From NCBI GenBank assembly GCA_050173015.1, contig JBFXLE010000004.1:64001-128000 (forward strand): a stretch of DNA of 64,000 nt, written 5' to 3'. The stretch comes from Calditrichaceae bacterium (GTDB lineage: Bacteria > Calditrichota > Calditrichia > Calditrichales > JBFXGD01). The notes under the pieces were generated by a model. That model ran no database searches. It saw only the letters and a list, made by a program, of their open reading frames with translations, and was not told the origin of the DNA. The number at the start of each line of letters is the position of its first letter. The first letter of the stretch is position 1. The translations under genes and the position numbers were made by a program. Positions 1 through 64,000 of this stretch are shown here, one piece after another.

Positions 1-8
1 TGGTTTAT

Positions 9-1523
9 ATGATCTCTGTATTGAGTGTCGGAGTCTATTATTCCAGGTACAATAGGAACAGCACCGATTATTTTTTAGGCGGCAGAAAATTCGGCTGGAT
101 AACCATCGGTCTGTCACTATTCATCGCGAATATTGTTATTGAACAATTTATCGGAATGTCCGGATTAAATAATGGAAACGGTATCCTAGCCGGGTATCTT
201 GAGTTTCTGGCGGCCGTCTTAATTCTTCTTTCCATTTGGGTTTTGATGCCTGTCATTTTTAAATCGAATATTTTTACAATTTCCGAACTGTTTGAACAGC
301 GATTTAATCCCGCAAGCAGAATATATATCACCTCTGTCACTCTCATTATTTTTGTAATAACAAATCTAACCATAAGCCTGTATGTCGGTTGTTTTTTATT
401 AAATAAAACAATGGGCTGGGATATGGTGACATCCGGAGTCGTATTGATTGTTGTGACAGGTATCTATTCTATAACCGGGGGAATGAAAGCAGTGATGTAC
501 ACGGGTGTGTTGCAGGCCGTAATACTTCTATCCGGTTTACTCATGCTTATGTTTTTCGGTCTCGGTGAAGCGGGAGATTTGAACGCGATACTGACCCGGT
601 CGGAAACTGTTTTTTCAATATTCCACCCATTGAATGATCCTGATCTCCCCTGGACCGGGGTGTTTTTTGCCTTGCCCGTCCTGGGAATATGGTATTGGTA
701 TATTGATCAATTTGTCGCCCAGAGAATGATCGCGGCGGAAAATATAGGTCAGGCCCGTAAAGGCGGTTTTTTTGCCGCGGGACTGAAAATATCATCCATA
801 TTCCTGATCGCTTTTCCTGTGATTATCGCTGTTTCCCTTTTTCCGGAAATTTCACCCGATCAGGCGTTTGTGGCGCTGACCATGAGCCATATCATACCCT
901 TTGGAATAAAAGGACTGGTGATATCGGGGATTCTGGCGGCTGTGATGTCCTCTATCGGACATTGTTTCAATGGTTCTTCAACATTGATCACGATGGATTT
1001 TTATCGGCGATTAAAACCGGCGGCTACTGAACACGCGCTTGTTCTGACCGGGCGGCTCACGTCCGCGTTTTTTGCGCTTCTCGCCATTATTATCGTTTTG
1101 TTAATCAGGAATCTGGATTTCCAGATGCTGAAATTTTTAATCATTCTTTATGTCTATATCACACCACCTGTAGCAGCCGTATTTCTGTTGGGTGTTTTAT
1201 GGAAATCAATTTCCGGACCAACCGCTTTGTGGACGATGATTACCGGTCTGGCAATAAGTTTGGCCCGGGTATTGATGATTATAATGAGCAACGAAATTTA
1301 TTCCGTTTCCTGGCTTGATTGGTTTGTACAGATTAATCCATTGAATTATGGTCTATTCTTATTCGCGTTCTCACTTTTGTTGATGAGTGTGCTTACGCTG
1401 ACGGAAAAAATCAGGAATTATAAGAAGGACAATGCGCCTGTTGCCGGGTTCAGTGAGCCTGAGACCGAAGAGATGAGTACCGGAAAGAAAAAATCCTTGG
1501 GTCACTTGAACTCACGGATTTAA
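9..1523 (+). CDS. Sodium:solute symporter (SSS/SLC5) family, divergent; probably 5'-truncated by the window edge
   Basis: DYFLGGRK, EQFIGMSG, YSITGGMKAVMYT, WYWYIDQFVAQR motifs; many TM helices; frame stays open upstream of position 9. Confidence 0.9.
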   Translation: MISVLSVGVYYSRYNRNSTDYFLGGRKFGWITIGLSLFIANIVIEQFIGMSGLNNGNGILAGYLEFLAAVLILLSIWVLMPVIFKSNIFTISELFEQRFNPASRIYITSVTLIIFVITNLTISLYVGCFLLNKTMGWDMVTSGVVLIVVTGIYSITGGMKAVMYTGVLQAVILLSGLLMLMFFGLGEAGDLNAILTRSETVFSIFHPLNDPDLPWTGVFFALPVLGIWYWYIDQFVAQRMIAAENIGQARKGGFFAAGLKISSIFLIAFPVIIAVSLFPEISPDQAFVALTMSHIIPFGIKGLVISGILAAVMSSIGHCFNGSSTLITMDFYRRLKPAATEHALVLTGRLTSAFFALLAIIIVLLIRNLDFQMLKFLIILYVYITPPVAAVFLLGVLWKSISGPTALWTMITGLAISLARVLMIIMSNEIYSVSWLDWFVQINPLNYGLFLFAFSLLLMSVLTLTEKIRNYKKDNAPVAGFSEPETEEMSTGKKKSLGHLNSRI

Positions 1524-1635
1524 CCTGTTTAAGGCGATTTAATAATCAAAGGAAATACCATATTTCCATATGCAGATTAAAATTAAAAGTCAGTTCGTGT
1601 CTAATTAATCAAAAACCGTATAACGGAGGTAAACT

Positions 1636-3165
1636 ATGAAGTCAACATTGTTACTTTTAGTGTTTTCGTTTTTTCTGGTGTCCGCTGGTATGGCCCAAGA
1701 TATCAACGTAACTTTTCAGGTGGATCTGAAAGTTAAGACAGCAGAAGGTTTGTTTGTCCCTGGTACTGATGGCGTAAGTGTTCGCGGCAGTTTCATGAAT
1801 GAAGCCGGCTATGATGGTGACTGGTTCCCATCCGAAGGCGCCTTTTGGCTGAGCGACGCCGATGAAGATACCATTTACAGCGCGATAATACCGATCGACG
1901 CGGCGAGTGTAGGCACTTTGTTTGAATATAAATTTCAAATTAATGATGCCATTTGGGAAAATGATCCAAACAGATCCTTTACATTGTCCGATCAGGATAT
2001 GATCCTCCCTGTTGTTTTGTTTGACCGTGATAGTGTTGTCACTATTCAGGTTACCAACACACTTAATTTTACAGTGGATTTATCAAACATTTATGGAACC
2101 GGCAGCGGCTATTTTGATCCGGATGTCGATCAGTTGCGTCTTGAAGGTCTGGATTGGGTTGGAGCCATTGTCATAGCCGATCAAAGCGAGCGTGTGTTTA
2201 CAGAAGATCCGTTCAGCCCCGGCATTTTTCACACGACAATGGTCATTCAGGGTGTGGAAGGTGATGAGACAAAATATAAATGCAAAGCCTCTCCGGAAGA
2301 AGATTTTTTCAATTGGGGCTGGGAAATAACACCGGATTATTGGTACACGATTCAGCCGGATGGCTATGAGGCGGATATTCCGGTATTCACACCGAATGTG
2401 TTCCCGGTTCAGCCTCCACTGACCGAAGAAGTTACCATTCTTTTTCAGGTGAATATGAGCGATGCTTATAATGTTTATACAGATGAAAAAATTGATCCTT
2501 CAGTCATTGAATGGGTTGGATTAAAGGGTCAGAATTCCGTGCTTGGCAGTTGGGGTGGCGATTGGCTGTCTTCAGATACTCTTGCGACGGATTCAACTGA
2601 TATAACCATGCATGTTTTAAATGATGACGGCAAAAATGGCGATAAAGCGGCCGGTGATAATATCTATTCTAAGAGTATTACTTTTCCTGTTGGCAATGAC
2701 GGTGGCCCCGGTCTTTACAAGTACGGCGCGTTTTATGCCGGCGCGGAGACAATTAATGGTGGTCAGAAGCCGCTTGACAACGAAATGCATGGCACAGATC
2801 ACTGGACTAATGTAAAGGTCGCTGACATTACGGAAGTCATGGACAATTTTGGTTCACTTGAACCTGTCACGGCCATTTCTGATGATCCACGCTTTATTCC
2901 CGAAAAAATACATCTGGCTCAAAATTATCCAAATCCGTTTAATCCTGTAACTACGATTAACTATTATTTACCGGGTCATGACCGTGTGGAGCTGGCTGTA
3001 TTTAATATTCTTGGGCAAAAAGTTTCCACTTTGGTAAACGGTATGCAGAGAGCGGGAGAGCATACTGTACAATTGAATGCTACTGATATGGCATCGGGTG
3101 TATATTTTTACCGGTTAAGCACTTCGACTCAGACCATTACAATGAAAATGCTGTTGGTAAAATAA
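1636..3165 (+). CDS. Secreted protein with CBM20-like (starch-binding-like) repeats and T9SS-type C-terminal sorting domain
   Basis: Signal peptide; repeated VTFQVD/LNFTVD/ILFQVN domain starts with EYKF..W; LNDDGKNGDKAAGDNIYS motif; C-terminal QNYPNPFNP...SGVYFYRL...KMLLVK; RBS GGAGG. Confidence 0.75.
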   Translation: MKSTLLLLVFSFFLVSAGMAQDINVTFQVDLKVKTAEGLFVPGTDGVSVRGSFMNEAGYDGDWFPSEGAFWLSDADEDTIYSAIIPIDAASVGTLFEYKFQINDAIWENDPNRSFTLSDQDMILPVVLFDRDSVVTIQVTNTLNFTVDLSNIYGTGSGYFDPDVDQLRLEGLDWVGAIVIADQSERVFTEDPFSPGIFHTTMVIQGVEGDETKYKCKASPEEDFFNWGWEITPDYWYTIQPDGYEADIPVFTPNVFPVQPPLTEEVTILFQVNMSDAYNVYTDEKIDPSVIEWVGLKGQNSVLGSWGGDWLSSDTLATDSTDITMHVLNDDGKNGDKAAGDNIYSKSITFPVGNDGGPGLYKYGAFYAGAETINGGQKPLDNEMHGTDHWTNVKVADITEVMDNFGSLEPVTAISDDPRFIPEKIHLAQNYPNPFNPVTTINYYLPGHDRVELAVFNILGQKVSTLVNGMQRAGEHTVQLNATDMASGVYFYRLSTSTQTITMKMLLVK

Positions 3166-3235
3166 GGAAATATTTCCTAAACGAAAATGAATGGTGAGAG
3201 CTGTGATATAGTCATCAAAAATTAGTTAAGAAATT

Positions 3236-3288
3236 GACAGGGTAGCATGAGAAACAGAAAGAAGGCTCTGTGACTTTGTTATCCTGTC
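3236..3288 (+). other. Intergenic RNA hairpin (possible attenuator or mRNA-stabilising stem)
   Basis: GACAGGGTAGCA (3236-3247) pairs with TGTTATCCTGTC (3277-3288) using two G-U pairs; inner ACAGA/TCTGT stem. Confidence 0.5.
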
Positions 3289-3325
3289 TTTAATAATAAT
3301 TCATAATTAGCCGAATAGAAATTCA

Positions 3326-6085
3326 ATGAAATTTTATTTAATGATAGTACGGATCATGCTGCCGGGATTATGTTTGTTTTCATTTCTGCAGGCGGGTGTG
3401 ACAGGAAAGATTGCCGGCGCCGTGAAAGATATATCTACCGGAGAACCGCTTGCCGGAGTGAATATTGTAGTCGAAGGCAAAAATATTGGCGCCGCCACCG
3501 ATCTGGATGGATATTTTGTGATTTTAAATGTACCTCCCGGTGTCTATACCGTTTCGGCATATTCGATCGGATATGTCACAATATCCATGCAGAATGTAGA
3601 TGTATCCATCGATCTAACCGCGCGGGTGAATTTTGATCTTCAGCAAACGACTCTTGAGTCTTCAGAGACGGTGGTTGTAGAAGCGGAACGCCCGATTATT
3701 ACGCGTGACCTGACCGCGAGTACCGCTGTTGTGGGCAGCAGCACAATTGACGCCCTTCCGGTGACGGAGCTCAGCGAGATATTGGAGCTGCAGGCGGGTG
3801 TTATCGACGGCCATGTTCGCGGCGGGCGAAGCGGAGAAGTAGTTTACGCGATCGATGGTGTTCCCGTAACGGATACCTATGACGGATCGACTGTCGTTGA
3901 TGTCAATACCAGCGCGATTCAGGAGTTACAATTTGTAAGCGGCGCGTTTAACGCCGAATATGGTAAAGCGCTGTCCGGTTATGTTAATATCGCCACGAAA
4001 GAGGCCAGCAATAAATTGGAAGCCGGCATTACCAGTTACGGCGGTGATTATATCAGTAGTCACACCGATATTTTCAGGGGAATTGACCGCTTTGATATAA
4101 CGGCGATCCGTGATATTGAGGGTTTTGTGAGTTTACCTTTAGTAAAAGATAAACTTTCCTTTTATGGAAATGTACGATATATATATTTTGATGGCTGGAT
4201 GAACGGTAAAAAGGTCTTTGAACCCTGGGATATTACCGTTAATAAGGGACCGAGCGAACCGATAGAGGATCGTTATGATATTCAGTCCAGCGGTGACGGA
4301 AAATATGTATCAATGAACTGGAACAGAAAAATAAACGCGCATACTAAATTAACCTATACTCCATTTGCCGGGATAAAGCTGAACTATAATCTGATGTTGG
4401 AAAAAGTCGCCTATCAGGACTATGATCATAGTTTCTCCTATAATCCAGATGGTGATTTTCAACGCTTTCGTAACGGCTTTACAAATATTTTGGGTATGAC
4501 GCATGTTCTTAATGCGGCCACATTTTACCAGTTCAACCTCTCATATTTCAGCAAAGAATATAAACATTACGTCTATGAAGATCCTTATGATTCACGTTAT
4601 ACTCACTATGATCTGTTGAATCAACAGCCGCAGGATGTGCCCAGTTTTTTAACCGGGGGTACAAAGAATCAGCATTTTTACCGTAAAACAAATACATATT
4701 CGGCAAAACTGGATATAACATCCCAAATTACCAAACGGAACCTGATAAAAGGCGGCATTGAGTTCAGCAGGCATAAACTTACATACGACAATTATTATTT
4801 GTTGCAGGAGGCAGGTCTGCCGAGCCCGTCGGAAAGCGGAGATCCATTTGTGAAAACACGGATCCCGGATCCGGATAATCCGAGCGAAAATCTTTCGATT
4901 GACCGCTACACCCGTGAACCCATGGAGATATCCGCTTATTTGCAGGATAAAATTGAATTTGACCAGTTGATCATCAACCTGGGTCTCCGGTATGATGTTT
5001 TTATGCCCGAAGGGCAAATATTATCTGATCCCTCGGATCCTGATATTTATCGCCCTAAAAGACCGGAAAACATCGAGAAGACCATAGAGGAGAGATCAAC
5101 CTACTGGTACAAAGACGCGTCGATCAAATCGCAATTCAGTCCGCGGTTGGGAGTTTCCTTTCCGTTCAGCACAAACGGGGTCTTTCATTTTTCATACGGT
5201 CATTTCTTCCAGATACCAAACTTCGAACTGCTGTACCAGAATCCGCAATATAAGTTCGGCACCGGTACCGGAAATCTCGGCATCGCGGGTAATCCCGATC
5301 TGAAACCGGAACAAACCATAAATGGGGAAGTGGGCTTTTCCTATGGTTTAAACAGAAGCCTGTCAATTGATATTACGGGATATTTTCGTGATATCCGTAA
5401 CTTAGCGGGAACACGCGCCGACGAGATATATATGTTTGGAGGATCGGGAAGCTACAGCCAGCTTGTTAACAGTGATTTTGGTTTCGTCCGGGGAATAGTT
5501 TTTACCCTGGATAAGCGATTCAGTGATAACTGGTCGGCAAAAATTGATTATACCTTCCAGACGGCAAAAGGAAACGCTTCCGATCCGGCAGCGACCAGAA
5601 ACCAGCAGGTTAGCGGCCAGGAGCCTGAGATTCAGTTGATAAATCTGGATTTTGATCAAACGCATACGGTTAACGCCACATTTAATTATGTCACAAATAA
5701 CCGGTGGGGAATAAGTGTGATCGGGCGATATGGCAGCGGAATGCCATATACACCTTCACAATCGATTGACATATCCAAGCTATTGACGAACTCAGAAATA
5801 AAACCATCATTTTATAATGTGGATTTGAAGCTCCGCAAGGATTTAATCATCAACACGCGCGCGGTTACCTTTTTTGCGCGAATTTATAATTTGTTTGATT
5901 TTAAAAATGAGATAAATGTTTACAATGACAGCGGCACAGCTGATTTTACTCTGGAAGAATATTTACGGCAGCAGCAGGATCTGCCGGCTTTGGTGAATAC
6001 GCTGAATGAATACTACCGCATTCCTTATTATTATTCTGAGCCGCGCCGGTTGGAATTGGGTTTAACCCTTCAATTATCTAATTAA
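3326..6085 (+). CDS. TonB-dependent receptor (carboxypeptidase-regulatory-like N-domain, plug, beta-barrel)
   Basis: TGKIAGAVKD..TGEPLAGVNI, HVRGGRSGE...IDGVPV, GAFNAEYG, NLGLRYD, SPRLG, GNPDLKPE, terminal PRRLELGL. Confidence 0.95.
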   Translation: MKFYLMIVRIMLPGLCLFSFLQAGVTGKIAGAVKDISTGEPLAGVNIVVEGKNIGAATDLDGYFVILNVPPGVYTVSAYSIGYVTISMQNVDVSIDLTARVNFDLQQTTLESSETVVVEAERPIITRDLTASTAVVGSSTIDALPVTELSEILELQAGVIDGHVRGGRSGEVVYAIDGVPVTDTYDGSTVVDVNTSAIQELQFVSGAFNAEYGKALSGYVNIATKEASNKLEAGITSYGGDYISSHTDIFRGIDRFDITAIRDIEGFVSLPLVKDKLSFYGNVRYIYFDGWMNGKKVFEPWDITVNKGPSEPIEDRYDIQSSGDGKYVSMNWNRKINAHTKLTYTPFAGIKLNYNLMLEKVAYQDYDHSFSYNPDGDFQRFRNGFTNILGMTHVLNAATFYQFNLSYFSKEYKHYVYEDPYDSRYTHYDLLNQQPQDVPSFLTGGTKNQHFYRKTNTYSAKLDITSQITKRNLIKGGIEFSRHKLTYDNYYLLQEAGLPSPSESGDPFVKTRIPDPDNPSENLSIDRYTREPMEISAYLQDKIEFDQLIINLGLRYDVFMPEGQILSDPSDPDIYRPKRPENIEKTIEERSTYWYKDASIKSQFSPRLGVSFPFSTNGVFHFSYGHFFQIPNFELLYQNPQYKFGTGTGNLGIAGNPDLKPEQTINGEVGFSYGLNRSLSIDITGYFRDIRNLAGTRADEIYMFGGSGSYSQLVNSDFGFVRGIVFTLDKRFSDNWSAKIDYTFQTAKGNASDPAATRNQQVSGQEPEIQLINLDFDQTHTVNATFNYVTNNRWGISVIGRYGSGMPYTPSQSIDISKLLTNSEIKPSFYNVDLKLRKDLIINTRAVTFFARIYNLFDFKNEINVYNDSGTADFTLEEYLRQQQDLPALVNTLNEYYRIPYYYSEPRRLELGLTLQLSN

Positions 6086-9000
6086 TGAAGCAGAGGGTTT
6101 TGATGAAGAACAGCAGTATATATATTTTTTTAATTTTCATGGTATTTGTCCTGACAGGATTTAATCAATCATTTGGCCAGTATGAAAAAAGTACACCGAC
6201 AGCCCGGAGGGTGGGAAATCATAATGGCAACCAGGTACGGACAACTTTTACGAATTATGGTGTGATTGGCCAGCCCGGAAGTCAGGGAACTAATTGCGCC
6301 TGGAAGTATGACGCCAACGGATATGCCACTGATATACAGCCTCTTGTGGGCGTCCGCCTTCCCATCCGTGATTATCGTGTCGCGGGAGTGTATGACGGTG
6401 TGCCAGATACGCTGTTTTCAGTCATTGGCTGTAATGCCGACCGCTCCGGGGTGCCCGATTATGATCCGGGTGGCGGTCAGTTTTGGGGATTTGAACCGAT
6501 CCCCGGTTTTTTTAATCCATCCCTCGATGCATTAGGTATCGGCGTGGCCATGAATCATCTCCCGCAAACCTGGCCCGCGTATTGGCCGGATCATCCTGAT
6601 TGGATAGGTAGTAACGGAAGCGCGGAATGGAATGGTTACTTCGGCCGCGGCGTGGAGAATTCTGATCAGGAGAGTTATTTTTTGATGGATGATGCCAATG
6701 ATCTGAAAATGTGGCAGCGCTATCAATTCTTGCCCGACAGTAATGATACAAGCCGCAAGGGACAGGGAATTCAGGTGGCTGTTCGGGGTATGCAATGGTC
6801 CAATTTTCTGGCGCAGGATGTCATCTTCTGGGTTTATGAAATTACGAACGTGGGGACGGAAGTTTATGACCAGGCTTCTTTTGGAACTTTAATAGGCACT
6901 TATCTGGGTGTCGGGCCCCAGGGCGGAACGGAATGGATGGATGACGCTTCATTCTTTAATGTCCGCGAAGCGATCGTTTATACCTGGGACTTTGATCAAT
7001 ACATCAATCCTTCGGCGAATCCCAAATGGCAGCCCAATCCATATGAAGTCGGTTATATCGGATACGCGTTTCTGGAATCTCCGGGTAACCCTTACGATGG
7101 CATTGACAATGACGGGGACAACGCGCCCAGTGGTTCAGCTCCGTATTTTAATGAGGGAGACTTTGTTCCGCGGACAGTCAAGGCCGGTGATCGATTAATT
7201 TTGATCAATAAGGATACCTATGAAAGGACTTTATTTGTCATGCCCAATGAGCGGACTAATGTTGTCTCTCTCGGCAAGACATTTACACTTATCCCCGATA
7301 CAACTATCCTTGAAGAAGGTAATATGAAGCTTGGAGGCACGTCGGGTTTAACCATTAACAAAAACGCGTTTGATGGTCTGGATAATGATCTTGACGGAAT
7401 GATTGACGAAAATTACCAATTGCATTATCGTCAGTATAAAGAAACCACAGAGGGGAAAGTACTCATAGATACGCTGGCTCCGGTCCAGCATTTTGATTAT
7501 ATCAACGGTATCGGTCTCAACGATCTTTTAATCGACGAAGCCAGGGATGACGGTATTGACAATGATGGTGACTGGGATCCGATGGTGGATGATGTGGGCG
7601 CGGACGGGAAGCCCGGCACCGGCGATTATGGCGAGGGTGATGGTCAGCCCACAAGCGGTGAACCACATTTTGATCAAAAAGATGTGGATGAATCTGACCA
7701 GCTCGGTCTCACCAGTTTTGATTATTTTGTTCCTTCAACAGATATAGATATGAGTGATGAAAAAGAGATGTGGGAACGATTGCGTCCGGGCCGGTTTGAT
7801 GTGCCCGAGTCGATTGTCGATAACCGCGCGGTCAGGGGAGAGGACGGCGATTTTATTTTCGGATCGGGTTATTTCCCTTTACTTCCGGGAAAAACAGAAC
7901 GATTCTCGATGGCTTTAGTTTTCGGTGATGACTATGAAGCTGTTGTACGCAGTAAGAATATTGCTCAGTTGATATATAATTCTAATTACAATTTTCCAAG
8001 ACCCCCGACAAAACCAACTTTGACAGCGGTTCCCGGGGACGGCAGTGTGACATTGTATTGGGATAAGGAAGCCGAAAAATCTTATGATTTCTCTTTGCAG
8101 GAATTTGATTTTGAGGGGTATAAGATATACAAAAGCACGGATCCCGGTTTTTCCGACGCGAAAGTTATATCAAATGGTTATGGACAAATTGTTGACTATA
8201 AACCCTTTGTCCAATATGATCTCAATAATTCAGTAAGCGGTTTTTTTAATTCAGACCCATTGTTATATGAGCTCAGCAGCGGTAAGCCATTTTATCTTGG
8301 CAATGACAGCGGTATTAAAAACAGTTTTGTCGATACCGATGTGATCAACGGACGCACTTATTATTATGCCGTAACAGCGTATGATCGCGGAGATGAAACC
8401 GAATCAATTTATCCGTCGGAAAACACAAAAACCATTTATCGTGACGCGGCGGGCAATCTGGTTCTTGATAGAAATACCGCGGCTGTCACGCCGACCGCTC
8501 CGGTCGCCGGTTATGTGACTCCTGAATCCGGACTTTCCGCTGACCGTGTCGCGGGGTATTCGACATTTATACCCTTCGCCGAAATCGTTGATCAAACCAA
8601 TCTGAAACCAACAACTTATGAAATATCATTTTTAGACTCACTGATCCGGGATGTGCCGGTTGCATTCGCTTATAATATCGTTGATTCAGCGAGCGGTGAT
8701 ACGGTTTATTGGGGGAACACCAATCTGCAAAAGGAAAACGGAGATGTCTTTGACGGCATTCGCTTCTCTTTCAATACACGATATCAGGTATTGGATAGCG
8801 TGCGGCTTGATACATCGAAGAGCGGCTGGAATAATGAAAGAAACGATAATCTTGTTCCGGTCGTTTCAGAATTTAAATTCGGAAATATTGTCAGTACCCG
8901 ATTCCCGAAAGATTATTTGTTCGTATTTTATGAAGAGAGAAACCAGACATCTTCCCGGTTACCTCTAATTTTCGGCACCAGTTCTCCTCTTCAAACCATT

Positions 9001-9639
9001 GCCACAAATTTTGCCGTTTATGATGTAACGGATTCTACCAATCATAAAAAAATCCAATATGGCTTTGTGGAGTCGCCAAGCACACCAAAGGATACCCTGA
9101 GTCATTTTGACAGCGTGTATTTATCAAATGAGGACGGAAGTCAGCTATCATGGCGCATAACATTTACAAAACCGCCTGCCTGGCTTGGTGTTGATGCTGC
9201 CGTGCCACAGGAAGGCGATAGCCTGTATTTGTCATTTTTTAAACCGTTTACTTCAAAAGACCGGTTTGTATATCATTCCAAATTGGCAAAAGTGGATTCT
9301 AAACTCGCGCGGGACGAAATGGACGATATCCGGGTAGTTCCCAATCCTTATGTGGTGACCAATGTGTATGAAGAACCGCTTCCGTCTCAGGTGCGTGGCA
9401 GGGGAGAACATGTGGTGAATTTTATAAACCTACCCGCCGGTTCGACGATTCAAATCTTTGCTTCAAACGGATATCATGTAAGAACAATCCAACACACCGG
9501 CAATTTGTTTGACGGTACAAGCACATGGGATTTAAGGACAAAAGAAGGATTGGATGTGGCCGCCGGCGTTTATTTTTACGTCATTGAAGCGCCCGGAATC
9601 AAGCAGAAAAAAATGGGTAAATTAGCAATCATTAAGTAG
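6085..9639 (+). CDS. Large secreted/surface protein with DxDxDG Ca-binding repeats, Fn3-like domain and T9SS-like C-terminal domain
   Basis: Signal peptide; DGIDNDGDN, DGLDNDLDGMIDE, DDGIDNDGDWD; Fn3-like LTAVPGDGSVTLYWD...YYYAVTAYD; C-terminal IRVVPNPY...AAGVYFYVIE...GKLAIIK; ATG overlaps the receptor stop. Confidence 0.75.
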   Translation: MKQRVLMKNSSIYIFLIFMVFVLTGFNQSFGQYEKSTPTARRVGNHNGNQVRTTFTNYGVIGQPGSQGTNCAWKYDANGYATDIQPLVGVRLPIRDYRVAGVYDGVPDTLFSVIGCNADRSGVPDYDPGGGQFWGFEPIPGFFNPSLDALGIGVAMNHLPQTWPAYWPDHPDWIGSNGSAEWNGYFGRGVENSDQESYFLMDDANDLKMWQRYQFLPDSNDTSRKGQGIQVAVRGMQWSNFLAQDVIFWVYEITNVGTEVYDQASFGTLIGTYLGVGPQGGTEWMDDASFFNVREAIVYTWDFDQYINPSANPKWQPNPYEVGYIGYAFLESPGNPYDGIDNDGDNAPSGSAPYFNEGDFVPRTVKAGDRLILINKDTYERTLFVMPNERTNVVSLGKTFTLIPDTTILEEGNMKLGGTSGLTINKNAFDGLDNDLDGMIDENYQLHYRQYKETTEGKVLIDTLAPVQHFDYINGIGLNDLLIDEARDDGIDNDGDWDPMVDDVGADGKPGTGDYGEGDGQPTSGEPHFDQKDVDESDQLGLTSFDYFVPSTDIDMSDEKEMWERLRPGRFDVPESIVDNRAVRGEDGDFIFGSGYFPLLPGKTERFSMALVFGDDYEAVVRSKNIAQLIYNSNYNFPRPPTKPTLTAVPGDGSVTLYWDKEAEKSYDFSLQEFDFEGYKIYKSTDPGFSDAKVISNGYGQIVDYKPFVQYDLNNSVSGFFNSDPLLYELSSGKPFYLGNDSGIKNSFVDTDVINGRTYYYAVTAYDRGDETESIYPSENTKTIYRDAAGNLVLDRNTAAVTPTAPVAGYVTPESGLSADRVAGYSTFIPFAEIVDQTNLKPTTYEISFLDSLIRDVPVAFAYNIVDSASGDTVYWGNTNLQKENGDVFDGIRFSFNTRYQVLDSVRLDTSKSGWNNERNDNLVPVVSEFKFGNIVSTRFPKDYLFVFYEERNQTSSRLPLIFGTSSPLQTIATNFAVYDVTDSTNHKKIQYGFVESPSTPKDTLSHFDSVYLSNEDGSQLSWRITFTKPPAWLGVDAAVPQEGDSLYLSFFKPFTSKDRFVYHSKLAKVDSKLARDEMDDIRVVPNPYVVTNVYEEPLPSQVRGRGEHVVNFINLPAGSTIQIFASNGYHVRTIQHTGNLFDGTSTWDLRTKEGLDVAAGVYFYVIEAPGIKQKKMGKLAIIK

Positions 9640-9648
9640 AGAAAATCG

Positions 9649-10656
9649 ATGATTAAAAATACTGTCTATATATGTCTTATAATTTGCTCTCTGGTCCTTA
9701 ATGCTTTCGGCCAAACGAAAGTAGGGACAACGGCAGCTAATTTCTTAACCATACCTATCGGCGCCCGCGCTACAGGTATGGGGGGAGCCTTTGTCGCTAT
9801 AGCGAATGACGCGACGAGCGCGTATTGGAATCCGGCGGGATTGACGCGTCTAAGCGGAAATCAAATAAACGCGACGCATACACCATGGCTGGTAAATACG
9901 AATCTGAACTGGCTGAGTCTGGTGATGAAATTCGGGGAAAATGCATTGAGTGTCAGTATCAATCAACTCGACTATGGCAGTGAAGAAATTACAACCGCCG
10001 ACGCGCCGATGGGTACCGGGCAGAAATGGGAGGCGATGGATTTGTCCTTCGGTATTTCATACGCCAGGGAACTGACCGACCGTTTTTCATTTGGAACGAC
10101 TTTTAAAATTATTCAACAACAGATTTGGCACGAGACCGCTAATGCGATAGCCATGGATGTCGGTCTTATGTACAATACGGAATTCAGGGGGTTGACCATC
10201 GGGATGAATATCTCAAACTTTGGATCGGAATTGCAAATGACCGGTAAAGATCTGCTGCAGCCTGTTGATATTGATCCGGGAAATAGCGGAAATAACGATA
10301 ATATTGTGGCCAACATGGATACAGATTCCTGGCCTCTGCCATTGGCTTTTACGGTAGGGCTTGGTGTGGATATTTTTCAGAACGAAAATTGGCGCGTTAC
10401 GATGGCCAGCGACGCCACACATCCCAATAATCAGAAACTGCATATGAATCTTGGAACAGAGTTTTCCTGGCGTGAGATCCTTGCGTTGCGCGCGGGGTAT
10501 AATTCCATGTTTAAGGAAGAAGCGCAGGAGGGATTCGCTTTTGGATTTGGTCTCAATTATCCTTTCGGTGATTTAATAGTTTCATTAGATTATAGTTATA
10601 TGGAATTCGGAGTTTTTAATCCGATTTCACGTTATTCGTTAAATTTGCAATTTTAA
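9649..10656 (+). CDS. PorV/PorQ-family outer-membrane beta-barrel protein
   Basis: KVGTTAANFLTIPIGARATGMGGAFVAIANDATSAYWNPAGL signature; LRAGY; terminal Phe. Confidence 0.9.
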   Translation: MIKNTVYICLIICSLVLNAFGQTKVGTTAANFLTIPIGARATGMGGAFVAIANDATSAYWNPAGLTRLSGNQINATHTPWLVNTNLNWLSLVMKFGENALSVSINQLDYGSEEITTADAPMGTGQKWEAMDLSFGISYARELTDRFSFGTTFKIIQQQIWHETANAIAMDVGLMYNTEFRGLTIGMNISNFGSELQMTGKDLLQPVDIDPGNSGNNDNIVANMDTDSWPLPLAFTVGLGVDIFQNENWRVTMASDATHPNNQKLHMNLGTEFSWREILALRAGYNSMFKEEAQEGFAFGFGLNYPFGDLIVSLDYSYMEFGVFNPISRYSLNLQF

Positions 10657-10713
10657 GAACTGATTTTGGGTGTTATCCTGATCTGAAAATGGCAACAATC
10701 ACTCAAATGGAAA

Positions 10714-12366
10714 ATGAAGGGAATCTCTATGCAATTTGGCACCATTGATTATATCGTCTTTATCGGATATCTCCTTCTTATCGTCGGACTTGGTTTATGG
10801 GTATCACGTGACAAAAAAGGCCATATCAAAGACTCAAAAGATTATTTTCTTGCCAGTAAATCCCTGCCATGGTGGGCCATTGGCGCGTCCCTGATCGCCG
10901 CGAATATCTCGGCTGAGCAGTTTATTGGCATGTCCGGTTCGGGCTTTGCGATAGGCCTTGCCATCGCCTCGTATGAATGGATGGCGGCTATTACACTGAT
11001 CATCGTCGGGAAGTTTTTTCTCCCGATATTTATTGAAAAGAAACTGTACACTATTCCTGAATTTATTGAAAAGCGTTTCAGTACAAACCTGAAAACAATT
11101 CTTGCTGTTTTCTGGGTGGCGCTCTTTATATTCGTAAATCTCACCTCGGTGCTGTTCCTGGGAGGGAAGGCTCTGGATACCATTATCGGAAACGGTGACG
11201 GCAATTATATCATCTATGCCATCATATTCCTGGCATTTATAGCCGCTGCTTATTCTTTGTACGGCGGTCTCTCCGCTGTCGCATGGACTGACGTTGTACA
11301 GGTCGCGCTTCTGGTGATCGGCGGTTTAATTACATCGGTAATCGCGCTGAATCATGTCACACCCGAAGGTGGAGTGTTTGCCGGATTGGCTCATATCTAC
11401 GATCAGGCCGGGGATAAATTCCATATGATACTCTCCAGAGATAATCCAGAGTTTTTTAACCTGCCCGGGATAGCCGTTCTGATTGGCGGTATGTGGGTGG
11501 CGAATCTCTACTATTGGGGTTTTAACCAGTATATCATTCAGCGGACACTGGCGGCTAAATCGCTTAAAGAAGCTCAAAACGGTATCGCGTTCGCGGCATT
11601 CCTGAAATTAATTATTCCCGTAATCGTCGTGATTCCGGGAATCGTTGCTTATGTCCTATACGCGCAGCCGGAAGGAACCGCCGTTATTGAGGGCGTCAGA
11701 GAGGCTTTTAGTAACGGAAACGGCGGGATCAATTACGATAAAGCTTATCCGTGGCTGATCAGCGTATTTATCCCGACGGGATTGAAGGGACTGGTATTGG
11801 CCGCGTTGACCGCAGCGATTGTGTCTTCGGTCGCCTCTATGCTTAACTCCACATCGACGATATTTACCATGGATATTTTTAAACCGTATATCAATAAAAA
11901 CGCGTCAGAGAAACAGCTTGTCAGCGTTGGCCGGATCGCCGCGTTTGCCGCTTTGCTGATTGCCGTTTTTATGGCGCCGGTCATGGGTAATATTCCACAG
12001 ATGTTTCAGTATATCCAGGAATATACCGGTTTAGTCAGTCCGGGAATTCTGGCGGTATTTCTGATGGGTTTGTTCTGGAAAAAAGCCACCAACAAAGGAG
12101 CAATAGCGGGGGTTCTCTCATCCATCGTTATCGCGCTCGTTCTTAAGAGTCAGGTTGTTGATTTACCATGGATGGATCAGATGTTCTATACGATGCTGAT
12201 AACAATGGCAATAATCGCGGGTGTGAGTTTGACGACATCTGAAAGCTCCGATGATCCAAATGCGATTCAACTGGAACCGAAGATGTTTCAAACTTCCCAG
12301 GTGTTCAACATCAGCGCTTATATTGTTTTGATTGTTTTGGTGGTGCTGTACACTGCATTCTGGTAA
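10714..12366 (+). CDS. Sodium/glucose(galactose) symporter, vSGLT-like (SSS family)
   Basis: ANISAEQFIGMSGSGF, ASYEWM, WVANLYYWGFNQYIIQR, AAIVSS match vSGLT sugar- and Na-binding motifs. Confidence 0.92.
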   Translation: MKGISMQFGTIDYIVFIGYLLLIVGLGLWVSRDKKGHIKDSKDYFLASKSLPWWAIGASLIAANISAEQFIGMSGSGFAIGLAIASYEWMAAITLIIVGKFFLPIFIEKKLYTIPEFIEKRFSTNLKTILAVFWVALFIFVNLTSVLFLGGKALDTIIGNGDGNYIIYAIIFLAFIAAAYSLYGGLSAVAWTDVVQVALLVIGGLITSVIALNHVTPEGGVFAGLAHIYDQAGDKFHMILSRDNPEFFNLPGIAVLIGGMWVANLYYWGFNQYIIQRTLAAKSLKEAQNGIAFAAFLKLIIPVIVVIPGIVAYVLYAQPEGTAVIEGVREAFSNGNGGINYDKAYPWLISVFIPTGLKGLVLAALTAAIVSSVASMLNSTSTIFTMDIFKPYINKNASEKQLVSVGRIAAFAALLIAVFMAPVMGNIPQMFQYIQEYTGLVSPGILAVFLMGLFWKKATNKGAIAGVLSSIVIALVLKSQVVDLPWMDQMFYTMLITMAIIAGVSLTTSESSDDPNAIQLEPKMFQTSQVFNISAYIVLIVLVVLYTAFW

Positions 12367-12418
12367 TAAAAATTGTATGGATCGGAATGGATCCTGACCA
12401 ACGGTTGTAAATGTTCTC

Positions 12419-14233
12419 GTGTTTAACAATGCCGAAAGAAATATTTTGAAGGAAAACAAAAGGGTGTTGACAAAGAATTTAATATATTTGTGGAGTTCTT
12501 TTTTTATTTTATCATGCGGATCGACGGTCTCAGATGAATTTTCTCCCCTGATACATGAATCAGGACGCTGGTTTGCGGAGGTCCGGACGGAAAAAGCAAA
12601 TTACAAGGATGGAGAAAAAGTCAGCTTTCTGCTGTCATTCCATGATAAACCGCAGCAGGAATCTGAAGTTTTTATTCGTTACCGATATCTGAATACCGTT
12701 TTGGATTCTCAAACAATAAAGACACCGGACAGCCTGGGTATTCACTGGCAATGGAATCCCCCGGCTCATGATTTCAGGGGGTATTTGACTGAAATATTCC
12801 TGAAGTACAATAACCGCGTATTAGATCAAATCAACATCGCGATTGATGTTTCGTCTGACTGGAGCCGTTTCCCTCGTTATGGTTTCCTTTCACGCTATCC
12901 CGAACTGAGTCAAAGCGCCATTGATTCTGTTATGCGCCGTTTGAATCGTCATCATATAAACGGGATTCAGTTTTATGACTGGCATTTTAAACATCATATG
13001 CCCCTGAGCACAAAGGACGGGCAAGTGACGGATACCTGGCCTGATATAGCCAAACGGCCCATACATCGCGAGACGATTGAAAAATATATAAAAGCTTGCG
13101 CTAAGTATGGTATGAAATCGATGGCCTATAATCTTTTGTATGGAAGCTGGGAGGACGGGCCGCGGGACGGAGCGCCCGCGAGTTGGCGGTTGTATCGCGA
13201 CCAAACTCAGAAGGAACCGGTTAAAATTGATTTTGATTCGAGCTGGTCAAGTGATATTTATTGGATGAATCCGGACAATAGGGACTGGCAGAATTATATT
13301 TTTCATCAGACTGAAAAAGTGTTTAACGCGTTACCATTTGATGGCTGGCATGTGGATCAGCTGGGTGACTGGGGGAAGATGTGGACGGCTGATGGCAGGG
13401 AAATCATGCCGGATACGACATTTGGAGATTTTTTGACATCCGCGCGTCAATATCTCAATCGACCTCTGGTTATGAATGCTGTATCGCAGTACGGACAGGA
13501 AGAGATTGCCGCAAGCCCGGTCGAATTTCTGTACTCCGAAGTCTGGGACCCTGACAGTACATACGCTGATTTGCTAAAGATTATCCGGCAAAACGATACC
13601 CTTGGAAATTCCCGGTTAAAGACTGTGTTCGCGGCATATGTGAATCAGGGCCTTGCCGAAAAGCCCGGCATGGCGAACACCGCTTCCGTTTTATTGGCTG
13701 ATGCCCTTATCTTTGCCGCGGGTGGAGATCACCTCGAATTGGGAGAGCATCTGCTGGTTCATCCATATTTCCCGAATAATAATCTTAAAATGGATGCCGC
13801 GTTACAAAAAAGTATGCTCGATTATTATGATTTTATGGTAGCGTATCAAAATATTTTAAGAGGGAATTTAAAAGACTCAGACATGAAAATTGAATCGGAC
13901 CAAAGGATTGAATTGAGTAAGGTACCGGAGCAGGGTAAAATATGGTATTCCGCTAAAACGGATAATCGGCGGAGCGTCGCGCATCTGGTAAATTTTTCAT
14001 CGGCCAAAACGATGAACTGGCGTGATGATAAGGGAATACAGACCGAACCGGATCTGATTAATCTATTGTCCATTTCATTTAATAGTACATCGCCCATACG
14101 TCAGATTTGGTATGCCTCTCCTGATTTTAATTCCGGTTCCCCTTTTACTATACCTTTCAAACAGGACGGAGATAAGATATTCCTGAAGCTGCCGCGATTC
14201 AGATACTGGTCTATGCTGGTGATGGAACAATAG
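12419..14233 (+). CDS. Glycoside hydrolase family 66 (dextranase/CITase), lipoprotein; true start probably 12464 or 12467
   Basis: DVSSDWSRFPRYGFL, HINGIQFYDW, FDGWHVDQLG, FLYSEVW, GGDHLELGE; lipobox-like FILSC. Confidence 0.92.
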   Translation: MFNNAERNILKENKRVLTKNLIYLWSSFFILSCGSTVSDEFSPLIHESGRWFAEVRTEKANYKDGEKVSFLLSFHDKPQQESEVFIRYRYLNTVLDSQTIKTPDSLGIHWQWNPPAHDFRGYLTEIFLKYNNRVLDQINIAIDVSSDWSRFPRYGFLSRYPELSQSAIDSVMRRLNRHHINGIQFYDWHFKHHMPLSTKDGQVTDTWPDIAKRPIHRETIEKYIKACAKYGMKSMAYNLLYGSWEDGPRDGAPASWRLYRDQTQKEPVKIDFDSSWSSDIYWMNPDNRDWQNYIFHQTEKVFNALPFDGWHVDQLGDWGKMWTADGREIMPDTTFGDFLTSARQYLNRPLVMNAVSQYGQEEIAASPVEFLYSEVWDPDSTYADLLKIIRQNDTLGNSRLKTVFAAYVNQGLAEKPGMANTASVLLADALIFAAGGDHLELGEHLLVHPYFPNNNLKMDAALQKSMLDYYDFMVAYQNILRGNLKDSDMKIESDQRIELSKVPEQGKIWYSAKTDNRRSVAHLVNFSSAKTMNWRDDKGIQTEPDLINLLSISFNSTSPIRQIWYASPDFNSGSPFTIPFKQDGDKIFLKLPRFRYWSMLVMEQ

Positions 14234-14242
14234 GAGATTTTA

Positions 14243-16291
14243 ATGCTTTTTCGGCTGAAAAATATATGGCGTGTAACATTTTTGGTGATGGTGGTATTCA
14301 CACTGCAATCCCGCGCGGATAGCCTGGGTGAAATCAGGACAGATCAGGCCAGATATTCACCCGGTGATAGTGTAAACTTTAACCTTGAAATAACGGAATT
14401 ACCTGGTAATTCCATCTTAAAAATTGAATATCTCTTTCTAAACAGGGTTGTTGACAGCGTTTCATATTATCCGGGAAACGCGGGTAATTTTGAATGGGTA
14501 TGGCAGACGCCCAATGATGATTTTCGGGGATATTTGGTGGTTATTTCCCTCATGCAGGATGCCGTGATAAGTGACAGGACCGTCATCGGGGTGGACGTGT
14601 CCTCCGATTGGAGCCGTTTCCCGCGTTACGGTTTTTTATCCGCGTATCCGTACTTAAGTCAGGCCGGTGTTGACGCGACCATAGCCGAGTTAAACCGCTA
14701 TCATATTAACGGAATCCAATATTATGACTGGCATTATAAACATCATCTCCCGTTAAAGGGAACACCGGAAAATCCCGCCGGTACCTGGCCCGACATTGCC
14801 AACAGGACAAATTATTTCGCGACAATCAAACGGTACATCGATACCGGCCATCTGCATGGTATGAAAGCCATGGCCTATAATTTACTTTACGGCGCCTATG
14901 AAGACGCGCAAAATGATGGTGTACAGGATGAATGGCGGCTTTTTAAAGACACTTTTCATTCTGACCCTGATTTTCATGATTTACCGGATACATGGGCCAG
15001 TGACATCTATTTAATTGATCCATCCAATCCCGCTTGGAAAAATTATATTTTTGATAAAATGTCCGATGTTTTTGAGGCGTTACCCTTTGACGGTTGGCAT
15101 ATTGATCAGTTAGGTGACAGAGGGGCGCGTTATAACTACAGCGGCCAGCGGGTGGATCTTAATCAAACTTTTTTACCGTATATAGAACAAACGAAGGATG
15201 CCATGGATGTTTCGCTGGTGATGAATGCCGTCAACCAGTATGGGCAGCAGGATATCGCGAAAAGTCCGGTGGATTTTCTGTACACGGAAGTCTGGTGGCC
15301 CAATGAAACCTATTCAGATCTCGTCTTTATCATTCTGGATAACGCCTCCTATTCCGAAAATAAGCTGTCGACAGTATTGGCCGCCTATATGGATCGTTCA
15401 CTTTCTTCCCAAAGCGGCTATTTTAATGCTCCGGGCGTTTTTTTGACGGACGCGGTAATATTCGCCGCGGGCGGATCGCATCTGGAATTGGGAGAGCATA
15501 TGCTTGCCAATGAGTACTTTCCCAACAACAATCTGCAGATGTCTGAGGATCTGAAAAATCAATTGGTTCATTACTATGATTTCCTGGTGGCATATCAGAA
15601 CCTGCTGCGTGACGGCGGCGATTTTAATCAGGTTTATCTTACATCGGAAAACGATATTTCAATTAAATATTACGCGCAAAAAGGGAGTGTGTGGAATTTT
15701 TCAAAACTGAAAGGTGATTTGCAGATTTTTCATTTAATCAATTTTAAAGACGCCACTTCACTTAATTGGCGGGACGATACAGGCACACAGCCGGAGCCTG
15801 AAACAATCTCAAATACACCAGTCTATTTTACGACTCAGGAAAAAGTAAAATCCCTATGGCTGGCCACTCCCGATTTTAATGGCGGTAATCCCGAAAACTT
15901 ACTTTTTAGTCAGAAGAATGACACGGTTTATTTTGAAATACCGTATTTAAAGTATTGGGATATGCTTGTGGCTGAATATGATGTGAACACGGGCATTGAT
16001 GATGGTGATTTAATCTATCCGGGACAAGCCAGGATGCTGGGCAATTACCCCAATCCGTTTAACCCGGAGACCCGGATCAGTTTTGAGCTGAATGCGTCGA
16101 TGCATATCGAGTTGTCGGTTTATAATATCGCGGGGCAAAAAATCGCGACTTTGGCGAATCAAAAATTTACATCAGGGCAGCATTCCGTTTCATGGAAACC
16201 GGAAAGCAGTTTGGCCAGCGCGGTTTATTTTGCCGTTCTTAAAACAAATGAGGGCAACGTACTTTTTCACAAACTGCTCTATTTAAAATAA
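14243..16291 (+). CDS. Glycoside hydrolase family 66 with T9SS-type C-terminal domain
   Basis: Same GH66 motifs (DVSSDWSRFPRYG, FDGWHIDQLG, LYTEVW, GGSHLELGE); C-terminal NYPNPFNP...VYNIAGQKI...KLLYLK. Confidence 0.92.
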   Translation: MLFRLKNIWRVTFLVMVVFTLQSRADSLGEIRTDQARYSPGDSVNFNLEITELPGNSILKIEYLFLNRVVDSVSYYPGNAGNFEWVWQTPNDDFRGYLVVISLMQDAVISDRTVIGVDVSSDWSRFPRYGFLSAYPYLSQAGVDATIAELNRYHINGIQYYDWHYKHHLPLKGTPENPAGTWPDIANRTNYFATIKRYIDTGHLHGMKAMAYNLLYGAYEDAQNDGVQDEWRLFKDTFHSDPDFHDLPDTWASDIYLIDPSNPAWKNYIFDKMSDVFEALPFDGWHIDQLGDRGARYNYSGQRVDLNQTFLPYIEQTKDAMDVSLVMNAVNQYGQQDIAKSPVDFLYTEVWWPNETYSDLVFIILDNASYSENKLSTVLAAYMDRSLSSQSGYFNAPGVFLTDAVIFAAGGSHLELGEHMLANEYFPNNNLQMSEDLKNQLVHYYDFLVAYQNLLRDGGDFNQVYLTSENDISIKYYAQKGSVWNFSKLKGDLQIFHLINFKDATSLNWRDDTGTQPEPETISNTPVYFTTQEKVKSLWLATPDFNGGNPENLLFSQKNDTVYFEIPYLKYWDMLVAEYDVNTGIDDGDLIYPGQARMLGNYPNPFNPETRISFELNASMHIELSVYNIAGQKIATLANQKFTSGQHSVSWKPESSLASAVYFAVLKTNEGNVLFHKLLYLK

Positions 16292-16307
16292 AAATTACTG
16301 AAACGAG

Positions 16308-18968
16308 GTGGGAGTGAGACGATCCAGTTTATTTATAATAATGATATTAATGATTGCCGGTTCATGTATGCAGTCAAAAATCTACAAGTCAGAAAAGTTT
16401 GAAATAACCCAAAACAAAGTGGTTCAGGGTCAATACTACGCGGAAGCGGTTAGCCCGGAACATATCAAATCCACTTATCAAAGTGATTTCAAAACTCCTA
16501 CTAAAAGAGAAATATTTTTTAAATTCAGTTTAAATGGCGGAGATAACGAGCGTTTTCCGGGAGAAGATCACCGGATTATTCTGGATGATAACAGTCAGGA
16601 TATGATATCAGAGATCTACCTTTTTGGGGAAAATGATCCGGATCAGGTCATTCACTCAAAAGTAACAGGCGCTCCTGAATTATACAAAGCGGTATTGGTC
16701 ACTTTCAGATGTGATATGAATAATGTGTTAAACGCATTCAGGACGAACGGATTTTACATTACCAAAACCGGCGAACGCATAACCAGGGAACAGTTCAATG
16801 GACTTTATATCGCCGGCGCCCAGTTACCACTCACCTGGGAATTTGGTTCTCTGAGCTCAAAGGATGAATTTCGGTTAAACGATGAAGATGGTGACGGCAT
16901 CTTTGAAATAACACTCAAATTTAACCCAACCCAGGTTGAAAACGACAAGGAAGGCGAATGGAGCTTAAGTACAGATATATCATCTCTGCCTCAATATAAA
17001 TCCGGCATTCCAATTATGGATGCATTGTACAACTTATCTTTGGAAGAATTGTTGCTGGATATCCGGGAAGACGGCGCCTTTATGGCGGGTCAAAAATGGC
17101 CGGGTGTGTGGACGCGCGATGTCAGCTACAGTATTTTACTTTCGCTGGCCGCCATAAGGCCCGATGCCGCCAAAAAGAGTTTGATGAAAAAGGTTCAGAA
17201 CGACAGGATCATTCAGGATACAGGAACGGGCGGTTCCTGGCCGGTTTCCACCGATAGAATGACCTGGACACTGGCGGCCTGGGAAATCTATCAGGTTACC
17301 GGAGATCAGGATTGGTTACGGTACGCGTTTGGCATAATCAAAAACTCAGCCCGGGATGATCTGGCTACGGCGTTCAATCCGTCAACCGGTTTATTTTATG
17401 GTGAATCGTCTTTTTTGGACTGGAGGGAACAAACCTATCCTTTGTGGATGGATCCCAAAGATATCTATAAATCACAATGTCTGGGGACAAATGCCGTTCA
17501 TTTTCAGACCTATCATATTTTAGCTCAAATGGCAGAGATTTTGGGCGAAGACGGAAATGACTATCGTACCCGTGCCATTCAAGTGAAGGACGCGGTAAAC
17601 AAATGGTTGTGGCTTCCTGAAAAAGGGTATTACGGGCAATATTTATATGGCCGGACATTTCTGACTCTATCCCCTAAATCCGAAACCCTCGGTGAAGCAT
17701 TAAGCATAATATTTAATATCACCGATGAAGACCGGCAAAGTTCGATTATGAGTAACATGCCTTTAACTGAATTTGGACCGGTCTGCATATATCCGCAAAT
17801 CCCGGATTTACCTCCATATCACAACAATGGTATCTGGCCATTTGTTTCGGCATACTGGACCTGGGCGGCAGCAGAAGCGAAGAATGTCAAAGCGGTCGAA
17901 CACGGCCTGGCCTCGGTTTACCGCAGCGCCGCTCTGTTTCTGACCAACAAGGAAAATATGGTCGCTCAATCGGGTGATTATCTGGGAACCGAGATCAATT
18001 CGGACCGGCAATTGTGGAGTGTCGCCGGTAATCTGGCGATGACATACCGCGTATTTTTCGGAATGCGCTTCACTCCGGATTCCCTACGATTCAATCCGTT
18101 TATTCCCGAGTCATATGCCGGATTAAAGGAGCTGAAGAATTTTCCGTTCCGAAACGCGAGCCTTAATATTACAATTAGCGGTTTTGGAGATGCTATCAAG
18201 GAAATTCAACTGGATGGAGAAAAATTGGAACATGCCGCGATTCCCGGCAGCATAACGGGACAACATACAATCGCCATCATTATGAACGGAAAACTGCCGG
18301 CGAATACAAGGATCAATCTGGTTGAAAATTATACCGCACCGCAAACTCCCGTAATAAAAGTTGATCAGAACGCGCTGGTTTGGCAACCGGTCAGTCCGGA
18401 CGCGGAATACATCATTGTAAAAAATGGCAGAGAAGAGGCCAAAAGTAAAGAAACCGTATTTAAACTTCCCGATTCGAATGAGCGCGCGGAATACCAGGTG
18501 AAAGCAATTGACCCTAAAGGTTATGAATCATTTTTAAGTGAACCGGTATTGGTGAATATGGAAGAAAAAACACTGTACGCGTACCCGCCGCGGAATCAGT
18601 CAGCCGGCAAAGACGCTTATCTTGTATTGAGCAAAACTAAAAATATCCGTATTGATTTGCGGGTGAAGATTGATGAGTCCGGCACCTACAGTATCGACTG
18701 TTTTTACGCGAACGGCAACGGACCAATCAATACAAACAATCAATGCGCCATCCGTACACTGGTAATTGATGGAACGGTCGCGGGCAAAATGGTGATGGCG
18801 CAGCGCGGCACCGAAAAATGGGACGATTGGGGGTATAGCAACAGTATTCTCAGGAATTTTGATAAAGGCGCGCACACCATCACTTTGTTATATGACGCGA
18901 CCGATGAAAATATGAACGGTGAAGTAAATACGGCGCACCTGCAACATATCCGTTTGTTTAAGATATAG
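16308..18968 (+). CDS. (alpha/alpha)6 glycoside hydrolase (MGH1/GH63-like, amylo-alpha-1,6-glucosidase-like) lipoprotein with C-terminal CBM6/35-like domain
   Basis: WPGVWTRDVSYS, QDTGTGGSWP, GESSFLDWREQTYP, YHNNGIWPF, QLWSVAG; lipobox IAGSC; C-terminal YANGNG..WGYSN. Confidence 0.8.
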   Translation: MGVRRSSLFIIMILMIAGSCMQSKIYKSEKFEITQNKVVQGQYYAEAVSPEHIKSTYQSDFKTPTKREIFFKFSLNGGDNERFPGEDHRIILDDNSQDMISEIYLFGENDPDQVIHSKVTGAPELYKAVLVTFRCDMNNVLNAFRTNGFYITKTGERITREQFNGLYIAGAQLPLTWEFGSLSSKDEFRLNDEDGDGIFEITLKFNPTQVENDKEGEWSLSTDISSLPQYKSGIPIMDALYNLSLEELLLDIREDGAFMAGQKWPGVWTRDVSYSILLSLAAIRPDAAKKSLMKKVQNDRIIQDTGTGGSWPVSTDRMTWTLAAWEIYQVTGDQDWLRYAFGIIKNSARDDLATAFNPSTGLFYGESSFLDWREQTYPLWMDPKDIYKSQCLGTNAVHFQTYHILAQMAEILGEDGNDYRTRAIQVKDAVNKWLWLPEKGYYGQYLYGRTFLTLSPKSETLGEALSIIFNITDEDRQSSIMSNMPLTEFGPVCIYPQIPDLPPYHNNGIWPFVSAYWTWAAAEAKNVKAVEHGLASVYRSAALFLTNKENMVAQSGDYLGTEINSDRQLWSVAGNLAMTYRVFFGMRFTPDSLRFNPFIPESYAGLKELKNFPFRNASLNITISGFGDAIKEIQLDGEKLEHAAIPGSITGQHTIAIIMNGKLPANTRINLVENYTAPQTPVIKVDQNALVWQPVSPDAEYIIVKNGREEAKSKETVFKLPDSNERAEYQVKAIDPKGYESFLSEPVLVNMEEKTLYAYPPRNQSAGKDAYLVLSKTKNIRIDLRVKIDESGTYSIDCFYANGNGPINTNNQCAIRTLVIDGTVAGKMVMAQRGTEKWDDWGYSNSILRNFDKGAHTITLLYDATDENMNGEVNTAHLQHIRLFKI

Positions 18969-19084
18969 AAGCAGGGGAAGATTGGCGTAATGGTAATATT
19001 CTTTTACAATGCGCCTGTCACAACAAATAGTCAGAATATTTAGTAAATCACTGACATCTTACTTATCGAAATTTTCAAATGCTT

Positions 19085-19131
19085 ACCGGTATGAGAAGGG
19101 AAATATGTTTCATTTCTCATGCCGGTTTTTT
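19085..19131 (+). terminator. Rho-independent terminator closing the glucan locus
   Basis: ACCGGTATGAGAA ... TTCTCATGCCGGT stem followed by a T-run. Confidence 0.7.
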
Positions 19132-19281
19132 ATATGGAATTAACCGATGCAGTTCGAACAAAGCTCTATATATTAATTTTTTTTATTCTCCTTTTTCAGT
19201 TAAACAATTATATATTGGTAGAGGTAAAGCATTCATGTTTCAGGATGAGCGATTCTATTGTATAATGAATGGGGATAATCT

Positions 19282-19537
19282 ATGAATTTGAAACCGGCCG
19301 CTGAAATAATTGTCGCGTTGGTAACCGCCGCTTGTGTGATTTTCATTGCAATCCTGTTTAAACAAGTCCTTCATATTCAGGCCGATTTTTTAATGTCAAA
19401 CGGCCCATCGTATTTATTTATTATCTATATTCTGACAAGAGAGCAGGCCAGAAAATCTAAATTTGATAAACCAGTATAATTGGAGTTTAGCAATAATAGG
19501 CATTTCTTTTTTAACCATAATAGTACACATTATATGA
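19282..19537 (+). pseudogene. Small membrane protein interrupted by a 1-nt insertion (pseudogene or sequencing error)
   Basis: ORF stops at TAA 19477-19479; removing one A gives ...KPVYWSLAIIGISFLTIIVHII* (a further TM helix) ending at 19537. Confidence 0.6.
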
Positions 19538-19562
19538 TGATATACTCGCCGGGTGGATAAAA

Positions 19563-20105
19563 ATGAGATATATTTCCCTGCTTCGCGGAATAAATGTAAG
19601 TGGTCAGAAGAAAATCAAAATGGCTGATTTAAAATCTATGTATGAGTCGCTTGGATTTAAAAACGTCATTACGTACATACAGAGCGGAAATGTTATATTT
19701 GATGCCGAATCACTGAACAGGGGCGAATTAAAAATAAAGATTGAAAAAGCGATAGAGCATAAATATACATTTCATGTTTCTGTGGAGATTCGAACGGTCA
19801 GTGAATTTGAGAGTATTATAAAAAACTGTCCCTTCGGCCCTGTTGACCCGGCGGAGGAAGGCGCGAAATTATTAGTGACATTTTTTTCATCACCGCCATC
19901 CGGAATAAGGATTTCCGATATTCAAAACTATGCGGACGCGTCAGAAAAATTAATCGTGAGTAATAAAGAGGCATATCTGTACTGCCCAAACGGCTATGGG
20001 AAAACAAAACTGTCGAATGCCTTTTTAGAAAAAAAGCTTGGTGTCGCGGCAACAACGCGAAACTGGAAATCTGTTCATAAATTGTATGAATTAGCTCAAG
20101 GGTGA
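19563..20105 (+). CDS. DUF1697 family protein
   Basis: YISLLRGINVSG..KIKMADL, TYIQSGNVIF, TTRNWKSV. Confidence 0.92.
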   Translation: MRYISLLRGINVSGQKKIKMADLKSMYESLGFKNVITYIQSGNVIFDAESLNRGELKIKIEKAIEHKYTFHVSVEIRTVSEFESIIKNCPFGPVDPAEEGAKLLVTFFSSPPSGIRISDIQNYADASEKLIVSNKEAYLYCPNGYGKTKLSNAFLEKKLGVAATTRNWKSVHKLYELAQG

Positions 20106-20243
20106 AATAATAATGAACAAAGGATAGTTTGGACAATAATTAAAAAGGAAGCATCCCCGGTGATTTACACCGCCGCGGCGGGTTGATGATCAATAAAACC
20201 GGTTTAGATTAATGACAGGAGCGCAACACTGGATTCAAACTAT

Positions 20244-20729
20244 TTGACAGTATATAAATATAATGGCGCGCGTTCTATGGTTTTGCTGCATGAGCATTAT
20301 TTAAAATCACTCCTTCGGACCTGGCGGGAAGCCAAACGCGTCAATTTAGCTCTTCCGGAAACAGAAGATTCAGATTATCAATCATTGGATACGCTTCTTA
20401 AACATATTTTTAGATCGGCAAGGGGTTATATGATTTGGATGTGCGATAAATTAAATCTTCCGGATCCCGACATCAAAGCTGTACCTGAAACGGATATCAT
20501 TGAAAACGCGGCAAATGAGTATCTTGATCACCTTTTAGAAAAATGGCGTATGCCTCTGTCCGAAATAGAAGAGGATAAATTTCATTCACCGACTTTTACA
20601 TCCCGTTGGGGAGTTGAATATTGTATTGATGCCATGCTAGAGCACGCGGTGATGCATCCGATACGCCATGAATTTCAGCTAAAAACTTTGATGACTATTA
20701 ACCAAAACAAGTCAGAAAGTATTAAATAG
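20244..20729 (+). CDS. DinB/YfiT-like protein
   Basis: LLKHIF and MLEHAVMHPIRHEFQ His pattern of DinB-like four-helix bundles. Confidence 0.7.
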   Translation: MTVYKYNGARSMVLLHEHYLKSLLRTWREAKRVNLALPETEDSDYQSLDTLLKHIFRSARGYMIWMCDKLNLPDPDIKAVPETDIIENAANEYLDHLLEKWRMPLSEIEEDKFHSPTFTSRWGVEYCIDAMLEHAVMHPIRHEFQLKTLMTINQNKSESIK

Positions 20730-20780
20730 GAAAACATAAAAAACAATGGGCATTACACATCAAATGATAAGGAGTAAGAA

Positions 20781-21206
20781 ATGAAACGTAAAGCATCAGC
20801 GGTTTGGAAGGGTGGTTTAAGAGGCGGACAGGGAGCTCTGTCCACAGACAGCGGTGTACTTGCCGGGACGCAATATTCATTTAGTACACGATTTGAGAAT
20901 GGAATCGGTACAAATCCGGAAGAATTAATCGGGGCAGCCCATGCAGGTTGTTTTTCGATGGCTTTGTCTGGTCAGTTGGAAAATATGGGTTTTGCGCCGG
21001 AAAGCATCAACACACAAGCGGCCGTAAAACTCGAAAAAACGGATGCCGGTTTTACCATTACACAAATACATCTGGAAGTTAAAGCGAAAGTTCCGGGAGC
21101 AGACCAGGAAAAATTTGAAACGGCGGCAAAAAACGCTAAATCCGGATGCCCTGTATCACGGGTATTGAATGCTGAAATCACAATGACTACTATTCTCGAA
21201 TCATAA
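20781..21206 (+). CDS. osmC: OsmC family peroxiredoxin
   Basis: RKASAVWKG, GTNPEELIGAAHAGCFSMALS, AKSGCPVS. Confidence 0.95.
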   Translation: MKRKASAVWKGGLRGGQGALSTDSGVLAGTQYSFSTRFENGIGTNPEELIGAAHAGCFSMALSGQLENMGFAPESINTQAAVKLEKTDAGFTITQIHLEVKAKVPGADQEKFETAAKNAKSGCPVSRVLNAEITMTTILES

Positions 21207-21255
21207 AAAGAATAAATTAATACATACAGGACGAACCATTCAGACCTTGATTCGA

Positions 21256-21305
21256 CAGAAAGCTTATCCCGACCCGATTTTGATGGTCGGGTATGCTTTT
21301 GTCTG
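21256..21305 (+). terminator. Stem-loop downstream of osmC (putative terminator)
   Basis: CAGAAAGC..ATCCCGACC / GGTCGGGTAT GCTTTGTCTG inverted repeat. Confidence 0.5.
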
Positions 21306-21370
21306 AAAGAAGTTTATAGCAATCCGTCAAATTTCATCCGGTTCGGATCCGGGTTAAAGGAGTCTTTCGC

Positions 21371-21838
21371 TTGTTGCACATTTTTGTAGATGCGGACGCG
21401 TGTCCGGTTAAACAGGAAATCTATCGCGTCGCCAAACGATATGACCTTAATGTCACATTAGTAACAAACACATGGATGCGTGTACCGAATGAGCCATGGC
21501 TGGCGCTGGAAATTGTCGGTGACGGCCTGGACGCGGCCGATGATTGGATCGCCGAAAATGTGAAGTCAGACGATATCGTAGTCACAGCCGACATACCACT
21601 TGCCAGCCGCTGTCTGAAACAGGGAGCGCGTGTTATTGGTTCAACCGGAAAACCGTTTACCGATAGTAATATCGGTGAAGCTGTGGCGACCCGTAACCTT
21701 TTGTCCGAGCTGCGCGGCGCGGGAGAGATAACAGGCGGTCCGCCACCGCTGCAGAAGCGCGACCGGTCACGATTTCTTCAGCAGCTTGATGATGTGATTC
21801 AATCAATCCGCCGAAAGCAACGGCTCAAATCCGACTGA
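21371..21838 (+). CDS. YaiI/YqxD (DUF188) family protein
   Basis: IFVDADACPVK, DAADDWI, VVTADIPLA. Confidence 0.93.
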   Translation: MLHIFVDADACPVKQEIYRVAKRYDLNVTLVTNTWMRVPNEPWLALEIVGDGLDAADDWIAENVKSDDIVVTADIPLASRCLKQGARVIGSTGKPFTDSNIGEAVATRNLLSELRGAGEITGGPPPLQKRDRSRFLQQLDDVIQSIRRKQRLKSD

Positions 21839-22198
21839 TCACCGGATCCTCCAGGACGTTTGTCCGAAAACAGATAGCTGCCGTAAAAATCTGTTCACTA
21901 ATGTTTCTGCTGTTTTGCTGACCTTTTTATCACTAATTCTATTACGACGGAATTCCCCTTTTTTACTTTTTTATCAATATAAATAATAACATTTCCATAA
22001 CTTTCCGTATTGTCTTTAATGATAAAATATATGTGGCACCGATGGCTGCAGATAGATGGTCTGTTGAGCCCGGTAATAGACTTGTTGGCTCGTCTGTGAC
22101 ATGAAAGCAGGTAACTGGAAAATTATTTTCCACTCTCCTAATCCCGAGAAATATTATGCCGATTATCCATGATGAAATAATCATTAGGGAGGTAATTC

Positions 22199-22870
22199 AT
22201 GCGTTATGGTGTTCTTTTAATTCTTGGATTATTTGTTTTTCTGAGTTCCTGTGCAACGGTACCCCCGCCTTCGGAAATTGACGATGAAACGGATCTTGTC
22301 CTGGATCTGCCGCCGTATTCCGGTGAGAAACTTACCATCGCGGTCCTCGATTTGCAAAACCAAACCGAATTTGACGACCCGAGAATCGGCCGGGGAGTCG
22401 CCAACATGTTAGTAACCGCGCTGGTAAATTCCGATCGTTTTACCGTAGTGGAGCGAAATTCTGAAGCGATTCAAAAACTGCTGGAAGAACAGGCGCTCGG
22501 GTTAAGCGGAGTGGTGGACGCGGCTACAGCAGCCAAAGTGGGTAAAATGTTAGGAGCGAAAGGTGTAGTCATCGGGGAAGTCAGCGAATTCGGTATTCGA
22601 AAAACCGGAGCTTTCGTGGGAGTCGGGGGGCAAAAAACCATTACAACCAGGGTTGTCATTGACGCGCGCATGGTGGATGTGGAAACAGGAAGAATTATGA
22701 TGGCTTCCCCGGGTATTGGTAAAAGCAGAACAAGCACTTCGGGAATCGCTCTGACATTCGAATTCGGAACAACCGGATTTGACGAAACGACTATCGGTAT
22801 GGCCACCAGGAAAGCGGTAAACCAGATTGTCAAAAAATTTGCCATGACATTCAACCCGACTAATATTTAA
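22199..22870 (+). CDS. CsgG/HfaB family lipoprotein
   Basis: Lipobox LSSC; LVNSDRFTVVER, EQAL, AAKVGKMLGA, IDARMVDVETG. Confidence 0.88.
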   Translation: MRYGVLLILGLFVFLSSCATVPPPSEIDDETDLVLDLPPYSGEKLTIAVLDLQNQTEFDDPRIGRGVANMLVTALVNSDRFTVVERNSEAIQKLLEEQALGLSGVVDAATAAKVGKMLGAKGVVIGEVSEFGIRKTGAFVGVGGQKTITTRVVIDARMVDVETGRIMMASPGIGKSRTSTSGIALTFEFGTTGFDETTIGMATRKAVNQIVKKFAMTFNPTNI

Positions 22871-22919
22871 TGTTAGTGTCTCAATAAAGACACTATTGAT
22901 TTAATTTCATGGAGGATGT

Positions 22920-23825
22920 ATGAAAAGGACTATTTTGTATTTTCTTCTGTTTTTAACGATTGGTTTTATGACTGTTCACGCGGATGACAACACTACGGAT
23001 TTTAAGATTACCCCGCCGCCGGTATCATGTATCAAGTTTTTTCCAGGAGTAAAACAGTTCTCAGTCACGGGTATTTATTATAAAATGGGAGAACTTGAGG
23101 GTCAGACGGGATCCAGTGACAGTCCCGTCGCGTACGGGTTTAACGCGAATTACGCGTTTTCCTCTCCTAGTACCTTATTTGGAGCTCAAAACGGTGGAAT
23201 CATTACTTTCTCTTATATGAGAATCACCATGCCGGCGGGTGCTTCCGAAATTTATGATGAGGATATAAATACCAATTCTTTTAATTTGGGTTATACCGCG
23301 GTGTTGGATCTGATTAACGGGGAGAAAAGAGATATTGCCGGAGAAATAATCGCGCTCAAACCCACATGGGCGGTGTTTTTTGGCAGCTCTATCAATTACT
23401 TCAGTCTGAACATGGGGCCTTTGTATCAGGCATTCGGGCATTCACAGGATATCAAAGCCATAAACCTTATAACGAGTCTTTCTTTGGGCTCGGCTGCTGA
23501 TTTTCCTATCGGATCCCATATTGCCCTGGTCCCATTTATCCGTTATACAATGAATATAGCGCAAACCATTATGGATGTGCCTGAACCATTTAATCCTGAT
23601 AAGCTATACTCGGAAACTTATACATCAGACTACAGTTATCTGGATTATGGTATGGATATCGATGTCAGGCCTTTCAGCAATTCACCGGACTGGATCATCA
23701 GTCTGGGAACTGCAATGGCCCAGGTGGAAGGAATGAAAAACGGTAATCTTCTCATCACTTTGGGCATCAAACATGAAATTGGCAAGTACTACAGCAGCAC
23801 AACGGTAGGACCCGCGCTTCATTAA
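22920..23825 (+). CDS. Hypothetical exported protein, probable outer-membrane beta-barrel
   Basis: Signal peptide; alternating aromatic/polar beta-strand patterns; RBS GGAGG. Confidence 0.55.
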   Translation: MKRTILYFLLFLTIGFMTVHADDNTTDFKITPPPVSCIKFFPGVKQFSVTGIYYKMGELEGQTGSSDSPVAYGFNANYAFSSPSTLFGAQNGGIITFSYMRITMPAGASEIYDEDINTNSFNLGYTAVLDLINGEKRDIAGEIIALKPTWAVFFGSSINYFSLNMGPLYQAFGHSQDIKAINLITSLSLGSAADFPIGSHIALVPFIRYTMNIAQTIMDVPEPFNPDKLYSETYTSDYSYLDYGMDIDVRPFSNSPDWIISLGTAMAQVEGMKNGNLLITLGIKHEIGKYYSSTTVGPALH

Positions 23826-23844
23826 TTCCATGATCCCATTCAAA

Positions 23845-23886
23845 AATCATACCCTCCAGCCATCTTGGTCGGAGGGGTATGATTTA
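23845..23886 (+). terminator. Rho-independent terminator
   Basis: AATCATACCCTCC ... GGAGGGGTATGATT inverted repeat right after the CDS. Confidence 0.65.
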
Positions 23887-24127
23887 TTCAATTCATTTAA
23901 GTGATTTCGAAAAATTATTTGATTTCCATTTTTTAAGTTAACCGGATTTACATCTACCAATTATTTGATCATTTGCTAAATGAAACCGGAATTATTCCCT
24001 AAGATTTAATAGTTAAACAGACAAAAGCCTGTGTCCGGATTCTTGTGATGTTTTGTAAAAATCAAAGTTGGAATCAGGTCTTAGCGCGGCGAAGAATGGT
24101 TAAATTATTTTTATCAGGGGATAAATT

Positions 24128-25213
24128 ATGTCTGAGAAAATCCGTTTTACAGAACAGACAGGTTTCTATCAGGAACTGAGGTCACGGGTCAATGAGTATT
24201 TCACACAGAACAAACTGACACAAACCGGAGGATGGCGCATCTTTTTAAAAGGCTCCATCATCTTTTCACTCTTTATTACATCTTATGTTTTACTTGTGTT
24301 TTTTACGACCTCATGGATAATGGCGATTATTTCAGCTTTTGTTCTTGCCCAGGGATTCGCCCTGATAGGCTTTAATATTATGCATGACAGTGTGCACGGC
24401 AGTTTTTCAAAAAACAAAAAACTAAATAAAACGCTTGGTTATACCCTGGATTTGATCGGCGGAAGCAAAAGGTTGTGGTATCATAAACACAATATTTTAC
24501 ACCATACTTATACAAATATTGCCGGGGTGGACATGGATTTGGATTCAAACGGTCTGCTGAGATTAAGCCCAAACCAAAAATGGCGCCCCTGGCACCGGTT
24601 ACAGTTTTTATATGCTTTTCCCATGTACAGCTTATTAACACTTTCGATGATTACTTTTACCGATTTTCATAAATTCTTTAACGGCCGCATAGGAAATTAT
24701 AAACTGCCAAAGCCATCCGCCGGTGAAACAACACTCTTTTTATTAGCTAAGATTTTCTATTTTGTATATACTTTGATAATCCCACTGTTTTTTAACCCGT
24801 TTCTGTATGTAATCGGTGTTTTTTTACTGGTTCATCTCATTCTTGGATTCACATTTTCTATCGTTTTTCAGCTTGCCCACACGGTTGATGAGAATGAATT
24901 TCCGGTTGTTGATAATGAAAGCGGAATAATAGAAAATGAGTGGGCTATTCACCAGGCTCAGACAACGGCAAATTTTTCACCTAAAAGCCGACTGGCGAAT
25001 TGGTATCTCGGAGGATTAAATTTTCAGATTGAACATCATTTATTTGCTAGAATTAGTCATGTGCATTACCGGAAGATCAGCAGGATTGTCCAAAATGTCT
25101 GCACTGATTTCGGTATAAAATATACATCCTATTCCAATATTTTCAAGGCGATAATGGTTCACTGGAAATGGCTTTATATGATGGGCAAAAAACCGGCTCT
25201 TATCGTCGAATAG
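24128..25213 (+). CDS. Membrane fatty acid (acyl-CoA) desaturase
   Basis: Three His boxes HDSVH, HNILHH, QIEHH. Confidence 0.95.
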   Translation: MSEKIRFTEQTGFYQELRSRVNEYFTQNKLTQTGGWRIFLKGSIIFSLFITSYVLLVFFTTSWIMAIISAFVLAQGFALIGFNIMHDSVHGSFSKNKKLNKTLGYTLDLIGGSKRLWYHKHNILHHTYTNIAGVDMDLDSNGLLRLSPNQKWRPWHRLQFLYAFPMYSLLTLSMITFTDFHKFFNGRIGNYKLPKPSAGETTLFLLAKIFYFVYTLIIPLFFNPFLYVIGVFLLVHLILGFTFSIVFQLAHTVDENEFPVVDNESGIIENEWAIHQAQTTANFSPKSRLANWYLGGLNFQIEHHLFARISHVHYRKISRIVQNVCTDFGIKYTSYSNIFKAIMVHWKWLYMMGKKPALIVE

Positions 25214-25221
25214 TTAATAAA

Positions 25222-25251
25222 GAAGGGGTGTTCATTTTGGAATATCCCTTC
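25222..25251 (+). terminator. Putative terminator hairpin after the desaturase
   Basis: GAAGGGGTGTTC ... GAATATCCCTTC. Confidence 0.45.
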
Positions 25252-25733
25252 ATCTTTTCCTAATGCGCGGGTATATTAATCGATGTTGATAAGCCGAACT
25301 TCTGCGGTGAATTTAAACCGGATTGCGGTATTATTTCCATTCCTCAGCCAATTTGTTCCGGCATTAACGCGTGATGGTAGTTTATAAAGGCCTGCTGTCA
25401 CTTTCTTGTAAAAAGCATACCCATTTATCTAATTTAGATTTGAGCTCCTAATTTCTTAAGATGATTATCAGATAGCTCATTCTGCTCAGTTAACCGCACA
25501 GTTTGTAAATCGTAAGCAATCTTTTATTTTTAATATTTAGATGTTTAGAAATGAAATTATGTATATTATATCCGCAAATTAGAGTGTGATGATGTGAATA
25601 AGATCTGCGCGCCCGTGGTATGTGGATGGTGATGCGTTTTGGTTCGCTTTCTTTTTAAATAGAGATTATTTTCAGATATGAACATGGATGGCCGTTCTAA
25701 TCATGTTTCATTTTACAGAAAAGACATCCTGCT

Positions 25734-27911
25734 ATGATAAAGAAAACGTTTGGAACATTTGCCGGGGTATTTACACCTACAACATTAACGATTTTAGGTG
25801 TAATAATGTACATCAGACAACCCTGGGTTGTTGGAAATGCCGGCATTGTTGGGGCTTTGATGATCGTATTACTGTCTGTGGCAATCACCTTTACTACGGC
25901 CCTGAGCTTGTCTTCCATCACTACCAATGTCAGAATTGGCGCGGGCGGCGCTTTCAGTTTAATATCGCAATCGCTTGGTCTCGAAATTGGCGGGGCGATC
26001 GGCATTCCATTTTACTTCGCCCAGGCCATTGCCGTGGCCATGTATATTTTTGGATTCAGGGAAGGTCTTCAAACGCTTACTCCTGATGCCAGTCCTTTGC
26101 TTCTCGATATGGCTGTTTTTGTTTTGGTGATGATCATTGCTTTCATAAGTACAAGCTTTGCGTTTAAAATTCAATATGTCATTTTAGGTGTTATCGCTCT
26201 GTCATTAGTCTCAATATACGGCGCCTTATTTGTGAATGAGCTGAATTATAATGTCGAGTGGTTTGGTAAATATCCCGGGTCTGTTGAAAATAATTTTAGC
26301 GGTTCATCATTTTGGGGCGTGTTTGCCGTATTCTTTCCGGCAGTGACAGGCGTTATGGCCGGTTCCAATATGTCCGGTGATCTGACCAATCCAAGGAAAA
26401 GTATTCCGTATGGTACCATCTCTTCAGTCATTATTACCACGATTATTTACATCAGTTTAATTTTTGTCGCGGCCGTACTGGCAACGCCTGATGAATTATC
26501 ACAAAACTACAATCTGTTTATTGATAAAGCCCTATTCAGTCCAATTGTGTTGGCGGGTCTATTAGGCGCGACACTTTCATCAGCGCTTGGCTCTTTCGTC
26601 GGTGCGCCGAGAATCTTGCTGGCATTGGGAGAAAAAAATATTCTTCCTGAAAGCCATAAACTAGCCAAAACTTCAAAAAGAGGTGAACCGGTCAATGCGA
26701 TGCTGGTAACAGCAGTCATTGTTTTAGTCGGAATTTCGCTCAGAGACTTAAATACGATAGCACCTCTGTTAACCATGTTTTTTATGATCACCTACGCGAT
26801 GGTGAATGTTGTTGTGCTGGTGGAACAAACACTGGCATTGCCCAGCTACCGGCCAACATTAAAAGTCCCAATCGTGATACCGACGATTGGCGCTTTCGGT
26901 TCGATTGCGATAATGTTTGTTATGAATGTGATCGTGGCGTTGTTTTCGTTAATATTTATTGTGTTTTTTTATTTTTATCTGGTGAAAAAAAATATCAAAT
27001 CAGCAGCGGGCGACTCGCGTAGCGGGTTATTTACCGCCCTGGCGGAATGGGCCACTAAAAAGACGAATAACCTGCGTCCGCAAAGAGAAGTGAGATCATG
27101 GCGTCCCGATTTACTCATACCTATGACTATGCCAAAAGATATAAGAAGTTCTTTTAAACTTATTCAGTCAATTGTCTCCCCGAAAGGTTCCATTAAAATT
27201 TTAGTTCTCAGAAATGAAAATGAATCTGAACAAAGAAATATGGAAAGTTTCCTTAAAAATGCAATTCAAAAATTTAAAGAAAGTGAATTGCCTGTGTCTT
27301 TTACGGTAATTGATAATACTGATTTTAATAATACCATAAATATCAGCATGCAGTCCTTAAACGCCGCGTTTTTTAAGCCAAACGTTCTTTTTATCACTGT
27401 TGACGCAGCAAATTCTAATAAGGACTATTATGACAGACTTTTGATAGACGCCAAAAAAAATAACTTTGGCGTGATTATATACGTGCCATTTTCAACCGCC
27501 GGTTTAGCTATCGAAAAAAATATTAATTTATGGATGACCAACATACCGGCCGATTGGAAGGAGACCTTTAGCGTTAAAAATAATGATTTATCGACGCTGG
27601 TCTCCATACTGATTTGCCGGAATTGGAAGGGATCTATTGATGTACACCTTTTAAATAATGATCCTCTGCTGGCAATTACAGATGAAGATATTGAAGACTT
27701 TCGGGTGATGGTTAGGTTTCCAAGTAAGACGACAATTGACGTTAAAACCGGCAATTTGATTGAAAATGTTAAAAAAGAACGAAATACCGATATAAATATT
27801 ATTAACATTGATCAGGGTATGACTATTGATGATATGGTTAAGATTGTGATTGAATCCCGGATCTCTGCCATATTTTGCGCTGATTCAGAATACGAAAACG
27901 TTCTGGTATAA
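25734..27911 (+). CDS. Cation-chloride cotransporter (SLC12)/amino acid permease family
   Basis: FGTFAGVFTPTTLTILGVIMY, GGAFSLISQSLG.EIGGAIG, FFPAVTGVMAG.NMSGDL..P.KSIP, C-terminal SWRP domain. Confidence 0.9.
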   Translation: MIKKTFGTFAGVFTPTTLTILGVIMYIRQPWVVGNAGIVGALMIVLLSVAITFTTALSLSSITTNVRIGAGGAFSLISQSLGLEIGGAIGIPFYFAQAIAVAMYIFGFREGLQTLTPDASPLLLDMAVFVLVMIIAFISTSFAFKIQYVILGVIALSLVSIYGALFVNELNYNVEWFGKYPGSVENNFSGSSFWGVFAVFFPAVTGVMAGSNMSGDLTNPRKSIPYGTISSVIITTIIYISLIFVAAVLATPDELSQNYNLFIDKALFSPIVLAGLLGATLSSALGSFVGAPRILLALGEKNILPESHKLAKTSKRGEPVNAMLVTAVIVLVGISLRDLNTIAPLLTMFFMITYAMVNVVVLVEQTLALPSYRPTLKVPIVIPTIGAFGSIAIMFVMNVIVALFSLIFIVFFYFYLVKKNIKSAAGDSRSGLFTALAEWATKKTNNLRPQREVRSWRPDLLIPMTMPKDIRSSFKLIQSIVSPKGSIKILVLRNENESEQRNMESFLKNAIQKFKESELPVSFTVIDNTDFNNTINISMQSLNAAFFKPNVLFITVDAANSNKDYYDRLLIDAKKNNFGVIIYVPFSTAGLAIEKNINLWMTNIPADWKETFSVKNNDLSTLVSILICRNWKGSIDVHLLNNDPLLAITDEDIEDFRVMVRFPSKTTIDVKTGNLIENVKKERNTDINIINIDQGMTIDDMVKIVIESRISAIFCADSEYENVLV

Positions 27912-27961
27912 CACATAATCCGTTGCGGTAAGCTCAATATTCAGTTTAATGCGGAGTAAAC

Positions 27962-28864
27962 ATGACCTTTCAGGATCTGTACAGTCAATTAAAAGCCGCT
28001 TACAACGAATCAAACTTAAATTATATTACTACACGAATTATTGAACTGTATCGCCATAATAATGATGCGGCAATATTAAAACTTGGCAGAAAGATAAAAG
28101 AATTCGCCGAGCTCGATAGCTCAAAGGCAAATCGGCTGTTTAGCCAATTAATCTTGCTTTACCATCCCGACAAATTAAACTATTACCGGAATATGCTTGA
28201 AAAGTATCATTTGCAAAAGGATCATGAGAAATTAAGTCAGTTCACGCATATATTTATAATTCAGGAAGCCCTGAACACCTCAATTGTTCATAATAATTTT
28301 GATTATGAAAACCTTTATTATTCTCAGGTGCAATATGGGCTGGATGAAGATGATCTGAGTTCAATGGGTCAAACAGACTCATTGGAAAATGGATGGGATA
28401 ATGAGGTTGCCGCGGTGCCCGATGATCGTTTTATTGATTTTCTCAGGGCTTTTCAGAATCAAGAAAACATAGATTTTAATATTAACTCTCCTGATTTTAT
28501 CCTGGAACAGCTGGTGGGGGAACTTGATTTGTCTGATTCAAATATTGGTGATCTAAAAGGCGTGGAATACTGTAAAAATATTACATCCATAGATCTTTCC
28601 CGCAATCAAATAATTGATATTTCAGAACTAAGTGAGCTGGTGAACCTGGAGTCTGTTTATCTTTCAAATAACTATATTTCCGATATTTTCATTTTATCAA
28701 ACCTGATAAATTTAAAATATATCGATCTGTCTTTTAATGACATGTCTGATATAGAGCCGTTAATGGATCTGGATAAGCTTGAATATTTAAATGTCATCGG
28801 CAATGTGGTCCCGGTTGAACAAATCAATAGAATGCGAAAGAGAGGCGTAGTCGTTATTGACTAA
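27962..28864 (+). CDS. Leucine-rich repeat protein with N-terminal J-domain-like HPD motif
   Basis: LILLYHPDKL; LRRs LDLSDSNIGDL, IDLSRNQIIDI, VYLSNNYISDI, IDLSFNDMSDI, LNVIGN. Confidence 0.8.
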   Translation: MTFQDLYSQLKAAYNESNLNYITTRIIELYRHNNDAAILKLGRKIKEFAELDSSKANRLFSQLILLYHPDKLNYYRNMLEKYHLQKDHEKLSQFTHIFIIQEALNTSIVHNNFDYENLYYSQVQYGLDEDDLSSMGQTDSLENGWDNEVAAVPDDRFIDFLRAFQNQENIDFNINSPDFILEQLVGELDLSDSNIGDLKGVEYCKNITSIDLSRNQIIDISELSELVNLESVYLSNNYISDIFILSNLINLKYIDLSFNDMSDIEPLMDLDKLEYLNVIGNVVPVEQINRMRKRGVVVID

Positions 28865-28956
28865 ACCAATCTATTGATCTTTCTTCAACAATGTCTGAAA
28901 AAGGCAGTAAATTTTATTGGCTGCTGTAAATTTCCAATACAATTTCGATTTGTTTC

Positions 28957-29607
28957 ATGAATATTGAGGGAATAATGATTTTATCCGCCATCTCTGTTCT
29001 GGTTATAATCACGGCTATCTTACATATCATTGCCGATTATAAAAAACAACGATATCAAACTTATATATTTAAACCGCTGACCATTGGTTTGATTATTTTG
29101 ATCGCGTTTATTCAACCGGCCGAGGTTTCTCCGGCTTACCGATATCTGATTATTGCCGGTTTATTCTTTGCTTTTATCGGTGATATTTTTTTGATGCTGC
29201 CTTCGGATCGATTTCTATTTGGGCTGTCCAGTTTTTTTGTTACTCATGTTTTTTACATCGTTGCTTTTTTAAGTGATTCAAGTTTCCCGGTAAGTTATAT
29301 ATACCTCATACCGGGTTTAATTTTGAGCGTCGTCTTTTTAAAAATATTACTTCCTCATGCGCGTCTGAAAACAGTCCCGGTTATAATATATTCCATGATC
29401 CTGGTGTTTTTGCTCTGGCAGGCGACCGGCCGGATGGAAGAGATGTTTACACATAGTTCAATCATCGCGTTGATCGGAACACTCTTATTTGTTTTTTCTG
29501 ATGTCGTTTTGGCATATAACCGGTTTGTGAGAAAATTCAGGAGCGCGCAATTAATCATTTTGAGCACATACTATACAGCCCAATTATTGATCGCTTATTC
29601 TGTATAG
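28957..29607 (+). CDS. YhhN family lysoplasmalogenase
   Basis: IFKPL, GDIFLML, FFVTHVFY, LFVFSDVVLA, STYYTAQ. Confidence 0.92.
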   Translation: MNIEGIMILSAISVLVIITAILHIIADYKKQRYQTYIFKPLTIGLIILIAFIQPAEVSPAYRYLIIAGLFFAFIGDIFLMLPSDRFLFGLSSFFVTHVFYIVAFLSDSSFPVSYIYLIPGLILSVVFLKILLPHARLKTVPVIIYSMILVFLLWQATGRMEEMFTHSSIIALIGTLLFVFSDVVLAYNRFVRKFRSAQLIILSTYYTAQLLIAYSV

Positions 29608-29831
29608 TATTTTTCTTTACTTAAAGATAAAGAATATGACCAATGAAAGGATTTCAGATGATTAAATATGGAAATGGTATCTGTTTTTTAGATTGTTTTC
29701 GACGAGATGGCGGTGTTCAATGCCTGTAAAACAGTGTCATCCGGTCTGTTTGCAATAGACAATTAAATTCCAGACAACGATCACCCTAATTTTTTATTTT
29801 TTTCTTGACTTCATAATTTTTTTTAATATCT

Positions 29832-29851
29832 TCTACTATAAAAATAGTAGA
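29832..29851 (+). promoter_or_regulatory. Putative BlaI-family operator
   Basis: Perfect 8-4-8 inverted repeat TCTACTAT-AAAA-ATAGTAGA just downstream of TTGACT(29805)-N16-TATCTT and just upstream of the blaI-like gene. Confidence 0.7.
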
Positions 29852-29868
29852 TAAACTATGGCAATAGG

Positions 29869-30267
29869 ATGATTGTTATGAAAGAAGTGAATCAAAATCT
29901 TACACCCCTCGAATGGGAGATTATGGATATCATCTGGGAACTTAAAAAAAGCCTGTCCGTACGTGAAGTTTTGGAAACAGCCTATCCTGACGGTAATAAG
30001 GCTTATACCACTGTTCAAACTGTGATGAACAATCTTGAAGCAAAGGGCTTCCTCAAAAAAGAAAAAATTGGACTTGTAAATTTTTATAAACCGCTCATCT
30101 TTCATAAAGATATGCTCAGAAAAGAAACATCTCAGTTTGTGAAACGGGTGTTCGGCGGTTCATTTCCGGGGCTTGTTAATTATCTGATTGACTCCAAGGC
30201 GCTAACAGAAGAGGAAATCAACGACCTGAAAAAACTCATCGCCGAAAAGGGAGAGGGAGAATCGTGA
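29869..30267 (+). CDS. BlaI/MecI/CopY family transcriptional repressor
   Basis: LTPLEWEIMDIIW, AYTTVQTVMNNLEAKGFL, VFGGS. Confidence 0.95.
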   Translation: MIVMKEVNQNLTPLEWEIMDIIWELKKSLSVREVLETAYPDGNKAYTTVQTVMNNLEAKGFLKKEKIGLVNFYKPLIFHKDMLRKETSQFVKRVFGGSFPGLVNYLIDSKALTEEEINDLKKLIAEKGEGES

Positions 30268-31574
30268 TGGTAAGTCTGCTAAATGATATCAGTCTGCATT
30301 GGGCCAATCTATTCTTAGCGATGATAGTTCAGAGTTCTGTCTTTGTTTCCCTGATCCTTTTTTTTCTCCATATGATGCGCCATAAAGAAGCATGGTTTTT
30401 AAAATCTGTTACCGTTGTCGGTTTAGTTAAATTAGTTGTGCCTCCGTTTCTCATATCTGACCGCGTGAATGAAGCGATTATTTCAGGAATGGGTTGGCTT
30501 CCAATCATCACCGTTTTTCCGAATGCGAAAGTCGATCCTGTTGAGCAATTATCCTTATCCGGTTTCGTTTTTCTCTCCTGGCTGGGCATTTGCTTAATTC
30601 TGCTAATCGCTGTTTCCATACGTCATTTGGCGTTTCGCTATGGGTTTCGTGATATAATACCGATAGATAATCCGTTGAGTCACCCGGATGAGCGCGATTT
30701 AAAGATCATGTTTCTGCAATCAAAGAAAGTACACAGTCCTTTTGTAATCGGTTTGTTCAGGCATAAAATCATTCTACCGGCAAACTGGTCGCAATGGAAT
30801 AGTCAGACACAACGCGCCATTATTACTCATGAAATCGGTCACATCAGGCAAGGAGATCGATGGTTGAATTTGTTGAAAATATTTGTCCTTAGTATCCATT
30901 TTTTCAATCCGCTCGCCTGGATACTAACGCGTAAATTAACCTGTTTCAGCGAAATTTTATGTGATGAGGTATCATTAAAGTCAAACGGATTTGGGAGAAA
31001 AGCATACGCGCGTGTTTTATTGACGATTGCCGAAGAAACCGGAGGGAGGTTAACCGGCGTCTCGGCGCTAAATTTCTCCAGGACCCATCGTTTACTAAAA
31101 ACCCGTATTACCTATCAGTTAAGTCAAAAAGAGGAGACAATGATGAAGAACTCAACATGGGCGAACCGGATCACTATTCTGGGGCTGTCGCTAATGGTCA
31201 TTCTGTTTTCCTGGCAATGCAGTAATGATAACAATGCCGCGCCAAGCGAAACCAAACAGCAGATTTCATCAGTCGTGACACAATCCGATGCCATGGACTT
31301 TTCAAGTGTGGATGTTAAGCCGGAACTGGTTAAGAAGGAAAGACCGGAATATCCTGAAGACGCCAGAAGAGGAGGCATTGAAGGAACCGTTATTGTCGCG
31401 GTCACCATTGATGTTGATGGATCGGTGACAGAGGCCAGTATATTAAAATCGGTACCACTGCTTGATCAGGCTGCCCTTGATGCCGCCAGGATGGCGCAAT
31501 TCACACCCGCGGAGCATGACGGGAAAAAAGTAAAAGTGACAATGAAAATTCCGTATCAGTTCAAACTAAAATAA
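30264..31574 (+). CDS. M56 family (BlaR1-like) peptidase fused to a TonB C-terminal domain
   Basis: SPFVIG, IITHEIGHI (HExxH), HFFNPLAW, EILCD; C-terminal PEYPEDARRGGIEGTV...LDQAALDAA. Confidence 0.92.
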   Translation: MMVSLLNDISLHWANLFLAMIVQSSVFVSLILFFLHMMRHKEAWFLKSVTVVGLVKLVVPPFLISDRVNEAIISGMGWLPIITVFPNAKVDPVEQLSLSGFVFLSWLGICLILLIAVSIRHLAFRYGFRDIIPIDNPLSHPDERDLKIMFLQSKKVHSPFVIGLFRHKIILPANWSQWNSQTQRAIITHEIGHIRQGDRWLNLLKIFVLSIHFFNPLAWILTRKLTCFSEILCDEVSLKSNGFGRKAYARVLLTIAEETGGRLTGVSALNFSRTHRLLKTRITYQLSQKEETMMKNSTWANRITILGLSLMVILFSWQCSNDNNAAPSETKQQISSVVTQSDAMDFSSVDVKPELVKKERPEYPEDARRGGIEGTVIVAVTIDVDGSVTEASILKSVPLLDQAALDAARMAQFTPAEHDGKKVKVTMKIPYQFKLK

Positions 31575-31582
31575 TGATACCC

Positions 31583-31618
31583 CTGGTCTTAACTCCATCC
31601 GGATAGGTTTTAAGACCA
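31583..31618. terminator. Hairpin between convergent genes
   Basis: TGGTCTTAA ... TTAAGACCA. Confidence 0.5.
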
Positions 31619-31706
31619 TTCGTGTAAGCCCGGGCTTTATTTTAACATCAATAATGACATCACTATTAACTCAAGTGTCTTCGTTGCATTCATTTTCAAA
31701 GATGTC

Positions 31707-34028
31707 TCAGTATTCATCCAAATCAATGACCAGAAAGGCATTTAAATTATCAGTTACAAAAGTTTTTACCCATACCGGTAACTCGTGGCCGTCTAAAAGT
31801 GGAATATCATTGCGATAGACATCATCCAGCCATTTCCGGCTTTTTTCGGTGATCGCGCGCCACATATTTGATTGTCTCAAAAAGCGGGTCCGGAGAATCT
31901 CGAAAACCAGAACGGTGGAAAGCAGCGTAAATAAATCGACATTCTGCCCTGTTTTGATGTTTTTTGAGAGTTTTTGAATTGTATTCAAATCGAGTTTAAG
32001 TACATGTGCCAGGTCTTCAGTAATCCGGAATCCACCCTCGGATTGCTGAGAAGCGAGCAGTGACATCAACACATCAGTTGTGCCGATTTTATTATAGGAA
32101 GGGGAAGAACTGAAAAGTTTATTCAATGTGTGAATTTCAGGAATTTGACACATATCAACGCTGCGAGTGGCTGGTAGATCGTTGATATTCATATTTTCAA
32201 TAAATCTATCTTTAATTATTTTCATTCGCGCGGTTTTTACATGATCGTGCCAACCGGTGGTAACCATGGTTGGGACCAGCGTGAGTTCGACTTCGCCAAA
32301 AGTTTTTTCGCTTTTCTTCCGTCTCTCTATTCCCAGAAAACTGGTATGTTTCGATAGGATACCGTATTCCTTTGAAAGTTCGATAATCATGTTGGTTGTT
32401 TTGTCCTGCTTCCGTTCTTCCTGTCTGGATCCGGATCTTTGAGCCGATTCCTCCAGATCACGAATTCTTTCCCTCGCCCATAGCTGCGGCAGCGGCATGT
32501 TTTCATGTGAAGTTTCGATCACCTCAAAATGCCATTCTTTCCTTTCCGCTCCGGCGCGGCCGTGTACAACTATTCGGGAAGGCAGGGAGGTCATTAATGC
32601 TCCGCGGGCGAAAATTGTGGATACTTTATCGCCAAATAAAGTGGGATGAGCCGGCGCCTGTTCAATATCCTCGCCGTCCCAGGAAATACTTTCTATTTCC
32701 AGTTCAGGAGCTATGATCCGGTCAAAGATTCTAAGCACTTTGGGTTCGATCCGTTCTCCGGGATAAACAAATTCCGCTGCTCCGTTGCCCGCGCGCGCCA
32801 CGCCTTTGATCAGGTGTTCATTGGGTCCGCTACCGATGCCGATCGAGAAAACTCTCGTATGTGAGCGGTTGGAAGCCGCGAGATCGATGATTTCCTGTTC
32901 ATTTCCGACTTCACCGTCGGTTAATAATAATATCGTTCGTCCGTTCTCCGCGGATTCTGAATAGATTTCCTTCAATGGTTCATAGATTTCAGTACCACCC
33001 AGGATGGCCTGGGTTCTTTCCAATTTGTTGAGAGCCAAAGTCAGTTTGTCTTCCGAGTAGTCTTGTGATTTGATGAAAAATGAATTAAACGATGACCCAA
33101 AACGATACACATTAAATTTGCATGCCTTTGGTAATGCCTTAAGGCAGATCTCCAATGCCTTTTTTGCTTCAAGAATCGAATCTCCCGACATAGACCCGGA
33201 ACAGTCCAGCAGAAAAATCACTTCCTTTGATCCGGTTTTAGGGGTGAAATAAATTTGCGGAATCGAAAAATCCAGTTGCCAGTAAGAATAATCACCGTCA
33301 TTGCAGCAATAGGCCGCGCCGGATTCACTCTCCCCTGGATCGATTACAAGGATAAAATCACGATCCATGTTCACTGAATCGCTGACAAATTCAACAGCTA
33401 CAAGTTTCTTCCGCAGTTTAATTCTGATAGGATGTGTGATGGATTCCACGGAGGCCAGACCGCCGTCATGATAAATGTTAAGTTGCAAGGATAAACCGTA
33501 GGGGACTTCCGGCGCGTAGGGTGGATTTACAATGTCATGAATTGGAATCCCCTGATCGTCAGGCATGTCGCCCGGGATATAACGAGGGGAAATAGTTGTG
33601 GGCAGCGTGAAACGATAGTTGTGACCTTCGCTGTCAAGCAGCATTACCAGCTCGATTTCAACAATTACCTCCATACCGGGATTCAAATTGCCGACAGACA
33701 GCGTAAAAATATTCGGCCTCTCCTCATCCAAAAGATAGCCGCCGTCGCCAGCCATTAATGCATCGTCGTAATTATCGAAAGCCTTGTCACGCTCTTCTAT
33801 CTTTCCGTCAATCCGCCTTTCCCCAACCCAGACCTGAAAACCGGTAATAGCGCTGCTTTCCGGTAACGGGAATTTATAAACAGCTTCAATGGCATTTTTT
33901 TCTTTATTACGGAATTTTTGCCGGATGATAATCTTTGCCCCGCGACCAAGCAATTCACCATTCACAGTAACACCTGTCAAAGGAACGGAATGGTTGTTTG
34001 TTGAGAAAAGACCCCAAAAAGCACTCAT
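31707..34028 (-). CDS. VIT (vault/inter-alpha-trypsin) + von Willebrand A domain protein (VWA5A-like)
   Basis: IEAVYKFPLP, FTLSVGNL (VIT); FLLDCSGSM MIDAS, GGTEI, LLTDGEV, FSIGIG; LSKEYGILSKHTSFLGIE. Confidence 0.92.
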   Translation of the reverse strand: MSAFWGLFSTNNHSVPLTGVTVNGELLGRGAKIIIRQKFRNKEKNAIEAVYKFPLPESSAITGFQVWVGERRIDGKIEERDKAFDNYDDALMAGDGGYLLDEERPNIFTLSVGNLNPGMEVIVEIELVMLLDSEGHNYRFTLPTTISPRYIPGDMPDDQGIPIHDIVNPPYAPEVPYGLSLQLNIYHDGGLASVESITHPIRIKLRKKLVAVEFVSDSVNMDRDFILVIDPGESESGAAYCCNDGDYSYWQLDFSIPQIYFTPKTGSKEVIFLLDCSGSMSGDSILEAKKALEICLKALPKACKFNVYRFGSSFNSFFIKSQDYSEDKLTLALNKLERTQAILGGTEIYEPLKEIYSESAENGRTILLLTDGEVGNEQEIIDLAASNRSHTRVFSIGIGSGPNEHLIKGVARAGNGAAEFVYPGERIEPKVLRIFDRIIAPELEIESISWDGEDIEQAPAHPTLFGDKVSTIFARGALMTSLPSRIVVHGRAGAERKEWHFEVIETSHENMPLPQLWARERIRDLEESAQRSGSRQEERKQDKTTNMIIELSKEYGILSKHTSFLGIERRKKSEKTFGEVELTLVPTMVTTGWHDHVKTARMKIIKDRFIENMNINDLPATRSVDMCQIPEIHTLNKLFSSSPSYNKIGTTDVLMSLLASQQSEGGFRITEDLAHVLKLDLNTIQKLSKNIKTGQNVDLFTLLSTVLVFEILRTRFLRQSNMWRAITEKSRKWLDDVYRNDIPLLDGHELPVWVKTFVTDNLNAFLVIDLDEY

Positions 34029-34408
34029 TTTTTATCTCCTTTTAAAATCGATTTAGCTATACGAATAAGCTCGGTAATCCGCCGCCCTTTGTCCTGTTCT
34101 ACATCGCGTCGGATATGAATCTCGATTCCCGGGATAATGGGATATCTGACCCATATATCCCTGACAGACTCCGGTGTGTTTTCCAAATCGGTTTTTGTCA
34201 GTTCCTGAATAGCGGCTAATTTGATTCCCTGTTCCTGATTTGCCCGGATTTCTTGTAATTTATGCAGGTGACTGTCATAATAAAATCCACCGCGCCCTCT
34301 TCCGGCCGGCGGCTCAATAAGTCCTTGTTGTATATAGTATCTTATGGTACGTCGTGTGTATCCGGTTAGCTCAGATAACTGCTCAATGGTATATTTTTTG
34401 CTATTCAT
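34025..34408 (-). CDS. MerR-type HTH transcriptional regulator; start placed at 34408 (MNSKK)
   Basis: YTIEQLSELTGYTRRTIRYYIQQGLIEPP; stop overlaps the VIT gene start. Confidence 0.88.
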   Translation of the reverse strand: MNSKKYTIEQLSELTGYTRRTIRYYIQQGLIEPPAGRGRGGFYYDSHLHKLQEIRANQEQGIKLAAIQELTKTDLENTPESVRDIWVRYPIIPGIEIHIRRDVEQDKGRRITELIRIAKSILKGDKK

Positions 34409-34414
34409 GGATTC

Positions 34415-34443
34415 ATAATAACAGTAAACTGTCATAAAAGCAA
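34415..34443 (-). promoter_or_regulatory. Sigma70 promoter with internal operator palindrome; likely leaderless transcript
   Basis: On - strand TTGCTT-N17-TATTAT; ATGACAGT-TT-ACTGTTAT palindrome in the spacer; ATG 7 nt after the -10 element; no SD. Confidence 0.65.
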
Positions 34444-34679
34444 TAAGAAAATAAAATATTTTAATTCTGTTGGATCTATGCTTTTTGTTGGAGATTTTTG
34501 ATCATACTTTTGTTATGATCATTAAATATGATGATGTGTTCTTAAGAAGAATCATGGACCGGGAAGGGAAGCGGCTGATGGGGTGATTCCCGGTTCCTAA
34601 GTTTTCATAGTTGCAAATTCCATGATGCATCATTAATATGGTTGACAGTAGAATGTCATGAAAAGAGAAATTTAATCGC

Positions 34680-35024
34680 ATGAAGTCTGATATACCTGAT
34701 ATCAAAGTAAAAAAAGAGAAACGGGATAAAACAGTCCCAAAACTCATTCCGTTGTATCATGTGATTCTGCTTGATGATAACGATCATAGTTATGATTATG
34801 TCATCGAGATGCTGATGCAGATTTTTGGACACAGCCGTGAAAAATCTTTTCAGATGGCCAGGGAGGTTGATACAAAAAGTCGCGTGATTGTGGATACTAC
34901 CCATATGGAAAGGGCGGAGATGAAGCAGGATCAGATCCATGCATACGGAGCCGACTGGAGAATTCCGCATTGCAAAGGTTCCATGTCAGCCGTCATTGAA
35001 CCGGCGGAAAATCAGAACTCATGA
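34680..35024 (+). CDS. clpS: ATP-dependent Clp protease adaptor ClpS
   Basis: YHVILLDDNDHSYDYVIEML, AREVD, AVIEP. Confidence 0.9.
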   Translation: MKSDIPDIKVKKEKRDKTVPKLIPLYHVILLDDNDHSYDYVIEMLMQIFGHSREKSFQMAREVDTKSRVIVDTTHMERAEMKQDQIHAYGADWRIPHCKGSMSAVIEPAENQNS

Positions 35025-35071
35025 TTCAAAGGCCTGAGAAATCGTGTAATGATGTTCACAGGGAATAGTCT

Positions 35072-35329
35072 ATGCCGAAAAAACCGGTAATATTTGAAAT
35101 AATTGATGTTGAGTGCTATCACGGTTATAAATCCAACGAACGGCCCTTGTCTTTCACCTATCGCGAACAGCGATGGAAGGTGGATGAAATCCTGGATCGT
35201 TGGTATGAAAGCGGTGTTGTGGCCGGACATCCGAATCTGGATTATTTTAAGGTGCGGACGGATGAAGGAGGGGTCTTTCTGCTACGCCATAACATCAGAT
35301 ATAAAACCTGGGCCATTCGTCAAATTTAA
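35072..35329 (+). CDS. Small conserved protein (DUF6504-like)
   Basis: VECYHGYKSNERPLSF, VDEILDRW, YFKVRTDEG. Confidence 0.65.
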   Translation: MPKKPVIFEIIDVECYHGYKSNERPLSFTYREQRWKVDEILDRWYESGVVAGHPNLDYFKVRTDEGGVFLLRHNIRYKTWAIRQI

Positions 35330-35430
35330 ATACGATTCCCACCGCGTAACCAAATAAATTCTAAATTTTCTATTGAAATTGAATTGTTGGTTTTTTATAC
35401 TGGTGTACATAAGTACAAGATTAAAATAAA

Positions 35431-36459
35431 TTGATAATGAACAATGCCGATCATTCCCTGCGCCTGATATTTTTTGCGGATACGCATCTCGGATTTGACT
35501 ATCCCATGCGCCCGCGAATTAATATCCGGAGACGCGGGCCCGATTTCTTCAAAAATTTTTATCAGGTCCTTGATTACGCGCGCGCTCACAAACCTGATCT
35601 GGTTATTCATGGTGGTGATATGTTTTTCAGAAGCCGGGTACCAGAGAAGATTGTTGACATGGCGTATCAGTCTTTGGCCGATTTAGCCGATTTCGGCATC
35701 CCCGTATTTATTGTTCCCGGAAATCACGAGCGATCGAGATTACCGGTATCGATATTTTTGTCGCATCCCGGGATAAAAATATTTTCAGTTCCGAAAACAT
35801 ACACGTTTGAGACCGTTCATGGTAAAGTGTCCATCTCAGGATTTCCGTCTGTTCGCGATAATATCCGTGATCACTTCAATACCGTTATCCGTCAAACCGG
35901 TTACGCTGAACACGAAAGCAAAATCAGATTGTTATGCATGCATCAGACCGTCGAGGGCGCCGTGGTAGGACCAAATTCATACACATTCCGTTCAGGGAAA
36001 GATGTAGTAAATATAGATGATATTCCTTCAAACCTTACCGCGGTACTATCCGGTCATATACACCGGAGTCAAATTTTGCGGACAGCAGATCATATACCTG
36101 TGATTTATCCGGGATCAACGGAACGAACCTCGTTTGCCGAACGCTCTGAAACAAAAGGATTCTATGATATCAGGATATGCGCCAATGACAGGAATGATCA
36201 ATTGGTCAAAACGGATTTTGTAAAACTGAATGCCAGACCGATGACGGATATTATGATTAATAATTCCATCACCGAAAATGAACTGGAGGGATATCTGGCT
36301 GAAAAATTTTCATCACTTCACCCTGAATCAATTGTGAGAATCAGGACATGCAACGCGATAGACCGAAAAATTAAATCAAAATTGACATCAGGCTTTTTGA
36401 GAAATATCGCTCCGGCCCGCATCAATATTCAGTTTGGTTCTGTCTTTGAACGCTTATAA
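35431..36459 (+). CDS. SbcD/Mre11-like DNA repair metallophosphoesterase
   Basis: ADTHLG, HGGDMF, VPGNHE, SGHIH, YPGSTERTSFAE..KGF. Confidence 0.88.
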   Translation: MIMNNADHSLRLIFFADTHLGFDYPMRPRINIRRRGPDFFKNFYQVLDYARAHKPDLVIHGGDMFFRSRVPEKIVDMAYQSLADLADFGIPVFIVPGNHERSRLPVSIFLSHPGIKIFSVPKTYTFETVHGKVSISGFPSVRDNIRDHFNTVIRQTGYAEHESKIRLLCMHQTVEGAVVGPNSYTFRSGKDVVNIDDIPSNLTAVLSGHIHRSQILRTADHIPVIYPGSTERTSFAERSETKGFYDIRICANDRNDQLVKTDFVKLNARPMTDIMINNSITENELEGYLAEKFSSLHPESIVRIRTCNAIDRKIKSKLTSGFLRNIAPARINIQFGSVFERL

Positions 36460-36610
36460 AAAAGGAAAGTCATCTTGATTGGATTTTAGGTGTAATATTG
36501 ATCCCTTAAATGATCGAAAATTCTTCCAAAATCGACTATTTTATATTAAAACTCGTCCGATTAGTCGAATTTGATTAAACTCAGTTCAATAAAAACAATA
36601 ACTTACGAGT

Positions 36611-36626
36611 TGGTACGACATTTGAA
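36611..36626 (+). promoter_or_regulatory. Sigma54-like -24/-12 promoter
   Basis: TGGTACG-ACAT-TTGAA versus consensus TGGCACG-N4-TTGCW. Confidence 0.5.
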
Positions 36627-36670
36627 ATAGAATATCTTGAAAACAGTCCAACAACCCAAAGGAGTAGGAA

Positions 36671-37123
36671 ATGAAATTATTAACGACATTTTTAGTCATC
36701 TTTTTTGCAGCCCTTTCATTATACGGTCAGGAAGTGCAGGTAAAGGAGAAAGTTAAGACGGAAGCCAAAGAAAAAGTACAGATCAAAGAGCAGGCAAAAA
36801 CCGCCGAAAAAGAGCAAGTCCAGGTTAAGAACGAATTGAAAGAACAAGAACAGACTAAAAGCAAAGAAATGATTCAGACCAAAACCAAAAAAGAAGAGCA
36901 GGTAAAAGAAAAAGTTCAGGAAAAAGCGGAAGAAAAGGCGCAGATCAAAACAAAAGAGCAAACAAAAGAACAAACCGGATTTATTGATGAAGACGGCGAC
37001 GGCATCAATGATAAGTCAAAAAAGGATGAAGGAAGTCAGTTTAAGGAAACCAACCGAAATCATTCCGGTGAAGGAACCACAAGCGAAGACGCGGCTAAAC
37101 AGATTCAAAAAGGAAAGAAATAA
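36671..37123 (+). CDS. Secreted low-complexity Lys/Glu/Gln-rich protein with DxDxDG motif
   Basis: Signal peptide; repeated KEKVQ/KEQ units; FIDEDGDGIND; RBS AAGGAG. Confidence 0.75.
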   Translation: MKLLTTFLVIFFAALSLYGQEVQVKEKVKTEAKEKVQIKEQAKTAEKEQVQVKNELKEQEQTKSKEMIQTKTKKEEQVKEKVQEKAEEKAQIKTKEQTKEQTGFIDEDGDGINDKSKKDEGSQFKETNRNHSGEGTTSEDAAKQIQKGKK

Positions 37124-37163
37124 TCATCACGGAAGTTCTAAATCAATAAAACTGAATATAATG

Positions 37164-37188
37164 AAGGAGCAGAGATGCTCCTTTTTTT
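37164..37188 (+). terminator. Rho-independent terminator
   Basis: AAGGAGCA-GAGA-TGCTCCTT followed by a T-run. Confidence 0.8.
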
Positions 37189-37361
37189 GTTTTAAATATC
37201 TTTATTGAGTCTTCCTGTTCACGCGCCTCAATGTGAATCCATTCTCAAAACTGCCAAATTTTTTCCCGTCATTCTCAAATTTAAGAGGAAAATCGGTTCA
37301 TTTAACATCATACTCCCTGATCGTATCATATTTCACAAGGATATGTCATCTAAAATTGTTT

Positions 37362-37377
37362 TGGTACGATTTTTGTA
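37362..37377 (+). promoter_or_regulatory. Sigma54-like -24/-12 promoter upstream of merR-psrABC
   Basis: TGGTACG-ATTT-TTGTA; upstream direct repeats CATTCTCAAA at 37240 and 37270. Confidence 0.5.
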
Positions 37378-37425
37378 AATCTATATTGAAAAATGTAGAT
37401 ATTTCTACAATTTAAACTATAGGTT

Positions 37426-37887
37426 GTGAGGATGGAAGAGAAAAAAGGCCAAAAAAATGTACTGTATCCCATAGGGATGGTCGCCAAAATTTTTGATATT
37501 TCTGTGGCGACGCTCCGGCTGTATGAAGCGGAGGGATTAATCATTCCACGCAAAAGTAAGGGAGGACATCGTCTGTTTACAGAGGTCGATCTTGACCGTA
37601 TCCACTGTATCAGGGATATGATTGATGAAAAAGGCCTGAATCTGGCGGGAATCCGCATGATGTTGTCGGCAATTCCCTGTTGGGAGTTAAAACCATGCTC
37701 CCTTGAAGAGCGCCAGAGTTGCGACGCTTATTATGAATCCAATTCTCCCTGCTGGATGGTCGAAAATAAAGCTGAAATTTGTGCTAATGAGGACTGTAGT
37801 CAATGTCCCGTATATACGCAATCAAACAATTGTACCAATATAAAAATGATTTTAAAGAAATATTGGAGGGCGAAAGGTAATGGCTAA
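37426..37887 (+). CDS. MerR family regulator with Cys-rich (two 'CW' motif) C-terminal domain
   Basis: YPIGMVAKIFDISVATLRLYEAEGLI..KSKGGHRLF; C-terminal PCW..C..C..PCW..C..C..C..C (8 Cys). Confidence 0.88.
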   Translation: MRMEEKKGQKNVLYPIGMVAKIFDISVATLRLYEAEGLIIPRKSKGGHRLFTEVDLDRIHCIRDMIDEKGLNLAGIRMMLSAIPCWELKPCSLEERQSCDAYYESNSPCWMVENKAEICANEDCSQCPVYTQSNNCTNIKMILKKYWRAKGNG

Positions 37888-40090
37888 GAAATTCGACAGA
37901 CGCGAATTTATCAAAATTATGGGTGTCGGTACCGGAGGGGTAATGGTCGGTTCATCCATGTTGCAAGCGCTGGATTTTGGTTCGCTTAATGCCGTCACGC
38001 AAGGGGCAATGGACAGAACCCCCACCTACTGCGAGATATGTTTCTGGAAATGCGCCGGATGGGTTTATAAAAAAGATGATAAACCATGGAAGATCGAAGG
38101 TAATCCGGATGATCCAAACAGCAACGGGCGGTTTTGTCCCCGTGGGACAGGCGGTATTGGCGCGTATAACGATCCTGATCGTTTAAAAACACCGCTAATC
38201 AGGGTTGAAGAACGTGGAAAACAGGTTTTCCGTGAAGCCTCCTGGGAAGAAGCGTTCGACTATATCGCTGAAAAAATGATTGATATTAAAGAAAATCATG
38301 GTCCGGAATGCGTGGCTTTGTTTACGCATGGTTCCGGCGGTGATTATTTTAAAACACTATTGCGGGGATACGGTTCAAACAACATCGCAGCTCCGTCATA
38401 CGCTCAGTGCCGCGGGCCGCGTGAAGAAGCTTACATGCTTACTTTTGGCGAGGCGGTCGGTTCTCCGGAAAGAACCGATATCGCTAACAGTAAATGCATC
38501 GTTCTGATCGGATCACATCTTGGTGAAAATATGCATAACGGTCAGGTACAGGAGTTCTCTGAAGCGGTGGCAAAAGGCGCGTCTGTTATCACGGTTGACC
38601 CCAGATTTTCGACGGCCGCCAGCAAATCAAAATATTGGCTTCCGATAAAACCCGGAACGGATATGGCCTTACTTCTTGCCTGGATACATGTCATTATAAA
38701 TGAAGAATTGTATGATAAAAAGTATGTGGAAAAATATACCTATGGATTTGAACAATTAAAGGCAGCGGTTAAGGATAAAACCCCGGAGTGGGCATACACG
38801 AAAACAACAATTAAACCGAACGTCATCCGGGAAACGGCCAGGGAAATGGCTAAAAACGCGCCTGCTACATTAGTGCATCCGGGACGCCATGTTACATGGT
38901 ACGGCGATGATACTCAGCGTGTCAGGGCAGGAGCAATCCTCAATGCGCTGCTCGGCTCCTGGGGACGCAGGGGAGGGTTTTATGTTCCAGCGAAAGCTCA
39001 TCTCGCCAAAGCCAAATTACCTCCGTTTCCGGCAACCAACAAGAGCTGGAAAGACGCGTTCCCCGGGAAATTCCCGCTGGCGAGCCTGGCCCTATCTTCG
39101 GGAATCTGTGACGCCACGATCCCTTCTCCCCAGCATGATTGTTCATTCAAGGGGTGGATCGTATACGGAACAAATCTGCCGCTGACACTTCCGGAACCGA
39201 AAAAAACATTGGAAGCGATTCAAAATCTTGAACTACTTGTGGCGATCGATATCATGCCCGCGGAGATCACCGGTTGGGCCGATGTTGTGCTTCCTGAATG
39301 CACATATTTGGAACGTTACGATGACATAAGAATATCTCCGGGACGCGTTCCGACCATTGCTTTACGCGCGCCGGCATTCGAGCCTAAGTATAATACAAAA
39401 CCGGCATACTGGATGGCCAGGGAACTGTCAAAACGATTGGGTCTTCAGCAATATTTTCCGGCTGAAACGATGGAAAAACATATTGATCAGAGACTCAAGA
39501 CAATCGGCAGCAGTCTGAAAGAAATGAAAAAGATTGGCGTTAAGCGGTTTGAAAACGAATATGACCTCTATTTTCTTAATGGAGAAGATTATGAGTTCGG
39601 CACGCCAACCGGTAAGATCGAATTATACTCAACCACACTAAGCGACGCGGGATTTGATCCAATTCCACAATATACCGCCCATGAGGAACCGCCTGCAAAT
39701 TATTACCGCCTTCTTTACGGACGGGCACCAATGCATACTTTTGGAAGGACAGCAAATAATCCTAACCTGAATGATCTGATGGATGAGAATGAAGTCTGGA
39801 TAAATCCTAAAGTCGCCAAAGAATGGGGAATCAAGAACAGGCAATATATTAAATTAGAGAACCAGGATGGTGTCATATCTAATAAAATTCGCGTAAAAGT
39901 GACTGAACGAATTCGTCATGATTCAGTCTATATGGTTCATGGATTCGGTCACACACAGAAACAAATGACCCGTTCTTATCAGAAGGGTGCAAATGACACG
40001 GGACTGATTAGCAGGGTTAAAGTTGATCCGATTATGGGAGGCACGGGAATGCGTGTTAATTTTGTCACCTTTAAGAGGGAGGTAGCGTAA
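37880..40090 (+). CDS. psrA: Polysulfide/thiosulfate reductase molybdopterin subunit (PsrA/PhsA)
   Basis: Tat signal DRREFIK; FS0 motif CEICFWKC...FCPRG; Mo-ligand region APSYAQCRG; ADVVLPECTYLER. Confidence 0.88.
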   Translation: MAKKFDRREFIKIMGVGTGGVMVGSSMLQALDFGSLNAVTQGAMDRTPTYCEICFWKCAGWVYKKDDKPWKIEGNPDDPNSNGRFCPRGTGGIGAYNDPDRLKTPLIRVEERGKQVFREASWEEAFDYIAEKMIDIKENHGPECVALFTHGSGGDYFKTLLRGYGSNNIAAPSYAQCRGPREEAYMLTFGEAVGSPERTDIANSKCIVLIGSHLGENMHNGQVQEFSEAVAKGASVITVDPRFSTAASKSKYWLPIKPGTDMALLLAWIHVIINEELYDKKYVEKYTYGFEQLKAAVKDKTPEWAYTKTTIKPNVIRETAREMAKNAPATLVHPGRHVTWYGDDTQRVRAGAILNALLGSWGRRGGFYVPAKAHLAKAKLPPFPATNKSWKDAFPGKFPLASLALSSGICDATIPSPQHDCSFKGWIVYGTNLPLTLPEPKKTLEAIQNLELLVAIDIMPAEITGWADVVLPECTYLERYDDIRISPGRVPTIALRAPAFEPKYNTKPAYWMARELSKRLGLQQYFPAETMEKHIDQRLKTIGSSLKEMKKIGVKRFENEYDLYFLNGEDYEFGTPTGKIELYSTTLSDAGFDPIPQYTAHEEPPANYYRLLYGRAPMHTFGRTANNPNLNDLMDENEVWINPKVAKEWGIKNRQYIKLENQDGVISNKIRVKVTERIRHDSVYMVHGFGHTQKQMTRSYQKGANDTGLISRVKVDPIMGGTGMRVNFVTFKREVA

Positions 40091-40627
40091 ATGTCTCGAT
40101 ATGCAATGGCTATAGATACAAAACGATGTGTGGGTTGCGCCGATTGCGTTGTTGCCTGCCAGACGGAAAATAATGTTCCGATAGGATACTGTAAAGACTG
40201 GATTGTTGAGGAAATGACCGGTGTCTATCCGGAATTACAGCTTGAAATCCGCTCAGAACGATGCAATCACTGTGAAGACGCGCCCTGTGTGCGTTCCTGC
40301 CCGACCAGCGCCAGTCATTATGAAGAAGGTGGCATTGTTCTGGTGACTCATGAGGAATGTATCGGTTGTAAGGCGTGTATTGCTTCCTGCCCTTACGATG
40401 CAAGATTTGTTCATCCTGAAGGCTATGTGGATAAGTGTACATTTTGTATTCACAGAGTTAAAGACGGAAAAGATCCGGCATGTGTCAGCGTCTGTCCGAC
40501 ACACGCGATGATTTTTGGAGATCTGGATGATCCGAATAGTGAGATCTCAAAAACAATCCGTACGAGAAAAAATAAGACACTCATCCCGGAAGCAGGTACA
40601 AAACCTCATGTTTATTATCTGCTGTAA
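40091..40627 (+). CDS. psrB: 4Fe-4S dicluster electron-transfer subunit (PsrB/NrfC)
   Basis: CVGCADCVVAC, CNHCEDAPCVRSCP, CIGCKACIASCPY, KCTFC...PACVSVCP. Confidence 0.92.
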   Translation: MSRYAMAIDTKRCVGCADCVVACQTENNVPIGYCKDWIVEEMTGVYPELQLEIRSERCNHCEDAPCVRSCPTSASHYEEGGIVLVTHEECIGCKACIASCPYDARFVHPEGYVDKCTFCIHRVKDGKDPACVSVCPTHAMIFGDLDDPNSEISKTIRTRKNKTLIPEAGTKPHVYYLL

Positions 40628-40677
40628 AATATGAACCGGTTTTTAGGATTTGTAAATAAAATTTCTGGAGAATCAAA

Positions 40678-41631
40678 ATGAAAGAAATAACCATCACATC
40701 AGGGAGAATGAATCCGGGTATTGATCCGGTGCTTCATGCATGGGGTTGGGAAATCCCTGTTTACCTGTTTCTTGGAGGGCTTGTTGCCGGTATTCTGTTC
40801 TTCTCAACTCTATATTATATCCGCGGCCGACAGAATGACTACCCGACAGCGGTGAAAATCGCGCCGTTATTTGTCCCCGTGTTTTTATCAATCGGATTGC
40901 TGGCGTTGTTTCTCGATTTGTCGCATAAACTCTATTTTTGGCGACTGTACACGACAGTCCGGTGGGAGTCACCGATGTCCTGGGGCGCGTGGACGCTTCT
41001 TTTAATCTTTCCGCTCTCCATACTCTGGATCGCAACATGGATCGAGGATGTATTTCCTAAATGGAACTGGAAATATAAAATATTAAAAATCAGCGCGGAT
41101 TTACTAAAAAATTACCGCAAACTTCTGGCCTGGTCGGTTATGATCCTCGCGCTTATTCTCGGTATGTACACAGGTATTCTGCTTTCCGCCTTTAATGCGC
41201 GTCCATTCTGGAACACATCGATACTCGGGCCCTTATTTCTGGTTTCCGGTTTATCCACAGGAACGGCGTTCATCATTTTGCTGTCAAAATCTCATGAAGA
41301 GAAGAAAAGGTTCAGTCAGATTGATTTAACCCTGATTGGTGCGGAGCTGTTCTTAATCGTTCATATGTTTATGGGATTTCTGGCCAGCACCGAGGTCCAT
41401 ATTCAGGCCGCGGAACTTTTCCTCGGCGGACCGTACACCGCTGTATTCTGGACATTTATCGTCGGATTAGGGCTGGTGATTCCGCTTATTGTAGAGCTTC
41501 TGGAACTTCGCGGCGTGAAGATTCCTTTGCAAATTCCGGCATTGCTTGTGCTTATGGGCGGATTTATTCTGAGATTCATTGTTGTTGACGCCGGGCAGAC
41601 TTCGAGATGGCTGTATAAGTTTTTGGAGTAG
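40678..41631 (+). CDS. psrC: NrfD/PsrC membrane anchor subunit
   Basis: WGWEIPVYLFLGGL, LFLDL, SPMSWGAW, YTGILL..RPFWN. Confidence 0.9.
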   Translation: MKEITITSGRMNPGIDPVLHAWGWEIPVYLFLGGLVAGILFFSTLYYIRGRQNDYPTAVKIAPLFVPVFLSIGLLALFLDLSHKLYFWRLYTTVRWESPMSWGAWTLLLIFPLSILWIATWIEDVFPKWNWKYKILKISADLLKNYRKLLAWSVMILALILGMYTGILLSAFNARPFWNTSILGPLFLVSGLSTGTAFIILLSKSHEEKKRFSQIDLTLIGAELFLIVHMFMGFLASTEVHIQAAELFLGGPYTAVFWTFIVGLGLVIPLIVELLELRGVKIPLQIPALLVLMGGFILRFIVVDAGQTSRWLYKFLE

Positions 41632-41639
41632 GGAGGAAG

Positions 41640-42178
41640 AAGAAGTAGGAAGTAAGAAGTAGGAAGTAGGAAGGTTAAGAAAAAAGAAAAAAGAAAAAAG
41701 AAAAAAGATTAAGAACGGTCTGAACCTGGATTAAAATGATTAAATGATTTGGATGATTAAGAAATTGGAAATCAGAGTTGTCATTTAATCAGTCGAATCA
41801 GAGTTCAGACAAAGAAGTAAGAAGTAGGAAGTTGGAAGTGGGAAGTGGGAAGGTTAAGAAAAAAGAAAAAAGAAAAAAGATTAAGAACGGTCTGAACCGG
41901 GATTAAAATGATTAAATGATTTGGATGATTAAGAAATTGGAAATCAGAGTTGTCATTTAATCAGTCGAATCAGAGTTCAGACAAAGAAGTAAGAAGTAGG
42001 AAGTAAGAAGTAGGAAGTGGGAAGGTTAAGAAAAAAGAAAAATGAAAAAAGATTAAGAACGGTCTGAACCGGGATTAAAATGATTAAATGATTTGGATGA
42101 TTAAGAAATTGGAAATCAGAGTTGTCATTTAATCAGTCGAATCAGAGTTCAGACAAAGAAGTAAGAAGTAGGAAGGTT
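41640..42178. repeat. Composite tandem repeat: 3 x 172-bp units of heptamer arrays plus a 93-bp palindromic element
   Basis: GATTAAGAAC starts at 41707, 41879, 42051 (period 172); GTCTGAAC...GTTCAGAC elements at 41718-41810, 41890-41982, 42062-42154; (RGAAGTR)n and (AAGAAAA)n heptamers between them. Confidence 0.95.
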
Positions 42179-42279
42179 TAAAAAAAATATTGGGTGAGGA
42201 AGTCCGTGCCCAAAGAAAAAAGTGGATCTTAAAATAAATATAAAGAATAATTCCGGGTTTTAACGAGAGGAATCAAAAG

Positions 42280-42783
42280 ATGAAAGAACAAAAGTATTGG
42301 TCACCCTATTTATCAGGAATTGGCCTGGGGATTACACTCTTGCTGGCTTTTGTGATTATGGGGCGGGGACTTGGCGCTTCCGGTGCCATGATGAGGTTTG
42401 AAGTCTGGTTTCTAAACCTGTTCGCAGCCGATCATGTGGCGGCAAATCCTTATTTTAGCAAATATGCAAATAATCCTTTGTCAAACTGGCTGATTTTTGA
42501 AGTAATTGGTGTCATTATCGGCGGATTTTTATCAGGGGCTCTCGCGGGACGCCTGAAATTTAAAATCGGCAAAGGTCCGAATATTTCAAACAAAGGGCGT
42601 TTAGCTCTTGCTTTTGGTGGAGGCGCCTTAATGGGATTCGCCGCGCGTTTGGCGCGAGGATGTACCAGTGGTCTTGCGCTTACCGGTGGGGCGACGCTCG
42701 CTCTTGGAGGCTGGGTTTTTATGCTGATGATCTTCGCGGGTGGATACATGACCGCATATTTCGTCCGGAGACAGTGGTTATAA
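42280..42783 (+). CDS. YeeE/YedE family sulfur-compound transporter, half 1
   Basis: WSPYLSGIGLG, GLGASG, GGFLSG, GFAARLARGCTSG. Confidence 0.9.
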   Translation: MKEQKYWSPYLSGIGLGITLLLAFVIMGRGLGASGAMMRFEVWFLNLFAADHVAANPYFSKYANNPLSNWLIFEVIGVIIGGFLSGALAGRLKFKIGKGPNISNKGRLALAFGGGALMGFAARLARGCTSGLALTGGATLALGGWVFMLMIFAGGYMTAYFVRRQWL

Positions 42784-42844
42784 ATCAATGATCGTCAAAG
42801 GGAATATGATCTGATAAGAATTTTAGATCTTCTCGGAAATTTAA

Positions 42845-43450
42845 ATGATGGAGAAAACTATGGCACCCTTTTTTAAAATGGGATTTTTTGGAGAGCAGAC
42901 AAGTTTTATAATCGCTCTGATCCTTGGTATCAGTTTTGGTTTCTGGCTGGAAAGAGCCGGTTTTGGCGACAGCCGTAAATTAGCCCTTCAATTTTATTTT
43001 GAAGATATGACGGTCCTGAAAGTCATGTTTACGGCCATACTGGTGGCGATGGTAGGAATGATGTATATGACCTTGTTTGGCTATCTCGATATTGAAAAAG
43101 TATATATCAATCCGACATATATCTGGGCTCAGACAATCGGCGGACTCGTTTTGGGAGTCGGTTTCGCGATCGGCGGATATTGCCCGGGTACCTCAGTTGT
43201 GGGCGCGGCGACTGGAAGAATTGACGGTTTTGTGTATATTTTGGGAGCTCTGTTCGGGATGTTCGTGTTTGGGGAGATGTTCCCGTTCATCGAAGAGTTC
43301 TATTATGCCGGTTTCATGGGTAACGCGAAGCTGACCGACTTTTTTGGTCTTTCCACCGGTGTGGTGGGACTTCTCGTTATTCTGATGGCCGTGGGTATGT
43401 TTTACGGCGGTGAATGGTTGGAGAGAAAGTTCAGGAAGGAGACTGTATAA
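42845..43450 (+). CDS. YeeE/YedE family sulfur-compound transporter, half 2
   Basis: FGFWLERAGF, DMTVLKVMFTAI, GVGFAIGGYCPGTS. Confidence 0.9.
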   Translation: MMEKTMAPFFKMGFFGEQTSFIIALILGISFGFWLERAGFGDSRKLALQFYFEDMTVLKVMFTAILVAMVGMMYMTLFGYLDIEKVYINPTYIWAQTIGGLVLGVGFAIGGYCPGTSVVGAATGRIDGFVYILGALFGMFVFGEMFPFIEEFYYAGFMGNAKLTDFFGLSTGVVGLLVILMAVGMFYGGEWLERKFRKETV

Positions 43451-44076
43451 TGACATTTTCAAGCAAAACTCTCGGTTTTGGTTTGTTGGTTTTATTGGGT
43501 CTGATTCTGGCATTCTCACCCGTGGATAAGATGAGCCGGAAGCCGGTTACAGCCGAACAACTGATCAAAGAAATCACGACAAAAAAAGATTTTGTTCAGC
43601 CGGAAGACCTGGCGCACTGGATTATTGATAAAGATCCGGGTTTTCAGGTGATTGATGTCCGGTCAAAGGATGACTATGCAAAATATCATATTCCCGGAAG
43701 TGTCAGCATTCCGCTTGAGAAATTGGTCGATTCAGAGAGCAGGGACTATATCTATGCGAATAAAATGTTGATTCTTACTTCAAACGGAAACACAAATGCA
43801 TCCCAGGCCTGGATTTTTATGAAGCAATTGGGATATAAGGAAGTTTATATTCTTTCGGGCGGAATGAATTACTGGGTAGATGTTTTTAGCAATCCTAATC
43901 CTCCGGAAGGTAGCTACACGGACGATGAACTCTTCACTTACCAGTTCCGAAAAGCGGCTGGGCCGGTGATGATGGGAACGGCGGTCGCTACTTCATCCGA
44001 AGTAACAATTGAAGCGCCGGCTCCTGTAAAAAGAGCAATCAGGATGCCAAAGAAAAAGCGTGATGAGGGATGTTAA
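43450..44076 (+). CDS. Membrane-anchored rhodanese-like protein with C-terminal EGC; start placed at 43450
   Basis: N-terminal TM/signal; VIDVRS..Y...HIPGS, LSGGMNYW; ATG overlaps the yeeE stop (TAATG). Confidence 0.85.
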   Translation: MTFSSKTLGFGLLVLLGLILAFSPVDKMSRKPVTAEQLIKEITTKKDFVQPEDLAHWIIDKDPGFQVIDVRSKDDYAKYHIPGSVSIPLEKLVDSESRDYIYANKMLILTSNGNTNASQAWIFMKQLGYKEVYILSGGMNYWVDVFSNPNPPEGSYTDDELFTYQFRKAAGPVMMGTAVATSSEVTIEAPAPVKRAIRMPKKKRDEGC

Positions 44077-44085
44077 GATTACCTG

Positions 44086-44120
44086 AAGCAGGGCAGATAA
44101 TTTCTGCTCTGCTTTTTTTT
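44086..44120. terminator. Terminator between convergent operons
   Basis: AAGCAGGGCAGA-TAATT-TCTGCTCTGCTT followed by a T-run. Confidence 0.8.
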
Positions 44121-45744
44121 ATTTGTTGAATAGTTCTTCTATGCCGTCGTTTTTAAATGCCCTTGTCCGCCACTTTTTGTAATCCGCCGATTTTTCCAAC
44201 AATCTTCGTTGTTCCTGACTGTTTAATAAACGGCTTCCCGGTATAACAGGTTCGGTCGGCAGAGTTATTGAATTTGAAACGGAGTTCGAAAAAGCATTGC
44301 GAATTCCCAATCCGGCGGCTTTGGTATTACCGTGACAGCTTTCACAGACGCGCCCACTCTTCCCGGTTGTGTGGGGTGTGTACGCATCCCATGACCAACC
44401 GGGGCGCCCGTCAGATCTTTTCGGGATGACCGAATCAAGCCATAAATTTTCACTGGAATCCACATACGTTATAAAATACTGATGTAGCGGTCGGATAATT
44501 GAGTATTTTCCATTGGAATTTACTCCCAGCACGGGATCTTCCCATCGTCTGAACGACCAGCCTTTATACCAGATTCCGGTTGATTCCACACCTGTTAAAC
44601 GATTGGGCGAATGAGCGGTTGGCCGTACTGTCGGATCAATCAGAAACATATCGGTCAATAAATTGATAACGGATTTATCTCCCTGCCAAATCAAATTTTC
44701 CCATATTTCATAATGTTTGGTTTCATCCAGAAAAAGATGAAGACCGTAATCCTGGTATGACCATTGCGCGTGACACGAACCGCAGGTTAAATCCGCGTGA
44801 AAATCCATATGTGATATGATGTCTTTATTAAATTTTATTACATCTTTTTTATTTGGAGCTTGTTTAAATCCGCCGTGGCAATTTTCGCACCTGATATCCG
44901 AAGGCTGCTCTCCAAATTTTCTATTTCGGAAATCACCCATGACACTCTGTGAAGTGTGACAGTCAAGACATGTCATACCCGCATTCTGATGCACATCGGT
45001 AGCGAGACGGTGCTGATAGGCGCCGAAGAAGGGTTGGCTTCCGTAAGGCGTCGCGTATTCCTGATGATAGTCATGTTCAAAATAACCATAATAGTCACCA
45101 CCGATATGATTATTTGAATGACAAGTCAGACAGGTTTTATCCACAACTTTTTTCTGCATTTTATGACCATGCAGGGGCTCACCATTTTTCTGATCGAAGG
45201 GAATATGACAAGATGCGCATCCGCCGGCTCTTATTTTACCAGGCTGCTCATCCTTCCCTGAAGCGTTAAAGTGACAGGAAAGACATTTTTTTGCCAGCAG
45301 ATTGTCCACGAGCTCCGGAGGGGTCGTACCTGTGGCGCGTCCTGTTCTGCCCAGCAGTTTCCATTGATCGGGATCAGGATTCGTAACAAGCGTTTTGTCT
45401 TTTCCCCAAAGATATCTGGTCTGTGAGATCATTCCCCCGGCAGAGTAGTGAAGGCTGTTTTTAAATTGAGTGATTTCTTTTTGATGACAGCTGAGACATT
45501 TTTCACGCCACCATTTTTCTAATGAAGGATTTTGTATCACACGCGAATGACCTGCCTGATCGGGTTGAAAATCAGCGTTTGGTGAGGAATGACAGTCCGC
45601 GCAGGTAATATTGCAGCTGGATTCAATACCCTTATGACAATCAACGCAGTTCTCGCCCGCGTATCCGGCGGACACGACCATGAGCAATAAAACCTGAAGG
45701 CTTATTTGTCGGATTAACCTCACAGAATAACAACTCTTAATCAT
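44119..45744 (-). CDS. Multiheme cytochrome c (10 CxxCH)
   Basis: CVDCH, CADCH, CLSCH x2, CASCH, CLTCH, CLDCH, CENCH, CGSCH, CESCH; signal peptide; ATG at 45744 overlaps the upstream stop. Confidence 0.9.
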   Translation of the reverse strand: MIKSCYSVRLIRQISLQVLLLMVVSAGYAGENCVDCHKGIESSCNITCADCHSSPNADFQPDQAGHSRVIQNPSLEKWWREKCLSCHQKEITQFKNSLHYSAGGMISQTRYLWGKDKTLVTNPDPDQWKLLGRTGRATGTTPPELVDNLLAKKCLSCHFNASGKDEQPGKIRAGGCASCHIPFDQKNGEPLHGHKMQKKVVDKTCLTCHSNNHIGGDYYGYFEHDYHQEYATPYGSQPFFGAYQHRLATDVHQNAGMTCLDCHTSQSVMGDFRNRKFGEQPSDIRCENCHGGFKQAPNKKDVIKFNKDIISHMDFHADLTCGSCHAQWSYQDYGLHLFLDETKHYEIWENLIWQGDKSVINLLTDMFLIDPTVRPTAHSPNRLTGVESTGIWYKGWSFRRWEDPVLGVNSNGKYSIIRPLHQYFITYVDSSENLWLDSVIPKRSDGRPGWSWDAYTPHTTGKSGRVCESCHGNTKAAGLGIRNAFSNSVSNSITLPTEPVIPGSRLLNSQEQRRLLEKSADYKKWRTRAFKNDGIEELFNK

Positions 45745-47522
45745 CAATTTTTTCTGCATGGCAGGTGGCTCTCATTCCGGTACCTTTCGATACTTTGTTC
45801 AAAATTTCTATAAATGGCGTCATTATAGGTATCATGACAGGTGATACAAAGACTAACCCTGTAAATGTTTTTGATCTCTTTCATGTCAAACGGGCGGGCG
45901 GTGAGTCTTGACATGCGTTGGGTCAGCCTGCCCTGACCATCGGTCATCATCTCAAGGCTAGTTTTCCCAAGGCCGGCCGTTTGCGTATCGTACAGTTGCT
46001 GTGTTTCGAAACCATTTTCTCGCGGTTTCAGAAATCCTTCTCCCATTCCTAGACGCTTGATATTACTGTGGCAATCTATACATTCCGGCACTGATTTTCT
46101 TGTAGAATGCGGATCAAACGGGGCCATGGTCAGCCAGGTTTTTTGCTGTCTGATCTGCAAAGAGTCATTCAGTTCGGTTAAATACACCTGGCATCCGGGA
46201 GCGAAGGGCATAACCCGATCCAGATTGTCCACACCGAGTGTGGGTTTTTCATAGCGCAGGTATGAGCGTCCCTCACGCCAGTGGCCGAATGTTTCCTCAT
46301 TGCTGACTTTGTCAAGCTGTTTTTTGGTGGGATCGTAAATATCATGACAACCGTAACACTGCGGCGTATAAGCGGAGTGACAGGACTGACATCCCATCCT
46401 ATCATGTCCCTGAAAATTACAGGCTTCATTATTTTTGTTTTGCGGAATTTCCAGCTCTTTACCGTCAAGTTTTCTGGTCAGCACGGGCTTTCCCGACCGC
46501 ATTTCTACATTGGCGTAAAATGAACCGCGGGTTGTTCTTGCCAACAGGGAATCATCCGGCATCATAAGATTTTGGTTGACAGATATAATTTTCCATACAA
46601 TATTATCCGCGGGAGGACGTTCAAATTCCGCGTCATGACAGTCTTCACATTTGATATGCACCTGCTGTTCAAGGTGCTCGTATCTTTTGCCGTCTCCCAT
46701 GATATCTTCCGCGACATGGCAGTCGATACAGGTCATTCCCGCGTCAAAATGGACATCCGCTGTTATATGATAGTAAAATCTGCCGCCTGAGAGTTCCATT
46801 TGGGAAGTATTTCCGCCCTCATAGGGTGTGCCGTATCCTTCTGATTCAAATTTTCCCTGATAGGTCAGCGCTGTTCTGTTGGAGCGGTTATGGCATTTTT
46901 CACAGGTCGGGATATCGATTTCCACACTCAGCGTTGGATGTATTTTCAAATTCTCGTTTTTCACCAGGTGACAATCGTTGCATCCGCCACCGCGTTCTCC
47001 GATTTCTCCGGGGAAATCATTTTCGCGTTTATTGATATGACAACTCGCGCAAAGCTTTCGGAGATGCGAGGTCGCCAGCGAAGTGTCCGGAATGTTCTGA
47101 TCTATATGAAGCGTGGAATCATCGGGAGTTGATTTTTCATACCATTGATAGAGAGTTGACGCAACCAGTCCTGAATTTGAAGTCATTATGGAATTTTTAA
47201 CGGAATGCGCCAGATCGGAATGGCATTCGCTTTTACCGCAGGTTTGGTCAACCCAGTGTAGATCGGATGGATTCCTGACCATGCCGTAGTGCGCGTTTCT
47301 TTCATCGGCTGCATCCGGATTTCCGAGATGACAGGTGTAACATCCAAAGATTTTATTTGGGTGTGAAGAACTCATATCCTTCTCATCAGCATGACAGGAA
47401 ATACAGCGGTCAGGCCGATTAAGGGCGTTTATGTTATCATTCGTGCCGTTATTCTGTATGGTTAAAATGATAACCAGAAGAAGAATCAAAATTGAAAGAA
47501 TTAAATATGTCCGGGGTTTCAT
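45744..47522 (-). CDS. Membrane-anchored multiheme cytochrome c (11 CxxCH + 1 CX4CH)
   Basis: CISCH, CYTCH, CGKSECH, CASCH, CNDCH, CEKCH, CIDCH, CEDCH, CQSCH, CYGCH, CIDCH, CITCH; N-terminal TM; ATGA overlap with cytochrome b. Confidence 0.9.
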   Translation of the reverse strand: MKPRTYLILSILILLLVIILTIQNNGTNDNINALNRPDRCISCHADEKDMSSSHPNKIFGCYTCHLGNPDAADERNAHYGMVRNPSDLHWVDQTCGKSECHSDLAHSVKNSIMTSNSGLVASTLYQWYEKSTPDDSTLHIDQNIPDTSLATSHLRKLCASCHINKRENDFPGEIGERGGGCNDCHLVKNENLKIHPTLSVEIDIPTCEKCHNRSNRTALTYQGKFESEGYGTPYEGGNTSQMELSGGRFYYHITADVHFDAGMTCIDCHVAEDIMGDGKRYEHLEQQVHIKCEDCHDAEFERPPADNIVWKIISVNQNLMMPDDSLLARTTRGSFYANVEMRSGKPVLTRKLDGKELEIPQNKNNEACNFQGHDRMGCQSCHSAYTPQCYGCHDIYDPTKKQLDKVSNEETFGHWREGRSYLRYEKPTLGVDNLDRVMPFAPGCQVYLTELNDSLQIRQQKTWLTMAPFDPHSTRKSVPECIDCHSNIKRLGMGEGFLKPRENGFETQQLYDTQTAGLGKTSLEMMTDGQGRLTQRMSRLTARPFDMKEIKNIYRVSLCITCHDTYNDAIYRNFEQSIERYRNESHLPCRKN

Positions 47523-48430
47523 CTGTTTAAAAATTGCCATCCATCCCCTCGAAAATATGTACCAATGATGCTTTCAATCATATAAATAATAATCATAAGG
47601 AGTATAAAATACAGCACGGACTTTTCAAATTTCTTTACTACCGGTAACAGAAAGAAGGCGATGAGTATCAGCGAGGGGAAAACAACACCAGCGATCGAAA
47701 CCGGCAGCCAGGCAAGAAGTTCCTGCAATCCGATGAAGTACCAGGGTCCTTTTACAACTTCAATAACCGCGTCCGGTCTGAATCCCAGTTTTGCGGGAAA
47801 CAAAATTGCAAAAAGTGAGATCAATATGATTGTATATGCAAACGCGTACCGCTCCGATTTTAATCTGTGAATATGAATATAGGTAAGAATCACGGATAAG
47901 ATTGAAAAAGTGGCCGCGTGATGCGTATAGATTACCGCCAGCGGTGTTGTTGAACGTTCCGACTGCAGGAGAAAGTTTGACAGAGTATTCCCAAGCGCGG
48001 GAAGCGTTTGCAGGATTCCGTCAAAGATATGCACCGCGGAAAAACTTTCCTTGCTGCCGATACTTAAAAATCCGCTGAAGACGGTAAGAATGGAGATTAC
48101 GAACAGAATGATAAGCAATCCCCATGATTTCATGGTATAGCTTTGATAAGTTTTTTTTAAAAGATATTCAATGATATGGATGACTGTTGAAATTAGAAAT
48201 ATATCACCCGCGTAAGAATGGAAACCGTGTAAAAAAGCACCCATATAGCCGGCGCTGATGAATTGACTGACACTCCGGAATGGATCGTCGCCGGAAATAT
48301 AGAAGGGTATGAGCATTAATCCTGAAATCAGGGCTAATACAAGGCTGCTGAGTGAAATTTCCCCCCAGCCCGGCATCCACAATGTTTTTTCAAAAAAGAC
48401 TGATCGGTTCAAGATTTTATCCATTTTCAA
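47519..48430 (-). CDS. Cytochrome b/b6-like protein (Rieske/cyt b complex membrane subunit)
   Basis: ISGLML..FY, heme His in GFHSY / VIHI / THH / YIHI; SGFL; PEWY-equivalent GPWYFIGLQELL. Confidence 0.82.
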   Translation of the reverse strand: MKMDKILNRSVFFEKTLWMPGWGEISLSSLVLALISGLMLIPFYISGDDPFRSVSQFISAGYMGAFLHGFHSYAGDIFLISTVIHIIEYLLKKTYQSYTMKSWGLLIILFVISILTVFSGFLSIGSKESFSAVHIFDGILQTLPALGNTLSNFLLQSERSTTPLAVIYTHHAATFSILSVILTYIHIHRLKSERYAFAYTIILISLFAILFPAKLGFRPDAVIEVVKGPWYFIGLQELLAWLPVSIAGVVFPSLILIAFFLLPVVKKFEKSVLYFILLMIIIYMIESIIGTYFRGDGWQFLNR

Positions 48431-48436
48431 AAAAGA

Positions 48437-48832
48437 TCAAATAATTATCTCAATATCATTCGTTTCGTTGAGTTTATAATCCAGATCGGTCAGATTTTTT
48501 TTTGCCGGTCCGGATAAATAATTCCCTTCATTGTCAAATTTGCTGCCGTGACAGGGGCAGATGAACATTTTGCTGTTTTCGTTAAAATTTACGGTGCATC
48601 CCAAATGAGTACATTTTTTTGAAATGATGCGCAATTTTTGATGGTCAGTTCTGACAAAGAAAAATTCGGTTTCCTTCAGGTCTTTCAATTTTAATTTTAG
48701 AACATGTTTCTTTTGGGAAATACGATTTAAAAAACCGGAAAATGGAAAATACAAAAGACCTGCAGCCAGAAATAAAATTCTCCGGCCTAATGTATGTAAA
48801 AATGTGCGGCGTTTGTAAGTGTTTTCCGACAT
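48437..48832 (-). CDS. Rieske [2Fe-2S] protein
   Basis: KCTHLGC and CPCHGSKF boxes, SGPA; Tat-like KRRTFL. Confidence 0.95.
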   Translation of the reverse strand: MSENTYKRRTFLHTLGRRILFLAAGLLYFPFSGFLNRISQKKHVLKLKLKDLKETEFFFVRTDHQKLRIISKKCTHLGCTVNFNENSKMFICPCHGSKFDNEGNYLSGPAKKNLTDLDYKLNETNDIEIII

Positions 48833-48872
48833 ATCAATTATTTTTTTGTGAGACTATTTTATATGATAAGGG

Positions 48873-50012
48873 TTAGATCCCCGATGAGTCATTCTTCTCC
48901 CGGACAGTTGTTTCGACTGTTAAAACCTGGATGAAGAGCTGTGTCATAAAACTGTCCAATCTCCTGATTCCCTTATTATCTCCGGATACGATCCAGCTTT
49001 GCCGGATAATTTGTTTAAATAAGGGGAACAATCCAATTATAGATTCAATTTCCGGCGAATAGTGTATTTTTTTTCTGCTCAAATATGACCTGAGTTTGTT
49101 GATCACTATCGGTCCTAATATAAAGTACCAGATAGTCATTATAAGAACGGATCTCGCTACCATTAATAAAGCTGCTGTTCCTTGGTTTTTCTCAAATACG
49201 GGAAAAATATAGGACAAAATCAGGATCGATGATATAATCACGAGTAGCATTATATTGGAAAATTTATGCCAGGGACGTTTTCTTTTCTTTTTTTTCGGAG
49301 GATTATCCGCTTTATCAGAATCCACAGTCAGATTCAACGATACCGGATTGTTTTTTAATTCGTTTTTTATTTTAACGCTAAGGATAGGCGCCCAAACACC
49401 TGCCGATACACCGGCCGCAACGTGAATGCCTACATATAGAATGATAAATAAGGCGCTGATGCTGAGTGGCAGGGAATCCGTTCCTGAAAGAAAAAGTTGA
49501 CCAAGAATATATTCTGTAAACAAGTCAATCGAATTCCACAGATTATTACCGAAAACAACGGTCAAAATGATGATTTTCTGAATTCCCGATTGAAACAAGG
49601 CCAGAGCTCCGAGGATGGGAGCGGCTATACCGGGGTATTTTATCCATCGGAATATAAATTCACCGAACAAACCCTGCAAACCCACGGCGATATACGCGGT
49701 AATCGGTGTGTGTGGACTGACAAGACCTTTCACAATTAAAACCAATAGAGTGGCGCGGAGAATGGTGTTTTTTTTATCCGAAAAACAAGCGATAAGCGTC
49801 ATAAATATCACAGCGCTGCTGCCGATTATCAATCCGGTGAACGGGATTTTAAATGCATGCAGAATGCCTCCGAGTCCTGCTTCGCTTAAGGCCCAAAGCG
49901 CTGTAATTCGGTCGATAGCTCTCGTACGGGAAAAGTAATACCCGGCCGGAGAATCATTGGTAATCATTGTATTTTTGATGGGATTATTCATTTTTCTTGC
50001 TTCAGGTATCAC
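48873..50012 (-). CDS. Hypothetical polytopic membrane protein
   Basis: Several TM segments; ITALWALSEAGLGGILHAFKIPFTG; start overlaps the mobA stop. Confidence 0.7.
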   Translation of the reverse strand: MIPEARKMNNPIKNTMITNDSPAGYYFSRTRAIDRITALWALSEAGLGGILHAFKIPFTGLIIGSSAVIFMTLIACFSDKKNTILRATLLVLIVKGLVSPHTPITAYIAVGLQGLFGEFIFRWIKYPGIAAPILGALALFQSGIQKIIILTVVFGNNLWNSIDLFTEYILGQLFLSGTDSLPLSISALFIILYVGIHVAAGVSAGVWAPILSVKIKNELKNNPVSLNLTVDSDKADNPPKKKKRKRPWHKFSNIMLLVIISSILILSYIFPVFEKNQGTAALLMVARSVLIMTIWYFILGPIVINKLRSYLSRKKIHYSPEIESIIGLFPLFKQIIRQSWIVSGDNKGIRRLDSFMTQLFIQVLTVETTVREKNDSSGI

Positions 50013-50644
50013 TCTGTCTGATCAGGAAACTCATCTGTCTGCATCAATCTTGCCAGGTCTTCCCGGGTATTGACATTATAAAAGTATTCGGGTTTATACC
50101 CCGGCATATTATTGGGGATATCGACCTGAACGGCGTTTAAGCGTGAAAGAAGTTTGTGCAGACTGTAATTTCCCTCACGGATTGACTGTTCGACGATCCT
50201 TAATGCGTTGGCCGGCCAGATAGAGACCAAGGGCTCGATACCCTTATCGGACTTTGCGACAACTGCTTGATCGGCCGATCGGGAGTTCATCATATAATGA
50301 TACACTTTTGCCGAAAGGCGGGGCATATCACATGGCAGAACGGCAATCCATTGGTCCGGGAAACAGGCCAGCGCCGTATAGATACCGCCAATAGGCCCCC
50401 GGTCGGTAACTTTGTCCCGCACAGACCTGATGTGATCAAAATATTTGATCTCTTCCGGGCCTGAAACGATAACGATATTGTCCGCGATACCTTCAGCCAG
50501 CCCGGCGGCCCAGTCTATAAGTCGCTTATTTTTATAGACAGCTGTGACCTTCGAAGTACCAAATCTGGCGCTTTTTCCACCGGCAATGATCGCCGCGGAA
50601 AGTGCATTTATATTTTCCAAACATTTCTCATAGTAAATGATCAT
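50009..50644 (-). CDS. mobA: Molybdenum cofactor guanylyltransferase
   Basis: IIAGGKSARFG..K, GPIGGIYTAL, LPCDMP, EPL, FYNVNTREDL. Confidence 0.93.
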   Translation of the reverse strand: MIIYYEKCLENINALSAAIIAGGKSARFGTSKVTAVYKNKRLIDWAAGLAEGIADNIVIVSGPEEIKYFDHIRSVRDKVTDRGPIGGIYTALACFPDQWIAVLPCDMPRLSAKVYHYMMNSRSADQAVVAKSDKGIEPLVSIWPANALRIVEQSIREGNYSLHKLLSRLNAVQVDIPNNMPGYKPEYFYNVNTREDLARLMQTDEFPDQTE

Positions 50645-50741
50645 GTAAAACTATAAAGGTAATCAAAATATGAACTTAAACAAGTAAAAAGTTTGGGTTC
50701 AATTGAAGTTTGGCTGGAAAGAAAGAGATAAAGTAAAGAAA

Positions 50742-50771
50742 AAAGCCTTTCCCGGTGAAGGGAAAGGCTTT
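50742..50771 (-). terminator. Rho-independent terminator
   Basis: Perfect 12-bp stem AAAGCCTTTCCC-GGTGAA-GGGAAAGGCTTT with a T-run on the - strand. Confidence 0.85.
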
Positions 50772-50787
50772 AAACCTGACGGTTTTG

Positions 50788-51417
50788 TTAAATGACGCCG
50801 CGTAATCTCATAATTTCTTCATGCAATGCCTGTTGTCCGTCGGAAGTACTGACATCCGCATTAAAACTGGCATTTAATTTCTGAACTTCAGTCAGGCTGC
50901 CATCGAAATCACCGAGCCAGAAATAATCCTGGGCCATACACAATTGTAAATCCTTGTAATCCAGATCGATTCCGATGGACGGAGAATTATAGGTGAATGA
51001 CCAGTTAGCCTCATTGCTGATTGCCATTGAGGCGTGCACAATAGAATTGTCATATAAACCGAGAACGAGTTCGGCAAAAGCCATACCTGCATACAGATCA
51101 TTGCTTGAAATGTTCAGGTCATCTGCGGAGTCAAAATAATCGTATGCCGTCGCGATTTCTCCCAATTTGGAATAACTCCAGGCAAGACCGAGATGGGCTG
51201 CAAATTCATTCGGGTTGTCAGAAAGGGCGGTATCAAAATATCCAATGGCTTCCTGATAATTTCCCGCCTTAAACGCATTCCAGCCACTAACGCTCGCGTC
51301 AGATATTGTCGTGCCATCGTCCTTATTGCTCGTAGAATCTGAACTGCAGCCGACAAATGCAATAGAAAATATTAATATCAGCCACAAATTATATAACAGA
51401 AGTTTTTTGATTTTCAT
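50788..51417 (-). CDS. TPR-containing lipoprotein
   Basis: Lipobox FVGC; GWNAFKAGNYQEAIGYF..AL..NP..AHLGLAW TPR pattern. Confidence 0.82.
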   Translation of the reverse strand: MKIKKLLLYNLWLILIFSIAFVGCSSDSTSNKDDGTTISDASVSGWNAFKAGNYQEAIGYFDTALSDNPNEFAAHLGLAWSYSKLGEIATAYDYFDSADDLNISSNDLYAGMAFAELVLGLYDNSIVHASMAISNEANWSFTYNSPSIGIDLDYKDLQLCMAQDYFWLGDFDGSLTEVQKLNASFNADVSTSDGQQALHEEIMRLRGVI

Positions 51418-51442
51418 AATAAAGCTCCTTATCCAATCTGTT

Positions 51443-54361
51443 TTATTTTATCAATATCATTTTTTTAGAAACTACCTGGTCGCCTGAAACAAGCTGGTAG
51501 AAATACACACCACTGGAAACTTTTTGTCCGGATGAATTGGTTCCATCCCAGCGGACTTTGAAAGTGCCAAAAGAATATTTTCCGCTGAACAAAGTTTTTA
51601 ATTTTTGTCCCAGACTGTTATACACGACCAGTTCGGTATTCTGAGGAACCTTATTTGCAATTGTAAACTCAATATCAGTGACCGGGTTAAAAGGATTTGG
51701 GAAATTCTGATTCAGGACAAAACTCTGAGGCATCGCGTTAGTTATTGCGTCACCTTCACCCAATTTATATGTACCGAGTTTGGAAGTGTTAATGACAAGT
51801 TCTTTGTTCGTCTTATCAATGTAGGTCTCTTGCTCTACCCATCCCGCCGCAGAACGATAATATACCTTAAGTCTTGATTCATCATATACCTGATTCTTGA
51901 TGAGCTCATCATATTTAAAGGTCAGAACAAATTCTTTATCTGATACGTAATCGGTCGGTCCAAATTGTATTTCTGAACCTTCAAACATACCCGATTCATT
52001 CCTGATGATATCTGATTTAAAGATTGTCATGAACATTTCATCTCTAACGGCATCTGCAGGGATAAACAGGCTCACATCACCATCGGGACTGTAGGCCAGT
52101 GTTTCTTCACCGGGTTTTAGCAGCTGAACTCCGAAGTCTTTTTCAAAGGATGCGTCCGGTCCGAAAACACTGATGGCATCCACGCTTAAATGGATAGTAC
52201 CGGAAGCCGTAAAATAAACTTTACAGCCATAATTGTAGAGGGAGATGTCATTCACTGTTAGATCTGCGCTTGATTCTCCGAGGGACGCGGTCACTTCAGG
52301 CGGCGCCATGAGAGGAATATCCGTGGTCATAAATATTTCGGCAAACATGGTGAATGCAGAATTCTGAACAAGGGAAATACCCAGATCAGGCGGATCCAGC
52401 TTATTTATCTGAATCATACGTTCGATGATTTTTGCGGGAGCGTTATCCGCGTCAACGGTGATGGTGTAAAAAAATACATCTCCGGCAGGAAGGTTGTCAA
52501 CATGAATAGGCCAGACAGTATAGTCACCGCCATTTGCCTGCATATTCCCAAATTCGGTAGTCGCGTTGCCTTCGACCAGGGAAAGACCGCTTGGGAGATT
52601 TATTGTGGCTGTGACATTTGTCGCTTCCACACCACCGGTATTGAACAGGCTCGCGGTAACTGAAAATGAAGTGGTCTGCGGTACGCTGTTTTCCACTTTT
52701 ATTGATGATATTGATGAAACCGATACCGATATTGGCGGCAGCAGGTCATCGTTTGGTATGACGAACCTATAAGCGATATTGTTTGAGCCGTTTGATTCAA
52801 CTACCACATCGTTTGGATCAATCTGAGCATAGATAGCGTGATAAGCTGGATTAGTAGGCACCGTCCAGTCGAATGAAAATGTATAGCTTGATCCGGCCTG
52901 GATTGAATCGACATACATGACTGCCGAGATTGGAATACCGCCGTCAGGGTCGCCGTCGAATAAGCGGATTCCCACATTCATCGCGGTGGCAAATCCATAG
53001 TTATGCACCGTTGTTTTGATGGTGATGGGATCACCGGCATTTCTTGTTTCAGTGTCAGGCAATAAAACAATATCACTTGCCGAGACAGCGAGATCGGGCA
53101 ATCCCAGCGCAAAATTCAGCGGCATAAAATCAGCGCCGGCCGCGCCACCAAATGAGCTTATAATTGATAAGTTTTTTGTCCCCGTTACATGATAAACGGT
53201 TTTAGTCGAATAAAAATAATAGCCTTCGCCTTCATTTAAAGTCCCTGTCCAGACGTTTGACTCTGTATTGGGATCATAAACCGTAATTTCATTTCCGTCC
53301 TCGTATGAGAAGATATTATAGTCGCCGGGAATAACGGGTGTATAGAAATTAGTACCTATCCCGCGTCCTGATTCATCCACTTGCCTTGTCAGATAGTAAT
53401 AACTACCTGAGTAATATGCATAGGGAGTATTACATACTGTCGCATTATTGCTGGTTTCGACTTCCCAGTAAGTATCTTCATATATGATGTCATAGGCCAC
53501 TTCGCCTTCATTTAACGTTCCTGATGAAATCACTTCCTGAGTTGTGGAGTTGGTCACCGTATAAGTGGTGTTATCTGAATATGCGGTAATGATGATTCCG
53601 TTTGGCCAGCCGCCCACATATCCGGCAAAACCATAAAAATGCGTACCGGTAAACAGACCGTTGGTAGCCGGTATAAAGTATCCCTGATCGCCATAACTCA
53701 GAGCGGATACCGGTTTGCTCGATCTGACACCAAGAAAAACACCATAATAACCGTCTAATTGAAAATGTTCACCCTCATTTAATATTCCGGCGGCAATGGT
53801 GTTTCCGGATGAGAGATCCCGGATAGTGAATTCTGTTCCGTCTTCATAACCGAATAGGATAAAATGAGCATAACCGTATGCATCGGGCATATATGTGTTT
53901 ATCCTTGTGGATAAGGCTCTGCCGGCTTCATCAACAGCGAAATAACCCATTACATAATTAGAAACAGGATCGCCAACAAGCAGAGTAAAGGAGTTAGAAC
54001 CTTCAACTCTATATACACCGGCGCCGGAAGTAAAAGCATAATATTCATCATTATTTAATGTGGTTGTGCCAATTAATTCACCCGCAGAATTAAAAAAGTT
54101 AAATGTTGTATTATCGAAGTAGCTAAAAACAATAAGATCTGAAAAGGTGTAAGAAGTAGTAGCAAAGACAAAATCCGCGGGTTTAAGCAAAGATTTCTCG
54201 ATTTGCGACGAGATCACGCCCTGCTGAAATCCGGGAGACGCGTTATCTGTTGTAAATCCGGGCGCTGCGCCCGGTATCTGCTGGGCAAACAAACTGCCGA
54301 CAGACAGATATAGAAGAATTAATAATACCGTAAACTTCTTCTGCATAAAAACCTCCTTCAA
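51443..54361 (-). CDS. Secreted multi-domain protein (four internal repeats, CARDB-like, FlgD/T9SS-type tail)
   Basis: Signal peptide; four repeats ending GTLNEGE/TTLNNDE; PDLAVS...DPNDVVVESNGSNN; QNFPNPFNP...WDGTN..SSGVYFYQL...KKMILIK. Confidence 0.78.
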   Translation of the reverse strand: MKEVFMQKKFTVLLILLYLSVGSLFAQQIPGAAPGFTTDNASPGFQQGVISSQIEKSLLKPADFVFATTSYTFSDLIVFSYFDNTTFNFFNSAGELIGTTTLNNDEYYAFTSGAGVYRVEGSNSFTLLVGDPVSNYVMGYFAVDEAGRALSTRINTYMPDAYGYAHFILFGYEDGTEFTIRDLSSGNTIAAGILNEGEHFQLDGYYGVFLGVRSSKPVSALSYGDQGYFIPATNGLFTGTHFYGFAGYVGGWPNGIIITAYSDNTTYTVTNSTTQEVISSGTLNEGEVAYDIIYEDTYWEVETSNNATVCNTPYAYYSGSYYYLTRQVDESGRGIGTNFYTPVIPGDYNIFSYEDGNEITVYDPNTESNVWTGTLNEGEGYYFYSTKTVYHVTGTKNLSIISSFGGAAGADFMPLNFALGLPDLAVSASDIVLLPDTETRNAGDPITIKTTVHNYGFATAMNVGIRLFDGDPDGGIPISAVMYVDSIQAGSSYTFSFDWTVPTNPAYHAIYAQIDPNDVVVESNGSNNIAYRFVIPNDDLLPPISVSVSSISSIKVENSVPQTTSFSVTASLFNTGGVEATNVTATINLPSGLSLVEGNATTEFGNMQANGGDYTVWPIHVDNLPAGDVFFYTITVDADNAPAKIIERMIQINKLDPPDLGISLVQNSAFTMFAEIFMTTDIPLMAPPEVTASLGESSADLTVNDISLYNYGCKVYFTASGTIHLSVDAISVFGPDASFEKDFGVQLLKPGEETLAYSPDGDVSLFIPADAVRDEMFMTIFKSDIIRNESGMFEGSEIQFGPTDYVSDKEFVLTFKYDELIKNQVYDESRLKVYYRSAAGWVEQETYIDKTNKELVINTSKLGTYKLGEGDAITNAMPQSFVLNQNFPNPFNPVTDIEFTIANKVPQNTELVVYNSLGQKLKTLFSGKYSFGTFKVRWDGTNSSGQKVSSGVYFYQLVSGDQVVSKKMILIK

Positions 54362-54954
54362 TAAGTTAGATTTGTAGATGGTGAAAAAAGTTGTTACAAA
54401 TATTATTAAAATCCCGGGCGGTATATTGACCGTGCCAGGTAAATATAATCATAATTCAACCTTCAATTTTGCAGGAGATAATCTCATATCGATTCGTACA
54501 CGGGTTAAAATTAAATGAAATCTTTTTTCCTTTGTCCGTTTACCAAAATTGTTAATCCGGGTTTAAATAAGAGCCCCGGGTCAAATCTGCTTCCCGATTA
54601 AAAAGGGAAGATGACTAAAACTATCAGGATATTTATCCAGTAACGCTGTAATGATAAATTAGTCATGTCCTTTTTTTGGTGAAAATTCTGAATAGTTTTG
54701 TGATATTTTAAAGGGGAATATAAACAATAATCATCGGGGAGCTTTGATCTACGTCAAAAGAATGGAGATTCATAACACTTTATTCTATAAAATTGTTAAT
54801 AAATATGGCTAAAAAATAGGGAAATGTTTAAAAATTGATAAATTTTACCGAATATTAAAGAAATAGTACTGTCTATAAATCATATAAAATTAATGACTTA
54901 CAAAAATTATACGGGAATATTTTGATATAAAACACATTTAATTTGATTTGGAAT

Positions 54955-54986
54955 AAAAAAAAGACCTTTTTTAAGGCTTTTTTTTG
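54955..54986 (-). terminator. Putative terminator after the DUF1028 gene
   Basis: A-run-GACC ... GGC-T-run hairpin next to the stop codon. Confidence 0.4.
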
Positions 54987-54991
54987 TTTGC

Positions 54992-55984
54992 TCATTTCCC
55001 CGCGGAAATAATTTTTTCAAGTGTTGCATGATCCACATTCAGAAGTCCGTTTTTGACAATTCGCCTTGTCAGTTCCGCCCAGTTCTTATCTTTTTTAAAT
55101 ATTTCTTCGAACATGGGCAGGGCTTTGTCTAACATGCCAATGTTTACAAGTGAGACCGCGTGCCAGTATTTCATCTCGATGTTTTTCGGAAACATCGATT
55201 CAGCCGCTCCGTATTCCCGCAGCGCTCCCTGTTCATCGCCTTTTTCGATGGCCAGATCACCGTTGTTCATGTGTTCATAAGCGCGGTAAACTCTGAGAAC
55301 GCGTTCAATTTCATTAACCGCGTCGGGATGATCTTCAACTCTTAAATCAATTTTGCGGTCCTCCCAAAGATTACCCGTCGCTTTTCCTTTAACAACAAGT
55401 ATGGCCGCCGACTGTTGTCCGCGAATATCGCCTCCCGCTGCCTGTGCCGCTTTCAGAGCCGCCAGCATTCTTTCCGCGAGAGGGCCTGTACTCGATTCAA
55501 ATGCCTTGGACATGGCGGGGACAACTTTATCATTTAGCATCATGTTTGCCTGAACGGAATAATTTTTACCGGTAATATGTCCGGCGTCAGCTATACATTT
55601 CTCTCCGGTGTAAGCCGCGACCTGACCCTTTGTATTGATTATTGCCACCTGCCGAAAATCACGCCCCTCATCCGAGGCGATGAGATCATTGAGCGCTTCG
55701 GAAGATGATTGACCGGATTTTAGCAAATCGAGTCCGCGCGGGCCAAAAGAAGCGTTTACCATCGATTGTGTGGCTACTGCTCCAACGCCGGCCTCCGCCC
55801 ATGAAACAATCGATCCCACGGAAAACCAGTGTGACTGAACAGCCACTCCCAGTTCGCCTGTCTGTTCATCACGTGCTACGATTGAAAATGTGTGTGTAAA
55901 AGGTTCCCCGTTAAAAGTTTGCGCAAAGAGTGTTGATGCAAGGAAAAAAATAGTTAATGAAGTGAAATTAATAAATATTTTCAT
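54992..55984 (-). CDS. DUF1028 (Ntn-hydrolase-like) protein with C-terminal TPR
   Basis: HTFSIVARD..TGELGVAVQSHWFSVG, GVGAVATQ, AGGDIRGQQSAA, DLRVEDH. Confidence 0.92.
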   Translation of the reverse strand: MKIFINFTSLTIFFLASTLFAQTFNGEPFTHTFSIVARDEQTGELGVAVQSHWFSVGSIVSWAEAGVGAVATQSMVNASFGPRGLDLLKSGQSSSEALNDLIASDEGRDFRQVAIINTKGQVAAYTGEKCIADAGHITGKNYSVQANMMLNDKVVPAMSKAFESSTGPLAERMLAALKAAQAAGGDIRGQQSAAILVVKGKATGNLWEDRKIDLRVEDHPDAVNEIERVLRVYRAYEHMNNGDLAIEKGDEQGALREYGAAESMFPKNIEMKYWHAVSLVNIGMLDKALPMFEEIFKKDKNWAELTRRIVKNGLLNVDHATLEKIISAGK

Positions 55985-56424
55985 AAAGAGCCTCCGGTTG
56001 AATGCTTATTGAGCAACATATGAATCAATTCCGTTTCGTCAGCCTTCATTTTTAGAGTGGCGGGATTAATAAAGACGATCTGTCTCCAATTATAAAAGAC
56101 CTTGTAAACTTTTAAATTTAAAATAAAATTTCTTCGGTTCAATTAATATTCCTTTAAAGAAATAAATTAGTTTAAGCAGAATTAATCCACAAGATTTTTT
56201 ATTCCTTCACTGATTTCGGATTTCAATATGGATGAATAATTCAAGGAATATGGGGGTTAGAGAATGACTTAAGGATATAAATATTCATTTCTTTGATGGT
56301 TTTTATTGTTTTAAGCGTTATTTTTAAATGTTTGTATTTAACGTTCAGAATATAGAATTTATAAAAATATATTAGTTAACGATGTGGGCGATATTGTCTG
56401 GAAATGTCTAACTAAGGAGTCAGC

Positions 56425-57723
56425 ATGCAATCAAGAAAAAATCATGCTCCGGGGGTTAACCTTAATCTTAATGTGAGAGGATTGCAGCAATCCGCGACAT
56501 TACGAATCAATGAAATCAGTGATAAAATGATTCGCGAAGGCCACCAGATTTTCAAGTTGGGACTGGGGCAATCGCCTTTTCCGGTGCCACAGGTCGTTCA
56601 GGATGAATTAAAAGCGAATACCCATCAAAAGGATTATCTGCCGGTCATGGGTCTCAGGGAACTAAGAGGCGCGGTTGCGGGATATCTGCATCGCGCCCAA
56701 GGTGTAGATTTTACTCCTGACAACATCATGATCGGTCCCGGTTCAAAAGAATTAATGTTTATTCTTCAACTGGTCTATTACGGCGATTTAGTTATTCCTA
56801 CGCCAAGCTGGGTTTCCTATGCGCCACAGGCGCATATTGTGGGACGGCACATAAGCTGGGTACCCACCAACGCCGGGGACTGCTGGCGTATCATGCCGGA
56901 AGAGTTTGAAAAGTTATGTAGTATGGATCCGGACAGGCCGAGGCTGGTGATACTGAATTACCCTGCTAATCCACATGGGTGTACCTACCGGATTGATGAA
57001 CTTAAAGCGATCGCGCATATTGCCCGTAAATACCATGTATTGCTTTTATCAGATGAAATTTATGGTGAATTGCACCACCTGGGACAGCATGTTTCCATCG
57101 CGCGGTATTATCCCGAAGGCACCATTATAAGCTCAGGCTTGAGTAAGTGGTGCGGCGCCGGCGGATGGCGTCTTGGTACATTCGCGTTTCCAAGATCATT
57201 GACCTGGCTGCGTGATGCCATGGCTGTTGTAGCCAGTGAAACATACACTTCCACATCAGCCCCTATTCAATACGCGGCAGTGAGAGCCTTTCAGGGCGGG
57301 CTGGAAATTGAGAGATATCTGTCGCAGTCGAGGCGGGTTTTAAGATCTCTAAGCGCGGTTCTGGTATCTAAATTAAGAAAGTCCGGGGTCAGCCTGTCAG
57401 AACCAAAAGGCGCTTTTTATCTCTTCCCTGATTTTAGCCCTTTCAGGGAGAAAATGATACAGAGGGGAATTTATAACAATGAACAGTTATGTGAGCGTCT
57501 TCTTGAAGAAACCGGCGTGGCTATACTGCCGGGGAGTGTTTTTGGAAGATCACCTGAAGAACTCACGGCAAGACTGGCTTATGTTGATTTTGACGGGGCG
57601 CGTGTCCTGACCGCCGCTTCTCAAATCGCCGAGGGAAAATCGCTTGATCATGTATTTCTCGAAACGTATTGCCGGAATTGCCTGACGGCTGTGGATAAAA
57701 TTTGTGATTGGTTAATCACGTAA
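56425..57723 (+). CDS. Class I/II PLP-dependent aminotransferase (aspartate aminotransferase-like)
   Basis: GLGQSPF, GPGSKE, LNYPANPHG, SDEIY, SGLSKWCGAGGWRLG, PKGAFY. Confidence 0.95.
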   Translation: MQSRKNHAPGVNLNLNVRGLQQSATLRINEISDKMIREGHQIFKLGLGQSPFPVPQVVQDELKANTHQKDYLPVMGLRELRGAVAGYLHRAQGVDFTPDNIMIGPGSKELMFILQLVYYGDLVIPTPSWVSYAPQAHIVGRHISWVPTNAGDCWRIMPEEFEKLCSMDPDRPRLVILNYPANPHGCTYRIDELKAIAHIARKYHVLLLSDEIYGELHHLGQHVSIARYYPEGTIISSGLSKWCGAGGWRLGTFAFPRSLTWLRDAMAVVASETYTSTSAPIQYAAVRAFQGGLEIERYLSQSRRVLRSLSAVLVSKLRKSGVSLSEPKGAFYLFPDFSPFREKMIQRGIYNNEQLCERLLEETGVAILPGSVFGRSPEELTARLAYVDFDGARVLTAASQIAEGKSLDHVFLETYCRNCLTAVDKICDWLIT

Positions 57724-57736
57724 ATTACTTTTTTAA

Positions 57737-58627
57737 TTGAGCTGCAAATTTATATACTTAATCTTCACAAAAATCGGGGGATGTGGGGTGAGAAAAGTAT
57801 TTCTTTATCAGATTATATTGGCGCTTATTCTGTTTCATACAACGCTTTGCGCGACGGAAATCCAGAGGGATGAGAATGCTCCCGGCGCGAGAGCGGCCAT
57901 GGGGCTATTCGCCAATGCGTACAGTAAGTCACTAACTGCAAATGTTTTTAACCTTGAACCTTTATCGCTTAAAGGGCGGTTAAGCAGCCTGGCAATCGCT
58001 GCGGCAGGTTACCAGATGATCTCATATGACACGATGAAAGGTATTCAGCTTAATCCGTTTAAATTCAGGAAAGAATGGCATGGTTATTGGGAAGGATATC
58101 TCGCGGCAGAAGGATTGGATATTTTTCTCAGCATCGTCCGCAAGTATGACGGAGCAAAATTTATTGTCGCGTCTACGGTTCTCATATCGATGGGAATAAT
58201 TATTGCAAACGGTGAAGATGGCGATGGATGGCGAAATGCGGATGATGCGCCGCTGACGTTAAAAAACCTTTTTAAAAACCGGGATTCCTACTGGATTCAC
58301 TTTTCGGGGTCGGGGGGATTATACTGGGCAATCGCCAATCATACGGTTTCGAAAGAATCCGCTTTGCTTTATGCCGCTTCACTTGTTTGGCTTTGGGAAA
58401 TTAAGGATGGATATCTCAAATGGGAAGACGCAGGTTTTATTGGTGGAGACGGTTTCTCCTGGAGGGACGGGACAGCGGGGACGATTGCGGTTCTTGGCAG
58501 TTATGCGGTCAGCAAATGGATATTTCCCCGGGTAAAAGAGTTTCTGGGAAGATTTGGAGCGGATGGGATATCAGCAGACGCGGACAGAGACAGGTTCAGA
58601 CTAACAGTAAGATTCGATCTGCTCTAA
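57737..58627 (+). CDS. Hypothetical membrane/exported protein, YfiM/DUF2279-like C-terminal half; start probably GTG 57788
   Basis: WIHFSGS, WLWEIKDG, GDGFSWRD motifs; signal peptide from 57788. Confidence 0.55.
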   Translation: MSCKFIYLIFTKIGGCGVRKVFLYQIILALILFHTTLCATEIQRDENAPGARAAMGLFANAYSKSLTANVFNLEPLSLKGRLSSLAIAAAGYQMISYDTMKGIQLNPFKFRKEWHGYWEGYLAAEGLDIFLSIVRKYDGAKFIVASTVLISMGIIIANGEDGDGWRNADDAPLTLKNLFKNRDSYWIHFSGSGGLYWAIANHTVSKESALLYAASLVWLWEIKDGYLKWEDAGFIGGDGFSWRDGTAGTIAVLGSYAVSKWIFPRVKEFLGRFGADGISADADRDRFRLTVRFDLL

Positions 58628-58709
58628 AAACTTTCTAAAATATTATTTTGATGGTTTACCATAAATGCCATGATTATCTTAAACAATCAAAAAACAGTAC
58701 AGGTCTGAT

Positions 58710-59408
58710 ATGAAGAAGATTTTTATCACGGGATCAAACAGAGGAATTGGGATCGAGTTTGTCAGACAATATCTGGCGCGGGGTGATCATGTGTTTGCCG
58801 GATGCAGAAATCCCGATGCTGCAAACGGCTTAAAGCGGCTGATGGATGCCTGGCCGGAAAGGCTGAATATAGTAAAATTGGATCTCGGGGAGACGGATTC
58901 ATTTGATGTTGCCGTAACTGAGGTAAGCAGGGTGACCGGCAGTCTGGATATATTGATCAATAATGCGGGCATTTATATAAAAAATGAAAATCTGGACAAT
59001 CTGGATGTCTCAAAGATGTTGGCCTCATTCAGAATTAATTCTATCGCGCCGATTTTAATTGCCCGGAGTTTTATAAATTTGCTTGAAAAAGGCAAAGAGC
59101 CCAAAATCGTAAATATCAGTTCACAAATGGGGTCGCTACAAAATAAAACATCTGGTGGCGATTACAGTTACTGTTCTTCCAAAGCGTCTCTTAATATGCT
59201 CACACGGTCGTTGGCCTATGATGTCAGGCGCCGGGGAATTATCACGGTTTCACTTCACCCGGGATGGGTAAAAACAGATATGGGCGGATTCAATGCCATG
59301 ATCGAGCCGTCAGAGTCCGTTTATGACATGATCAAGCTCATCGATCGTTTAGAATTGAATGATTCATCAAAATTTTTTACGCGGGACGGCAGAATCCATC
59401 CCTGGTAA
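58710..59408 (+). CDS. Short-chain dehydrogenase/reductase (C-factor/CsgA-like)
   Basis: ITGSNRGIG, LINNAG, NISSQMGS, YCSSKA, LHPGWVKTDMGG. Confidence 0.95.
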   Translation: MKKIFITGSNRGIGIEFVRQYLARGDHVFAGCRNPDAANGLKRLMDAWPERLNIVKLDLGETDSFDVAVTEVSRVTGSLDILINNAGIYIKNENLDNLDVSKMLASFRINSIAPILIARSFINLLEKGKEPKIVNISSQMGSLQNKTSGGDYSYCSSKASLNMLTRSLAYDVRRRGIITVSLHPGWVKTDMGGFNAMIEPSESVYDMIKLIDRLELNDSSKFFTRDGRIHPW

Positions 59409-59613
59409 AAGTAAAAACTGTTTGGTTTTATATTTAAAGATAATTGTAACTCTATCTTGATATTAAATAAATATTATTTATGAATCGCTTTTTTGGTTCG
59501 ATATTAGAAAATAGAATGTGATGGTGTTTACCTACCGGTCATTTTGAATGATATACGCGTCTTTATACGTATATCTACTCCGGAAATATTCGTGAGAAAG
59601 GTAATAAAGAGAC

Positions 59614-60078
59614 TTGAAGTCGAATGGGGGGAAAATAATGGACACTAAAATACCTATTCCCGGGAAAGACGTGGATGAACAGGAAACCAGCGTTAAAAAT
59701 ACAAAACACAAGCGTATATTTATAGTTGAGGACGAAGAAATTATAAGAGACCTCTATAAAGATATTCTCGGAGAGAACGGATACGTGCTCCTGATGTCAA
59801 AGACGGTTGAAGAAGGGAAATCAAATTGGGGTGACGGAAATTATCATCTTGTGATTTGCGATCTGGGGCTGCCCGGCGAAAATGGCTGGGAGTTTATAAA
59901 ATTCGCGAGAGAAAAGAATCAAAGTATTCCTATTGTCGCGCTTACGGGTTGGGGAGATATGATTTCGAAAGAACAATCCGCAAAATTTAATATACAGCGT
60001 GTAGTCGCAAAGCCGGTTTCCGTGGGACAGTTATTGAAACTGGTATCAGAATTAACTTCCGACACACAGGCTATTTAA
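59614..60078 (+). CDS. Stand-alone response regulator receiver domain; start probably 59638
   Basis: IFIVEDE, VICDLGLPGENG, PIVALTG, AKP. Confidence 0.9.
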   Translation: MKSNGGKIMDTKIPIPGKDVDEQETSVKNTKHKRIFIVEDEEIIRDLYKDILGENGYVLLMSKTVEEGKSNWGDGNYHLVICDLGLPGENGWEFIKFAREKNQSIPIVALTGWGDMISKEQSAKFNIQRVVAKPVSVGQLLKLVSELTSDTQAI

Positions 60079-60308
60079 TGAACACATGGAGCCCTTTTGT
60101 GTAACGCCAATTGGCATCTTTAATCGGCTGGTTCTCCCGCGTGCGGATAAAACCCGGCATGAATACATCTATCCTCAGCACCCTCAATAAAGCCTTCTAT
60201 CCAATGAACTAAAAAAATGGATTCAAAATTTTTTGTTCGGATATTTTTAGATTGCAATATAATTTAATAATATGTTCGATTCCTTTAAACTCATAAAATG
60301 AGATAAAT

Positions 60309-61466
60309 ATGAAAATCAGCGGATTTGTAATATTTCTAACCATTATTCTTGCTATCTACGGTTCAGTTAATTTTTATATATTTCTGCGAGGCTGGGAGGC
60401 GCTGTCTCGATATCCCACTTTTAAAATATATTTTTTTATATTTTTCTGGTCAATCGCCGCGTCATTTATTGCCGGAAGGATTCTTGAAAAATATGGATTT
60501 TTCGCGGTTTCCAAAATTTTGATTCATATGGGATCCTACTGGCTGGCGATGATGCTTTATTTGTTTCTGATTTTACTGGTTATTGATCTGGTCAGGTTAA
60601 TAAATCATTTCATCCCATTTTTCCCGGACTATATCTATAATAATTATCATTCAGTCAAACAAATCACCGCGGTGTCCGTCGTCCTGTCTGCATTAATCAT
60701 TGTGTGGGCAGGGCATATCAATGCTGTCATTCCCGGAATCAGAACACTTGAACTCAAAATTGACAAACGTGTTGAAAATACAAAAAACTTAAATATAGTC
60801 CTTGCATCGGATATCCATCTCGGGACCATTATCGGTCGTTCCGAAATTGATAATATCGTGGCTATGATTAACAAACTTGAACCTGATATTGTTCTCTTGC
60901 CCGGAGATATTGTTGATGAGGATATCGGTCCGGTAATAAGACAAAATTTGGGAGAAGCGCTCAATAATATCCGGACTCGATACGGTGTCTTTGCCGTTAC
61001 GGGAAATCATGAATTTATAGGCGGTGTTGAATCTGCTCATCAATACCTTTCGGGACATAGAATAACCATGCTAAGGGATAGCGTCGCCAGGATTAACAGC
61101 GGTATTTTTATAGTGGGAAGAGAAGATATTTCTGTGAATCGTTTTATGGGAAAAAAACGGAAAACTATTGAGAAGTTATTAGAGAACGTGGATAAGGAGT
61201 ATCCGGTGATTTTGCTTGATCATCAGCCATTCAATCTGGATGAGGCTGCCGATAATGGAATTGATTTACAGATCTCCGGGCACACGCATCACGGGCAGTT
61301 ATGGCCGTTTAATTTTATAACTTCTAAGGTGTATGAAATAAGTCATGGTTATAAAAAAATCAAACACACACATTTTTATATCTCATCCGGGGTAGGGACA
61401 TGGGGGCCCCCGGTCAGGATCGGCAACCGTCCTGAGATTGTCAATATAAAACTAAGTTTTAAGTGA
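60309..61466 (+). CDS. Membrane-anchored metallophosphoesterase (YkuE-like)
   Basis: N-terminal TMs; SDIHLG, GDIVD, GNHE, LDHQP, SGHTHHGQ, SSGVGTWGPPVR. Confidence 0.93.
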   Translation: MKISGFVIFLTIILAIYGSVNFYIFLRGWEALSRYPTFKIYFFIFFWSIAASFIAGRILEKYGFFAVSKILIHMGSYWLAMMLYLFLILLVIDLVRLINHFIPFFPDYIYNNYHSVKQITAVSVVLSALIIVWAGHINAVIPGIRTLELKIDKRVENTKNLNIVLASDIHLGTIIGRSEIDNIVAMINKLEPDIVLLPGDIVDEDIGPVIRQNLGEALNNIRTRYGVFAVTGNHEFIGGVESAHQYLSGHRITMLRDSVARINSGIFIVGREDISVNRFMGKKRKTIEKLLENVDKEYPVILLDHQPFNLDEAADNGIDLQISGHTHHGQLWPFNFITSKVYEISHGYKKIKHTHFYISSGVGTWGPPVRIGNRPEIVNIKLSFK

Positions 61467-61619
61467 CTGGAATCGATGGATTTAGTAGAAAATAACTGTG
61501 AGATCAGATCAAATATAGATTCCCGGTCGGGAAAATTGACCAGGCGGATAAGAATAAATGAAATTTAATGAATTTTTGCCGATGATATTTATAAGGATAT
61601 CTAACGCAGGGAGGCTTGT

Positions 61620-61946
61620 ATGAAAATATTTATCGGAAATGTGTCAAAATCCGTTGAAGCAAAAGAATTAAAAGAGGCGTTCCAGGCTTTCGGCCGACTT
61701 GAGTCGATCGAAATTAAAGAGCAGGAAGTAATGGGAAAAATGGAAACGTATGTTATTGTTGAAATGCCGGTTGAGTCCGAAGCAAGGAGGGCAATGGAAA
61801 GTCTGGACGGAATGGAGTGGATGGGAAACATCATCAGTGTCCATCCGGCAAGGGTAAACCTGGAAGACCGCCGGAAAAGTGGAAGAGGTGGTGGGCGCCG
61901 ATTTACTGATCATCACAGATCCGAGGTGTCCAAAGGGGGGAAATAA
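61620..61946 (+). CDS. RRM (RNP) RNA-binding protein
   Basis: MKIFIGNV, F..FG, VEM..EA..AM..LDG..WMG..ISV..AR; Arg/Gly tail. Confidence 0.85.
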   Translation: MKIFIGNVSKSVEAKELKEAFQAFGRLESIEIKEQEVMGKMETYVIVEMPVESEARRAMESLDGMEWMGNIISVHPARVNLEDRRKSGRGGGRRFTDHHRSEVSKGGK

Positions 61947-62236
61947 TAACCGGTATTCACATCAGAATCGCCCATAACCGCATTTTTGAGTGCGATCCTT
62001 GTTTTCTGTACTGCCATCCCGGAGTAAAGTACTGTTTAATGTCCGGGAATTGGAAAGTGATCACCGATTTGTGGATGAATTTCATTGGCGCTTTTAGATT
62101 GCTAAATCGCTCCGGAATATATCCCTGATATACTGACTCCGGGTCAGATATATGGTCTGTAAATCGTAAAGAATGAATAAATCAAGACTGAAACATAAAC
62201 AGAAAACGGCCGTAGATTATAGAAAACTAAATTGGG

Positions 62237-62437
62237 ATGAAAATGGAAAAATTATATCGATCCAAAAAAGACAGAAAAATCGCAGGAATCTGTGGAGGAC
62301 TTGAGACTCTGATGGGAGTAGATTCAACAATAATACGGTTGCTGGCCATTCTGATCGGGATTGTCACCGGGATATTTCCGGTGCTCATCACTTACATTAT
62401 CGGCTGGATAATCATTCCGGAATCGCCGGAGTCGTAA
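62237..62437 (+). CDS. PspC domain protein
   Basis: KLYRSKKDRKIAGICGGL...D.TIIR...YIIGWIIIP. Confidence 0.92.
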   Translation: MKMEKLYRSKKDRKIAGICGGLETLMGVDSTIIRLLAILIGIVTGIFPVLITYIIGWIIIPESPES

Positions 62438-62924
62438 AAACGCAATTTCCAGATTAGATTCACCAATTTCCGCCGAAGTTTTTTATTATATTTATGGAAT
62501 TGGCCTAATCCGCTCGTTTTGTCCGGAAATAATTTAATTCTTGATTATCGCATAGAACACATCTATTATATTCCTGTTCGGCCGGATTTTCAGCTGAGTT
62601 TCTCTGAAAATTATATGGACCGCACCACCGGTCGATCGGTCGTATTCTGATCATTCATTATTCATAAAAAATTGACAGTTTATCGAATGGGGGAGATTCG
62701 ATGTAAATATCAATTACCGGATAATGACACACCTGAAAAAATAATATTAAAGCACTTTCGGACCACCGCCTGTATCGTCGCGAGAGCGCCGATTTATTCT
62801 GCCAACAATAACGACACCATCCGCATCCTATCATCACGCGCTAAGAATAAATGAGATATCTTTTTGATAACAGGAAAATTAAATGCATGGAGGAAAGCGG
62901 TTAATCCATTTATTCGGAGGAACT

Positions 62925-64000
62925 ATGATAAAATCTTTCATGTTAGTGCTCGGACTTATCCTGATTAGCGCGGGACAAATGCCGGCGCAGGCTGTAACTC
63001 ACGGCCCGGTCGTTGGCGGGGTAACCTCTCAATCAGCGGAATTCGTCCTAAGAGTTGACGTAGCTGCTAAAATACAGTTGCAAATATCAACGAATCTTTC
63101 TTTTTCTCCATCCATCTTGTCCACGACGGTTTATGTGGATAATTCTACCGATTACTTCGGAAAAGTATCTGCCGCGGGACTTTCACCGGCAACACGATAT
63201 TACTACAGACCGGTTATTAACGGGATACCGCTTGAGACTGCCGCTGTCCGGACATTTAGAACTTTTCCGCCCTCCGGAAGTCATGCTGAATTCAAATTCT
63301 TAACAGGATCATGCCAACAGGCGGATCCGGATCCGAATTCGGGGATAGGAATGATTTTCCCAAAAATGGCCAAGGAAAACGCGCTTTTCCTTTTGCATCA
63401 GGGAGACTGGGGTTATCCGGATACAACTGATATAGAATCAGGCAATCCGGGCCATTATTTTGCCCTGGACTACGGTCGTGTTCGGGAGACTTATCGCGCC
63501 AGATATGATCCCACTTTTCCAATGGATGCCCTTTTAAAAGTGATGCCTGTCGCTTACACCTATGATGATCATGACATGGTTGACGACAACAGTGATTATA
63601 CCTATGCGGGGATTGCCAATTCAATAAAAGGGTACATGGAGATGTTTCCGGATTATCCCCTTCCGAATCCTGATGGCGGTATTTGGCATAAATTTAGCTG
63701 CGGCAATGCCGATTTCTTTATGCTGGATAATCGATCTCAGCGTGATCCTTCATTGGAGTCATTTTTCTCCCTGCCATCCAATAGTTTTCTGGGTGACGGA
63801 TATGTTATGTATAATCCGTCTCCGGAACATCGAATTCTGTCCGGGAATCCTTTTATGACGGGTGAGGATCAGATGACCTGGCTTCTCAGGGAATTAAGCC
63901 GTTCAACCGCGCACTGGAAATTTATATCGACCGGAACCCCTTTTAATCCTGCCCTGAGGGGCGGGCTGGAACTTGCCTTATTACTGCAGAATGAACCGCG
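62925..64000 (+). CDS. PhoD-like alkaline phosphatase/phosphodiesterase, 3'-truncated; absent from the ORF track
   Basis: RBS GGAGG, ATG 62925: MIKSFMLVLGLILISAGQMPAQAVTHGPVVGGVT...; TRYYYR, LHQGDWGYPD, TYDDHD, FFMLDNRSQRD, WKFISTGTPFN; appears open to the window end. Confidence 0.85.
   Translation, partial: MIKSFMLVLGLILISAGQMPAQAVTHGPVVGGVTSQSAEFVLRVDVAAKIQLQISTNLSFSPSILSTTVYVDNSTDYFGKVSAAGLSPATRYYYRPVINGIPLETAAVRTFRTFPPSGSHAEFKFLTGSCQQADPDPNSGIGMIFPKMAKENALFLLHQGDWGYPDTTDIESGNPGHYFALDYGRVRETYRARYDPTFPMDALLKVMPVAYTYDDHDMVDDNSDYTYAGIANSIKGYMEMFPDYPLPNPDGGIWHKFSCGNADFFMLDNRSQRDPSLESFFSLPSNSFLGDGYVMYNPSPEHRILSGNPFMTGEDQMTWLLRELSRSTAHWKFISTGTPFNPALRGGLELALLLQNEP

Follow-up and report, generated by a model that had tools for sequence, protein, structure and literature searches.

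Why does an operon for a polysulfide reductase (Psr) meet, end to end, an operon for a Rieske/cytochrome b complex with multiheme cytochromes? The two face each other at 37426..50644 of the 64,000-nucleotide stretch of DNA analyzed here (the window), which derives from a sediment bacterium of the Calditrichota. Pfam, NCBIfam and motif checks established the identities of the genes, locating all 13 that a preliminary description had named, in the convergent layout it had claimed: the psr operon (module A) on the + strand and the cytochrome operon (module B) on the - strand. Open reading frames abut or overlap inside both operons, with the psrC-yeeE gap as the exception. Since the operons are convergent, the two modules do not form one transcript. 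The reading that we favor, with modest confidence, is a co-inherited island for respiration of sulfur compounds, built of two quinone-linked membrane modules, Psr (A) and Rieske/cytochrome b/22-heme (B).

The Psr operon

Module A begins with a gene for a MerR-family regulator whose C-terminal tail is rich in Cys (37426..37887, +; Pfam MerR_1, 64 bits), and a MerR ortholog lies 5' of psrA in all eight fetched Calditrichota Psr loci (42-70% identity). Just 5' of merR is a perfect palindrome, TGTAGA-N4-TCTACA (37394..37409), a candidate MerR operator present as a single exact copy within the window; no copy was found ahead of the cytochrome operon. The merR gene overlaps by 8 nt the gene for PsrA (37880..40090, +), the bis-MGD catalytic subunit. 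This protein belongs to the Psr/Phs clade, is exported by the TAT route (motif RREFIK) and is made up of Molybdopterin, Molydop_binding and Fe4S4 domains. Its predicted Psr type was borne out by a full-length match to Thermus thermophilus PsrA (2VPW-2VPZ; 718 bits, residues 6-732) with the Mo-ligand Cys aligned; the NCBIfam PhsA model scored 495 bits, under its cut-off of 694. PsrB (40091..40627, +) is a four-cluster ferredoxin subunit (Fer4_11, 88 bits; 17 Cys), and PsrC (40678..41631, +) is an NrfD-type quinol-binding membrane anchor with eight hydrophobic segments (PF03916, 159 bits). The psrC-yeeE gap, which from coordinates measures 648 bp here versus only about 17-132 bp in fetched relatives, contains 3.1 copies of a 172-bp tandem repeat (41640..42175; 95% matches).

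Two halves of a YeeE/Sulf_transp protein (PF04143) are encoded next. The first (42280..42783, +) is of the C-terminal-half type and matches profile positions 174-309 with 86 bits; its GCTSG motif is invariant, and C128 is kept in 10/10 aligned sequences. The second (42845..43450, +) is of the N-terminal-half type and matches profile positions 13-152 with 55 bits; its CPGT motif is invariant, and C113 is kept in 9/9. The last gene encodes a membrane-anchored rhodanese fold (43450..44076, alternative start 43414, +; PF00581, 62 bits). The active-site loop contains Cys in none of eight aligned sequences, and without the catalytic Cys this protein, previously taken for a rhodanese, is not an ordinary sulfurtransferase. 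Its C-terminus is a Lys/Arg-rich tail followed by an invariant E-G-C; 86 of the 88 family members end in xGC, and exactly one Cys is present in 86/88. We consider it a candidate sulfur-carrier arm for persulfide or polysulfide. Operons that combine psr with rhodanese and YeeE genes have already been described in sulfur disproportionators. The convergent stop codons are 42 bp apart, and a hairpin with a 13-bp stem (44085..44115, +) takes up this space. The proposed sharing of a terminator holds only in part: both operons end at this single hairpin, but a T-run comes after it on the + strand alone.

The cytochrome operon and its Geobacter relatives

A terminator-like hairpin and T-run (50742..50771, -) closes the upstream TPR gene, and the - operon therefore begins at mobA. 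MobA (50009..50644, -) is a molybdenum cofactor guanylyltransferase (NTP_transf_3, 100 bits; NF001457, 118 bits, below the cut-off of 164). The idea that mobA links the two operons functionally did not hold: it is weak because this is the only mobA that an HMM search found in the 4.3-Mb genome (G000), where two Nar-type Mo enzymes are also encoded, and because in three relatives (G003, G026, G004) mobA adjoins merR-psr, outside the cytochrome operon. The next gene, overlapping mobA by 4 nt, encodes a polytopic membrane protein of 379 aa (48873..50012, -) that matched no family in Pfam or NCBIfam. Of all loci in the comparison, just the window and a MAG of the same genus (L018) have this gene, a genus-specific addition to the operon; an Atlas search returned unnamed membrane-protein clusters, commonest in Bacteroidota.

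The core of module B follows. The Rieske 2Fe-2S subunit (48437..48832, -; PF00355) has the motifs CTHLGC and CPCH and an RRTFL sequence near its N-terminus. Cytochrome b (47519..48430, -; PF00033) is a b6-type protein to which a subunit-IV-like part is fused at the C-terminal end, and carries H-x13-H at residue 71, H-x14-H at 171 and GPWY at 228-231; NCBIfam ExtP matched its N-terminal part (68 bits) and ExtQ its C-terminal part (25 bits). Its gene overlaps by 22 nt that of a cytochrome c with an N-terminal membrane helix (c12, ExtM-like; 45744..47540, -), which in turn overlaps by 16 nt the gene of a second cytochrome (c10, ExtN-like; 44119..45759, -). The predicted heme counts of 12 and 10 were exact (11 CXXCH plus one CX4CH, and 10 CXXCH), and c10 is a paralog of c12 (27% identity, E = 1e-39).

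The likeness to the Geobacter ext cluster suggested earlier was confirmed by the match of c12 to NCBIfam ExtM over model positions 17-586 of 599 (311 bits, cut-off 800). In Geobacter, ExtM has 12 hemes, ExtN has 10, ExtO is a Rieske protein and ExtP a cytochrome b (Jahan 2018). Module B, with Rieske, cytochrome b, 12-heme and 10-heme subunits, is of the same Cbc6/ExtMNOPQ class, and Cbc6/CbcMNOPQR (ExtMNOPQS) is a named class of predicted quinol:cytochrome c oxidoreductases. The cytochrome module is therefore not of an undescribed kind, and the term "undescribed system" was too strong.

The heme motifs of c12 were invariant in 75/75 sequences, as was a free Cys, Cys450. At position 374, the window protein has Cys, as do 22/75 sequences in all, and 53/75 have His. 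At c10 position 49, where the window protein also has Cys, this residue occurs in 15/54 sequences (all the ones from Calditrichota) and His in 39/54. All Calditrichota sequences carry a His-to-Cys change at an otherwise invariant position in both cytochromes. According to an excerpt of PMC13510729, hemes ligated by His and Cys are a hallmark of cytochromes that convert sulfur compounds, among them TsdA, SoxAX and MccSep; the swaps therefore favor a sulfur role.

In Geobacter the Ext complex adjoins ExtKL (MccSep). ExtKL is missing from Calditrichota: the selenoprotein model NF040886 gave no match above cut-off in 86 Calditrichota genomes. The same excerpt describes MccSep, encoded just upstream of ExtM, as a heme- and selenocysteine-dependent polysulfide reductase required for S0 respiration; gsu2935 is stated to be downstream of mccsep. 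This neighborhood in Geobacter speaks for a sulfur role of module B. A rival reading is that selenite or tellurite, not sulfur compounds, is what the island respires or detoxifies. The NCBIfam Ext families are named "selenite/tellurite reduction operon", ExtI is implicated in reduction of both oxyanions (PMC5877670), and MccSep supported selenite-dependent dye oxidation (PMC13510729, in part). A portion of PMC12481199 describes Srr as the sole respiratory selenite reductase known so far, its gene lying with genes for rhodanese-domain proteins. YedE-type matches also bear selenium-linked names, and a "selenium metabolism-associated LysR" gene adjoins one non-Calditrichota module (L037). However, the selenium names were given largely because these families co-occur with ExtKL, absent here; the stop codon of the rhodanese gene is TAA, which excludes read-through with selenocysteine there; and the nearest relative of PsrA is a sulfur enzyme. 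We consider this reading very unlikely, and selenite-class activity would in any case be compatible with sulfur respiration and would not exclude it.

Linkage and co-occurrence of the modules

Linkage of the two operons, which the preliminary description proposed to check in relatives, recurred in 9/13 assessable Calditrichota genomes, and each module was kept as a unit in all fetched Calditrichota loci that carry it. With c12 orthologs defined by at least 53% identity, 20 of 21 Calditrichota genomes with c12 also had a PsrA ortholog. The modules lay at most 20 kb apart in nine of these 20 and were separate in four; seven were not judged because their contigs were short. The nine linked genomes represent five arrangements. 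The modules abut and converge in G000, G026, G013 and G009, converge around an inserted DDE transposase in G006, run in tandem on the same strand in G014, and lie 4-12 kb apart in G035 and G036; in G003, module B precedes a Phs-type paralog set on its own strand. In a second same-strand case (G032), a cytochrome b::c12 fusion type is followed by a TorD-like gene, psrA' and psrB', and then by a fusion of the anchor with YeeE (anchor::YeeE) and a YeeE half. The separate modules were 233 kb apart in G004, and no Psr genes were visible in the flanks in G020, G024 and G012. Downstream of c10 in two named MAG loci, no Psr genes occurred within 8.4 kb (L028) or 5.8 kb (L034). Pfam confirmed both kinds of fusion in three proteins each, with Cytochrome_B and multiheme c joined in proteins of 902-938 aa, and Ni_hydr_CYTB and a Sulf_transp half in proteins of 491-541 aa.

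Linkage is found mostly inside one order, and inherited synteny could be its cause. Module B might then be a general quinol:multiheme oxidoreductase without a functional tie to Psr, serving for example acceptors that are extracellular or otherwise of high potential. In Geobacter, Cbc6 is grouped with the quinol oxidases that feed extracellular electron transfer, and G000 has 28 open reading frames with at least three CXXCH. The separation of the modules in 4/13 assessable genomes, the lack of an operator common to both, and the rarity of sulfur or Mo genes near c12 loci without adjacent Rieske/cytochrome b (2/51, with no sulfur genes near 49) also fit this explanation. Against it, adjacency was kept or re-formed across the five arrangements, and two same-strand layouts involve two different reductase paralogs and two module-B types. 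Co-occurrence argues in the same direction, with the caveat that related genomes are not independent: excluding G000, PsrA was present in 19/20 genomes of the phylum with c12 versus 22/65 without, and within family f3 in 16/17 versus 3/9 (Fisher p = 0.002). An independent-pairs test, with only three pairs, gave p >= 0.25. Outside Calditrichota, rhodanese, YeeE or Psr genes lay within about 6 kb in 5/9 Rieske/cytochrome b-c12 loci (L037, L079, L081, L087, L091), which span all three other clades with such modules. We give synteny alone a real but minor chance, and consider functional coupling of the Psr and cytochrome modules likely.

Electron flow

In the sulfur-respiration reading, module A would be under MerR-family control, and its PsrABC would work as in Thermus, with PsrC oxidizing quinol and passing electrons through PsrB to the periplasmic Mo-bisMGD site of PsrA. 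The substrate would be a polysulfide- or thiosulfate-class compound, reduced in the periplasm. The split YeeE may be a channel for sulfur anions that serves Psr, and the Cys-less rhodanese fold, with its single Cys ending a basic tail, may be the arm that carries persulfide or polysulfide. Module B would oxidize quinol as a complex of the Rieske/cytochrome b6 type, with the 12-heme cytochrome and its 10-heme paralog in the position of cytochrome c1 or f. Electrons from quinol would thereby enter a periplasmic chain of 22 hemes, which we infer acts on a periplasmic sulfur pool shared with module A; the direction of electron flow and contact of the cytochromes with Psr or the carrier are likewise presumed.

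One point against coupling is that PsrABC has its own quinol site and does not need a bc complex. Another possibility is an oxidative or disproportionating chain, in which Psr would run in reverse, converting sulfide to polysulfide and reducing menaquinone, and module B would drain quinol to a higher-potential acceptor. The potential of a Rieske centre is normally too high to drive polysulfide reduction, a point against the sulfur-respiration reading, and this usual high potential fits an oxidative chain, which would also explain why two quinone-linked complexes are kept together, one filling the quinone pool and the other emptying it. Cys374 of c12 is shared with five loci, L092 and L094-L097 (labelled Desulfurivibrionaceae, Desulfobulbaceae, Deltaproteobacteria or Proteobacteria). 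In cable bacteria, according to passages of PMC11976967, Psr has a place in the scheme of electron transport, and the genomes encode homologs of ExtM/ExtN. The closest solved relative, Thermus PsrABC, was nevertheless deposited as a reductase, and we consider the oxidative direction quite unlikely. A further point against sulfur respiration is that Caldithrix abyssi, which has a related Psr, showed no S0 or thiosulfate respiration with H2 or acetate, as stated in a section of PMC5317091.

In G000, two other Rieske/cytochrome b modules adjoin genes for periplasmic terminal reductases, one for NosZ and one for an HAO-like octaheme protein, which suggests that dedicated feeder modules are a habit of this organism. 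What is new here is the linkage, co-occurrence and fusions of Psr and cytochrome genes, together with the His-to-Cys swaps in the Calditrichota cytochromes. The pairing with Psr, recurring in relatives, hints at a purpose for the widespread Cbc6/Ext-type complex.

Gene content and boundaries of the two operons

The plus-strand operon, which we call module A, opens with a MerR-family regulator gene (37426-37887), followed by psrA (37880-40090), psrB (40091-40627; a four-cluster ferredoxin, Fer4_11, 88 bits) and psrC (40678-41631; NrfD-type, PF03916, 159 bits). Two half-size Sulf_transp/YeeE genes come next (42280-42783 and 42845-43450; PF04143, 86 and 55 bits), and the last gene is a rhodanese-domain gene whose ORF extends from 43414, with a likely start at 43450, to 44076 (PF00581, 62 bits against a cut-off of 22). 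The minus-strand operon contains mobA (50009-50644) and a gene for a 379-aa polytopic membrane protein matching no Pfam or NCBIfam family (48873-50012), and then module B: genes for a Rieske protein (48437-48832), cytochrome b (47519-48430), a 12-heme cytochrome c (c12; 45744-47540, with 11 CXXCH and one CX4CH) and a 10-heme cytochrome c (c10; 44119-45759, with 10 CXXCH). The ORF list, together with Pfam and NCBIfam scans, recovered every gene named in the preliminary description. The 379-aa protein was found only in the genus's own version of the operon, and in the Atlas it belongs to unnamed clusters that are commonest in Bacteroidota.

Neighbouring genes abut or overlap within both operons, with the exception of the gap between psrC and the first yeeE gene. 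This gap is occupied by a 172-bp tandem repeat (3.1 copies, 95% matches, window 41640-42175) and measures only about 17-132 bp in the relatives fetched. Each repeat unit has a purine-rich tract with 7-nt phasing. The 42 bp between the convergent operon ends are filled by a single hairpin with a 13-bp stem (44085-44115). The suggestion that the operons share a terminator held as far as this one hairpin, but a T-run follows it on the plus strand only. Upstream of the minus-strand operon, a hairpin and T-run at 50771-50742 closes a TPR gene, so that mobA is the head of the operon.

The mobA gene had been proposed as a functional link between the operons. However, a single mobA was found in the genome that carries the window (G000), and in three relatives (G003, G026 and G004) mobA adjoins the merR-psr side. 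The arrangement of mobA and the 379-aa membrane gene ahead of the Rieske gene is common only to the window and a same-genus MAG. We therefore take mobA as a border gene of the island that says nothing for coupling.

PsrA aligned over its full length with Thermus thermophilus PsrA (2VPW-2VPZ; 718 bits, residues 6-732 against 2-742 of 2VPW chain A), with acetylene hydratase the second-best solved protein at 171 bits. The PsrA segment YAQCRGPRE aligns with VSLCTAPRE of 2VPW, and its Cys is presumably the Mo ligand. PsrA also carries a TAT motif (RREFIK), an N-terminal C-x2-C-x3-C...C (FS0) motif and a Pfam Molybdop_Fe4S4 domain, and scores 495 bits against NCBIfam PhsA, below the equivalog cut-off of 694. 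These features, together with the presence of PsrB and PsrC, bear out the identification of a Psr-type catalytic subunit; judged by subunits and motifs, the enzyme probably belongs to the Psr/Phs clade, and polysulfide (or thiosulfate) is its predicted substrate. It resembles Thermus PsrABC in having a full-length PsrA, a ferredoxin PsrB and an NrfD-type PsrC, whereas the window operon adds the MerR regulator, the split YeeE pair and a rhodanese fold with a C-terminal Cys. A MerR operator common to both modules was considered and rejected: the palindrome upstream of merR lacks a counterpart ahead of module B, and its 3 window matches at up to 2 mismatches were equalled in 16 of 100 shuffles.

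Alignments identified an invariant Cys motif in each YeeE half, GCTSG in one and CPGT in the other. Both halves fall short of the NCBIfam TsuA and YedE equivalog cut-offs, and are putative transporters of the YeeE/TsuA Sulf_transp family. In relatives, Pfam detected a b561-type reductase anchor fused to a YeeE half in one 491-541-aa protein (3/3 tested), an argument for the YeeE channel being a physical component of the reductase complex.

The active-site-loop Cys is absent from all eight aligned orthologues and paralogues of the rhodanese, in which the sole invariant Cys is the last residue, within an invariant E-G-C after a Lys/Arg-rich tail. This pattern extends to 88 relatives from a collection of 5.8 billion proteins, 86 of which end in xGC and 86 of which have exactly one Cys. 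The protein has a single hydrophobic segment, at its N-terminus, and may be a membrane-anchored carrier with a terminal thiol. Selenocysteine read-through at the C-terminus was ruled out, as the stop codon is TAA. A predicted complex of the rhodanese-fold protein with the split YeeE pair scored 0.19 against a mark of 0.32, and weighs neither way. The sulfur carrier SoxY has a C-terminal Gly-Gly-Cys-Gly-Gly arm. By analogy only, the two proteins may be compared in their one conserved Cys, located at the C-terminus or close to it, their flexible tail and their adjoining c-type cytochrome genes, but their folds are unrelated and sequence similarity is absent. In sulfur disproportionators such as Desulfurivibrio dismutans, the Psr genes are accompanied by genes for secreted proteins with rhodanese domains, and YeeE/YedE has been proposed to be an inner-membrane sulfur transferase (PMC12142623). 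The disproportionator rhodanese has three domains and is called a sulfur-transferase, whereas that in the window has one domain, no catalytic Cys and a terminal Cys; the available text of that paper mentions no Rieske/cyt b-multiheme module beside the disproportionator Psr operons (PMC12142623).

Module B as a variant of the Cbc6/Ext class

According to the available text of Jahan et al. 2018 (PMC5877670), the Geobacter cluster encodes the 12-heme ExtM, the 10-heme ExtN, the Rieske protein ExtO, the cytochrome b ExtP and the membrane protein ExtQ, with the rhodanese-like ExtH upstream. The ExtMNOPQ genes are also named Cbc6/CbcMNOPQR (PMC13591261; bioRxiv 2021.04.15.440034). Complexes of this type are described as conserved throughout Geobacter and frequent among the Desulfobacterota of sediments, and the physiological roles of Cbc6 were still listed as unknown in a September 2026 review (PMC13591261).

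Window c12 matched the NCBIfam ExtM model (NF040943) at 311 bits over positions 17-586 of 599, missing the equivalog cut-off of 800. Desulfobacterota homologues also reach just ~300-326 bits, far below 800, and the model is therefore narrow. The match of c10 to ExtN (NF040967) was 104 bits, missing the cut-off of 200, and c10 matches both ExtM and ExtN more weakly than c12 matches ExtM. The N-terminal part of the window cytochrome b resembles ExtP (68 of 290 bits) and its C-terminal part ExtQ (25 of 150 bits), the two forming one fused 303-aa protein and not separate genes. ExtP similarity was discarded as a family marker: the cytochromes b of the other two such Rieske/cyt b modules of G000 outscore that of the window (237 and 214 bits against 68), so that the match is generic for b6-type cytochrome b. 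A Rieske gene is present in module B, and NF040968 gave no match to its product. This model, named ExtO, Rieske, instead matched multiheme cytochromes at about the ExtN scores, and was maybe built on the wrong protein. ExtJ found no match in G000 and the window rhodanese did not match the ExtH model; none of 86 Calditrichota genomes exceeded the cut-off of the ExtKL/MccSep equivalog (NF040886; best 70 bits). Sequence searches of the PDB returned no match for c12 and a chance-level match only for c10 (E = 0.008), and an AlphaFold2 model of c12 from a 15-row alignment had a mean pLDDT of 52.9, too poor for a fold search.

The two cytochromes are paralogues (27% identity, E = 1e-39), and c12 bears an N-terminal membrane helix. 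Cytochrome b has the heme-ligand pairs H-x13-H and H-x14-H and a Qo-type GPWY motif, and the Rieske protein has both cluster motifs, CTHLGC and CPCH. Module B thus shares with bc1/b6f complexes the Rieske motifs, four cytochrome b heme-ligand His spaced as in b6, and the PEWY-like GPWY. It differs from them in that cytochrome c1/f is absent, the genes after cytochrome b encode two cytochromes with 22 hemes, and a sister clade fuses cytochrome b to the 12-heme protein. The gene content, a Rieske protein and a b6-type cytochrome b followed by 12- and 10-heme genes, agrees with the proposed bc-type complex with about 22 c-hemes replacing cytochrome c1. The fusion was detected by Pfam in relatives (Cytochrome_B and the multiheme c12 domain in one 902-938-aa protein, 3/3 tested), and argues that c12 is a direct partner of cytochrome b.

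Compared with ExtMNOPQ(S) of Geobacter sulfurreducens (GSU2930-2935, within extHIJKLMNOPQS), module B is alike in its 12- and 10-heme cytochromes, Rieske protein, cytochrome b and small membrane part, in having a rhodanese-family gene nearby, and in its association with a polysulfide reductase. It differs in its gene order (Rieske-cyt b-c12-c10, not M-N-O-P-Q), in the fusion of ExtP and ExtQ, in its neighbour, which is the molybdoenzyme Psr in the window and a heme selenoenzyme in Geobacter, and in His-to-Cys swaps in both Calditrichota cytochromes. The resemblance to Ext claimed in the preliminary description stands on the parts list, the 12/10 heme counts and the near-complete span of the ExtM match, but every equivalog cut-off was missed. 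Its suggestion of an undescribed system goes too far, as module B is a variant of the already known Cbc6/ExtMNOPQ class.

In G000, 28 ORFs contain three or more CXXCH; the genome encodes three Rieske/cyt b modules, and elsewhere one Otr-type octaheme and two Nar-type enzymes. The second module (L098, G000:C8:148942-154060) follows a gene for a GltD-like NAD(P)-binding Fe-S flavoprotein. After the module come the gene for a 5-heme cytochrome, one end of which resembles SoxX, and next those for NosZ, of the Sec-dependent clade II type, and NosD. The third (L099, G000:C3:248650-256746) is a Rieske/cyt b6 module with a 9-heme cytochrome, divergent from genes for an HAO-like octaheme and an NrfH-like 5-heme protein. 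A further cytochrome locus (L100, G000:C15:33678-43723) has a two-domain rhodanese gene at its head and cytochromes with 3, 19, 11, 12 and 9 CXXCH, two of the cytochromes being fused to formate-dehydrogenase-gamma-type cytochrome b domains.

Linkage of the modules in Calditrichota and other phyla

The names carried by its homologues place G000 in Calditrichota. A c12 orthologue (at least 53% identity) was detected in 21 of the 86 Calditrichota genomes of the phylum set, G000 included, and 20 of these 21 also encode a PsrA orthologue. The modules lie no more than 20 kb apart in nine of the 20 (G000, G003, G006, G009, G013, G014, G026, G035 and G036) and are apart in four: the distance is 233 kb in G004, and the flanks available for G020, G024 and G012 contain no Psr genes. 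Short contigs made seven unassessable. Linkage in relatives was therefore confirmed by the neighbourhood search, at 9 of 13 assessable genomes and in several arrangements. At two MAG loci (L028 and L034), no Psr genes lay within 8.4 and 5.8 kb, respectively, downstream of c10.

Four linked genomes have the abutting, convergent layout of the window. A DDE transposase is inserted between the modules in G006, while in G014 all eleven genes are in tandem on one strand, with a rhodanese-Rieske gap of 173 bp. In G003, a second, Phs-type set lies downstream of module B in the same orientation and comprises psrA' (44% identity), psrB', an anchor of the cytochrome b561 type, two paired YeeE genes and a rhodanese with a terminal Cys. 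In G035 and G036, 4-12 kb of unrelated genes separate the modules and module B looks disrupted. An AAA_14/DUF4143 gene on the opposite strand splits c12 from c10 at L007:6032-7273 in G035 and at the equivalent place in G036, and Rieske/cyt b was not found upstream. The genome G032 has a second type of module B, with a TorD-like gene and the Phs-type set downstream in the same orientation; the contig ends of its near-identical congeners G033 and G034 fit this layout, and the three were counted as one lineage. The nine linked cases represent more than one frozen arrangement. Within family f3, a subset of the Calditrichota genomes, PsrA is present in 16/17 genomes with c12 against 3/9 without it, and in the phylum minus G000 in 19/20 against 22/65, comparisons whose p-values overstate the case because related genomes are not independent.

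For Caldithrix abyssi, the available text of Kublanov et al. 2017 (PMC5317091) reports a Psr and two sulfurtransferases as annotated and states that the genome has a single Rieske/cyt b pair, located in the Nap locus; neither S0 nor thiosulfate was found to be respired with H2 or acetate. P0013, an NCBI protein bearing the name of C. abyssi, shares 59% identity with c12.

A pattern scan of one genome per species returned 271 c12-family loci, of which the best 80 were examined. Among these best 80 of 271, whose flank lengths vary between the rows compared, sulfur/Mo genes occurred in the flank of 11 of 25 rows with Rieske/cyt b, against 2 of 51 without an adjacent pair. Most of the 51 are Desulfobacteraceae in which a short MerR gene precedes c12-c10. 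Many Desulfobacteraceae-type MAGs among loci L036-L083 have a 107-aa MerR directly before c12-c10 (e.g. L040:9610-9933), in a flank without Rieske/cyt b. A MerR link between the window and these Desulfobacterota loci was rejected, as their 107-aa MerR is only 20% identical to that of the window (E = 0.098). One Thermodesulfobacteriota MAG (L065:10897-13734) carries, downstream of c12-c10 and in the same orientation, genes for a distant molybdopterin oxidoreductase (28% identity with PsrA) and a ferredoxin subunit.

Rieske/cyt b genes lie beside c12 at nine loci outside Calditrichota in the best 80 of 271, and sulfur genes lie within ~6 kb at five of the nine. At L079, a complete psrABC-YeeE-YeeE-terminal-Cys-rhodanese set lies in the same orientation 3 kb upstream; L037 has a convergent two-domain rhodanese gene, L081 a split YeeE pair, L087 a YedE-type channel, and L091 a YedE-type channel with a three-domain rhodanese. 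In the c12 tree these five fall in three separate clades besides that of Calditrichota. An independent-pairs test of Rieske/cyt b against sulfur genes comprised 3 pairs only, and had no power.

A possible role in periplasmic sulfur respiration

All 12 heme motifs, six free His, two Met and one free Cys (C450) are invariant in an alignment of 75 c12 sequences. Position 374 is His in 53 of the 75 and Cys in 22, the latter being all 17 Calditrichota and five sequences labelled Desulfurivibrionaceae, Desulfobulbaceae, Deltaproteobacteria or Proteobacteria. Position 49 of c10, which aligns with invariant H60 of c12, is His in 39 of 54 sequences and Cys in all 15 from Calditrichota. If these His are distal ligands, we infer that Calditrichota c12 and c10 would have His/Cys hemes. 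Such ligation is named for TsdA, SoxAX and MccSep in the available text of Mihara et al. (Sci Adv, August 2026; PMC13510729), and the swaps would fit a sulfur role.

The same text renames ExtKL as MccSep, a five-heme selenocysteine polysulfide reductase required for S0 respiration in G. sulfurreducens (PMC13510729), and the available text of the preprint places gsu2935 (ExtM) downstream of mccsep. Neither ExtM, Rieske nor 'cytochrome bc' is named in the main text of PMC13510729. With MccSep beside Ext in Geobacter and Psr beside module B in Calditrichota, two non-homologous polysulfide-type reductases adjoin the same complex class in two phyla. We found no description of a Psr-Ext pairing in literature searches on Calditrichota, polysulfide reductase or Rieske/multiheme genes.

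The preliminary description had read the island as one integrated sulfur-respiration system; its observation was confirmed and its interpretation is partly supported. In the best-supported reading, two quinone-linked modules would act on one periplasmic sulfur pool, with Psr oxidising quinol by itself and module B passing quinol electrons into 22 hemes. Against direct coupling of Psr to module B stand the self-sufficiency of Psr, the convergent window layout with no operator in common, and some relatives in which the modules are kept apart. For two modules sharing a sulfur pool, the hemes may reduce carrier-bound or free sulfur species; they may instead serve a higher-potential partner substrate, e.g. 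tetrathionate or selenite, or may drain a quinone pool that a reverse-running Psr fills.

A more far-reaching reading, which we consider unlikely, is that in several phyla the Cbc6/ExtMNOPQ class is the membrane module dedicated to respiration of sulfur in the periplasm, and that in Calditrichota it forms one machine with Psr/Phs, the YeeE channel, a rhodanese-fold carrier arm and His/Cys hemes. Sulfur chains would then be held covalently on the terminal Cys of the rhodanese-fold arm, by analogy with SoxY, and would be processed both by the Mo site and by the His/Cys-ligated hemes of c12 and c10. If true, this would assign a role to a complex whose Geobacter function is listed as unknown, and would define a new kind of sulfur-carrier protein.

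The present analysis places relatives of module B beside a Mo-based polysulfide-type reductase in another phylum, and beside YeeE/rhodanese genes in three further clades. This pairing gives a concrete, testable assignment for Cbc6/Ext-type complexes, that of serving periplasmic sulfur respiration. Biochemistry is given specific handles by the rhodanese that lacks the catalytic Cys and ends in Gly-Cys, by the fusion of reductase anchor and YeeE, and by the exchange of His for Cys in the cytochromes. As Calditrichota are common in marine sediments, the finding bears on cryptic sulfur cycling there.

Follow-up and report, generated by a model that had tools for sequence, protein, structure and literature searches.

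The window analyzed here, that is the whole stretch of 64,000 nucleotides of DNA, carries on its forward strand the genes of a polysulfide/thiosulfate-type reductase (psrABC), the two halves of a YeeE/PmpAB channel and a small rhodanese-like protein that we call rhd. The genes and features of this cassette are the following:

37880..40090, + strand: psrA, molybdopterin catalytic subunit of a polysulfide/thiosulfate-type reductase, with a twin-arginine signal (DRREFIK)
40091..40627, + strand: psrB, four-cluster ferredoxin subunit (Pfam Fer4_11 and related families)
40678..41631, + strand: psrC, NrfD-type membrane quinol subunit (Pfam NrfD, 2.4e-46)
41632..42179, no strand: intercistronic region between psrC and YeeE half A, with three identical promoter-like matches, 172 bp apart
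42280..42783, + strand: YeeE/PmpAB half A, 167 aa (Pfam Sulf_transp, profile positions 174-309)
42845..43450, + strand: YeeE/PmpAB half B, 201 aa (Pfam Sulf_transp, profile positions 13-152)
43450..44076, + strand: rhd, 208 aa, a rhodanese tethered to the membrane, without the loop Cys and with a Cys at the tip of its tail
44085..44115, + strand: terminator-like hairpin of 13 pairs with a T run, closing the operon

PsrA matched the Pfam Molybdopterin, Molydop_binding and Fe4S4 domains and aligned over its full length with the PsrA of Thermus thermophilus (2vpw) at 718 bits; against the NCBIfam PhsA model it scored 495 bits, below the cut-off of 694. Each YeeE half contains a cysteine that was invariant among 70 sequences, C128 in RGCTSG for half A and C113 in GGYCPGTS for half B. 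A profile of YeeE half B gave no match to solved structures at E up to 0.01. The gap between psrC and YeeE half A is absent from most related loci.

The translation of rhd ends in ...RMPKKKRDEGC, followed by TAA. We preferred the start at 43450 because AGGAGA lies 7 nt 5' of this ATG, because the ATG overlaps the TAA of YeeE half B by one base (TAATG), and because the homologues share this start position. The same three features, of which AGGAGA is the ribosome-binding site, spoke against a longer ORF from 43414 (220 aa, with a second Cys), which we rejected. Within the gene, the parts of interest are:

43450..43521, + strand: N-terminus, residues 1-24, a short basic stretch and then a hydrophobic helix (signal-anchor)
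43780..43800, + strand: degenerate active-site loop S111-N-G-N-T-N-A117, with Ser for Cys and Asn for Arg
43921..43971, + strand: family-specific helix 158-174 after the rhodanese core, from the AlphaFold2 model, with conserved E160, Y164, F166, R167 and A170
43981..44073, + strand: flexible arm, residues 178-208, made of an Ala/Thr/Pro linker, P192, a polybasic patch and the DEGC end (pLDDT 45-68)
44071-44073, + strand: codon TGT of Cys208, the sole cysteine of rhd, with TAA next

Pfam Rhodanese (PF00581) matched residues 54-143 with an E-value of 6e-17 (62.4 bits, for a gathering cut-off of 22.2). The AlphaFold2 model, obtained with a 70-row alignment, had a mean pLDDT of 82.5 and comprised a helix at residues 5-22, the rhodanese core and the extra helix 158-174; in the tail, confidence was low at 178-187 and moderate onward to the C-terminus. 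Using this model, Foldseek returned single-domain rhodaneses as top matches, for example 3nhv (E 6.7e-8, TM-score of 0.69 on the target). Specific Pfam or NCBIfam families for rhd were not found, the matches in both collections being of rhodanese type only, and the best NCBIfam matches were generic rhodanese-containing models that scored far below their cut-offs. Likewise, the ESM Atlas matches were only rhodanese clusters labelled 'hypothetical protein'. A sequence-only reading of this locus had described an N-terminal membrane anchor, a sole cysteine at the last residue and, before it, an Ala/Pro/Thr linker with a basic patch. We observed all of these elements: the modelled helix 5-22 includes a hydrophobic core at residues 12-20, Cys208 is the only cysteine of the translation from 43450, and the linker and the basic patch are both present in the sequence.

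The same reading had noted a Ser in place of the Cys in the rhodanese loop. When the family profile was aligned to PDB 6mxv, S111 fell on the Cys and N116 on the Arg of its CGGGFRS loop, and the rhd loop is therefore without both hallmark residues. A catalytic rhodanese is recognized by a Cys opening a CX4-5R/K loop, and no such Cys is present in rhd. The predicted loss of the loop Cys in homologues was also found: in 99 aligned members (98 representatives and the query), column 111 was Cys in only 5, the others having S (81), G (9), A (2), T (1) or D (1).

The terminal Cys, whose conservation had been put forward as a check, is retained in the homologues, and the proposal stands on this point. 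Of 88 relatives from the database, the C-terminus is GC in 86 and GGCS in one, and the remaining entry is truncated (189 aa) and has no tail; exactly one Cys is present in all of the 88 except two. The cultured species Caldithrix abyssi encodes an orthologue (P0049) 53% identical to rhd. In the species-genome set, a C-terminal Cys motif was present in all 79 complete orthologues (GGC in 49, EGC in 21, GCS in 5, AGC in 2, DGC in 1 and GSC in 1). This set is the best 80 of 520 matches, the 80th ORF being cut by a contig end, and the 520 matches came from a collection of 185,579 species with one genome per species. More distant representatives (about 200 aa and mutually <50% identical) have a Cys within the last three residues in 98 of 106 cases, these 106 being the 170-260 aa proteins among the best 150 from 1.84 billion representatives searched. 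On metagenome contigs, which were scanned with a profile from 7 closer sequences, 108 of the 111 complete ORFs end in Cys, at loci that are the best 80 of 378 matches.

Across 315 family sequences, the C-terminal end is GGC in 143, EGC in 133 and GGCS/G/E/D in 25, and exactly one Cys is present in 252. The distance from W142 to the terminal Cys had a median of 67 residues, with an interquartile range of 66-68 (n=315). G207 and C208 are invariant, and P192 and K202 are conserved at at least 90%. Judged from these sequences, the conservation of the terminal Cys is far beyond chance, and in the family alignments the absence of the loop Cys together with the invariant terminal Cys extends across phyla. 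The family is defined by the loss of the loop Cys plus the gain of the terminal Cys, and a few members keep both.

We then considered the genomic context, in which rhd is the last gene of a fixed cassette composed of psrABC, the YeeE/PmpAB halves A and B, and rhd. Where the sequence extends far enough upstream, rhd is directly preceded by both YeeE halves in 73 of 74 loci from genomes and in 45 of 47 from metagenomes, and psrABC lies upstream in 62 of 63 and 26 of 26 loci, respectively. These counts rest on the best 80 of 520 and the best 80 of 378 matches, with weaker relatives outside. Hosts of the cassette include Calditrichota, Bacteroidota, Marinimicrobia and Lentisphaeria. Two loci (L062 and L156) have rhd without the cassette. 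At another (L081), the order is psrABC-rhd-rhd without YeeE, both copies ending in EEEEEGC and the first having a lipoprotein signal; the Psr link can therefore stand alone. Beyond the cassette, only a MerR-like ORF (26 loci) and a MobA-like ORF (28 loci) recur across loci, and no other conserved Cys-bearing soluble partner was found within the cassette among the neighbours conserved across loci.

Natural fusions were also observed. A protein of 407 aa (P0218) consists of YeeE half B, one hydrophobic helix, a Cys-less rhodanese and a tail ending in GGC, and an N-terminally incomplete protein (P0187) has YeeE half B, one membrane helix, a Cys-less rhodanese and a GGC end. These fusions argue that rhd works physically with the channel half. 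In two longer proteins of 669 and 671 aa (P0238 and P0239), YeeE half B, the helix and the Cys-less rhodanese are followed by a two-domain rhodanese with a canonical CRTGHQAS loop, which replaces the arm; this exchange suggests that the cysteine of the arm and that of a sulfurtransferase can take each other's role. Taken together, synteny and the fusions of a YeeE half to a rhodanese give strong support to the association with YeeE and PsrA that the sequence-only reading had suggested. The predicted complex of YeeE half A, YeeE half B and rhd, obtained with 70-row alignments, scored 0.22, below the mark of 0.32, and was given no weight in either direction.

We propose that rhd is a periplasmic, SoxY-like swinging-arm sulfur carrier serving both Psr and the YeeE channel, a reading to which we assign a probability of about 0.58. 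The N-terminal helix would hold the domain at the inner membrane, facing the periplasm, and the rhodanese fold, without its catalytic Cys and loop Arg, would probably be a docking or scaffold module. S111, N112 and G113 are conserved in the family, therefore the loop retains some role, which is unexplained by the idea of a mere scaffold. The reactive thiol would sit at the very tip of an arm whose length, about 30 residues, is nearly fixed, with small residues (Gly-Gly or Glu-Gly) flanking Cys208 as in the GGCGG arm of SoxY. Sulfane sulfur, coming from polysulfide, S0 or thiosulfate (its sulfane atom), would be bound by the terminal thiolate to give a Cys persulfide or polysulfide. The arm could then swing between the buried molybdenum site of the periplasmic PsrA and the outer mouth of the YeeE/PmpAB channel, its slender Gly-flanked end reaching into the PsrA funnel and/or passing sulfur to the channel mouth. 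At PsrA, the arm would have the role of Wolinella Sud; at the channel, Cys208 would act on the entry side, as the counterpart of the 'fourth cysteine' that the cytoplasmic YeeD provides at the exit. By analogy with these systems and from the gene context, both the loading of sulfur and the contacts with the two partners are plausible.

Sud of Wolinella succinogenes (PDB 1qxn) is a periplasmic polysulfide-sulfur transferase working with a Psr-type reductase. According to the title of a 1999 paper by Klimmek, cited in PMC6378623, it needs its single Cys. Sud and rhd are both single-domain rhodaneses, 1qxn matching the rhd family profile with an E-value of 1e-5, and to the one functional cysteine of Sud corresponds the sole Cys208 of rhd, with a predicted function. 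However, the Sud cysteine is in the active-site loop of a soluble protein, whereas that of rhd is at the tip of an arm of about 30 residues and the loop has a Ser; rhd is in addition membrane-tethered and encoded with a split YeeE channel. E. coli YgaP is another rhodanese tethered to the inner membrane, and it matches the rhd family profile with an E-value of 3e-5. In contrast to rhd, it bears a cysteine in the loop, has membrane helices at its C-terminus and a domain in the cytoplasm, and is without a Cys-tipped arm.

The likeness to SoxY is one of motif only: SoxY has a C-terminal Gly-flanked cargo Cys, and members of the rhd family end in GGC or EGC, in some cases followed by one further residue. 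The Cys of the SoxY GGCGG motif binds sulfur substrates (PMC6067878). SoxY is periplasmic, as rhd probably is. In contrast, the fold of rhd is that of a rhodanese, its arm is much longer and polybasic, and its partner is a reductase-type Mo enzyme; SoxZ or Sox enzymes were not found among the conserved rhd neighbours. YeeD/TsuB resembles rhd in being encoded directly after the channel gene and in having natural channel fusions, and it offers one essential cysteine to the channel (PMC11073785), as the single Cys of rhd is predicted to do. However, YeeD is a small cytoplasmic protein of TusA fold at the exit of the channel, whereas rhd has a rhodanese fold, probably on the outer face, and gave no TusA family match in Pfam or NCBIfam. 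A further precedent for a carrier beside a Psr-like enzyme is the srr operon, in which genes with rhodanese domains occur (PMC12481199). Overall, rhd represents a genuine variation on sulfur-carrier designs already known, one that is strongly conserved and has so far escaped characterisation.

Other explanations of the terminal Cys were weighed against this proposal. The residue could be structural, gating or redox-sensing, forming a disulfide or polysulfide bridge to a second copy of rhd or to a Cys of YeeE or PsrA, and it would then hold the complex together or plug the channel, with no cargo. Such a bridge would suit the invariant Cys of each YeeE half, and pairing of copies would suit the tandem second rhd, each copy having its terminal Cys, that we observed in 37 of the 80 metagenome loci. 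Nevertheless, no tandem copy occurs in the 80 genome loci, and rhd is the only family member of this genome, so pairing of paralogues is not general. The basic tail (mean charge +4.4) beside the acidic rhodanese domain (-7.5) could park or plug as well, but the Gly-flanked end and the fixed arm length look like those of carrier arms, and the catalytic rhodanese pair that replaces the arm in P0238 and P0239 points to transfer chemistry and not to a staple. We consider a bridging cysteine rather unlikely.

A different cargo on the same architecture is also unlikely. In that case the arm would carry selenium, from selenite or selenide, or a thiosulfonate, as a thiosulfate-derived S-sulfonate. YeeE half A scored 49.8 bits against the selenium YedE/FdhT model and 49.1 bits against the thiosulfate TsuA model, and YeeE half B matched the same three model families, but the scores against the YedE and TsuA models, like all those of half B, are far below the cut-offs. 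The only known respiratory selenite reductase operon, srr, encodes a Psr-like enzyme and carries rhodanese-domain genes (PMC12481199), and Williams et al. (2022) read the cluster as a thiosulfate reductase with uptake of an unknown sulfur species (PMC9324843). However, the PsrA of this cassette is very close to the Thermus enzyme, as its 718-bit match indicates, and no selenium-specific gene was found among the conserved neighbours.

The swinging-arm reading places the domain and the arm outside the inner membrane. A periplasmic location of rhd is probable because of the lipoprotein-type homologues, the basic N-terminus and the Tat signal of PsrA. Lipoprotein signals were found in homologues such as P0214, P0205, P0156 and the first L081 copy, and a lipobox-like N-terminus in 9 of 315 family sequences. 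Residues 1-11 have a family mean of 2.1 K+R versus 0.1 D+E. In the anchor, P24 is invariant and G17 and A21 are conserved at at least 90%, which fits a helix that stays in the protein better than a signal that is cleaved off. The reverse topology would put the domain and the arm in the cytoplasm, with rhd replacing YeeD/TusA as the acceptor at the inner exit of YeeE. In its favor, rhd occupies the gene position of yeeD by yeeE, and its translation is coupled to that of the channel gene. Polybasic stretches are commoner on the cytoplasmic side of membrane proteins, and the polybasic tail fits the positive-inside rule; YeeD also acts via one cysteine at the cytoplasmic face (PMC11073785). However, homologues with lipoprotein signals must be exported, the N-terminus of rhd is basic and signal-like, and the Psr partner is periplasmic. 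In addition, one membrane helix separates the channel half from the domain in the YeeE half B fusions, an argument for the periplasm, whereas natural YeeE-YeeD fusions have a linker of about 40 residues to the cytoplasmic partner (same source, PMC11073785). We regard the reversed orientation as quite improbable. No usable topology came from a rough profile of hydropathy and charge along the YeeE halves.

It is very improbable that the Cys is a modification or metal site (lipidation, or a Mo, W or Cu chaperone) unrelated to sulfur cargo: Moco-related genes are near some loci (the MobA-like ORF in 28, Moco genes in L062) and the tail superficially recalls those of lipidated eukaryotic proteins, in which a polybasic stretch is followed by a terminal Cys, but no modifying enzyme is conserved in the cassette, rhd is already anchored at its N-terminus, and we know of no bacterial precedent for such a role.

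The cassette has been reported before. Williams et al. (2022) described a phsABC-pmpA/B-sulfurtransferase cluster in Ca. Electryonea clarkiae, Ca. Lernaella stagnicola and Caldithrix abyssi, which is the same cassette as here, and a PmpA/B-sulfurtransferase fusion; in the available portion of this paper, the transported species and what the sulfurtransferase does are called unclear, and the missing loop Cys and the terminal Cys arm are unmentioned (PMC9324843). Similarly, the available parts of two papers on Marinimicrobia discuss psr operons without the feature of a Cys-tailed rhodanese (PMC3906813, PMC5688066). In the openly accessible full-text literature searched, no description of a terminal-Cys rhodanese was found. 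Since it accompanies a polysulfide-type reductase and a two-piece sulfur channel, rhd is probably an undescribed sulfur-carrying arm.

To our knowledge, Wolinella Sud is the only case in which it is known how insoluble or reactive sulfur is brought to the buried active site. If the swinging-arm reading is true, the tethered cysteine arm would be a concrete and easily testable mechanism of sulfur handling, conserved with a reductase and a channel. A 'dead' rhodanese domain would then be repurposable by moving the thiol onto a SoxY-like arm, and the YeeE/PmpAB family would gain an outer-face partner matching YeeD at the inner face. Sulfur cycling in sediments and in oxygen-poor oceans is widely tracked by means of Psr-type genes (PMC3906813 and PMC5688066). 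As a tentative and rather doubtful extension, PsrABC, the split YeeE and the Cys-tipped rhodanese might form one membrane supercomplex, in which Psr-type reductases would act on arm-tethered sulfur rather than mainly on free polysulfide or thiosulfate. This might hold in hundreds of species of the FCB group, including Marinimicrobia of ocean oxygen-minimum zones, and would be the equivalent, in the reductive direction (or reversible), of the Sox carrier, with the redox chemistry of periplasmic sulfur tied directly to sulfur import.

Parking of the arm on its own domain was also considered, and the Spearman coefficient of -0.16 between the charge of the tail and that of the domain (nominal p 0.005, 311 related and non-independent sequences) was too weak to claim it. 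As a separate observation on the tail, one subfamily has an acidic C-terminal run (...EEEEGC).

Among the relatives of the membrane-tethered rhodanese of the window (rhd), in which the loop cysteine is replaced and a flexible C-terminal arm ends in cysteine, we observed a canonical loop cysteine together with a terminal cysteine in 5 of the 99 aligned representatives. These double-cysteine members may be intermediates in a shift of the thiol from the loop to the arm.

At four loci (L110, L119, L120 and L147), the cassette, that is psrABC, the two YeeE halves and rhd, contains two family members with a DEGC C-terminus, and approximately 3.5 kb downstream a further conserved protein is encoded, about 342 aa long, that has a canonical rhodanese loop (CYTGQ). 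In addition, two homologous proteins, P0238 (669 aa) and P0239 (671 aa), are fusions in which YeeE half B is joined to a Cys-less rhodanese, followed by a two-domain rhodanese of the canonical type; the loop of the two-domain part reads CRTGHQAS, and both proteins are devoid of a Cys-tipped arm.

Two loci present other arrangements. At L081, psrABC (3159-6932) is found in a cassette without YeeE halves, and is followed at 6992-8393 by two tandem family members, each with an EEEEEGC C-terminus, the first of which carries a lipoprotein signal. Upstream, at 112-966, lies a 284-aa ORF with a signal (N-terminus MKALKSLLV...). At L062, a solitary family member (6941-7606) bears a MobA-like piece at the N-terminus of the ORF (GIVLSGGKSSRMG). 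By eye, its neighbours resemble molybdenum-cofactor genes and a gene for a membrane protein of the TauE/SafE type, and neither psr nor yeeE was found within 7 kb of it. A MobA-like ORF is present in 28 loci. A small MerR-like ORF was observed upstream of psrA in a minority of the genome loci (26 of the 80 best among 520 matches; for example L001:1222-1677).

In the window, psrC and the first YeeE half are separated by a gap (41632-42179) that contains a repeat with a 172-bp period, and identical promoter-like matches were found in it at 41709, 41881 and 42053. A gap of this kind is absent from most related loci. Downstream, rhd is separated by 43 bp from the end of a convergent multihaem cytochrome operon:

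44119-48832, minus strand, convergent operon encoding two large multihaem cytochromes, a cytochrome b and a Rieske protein.
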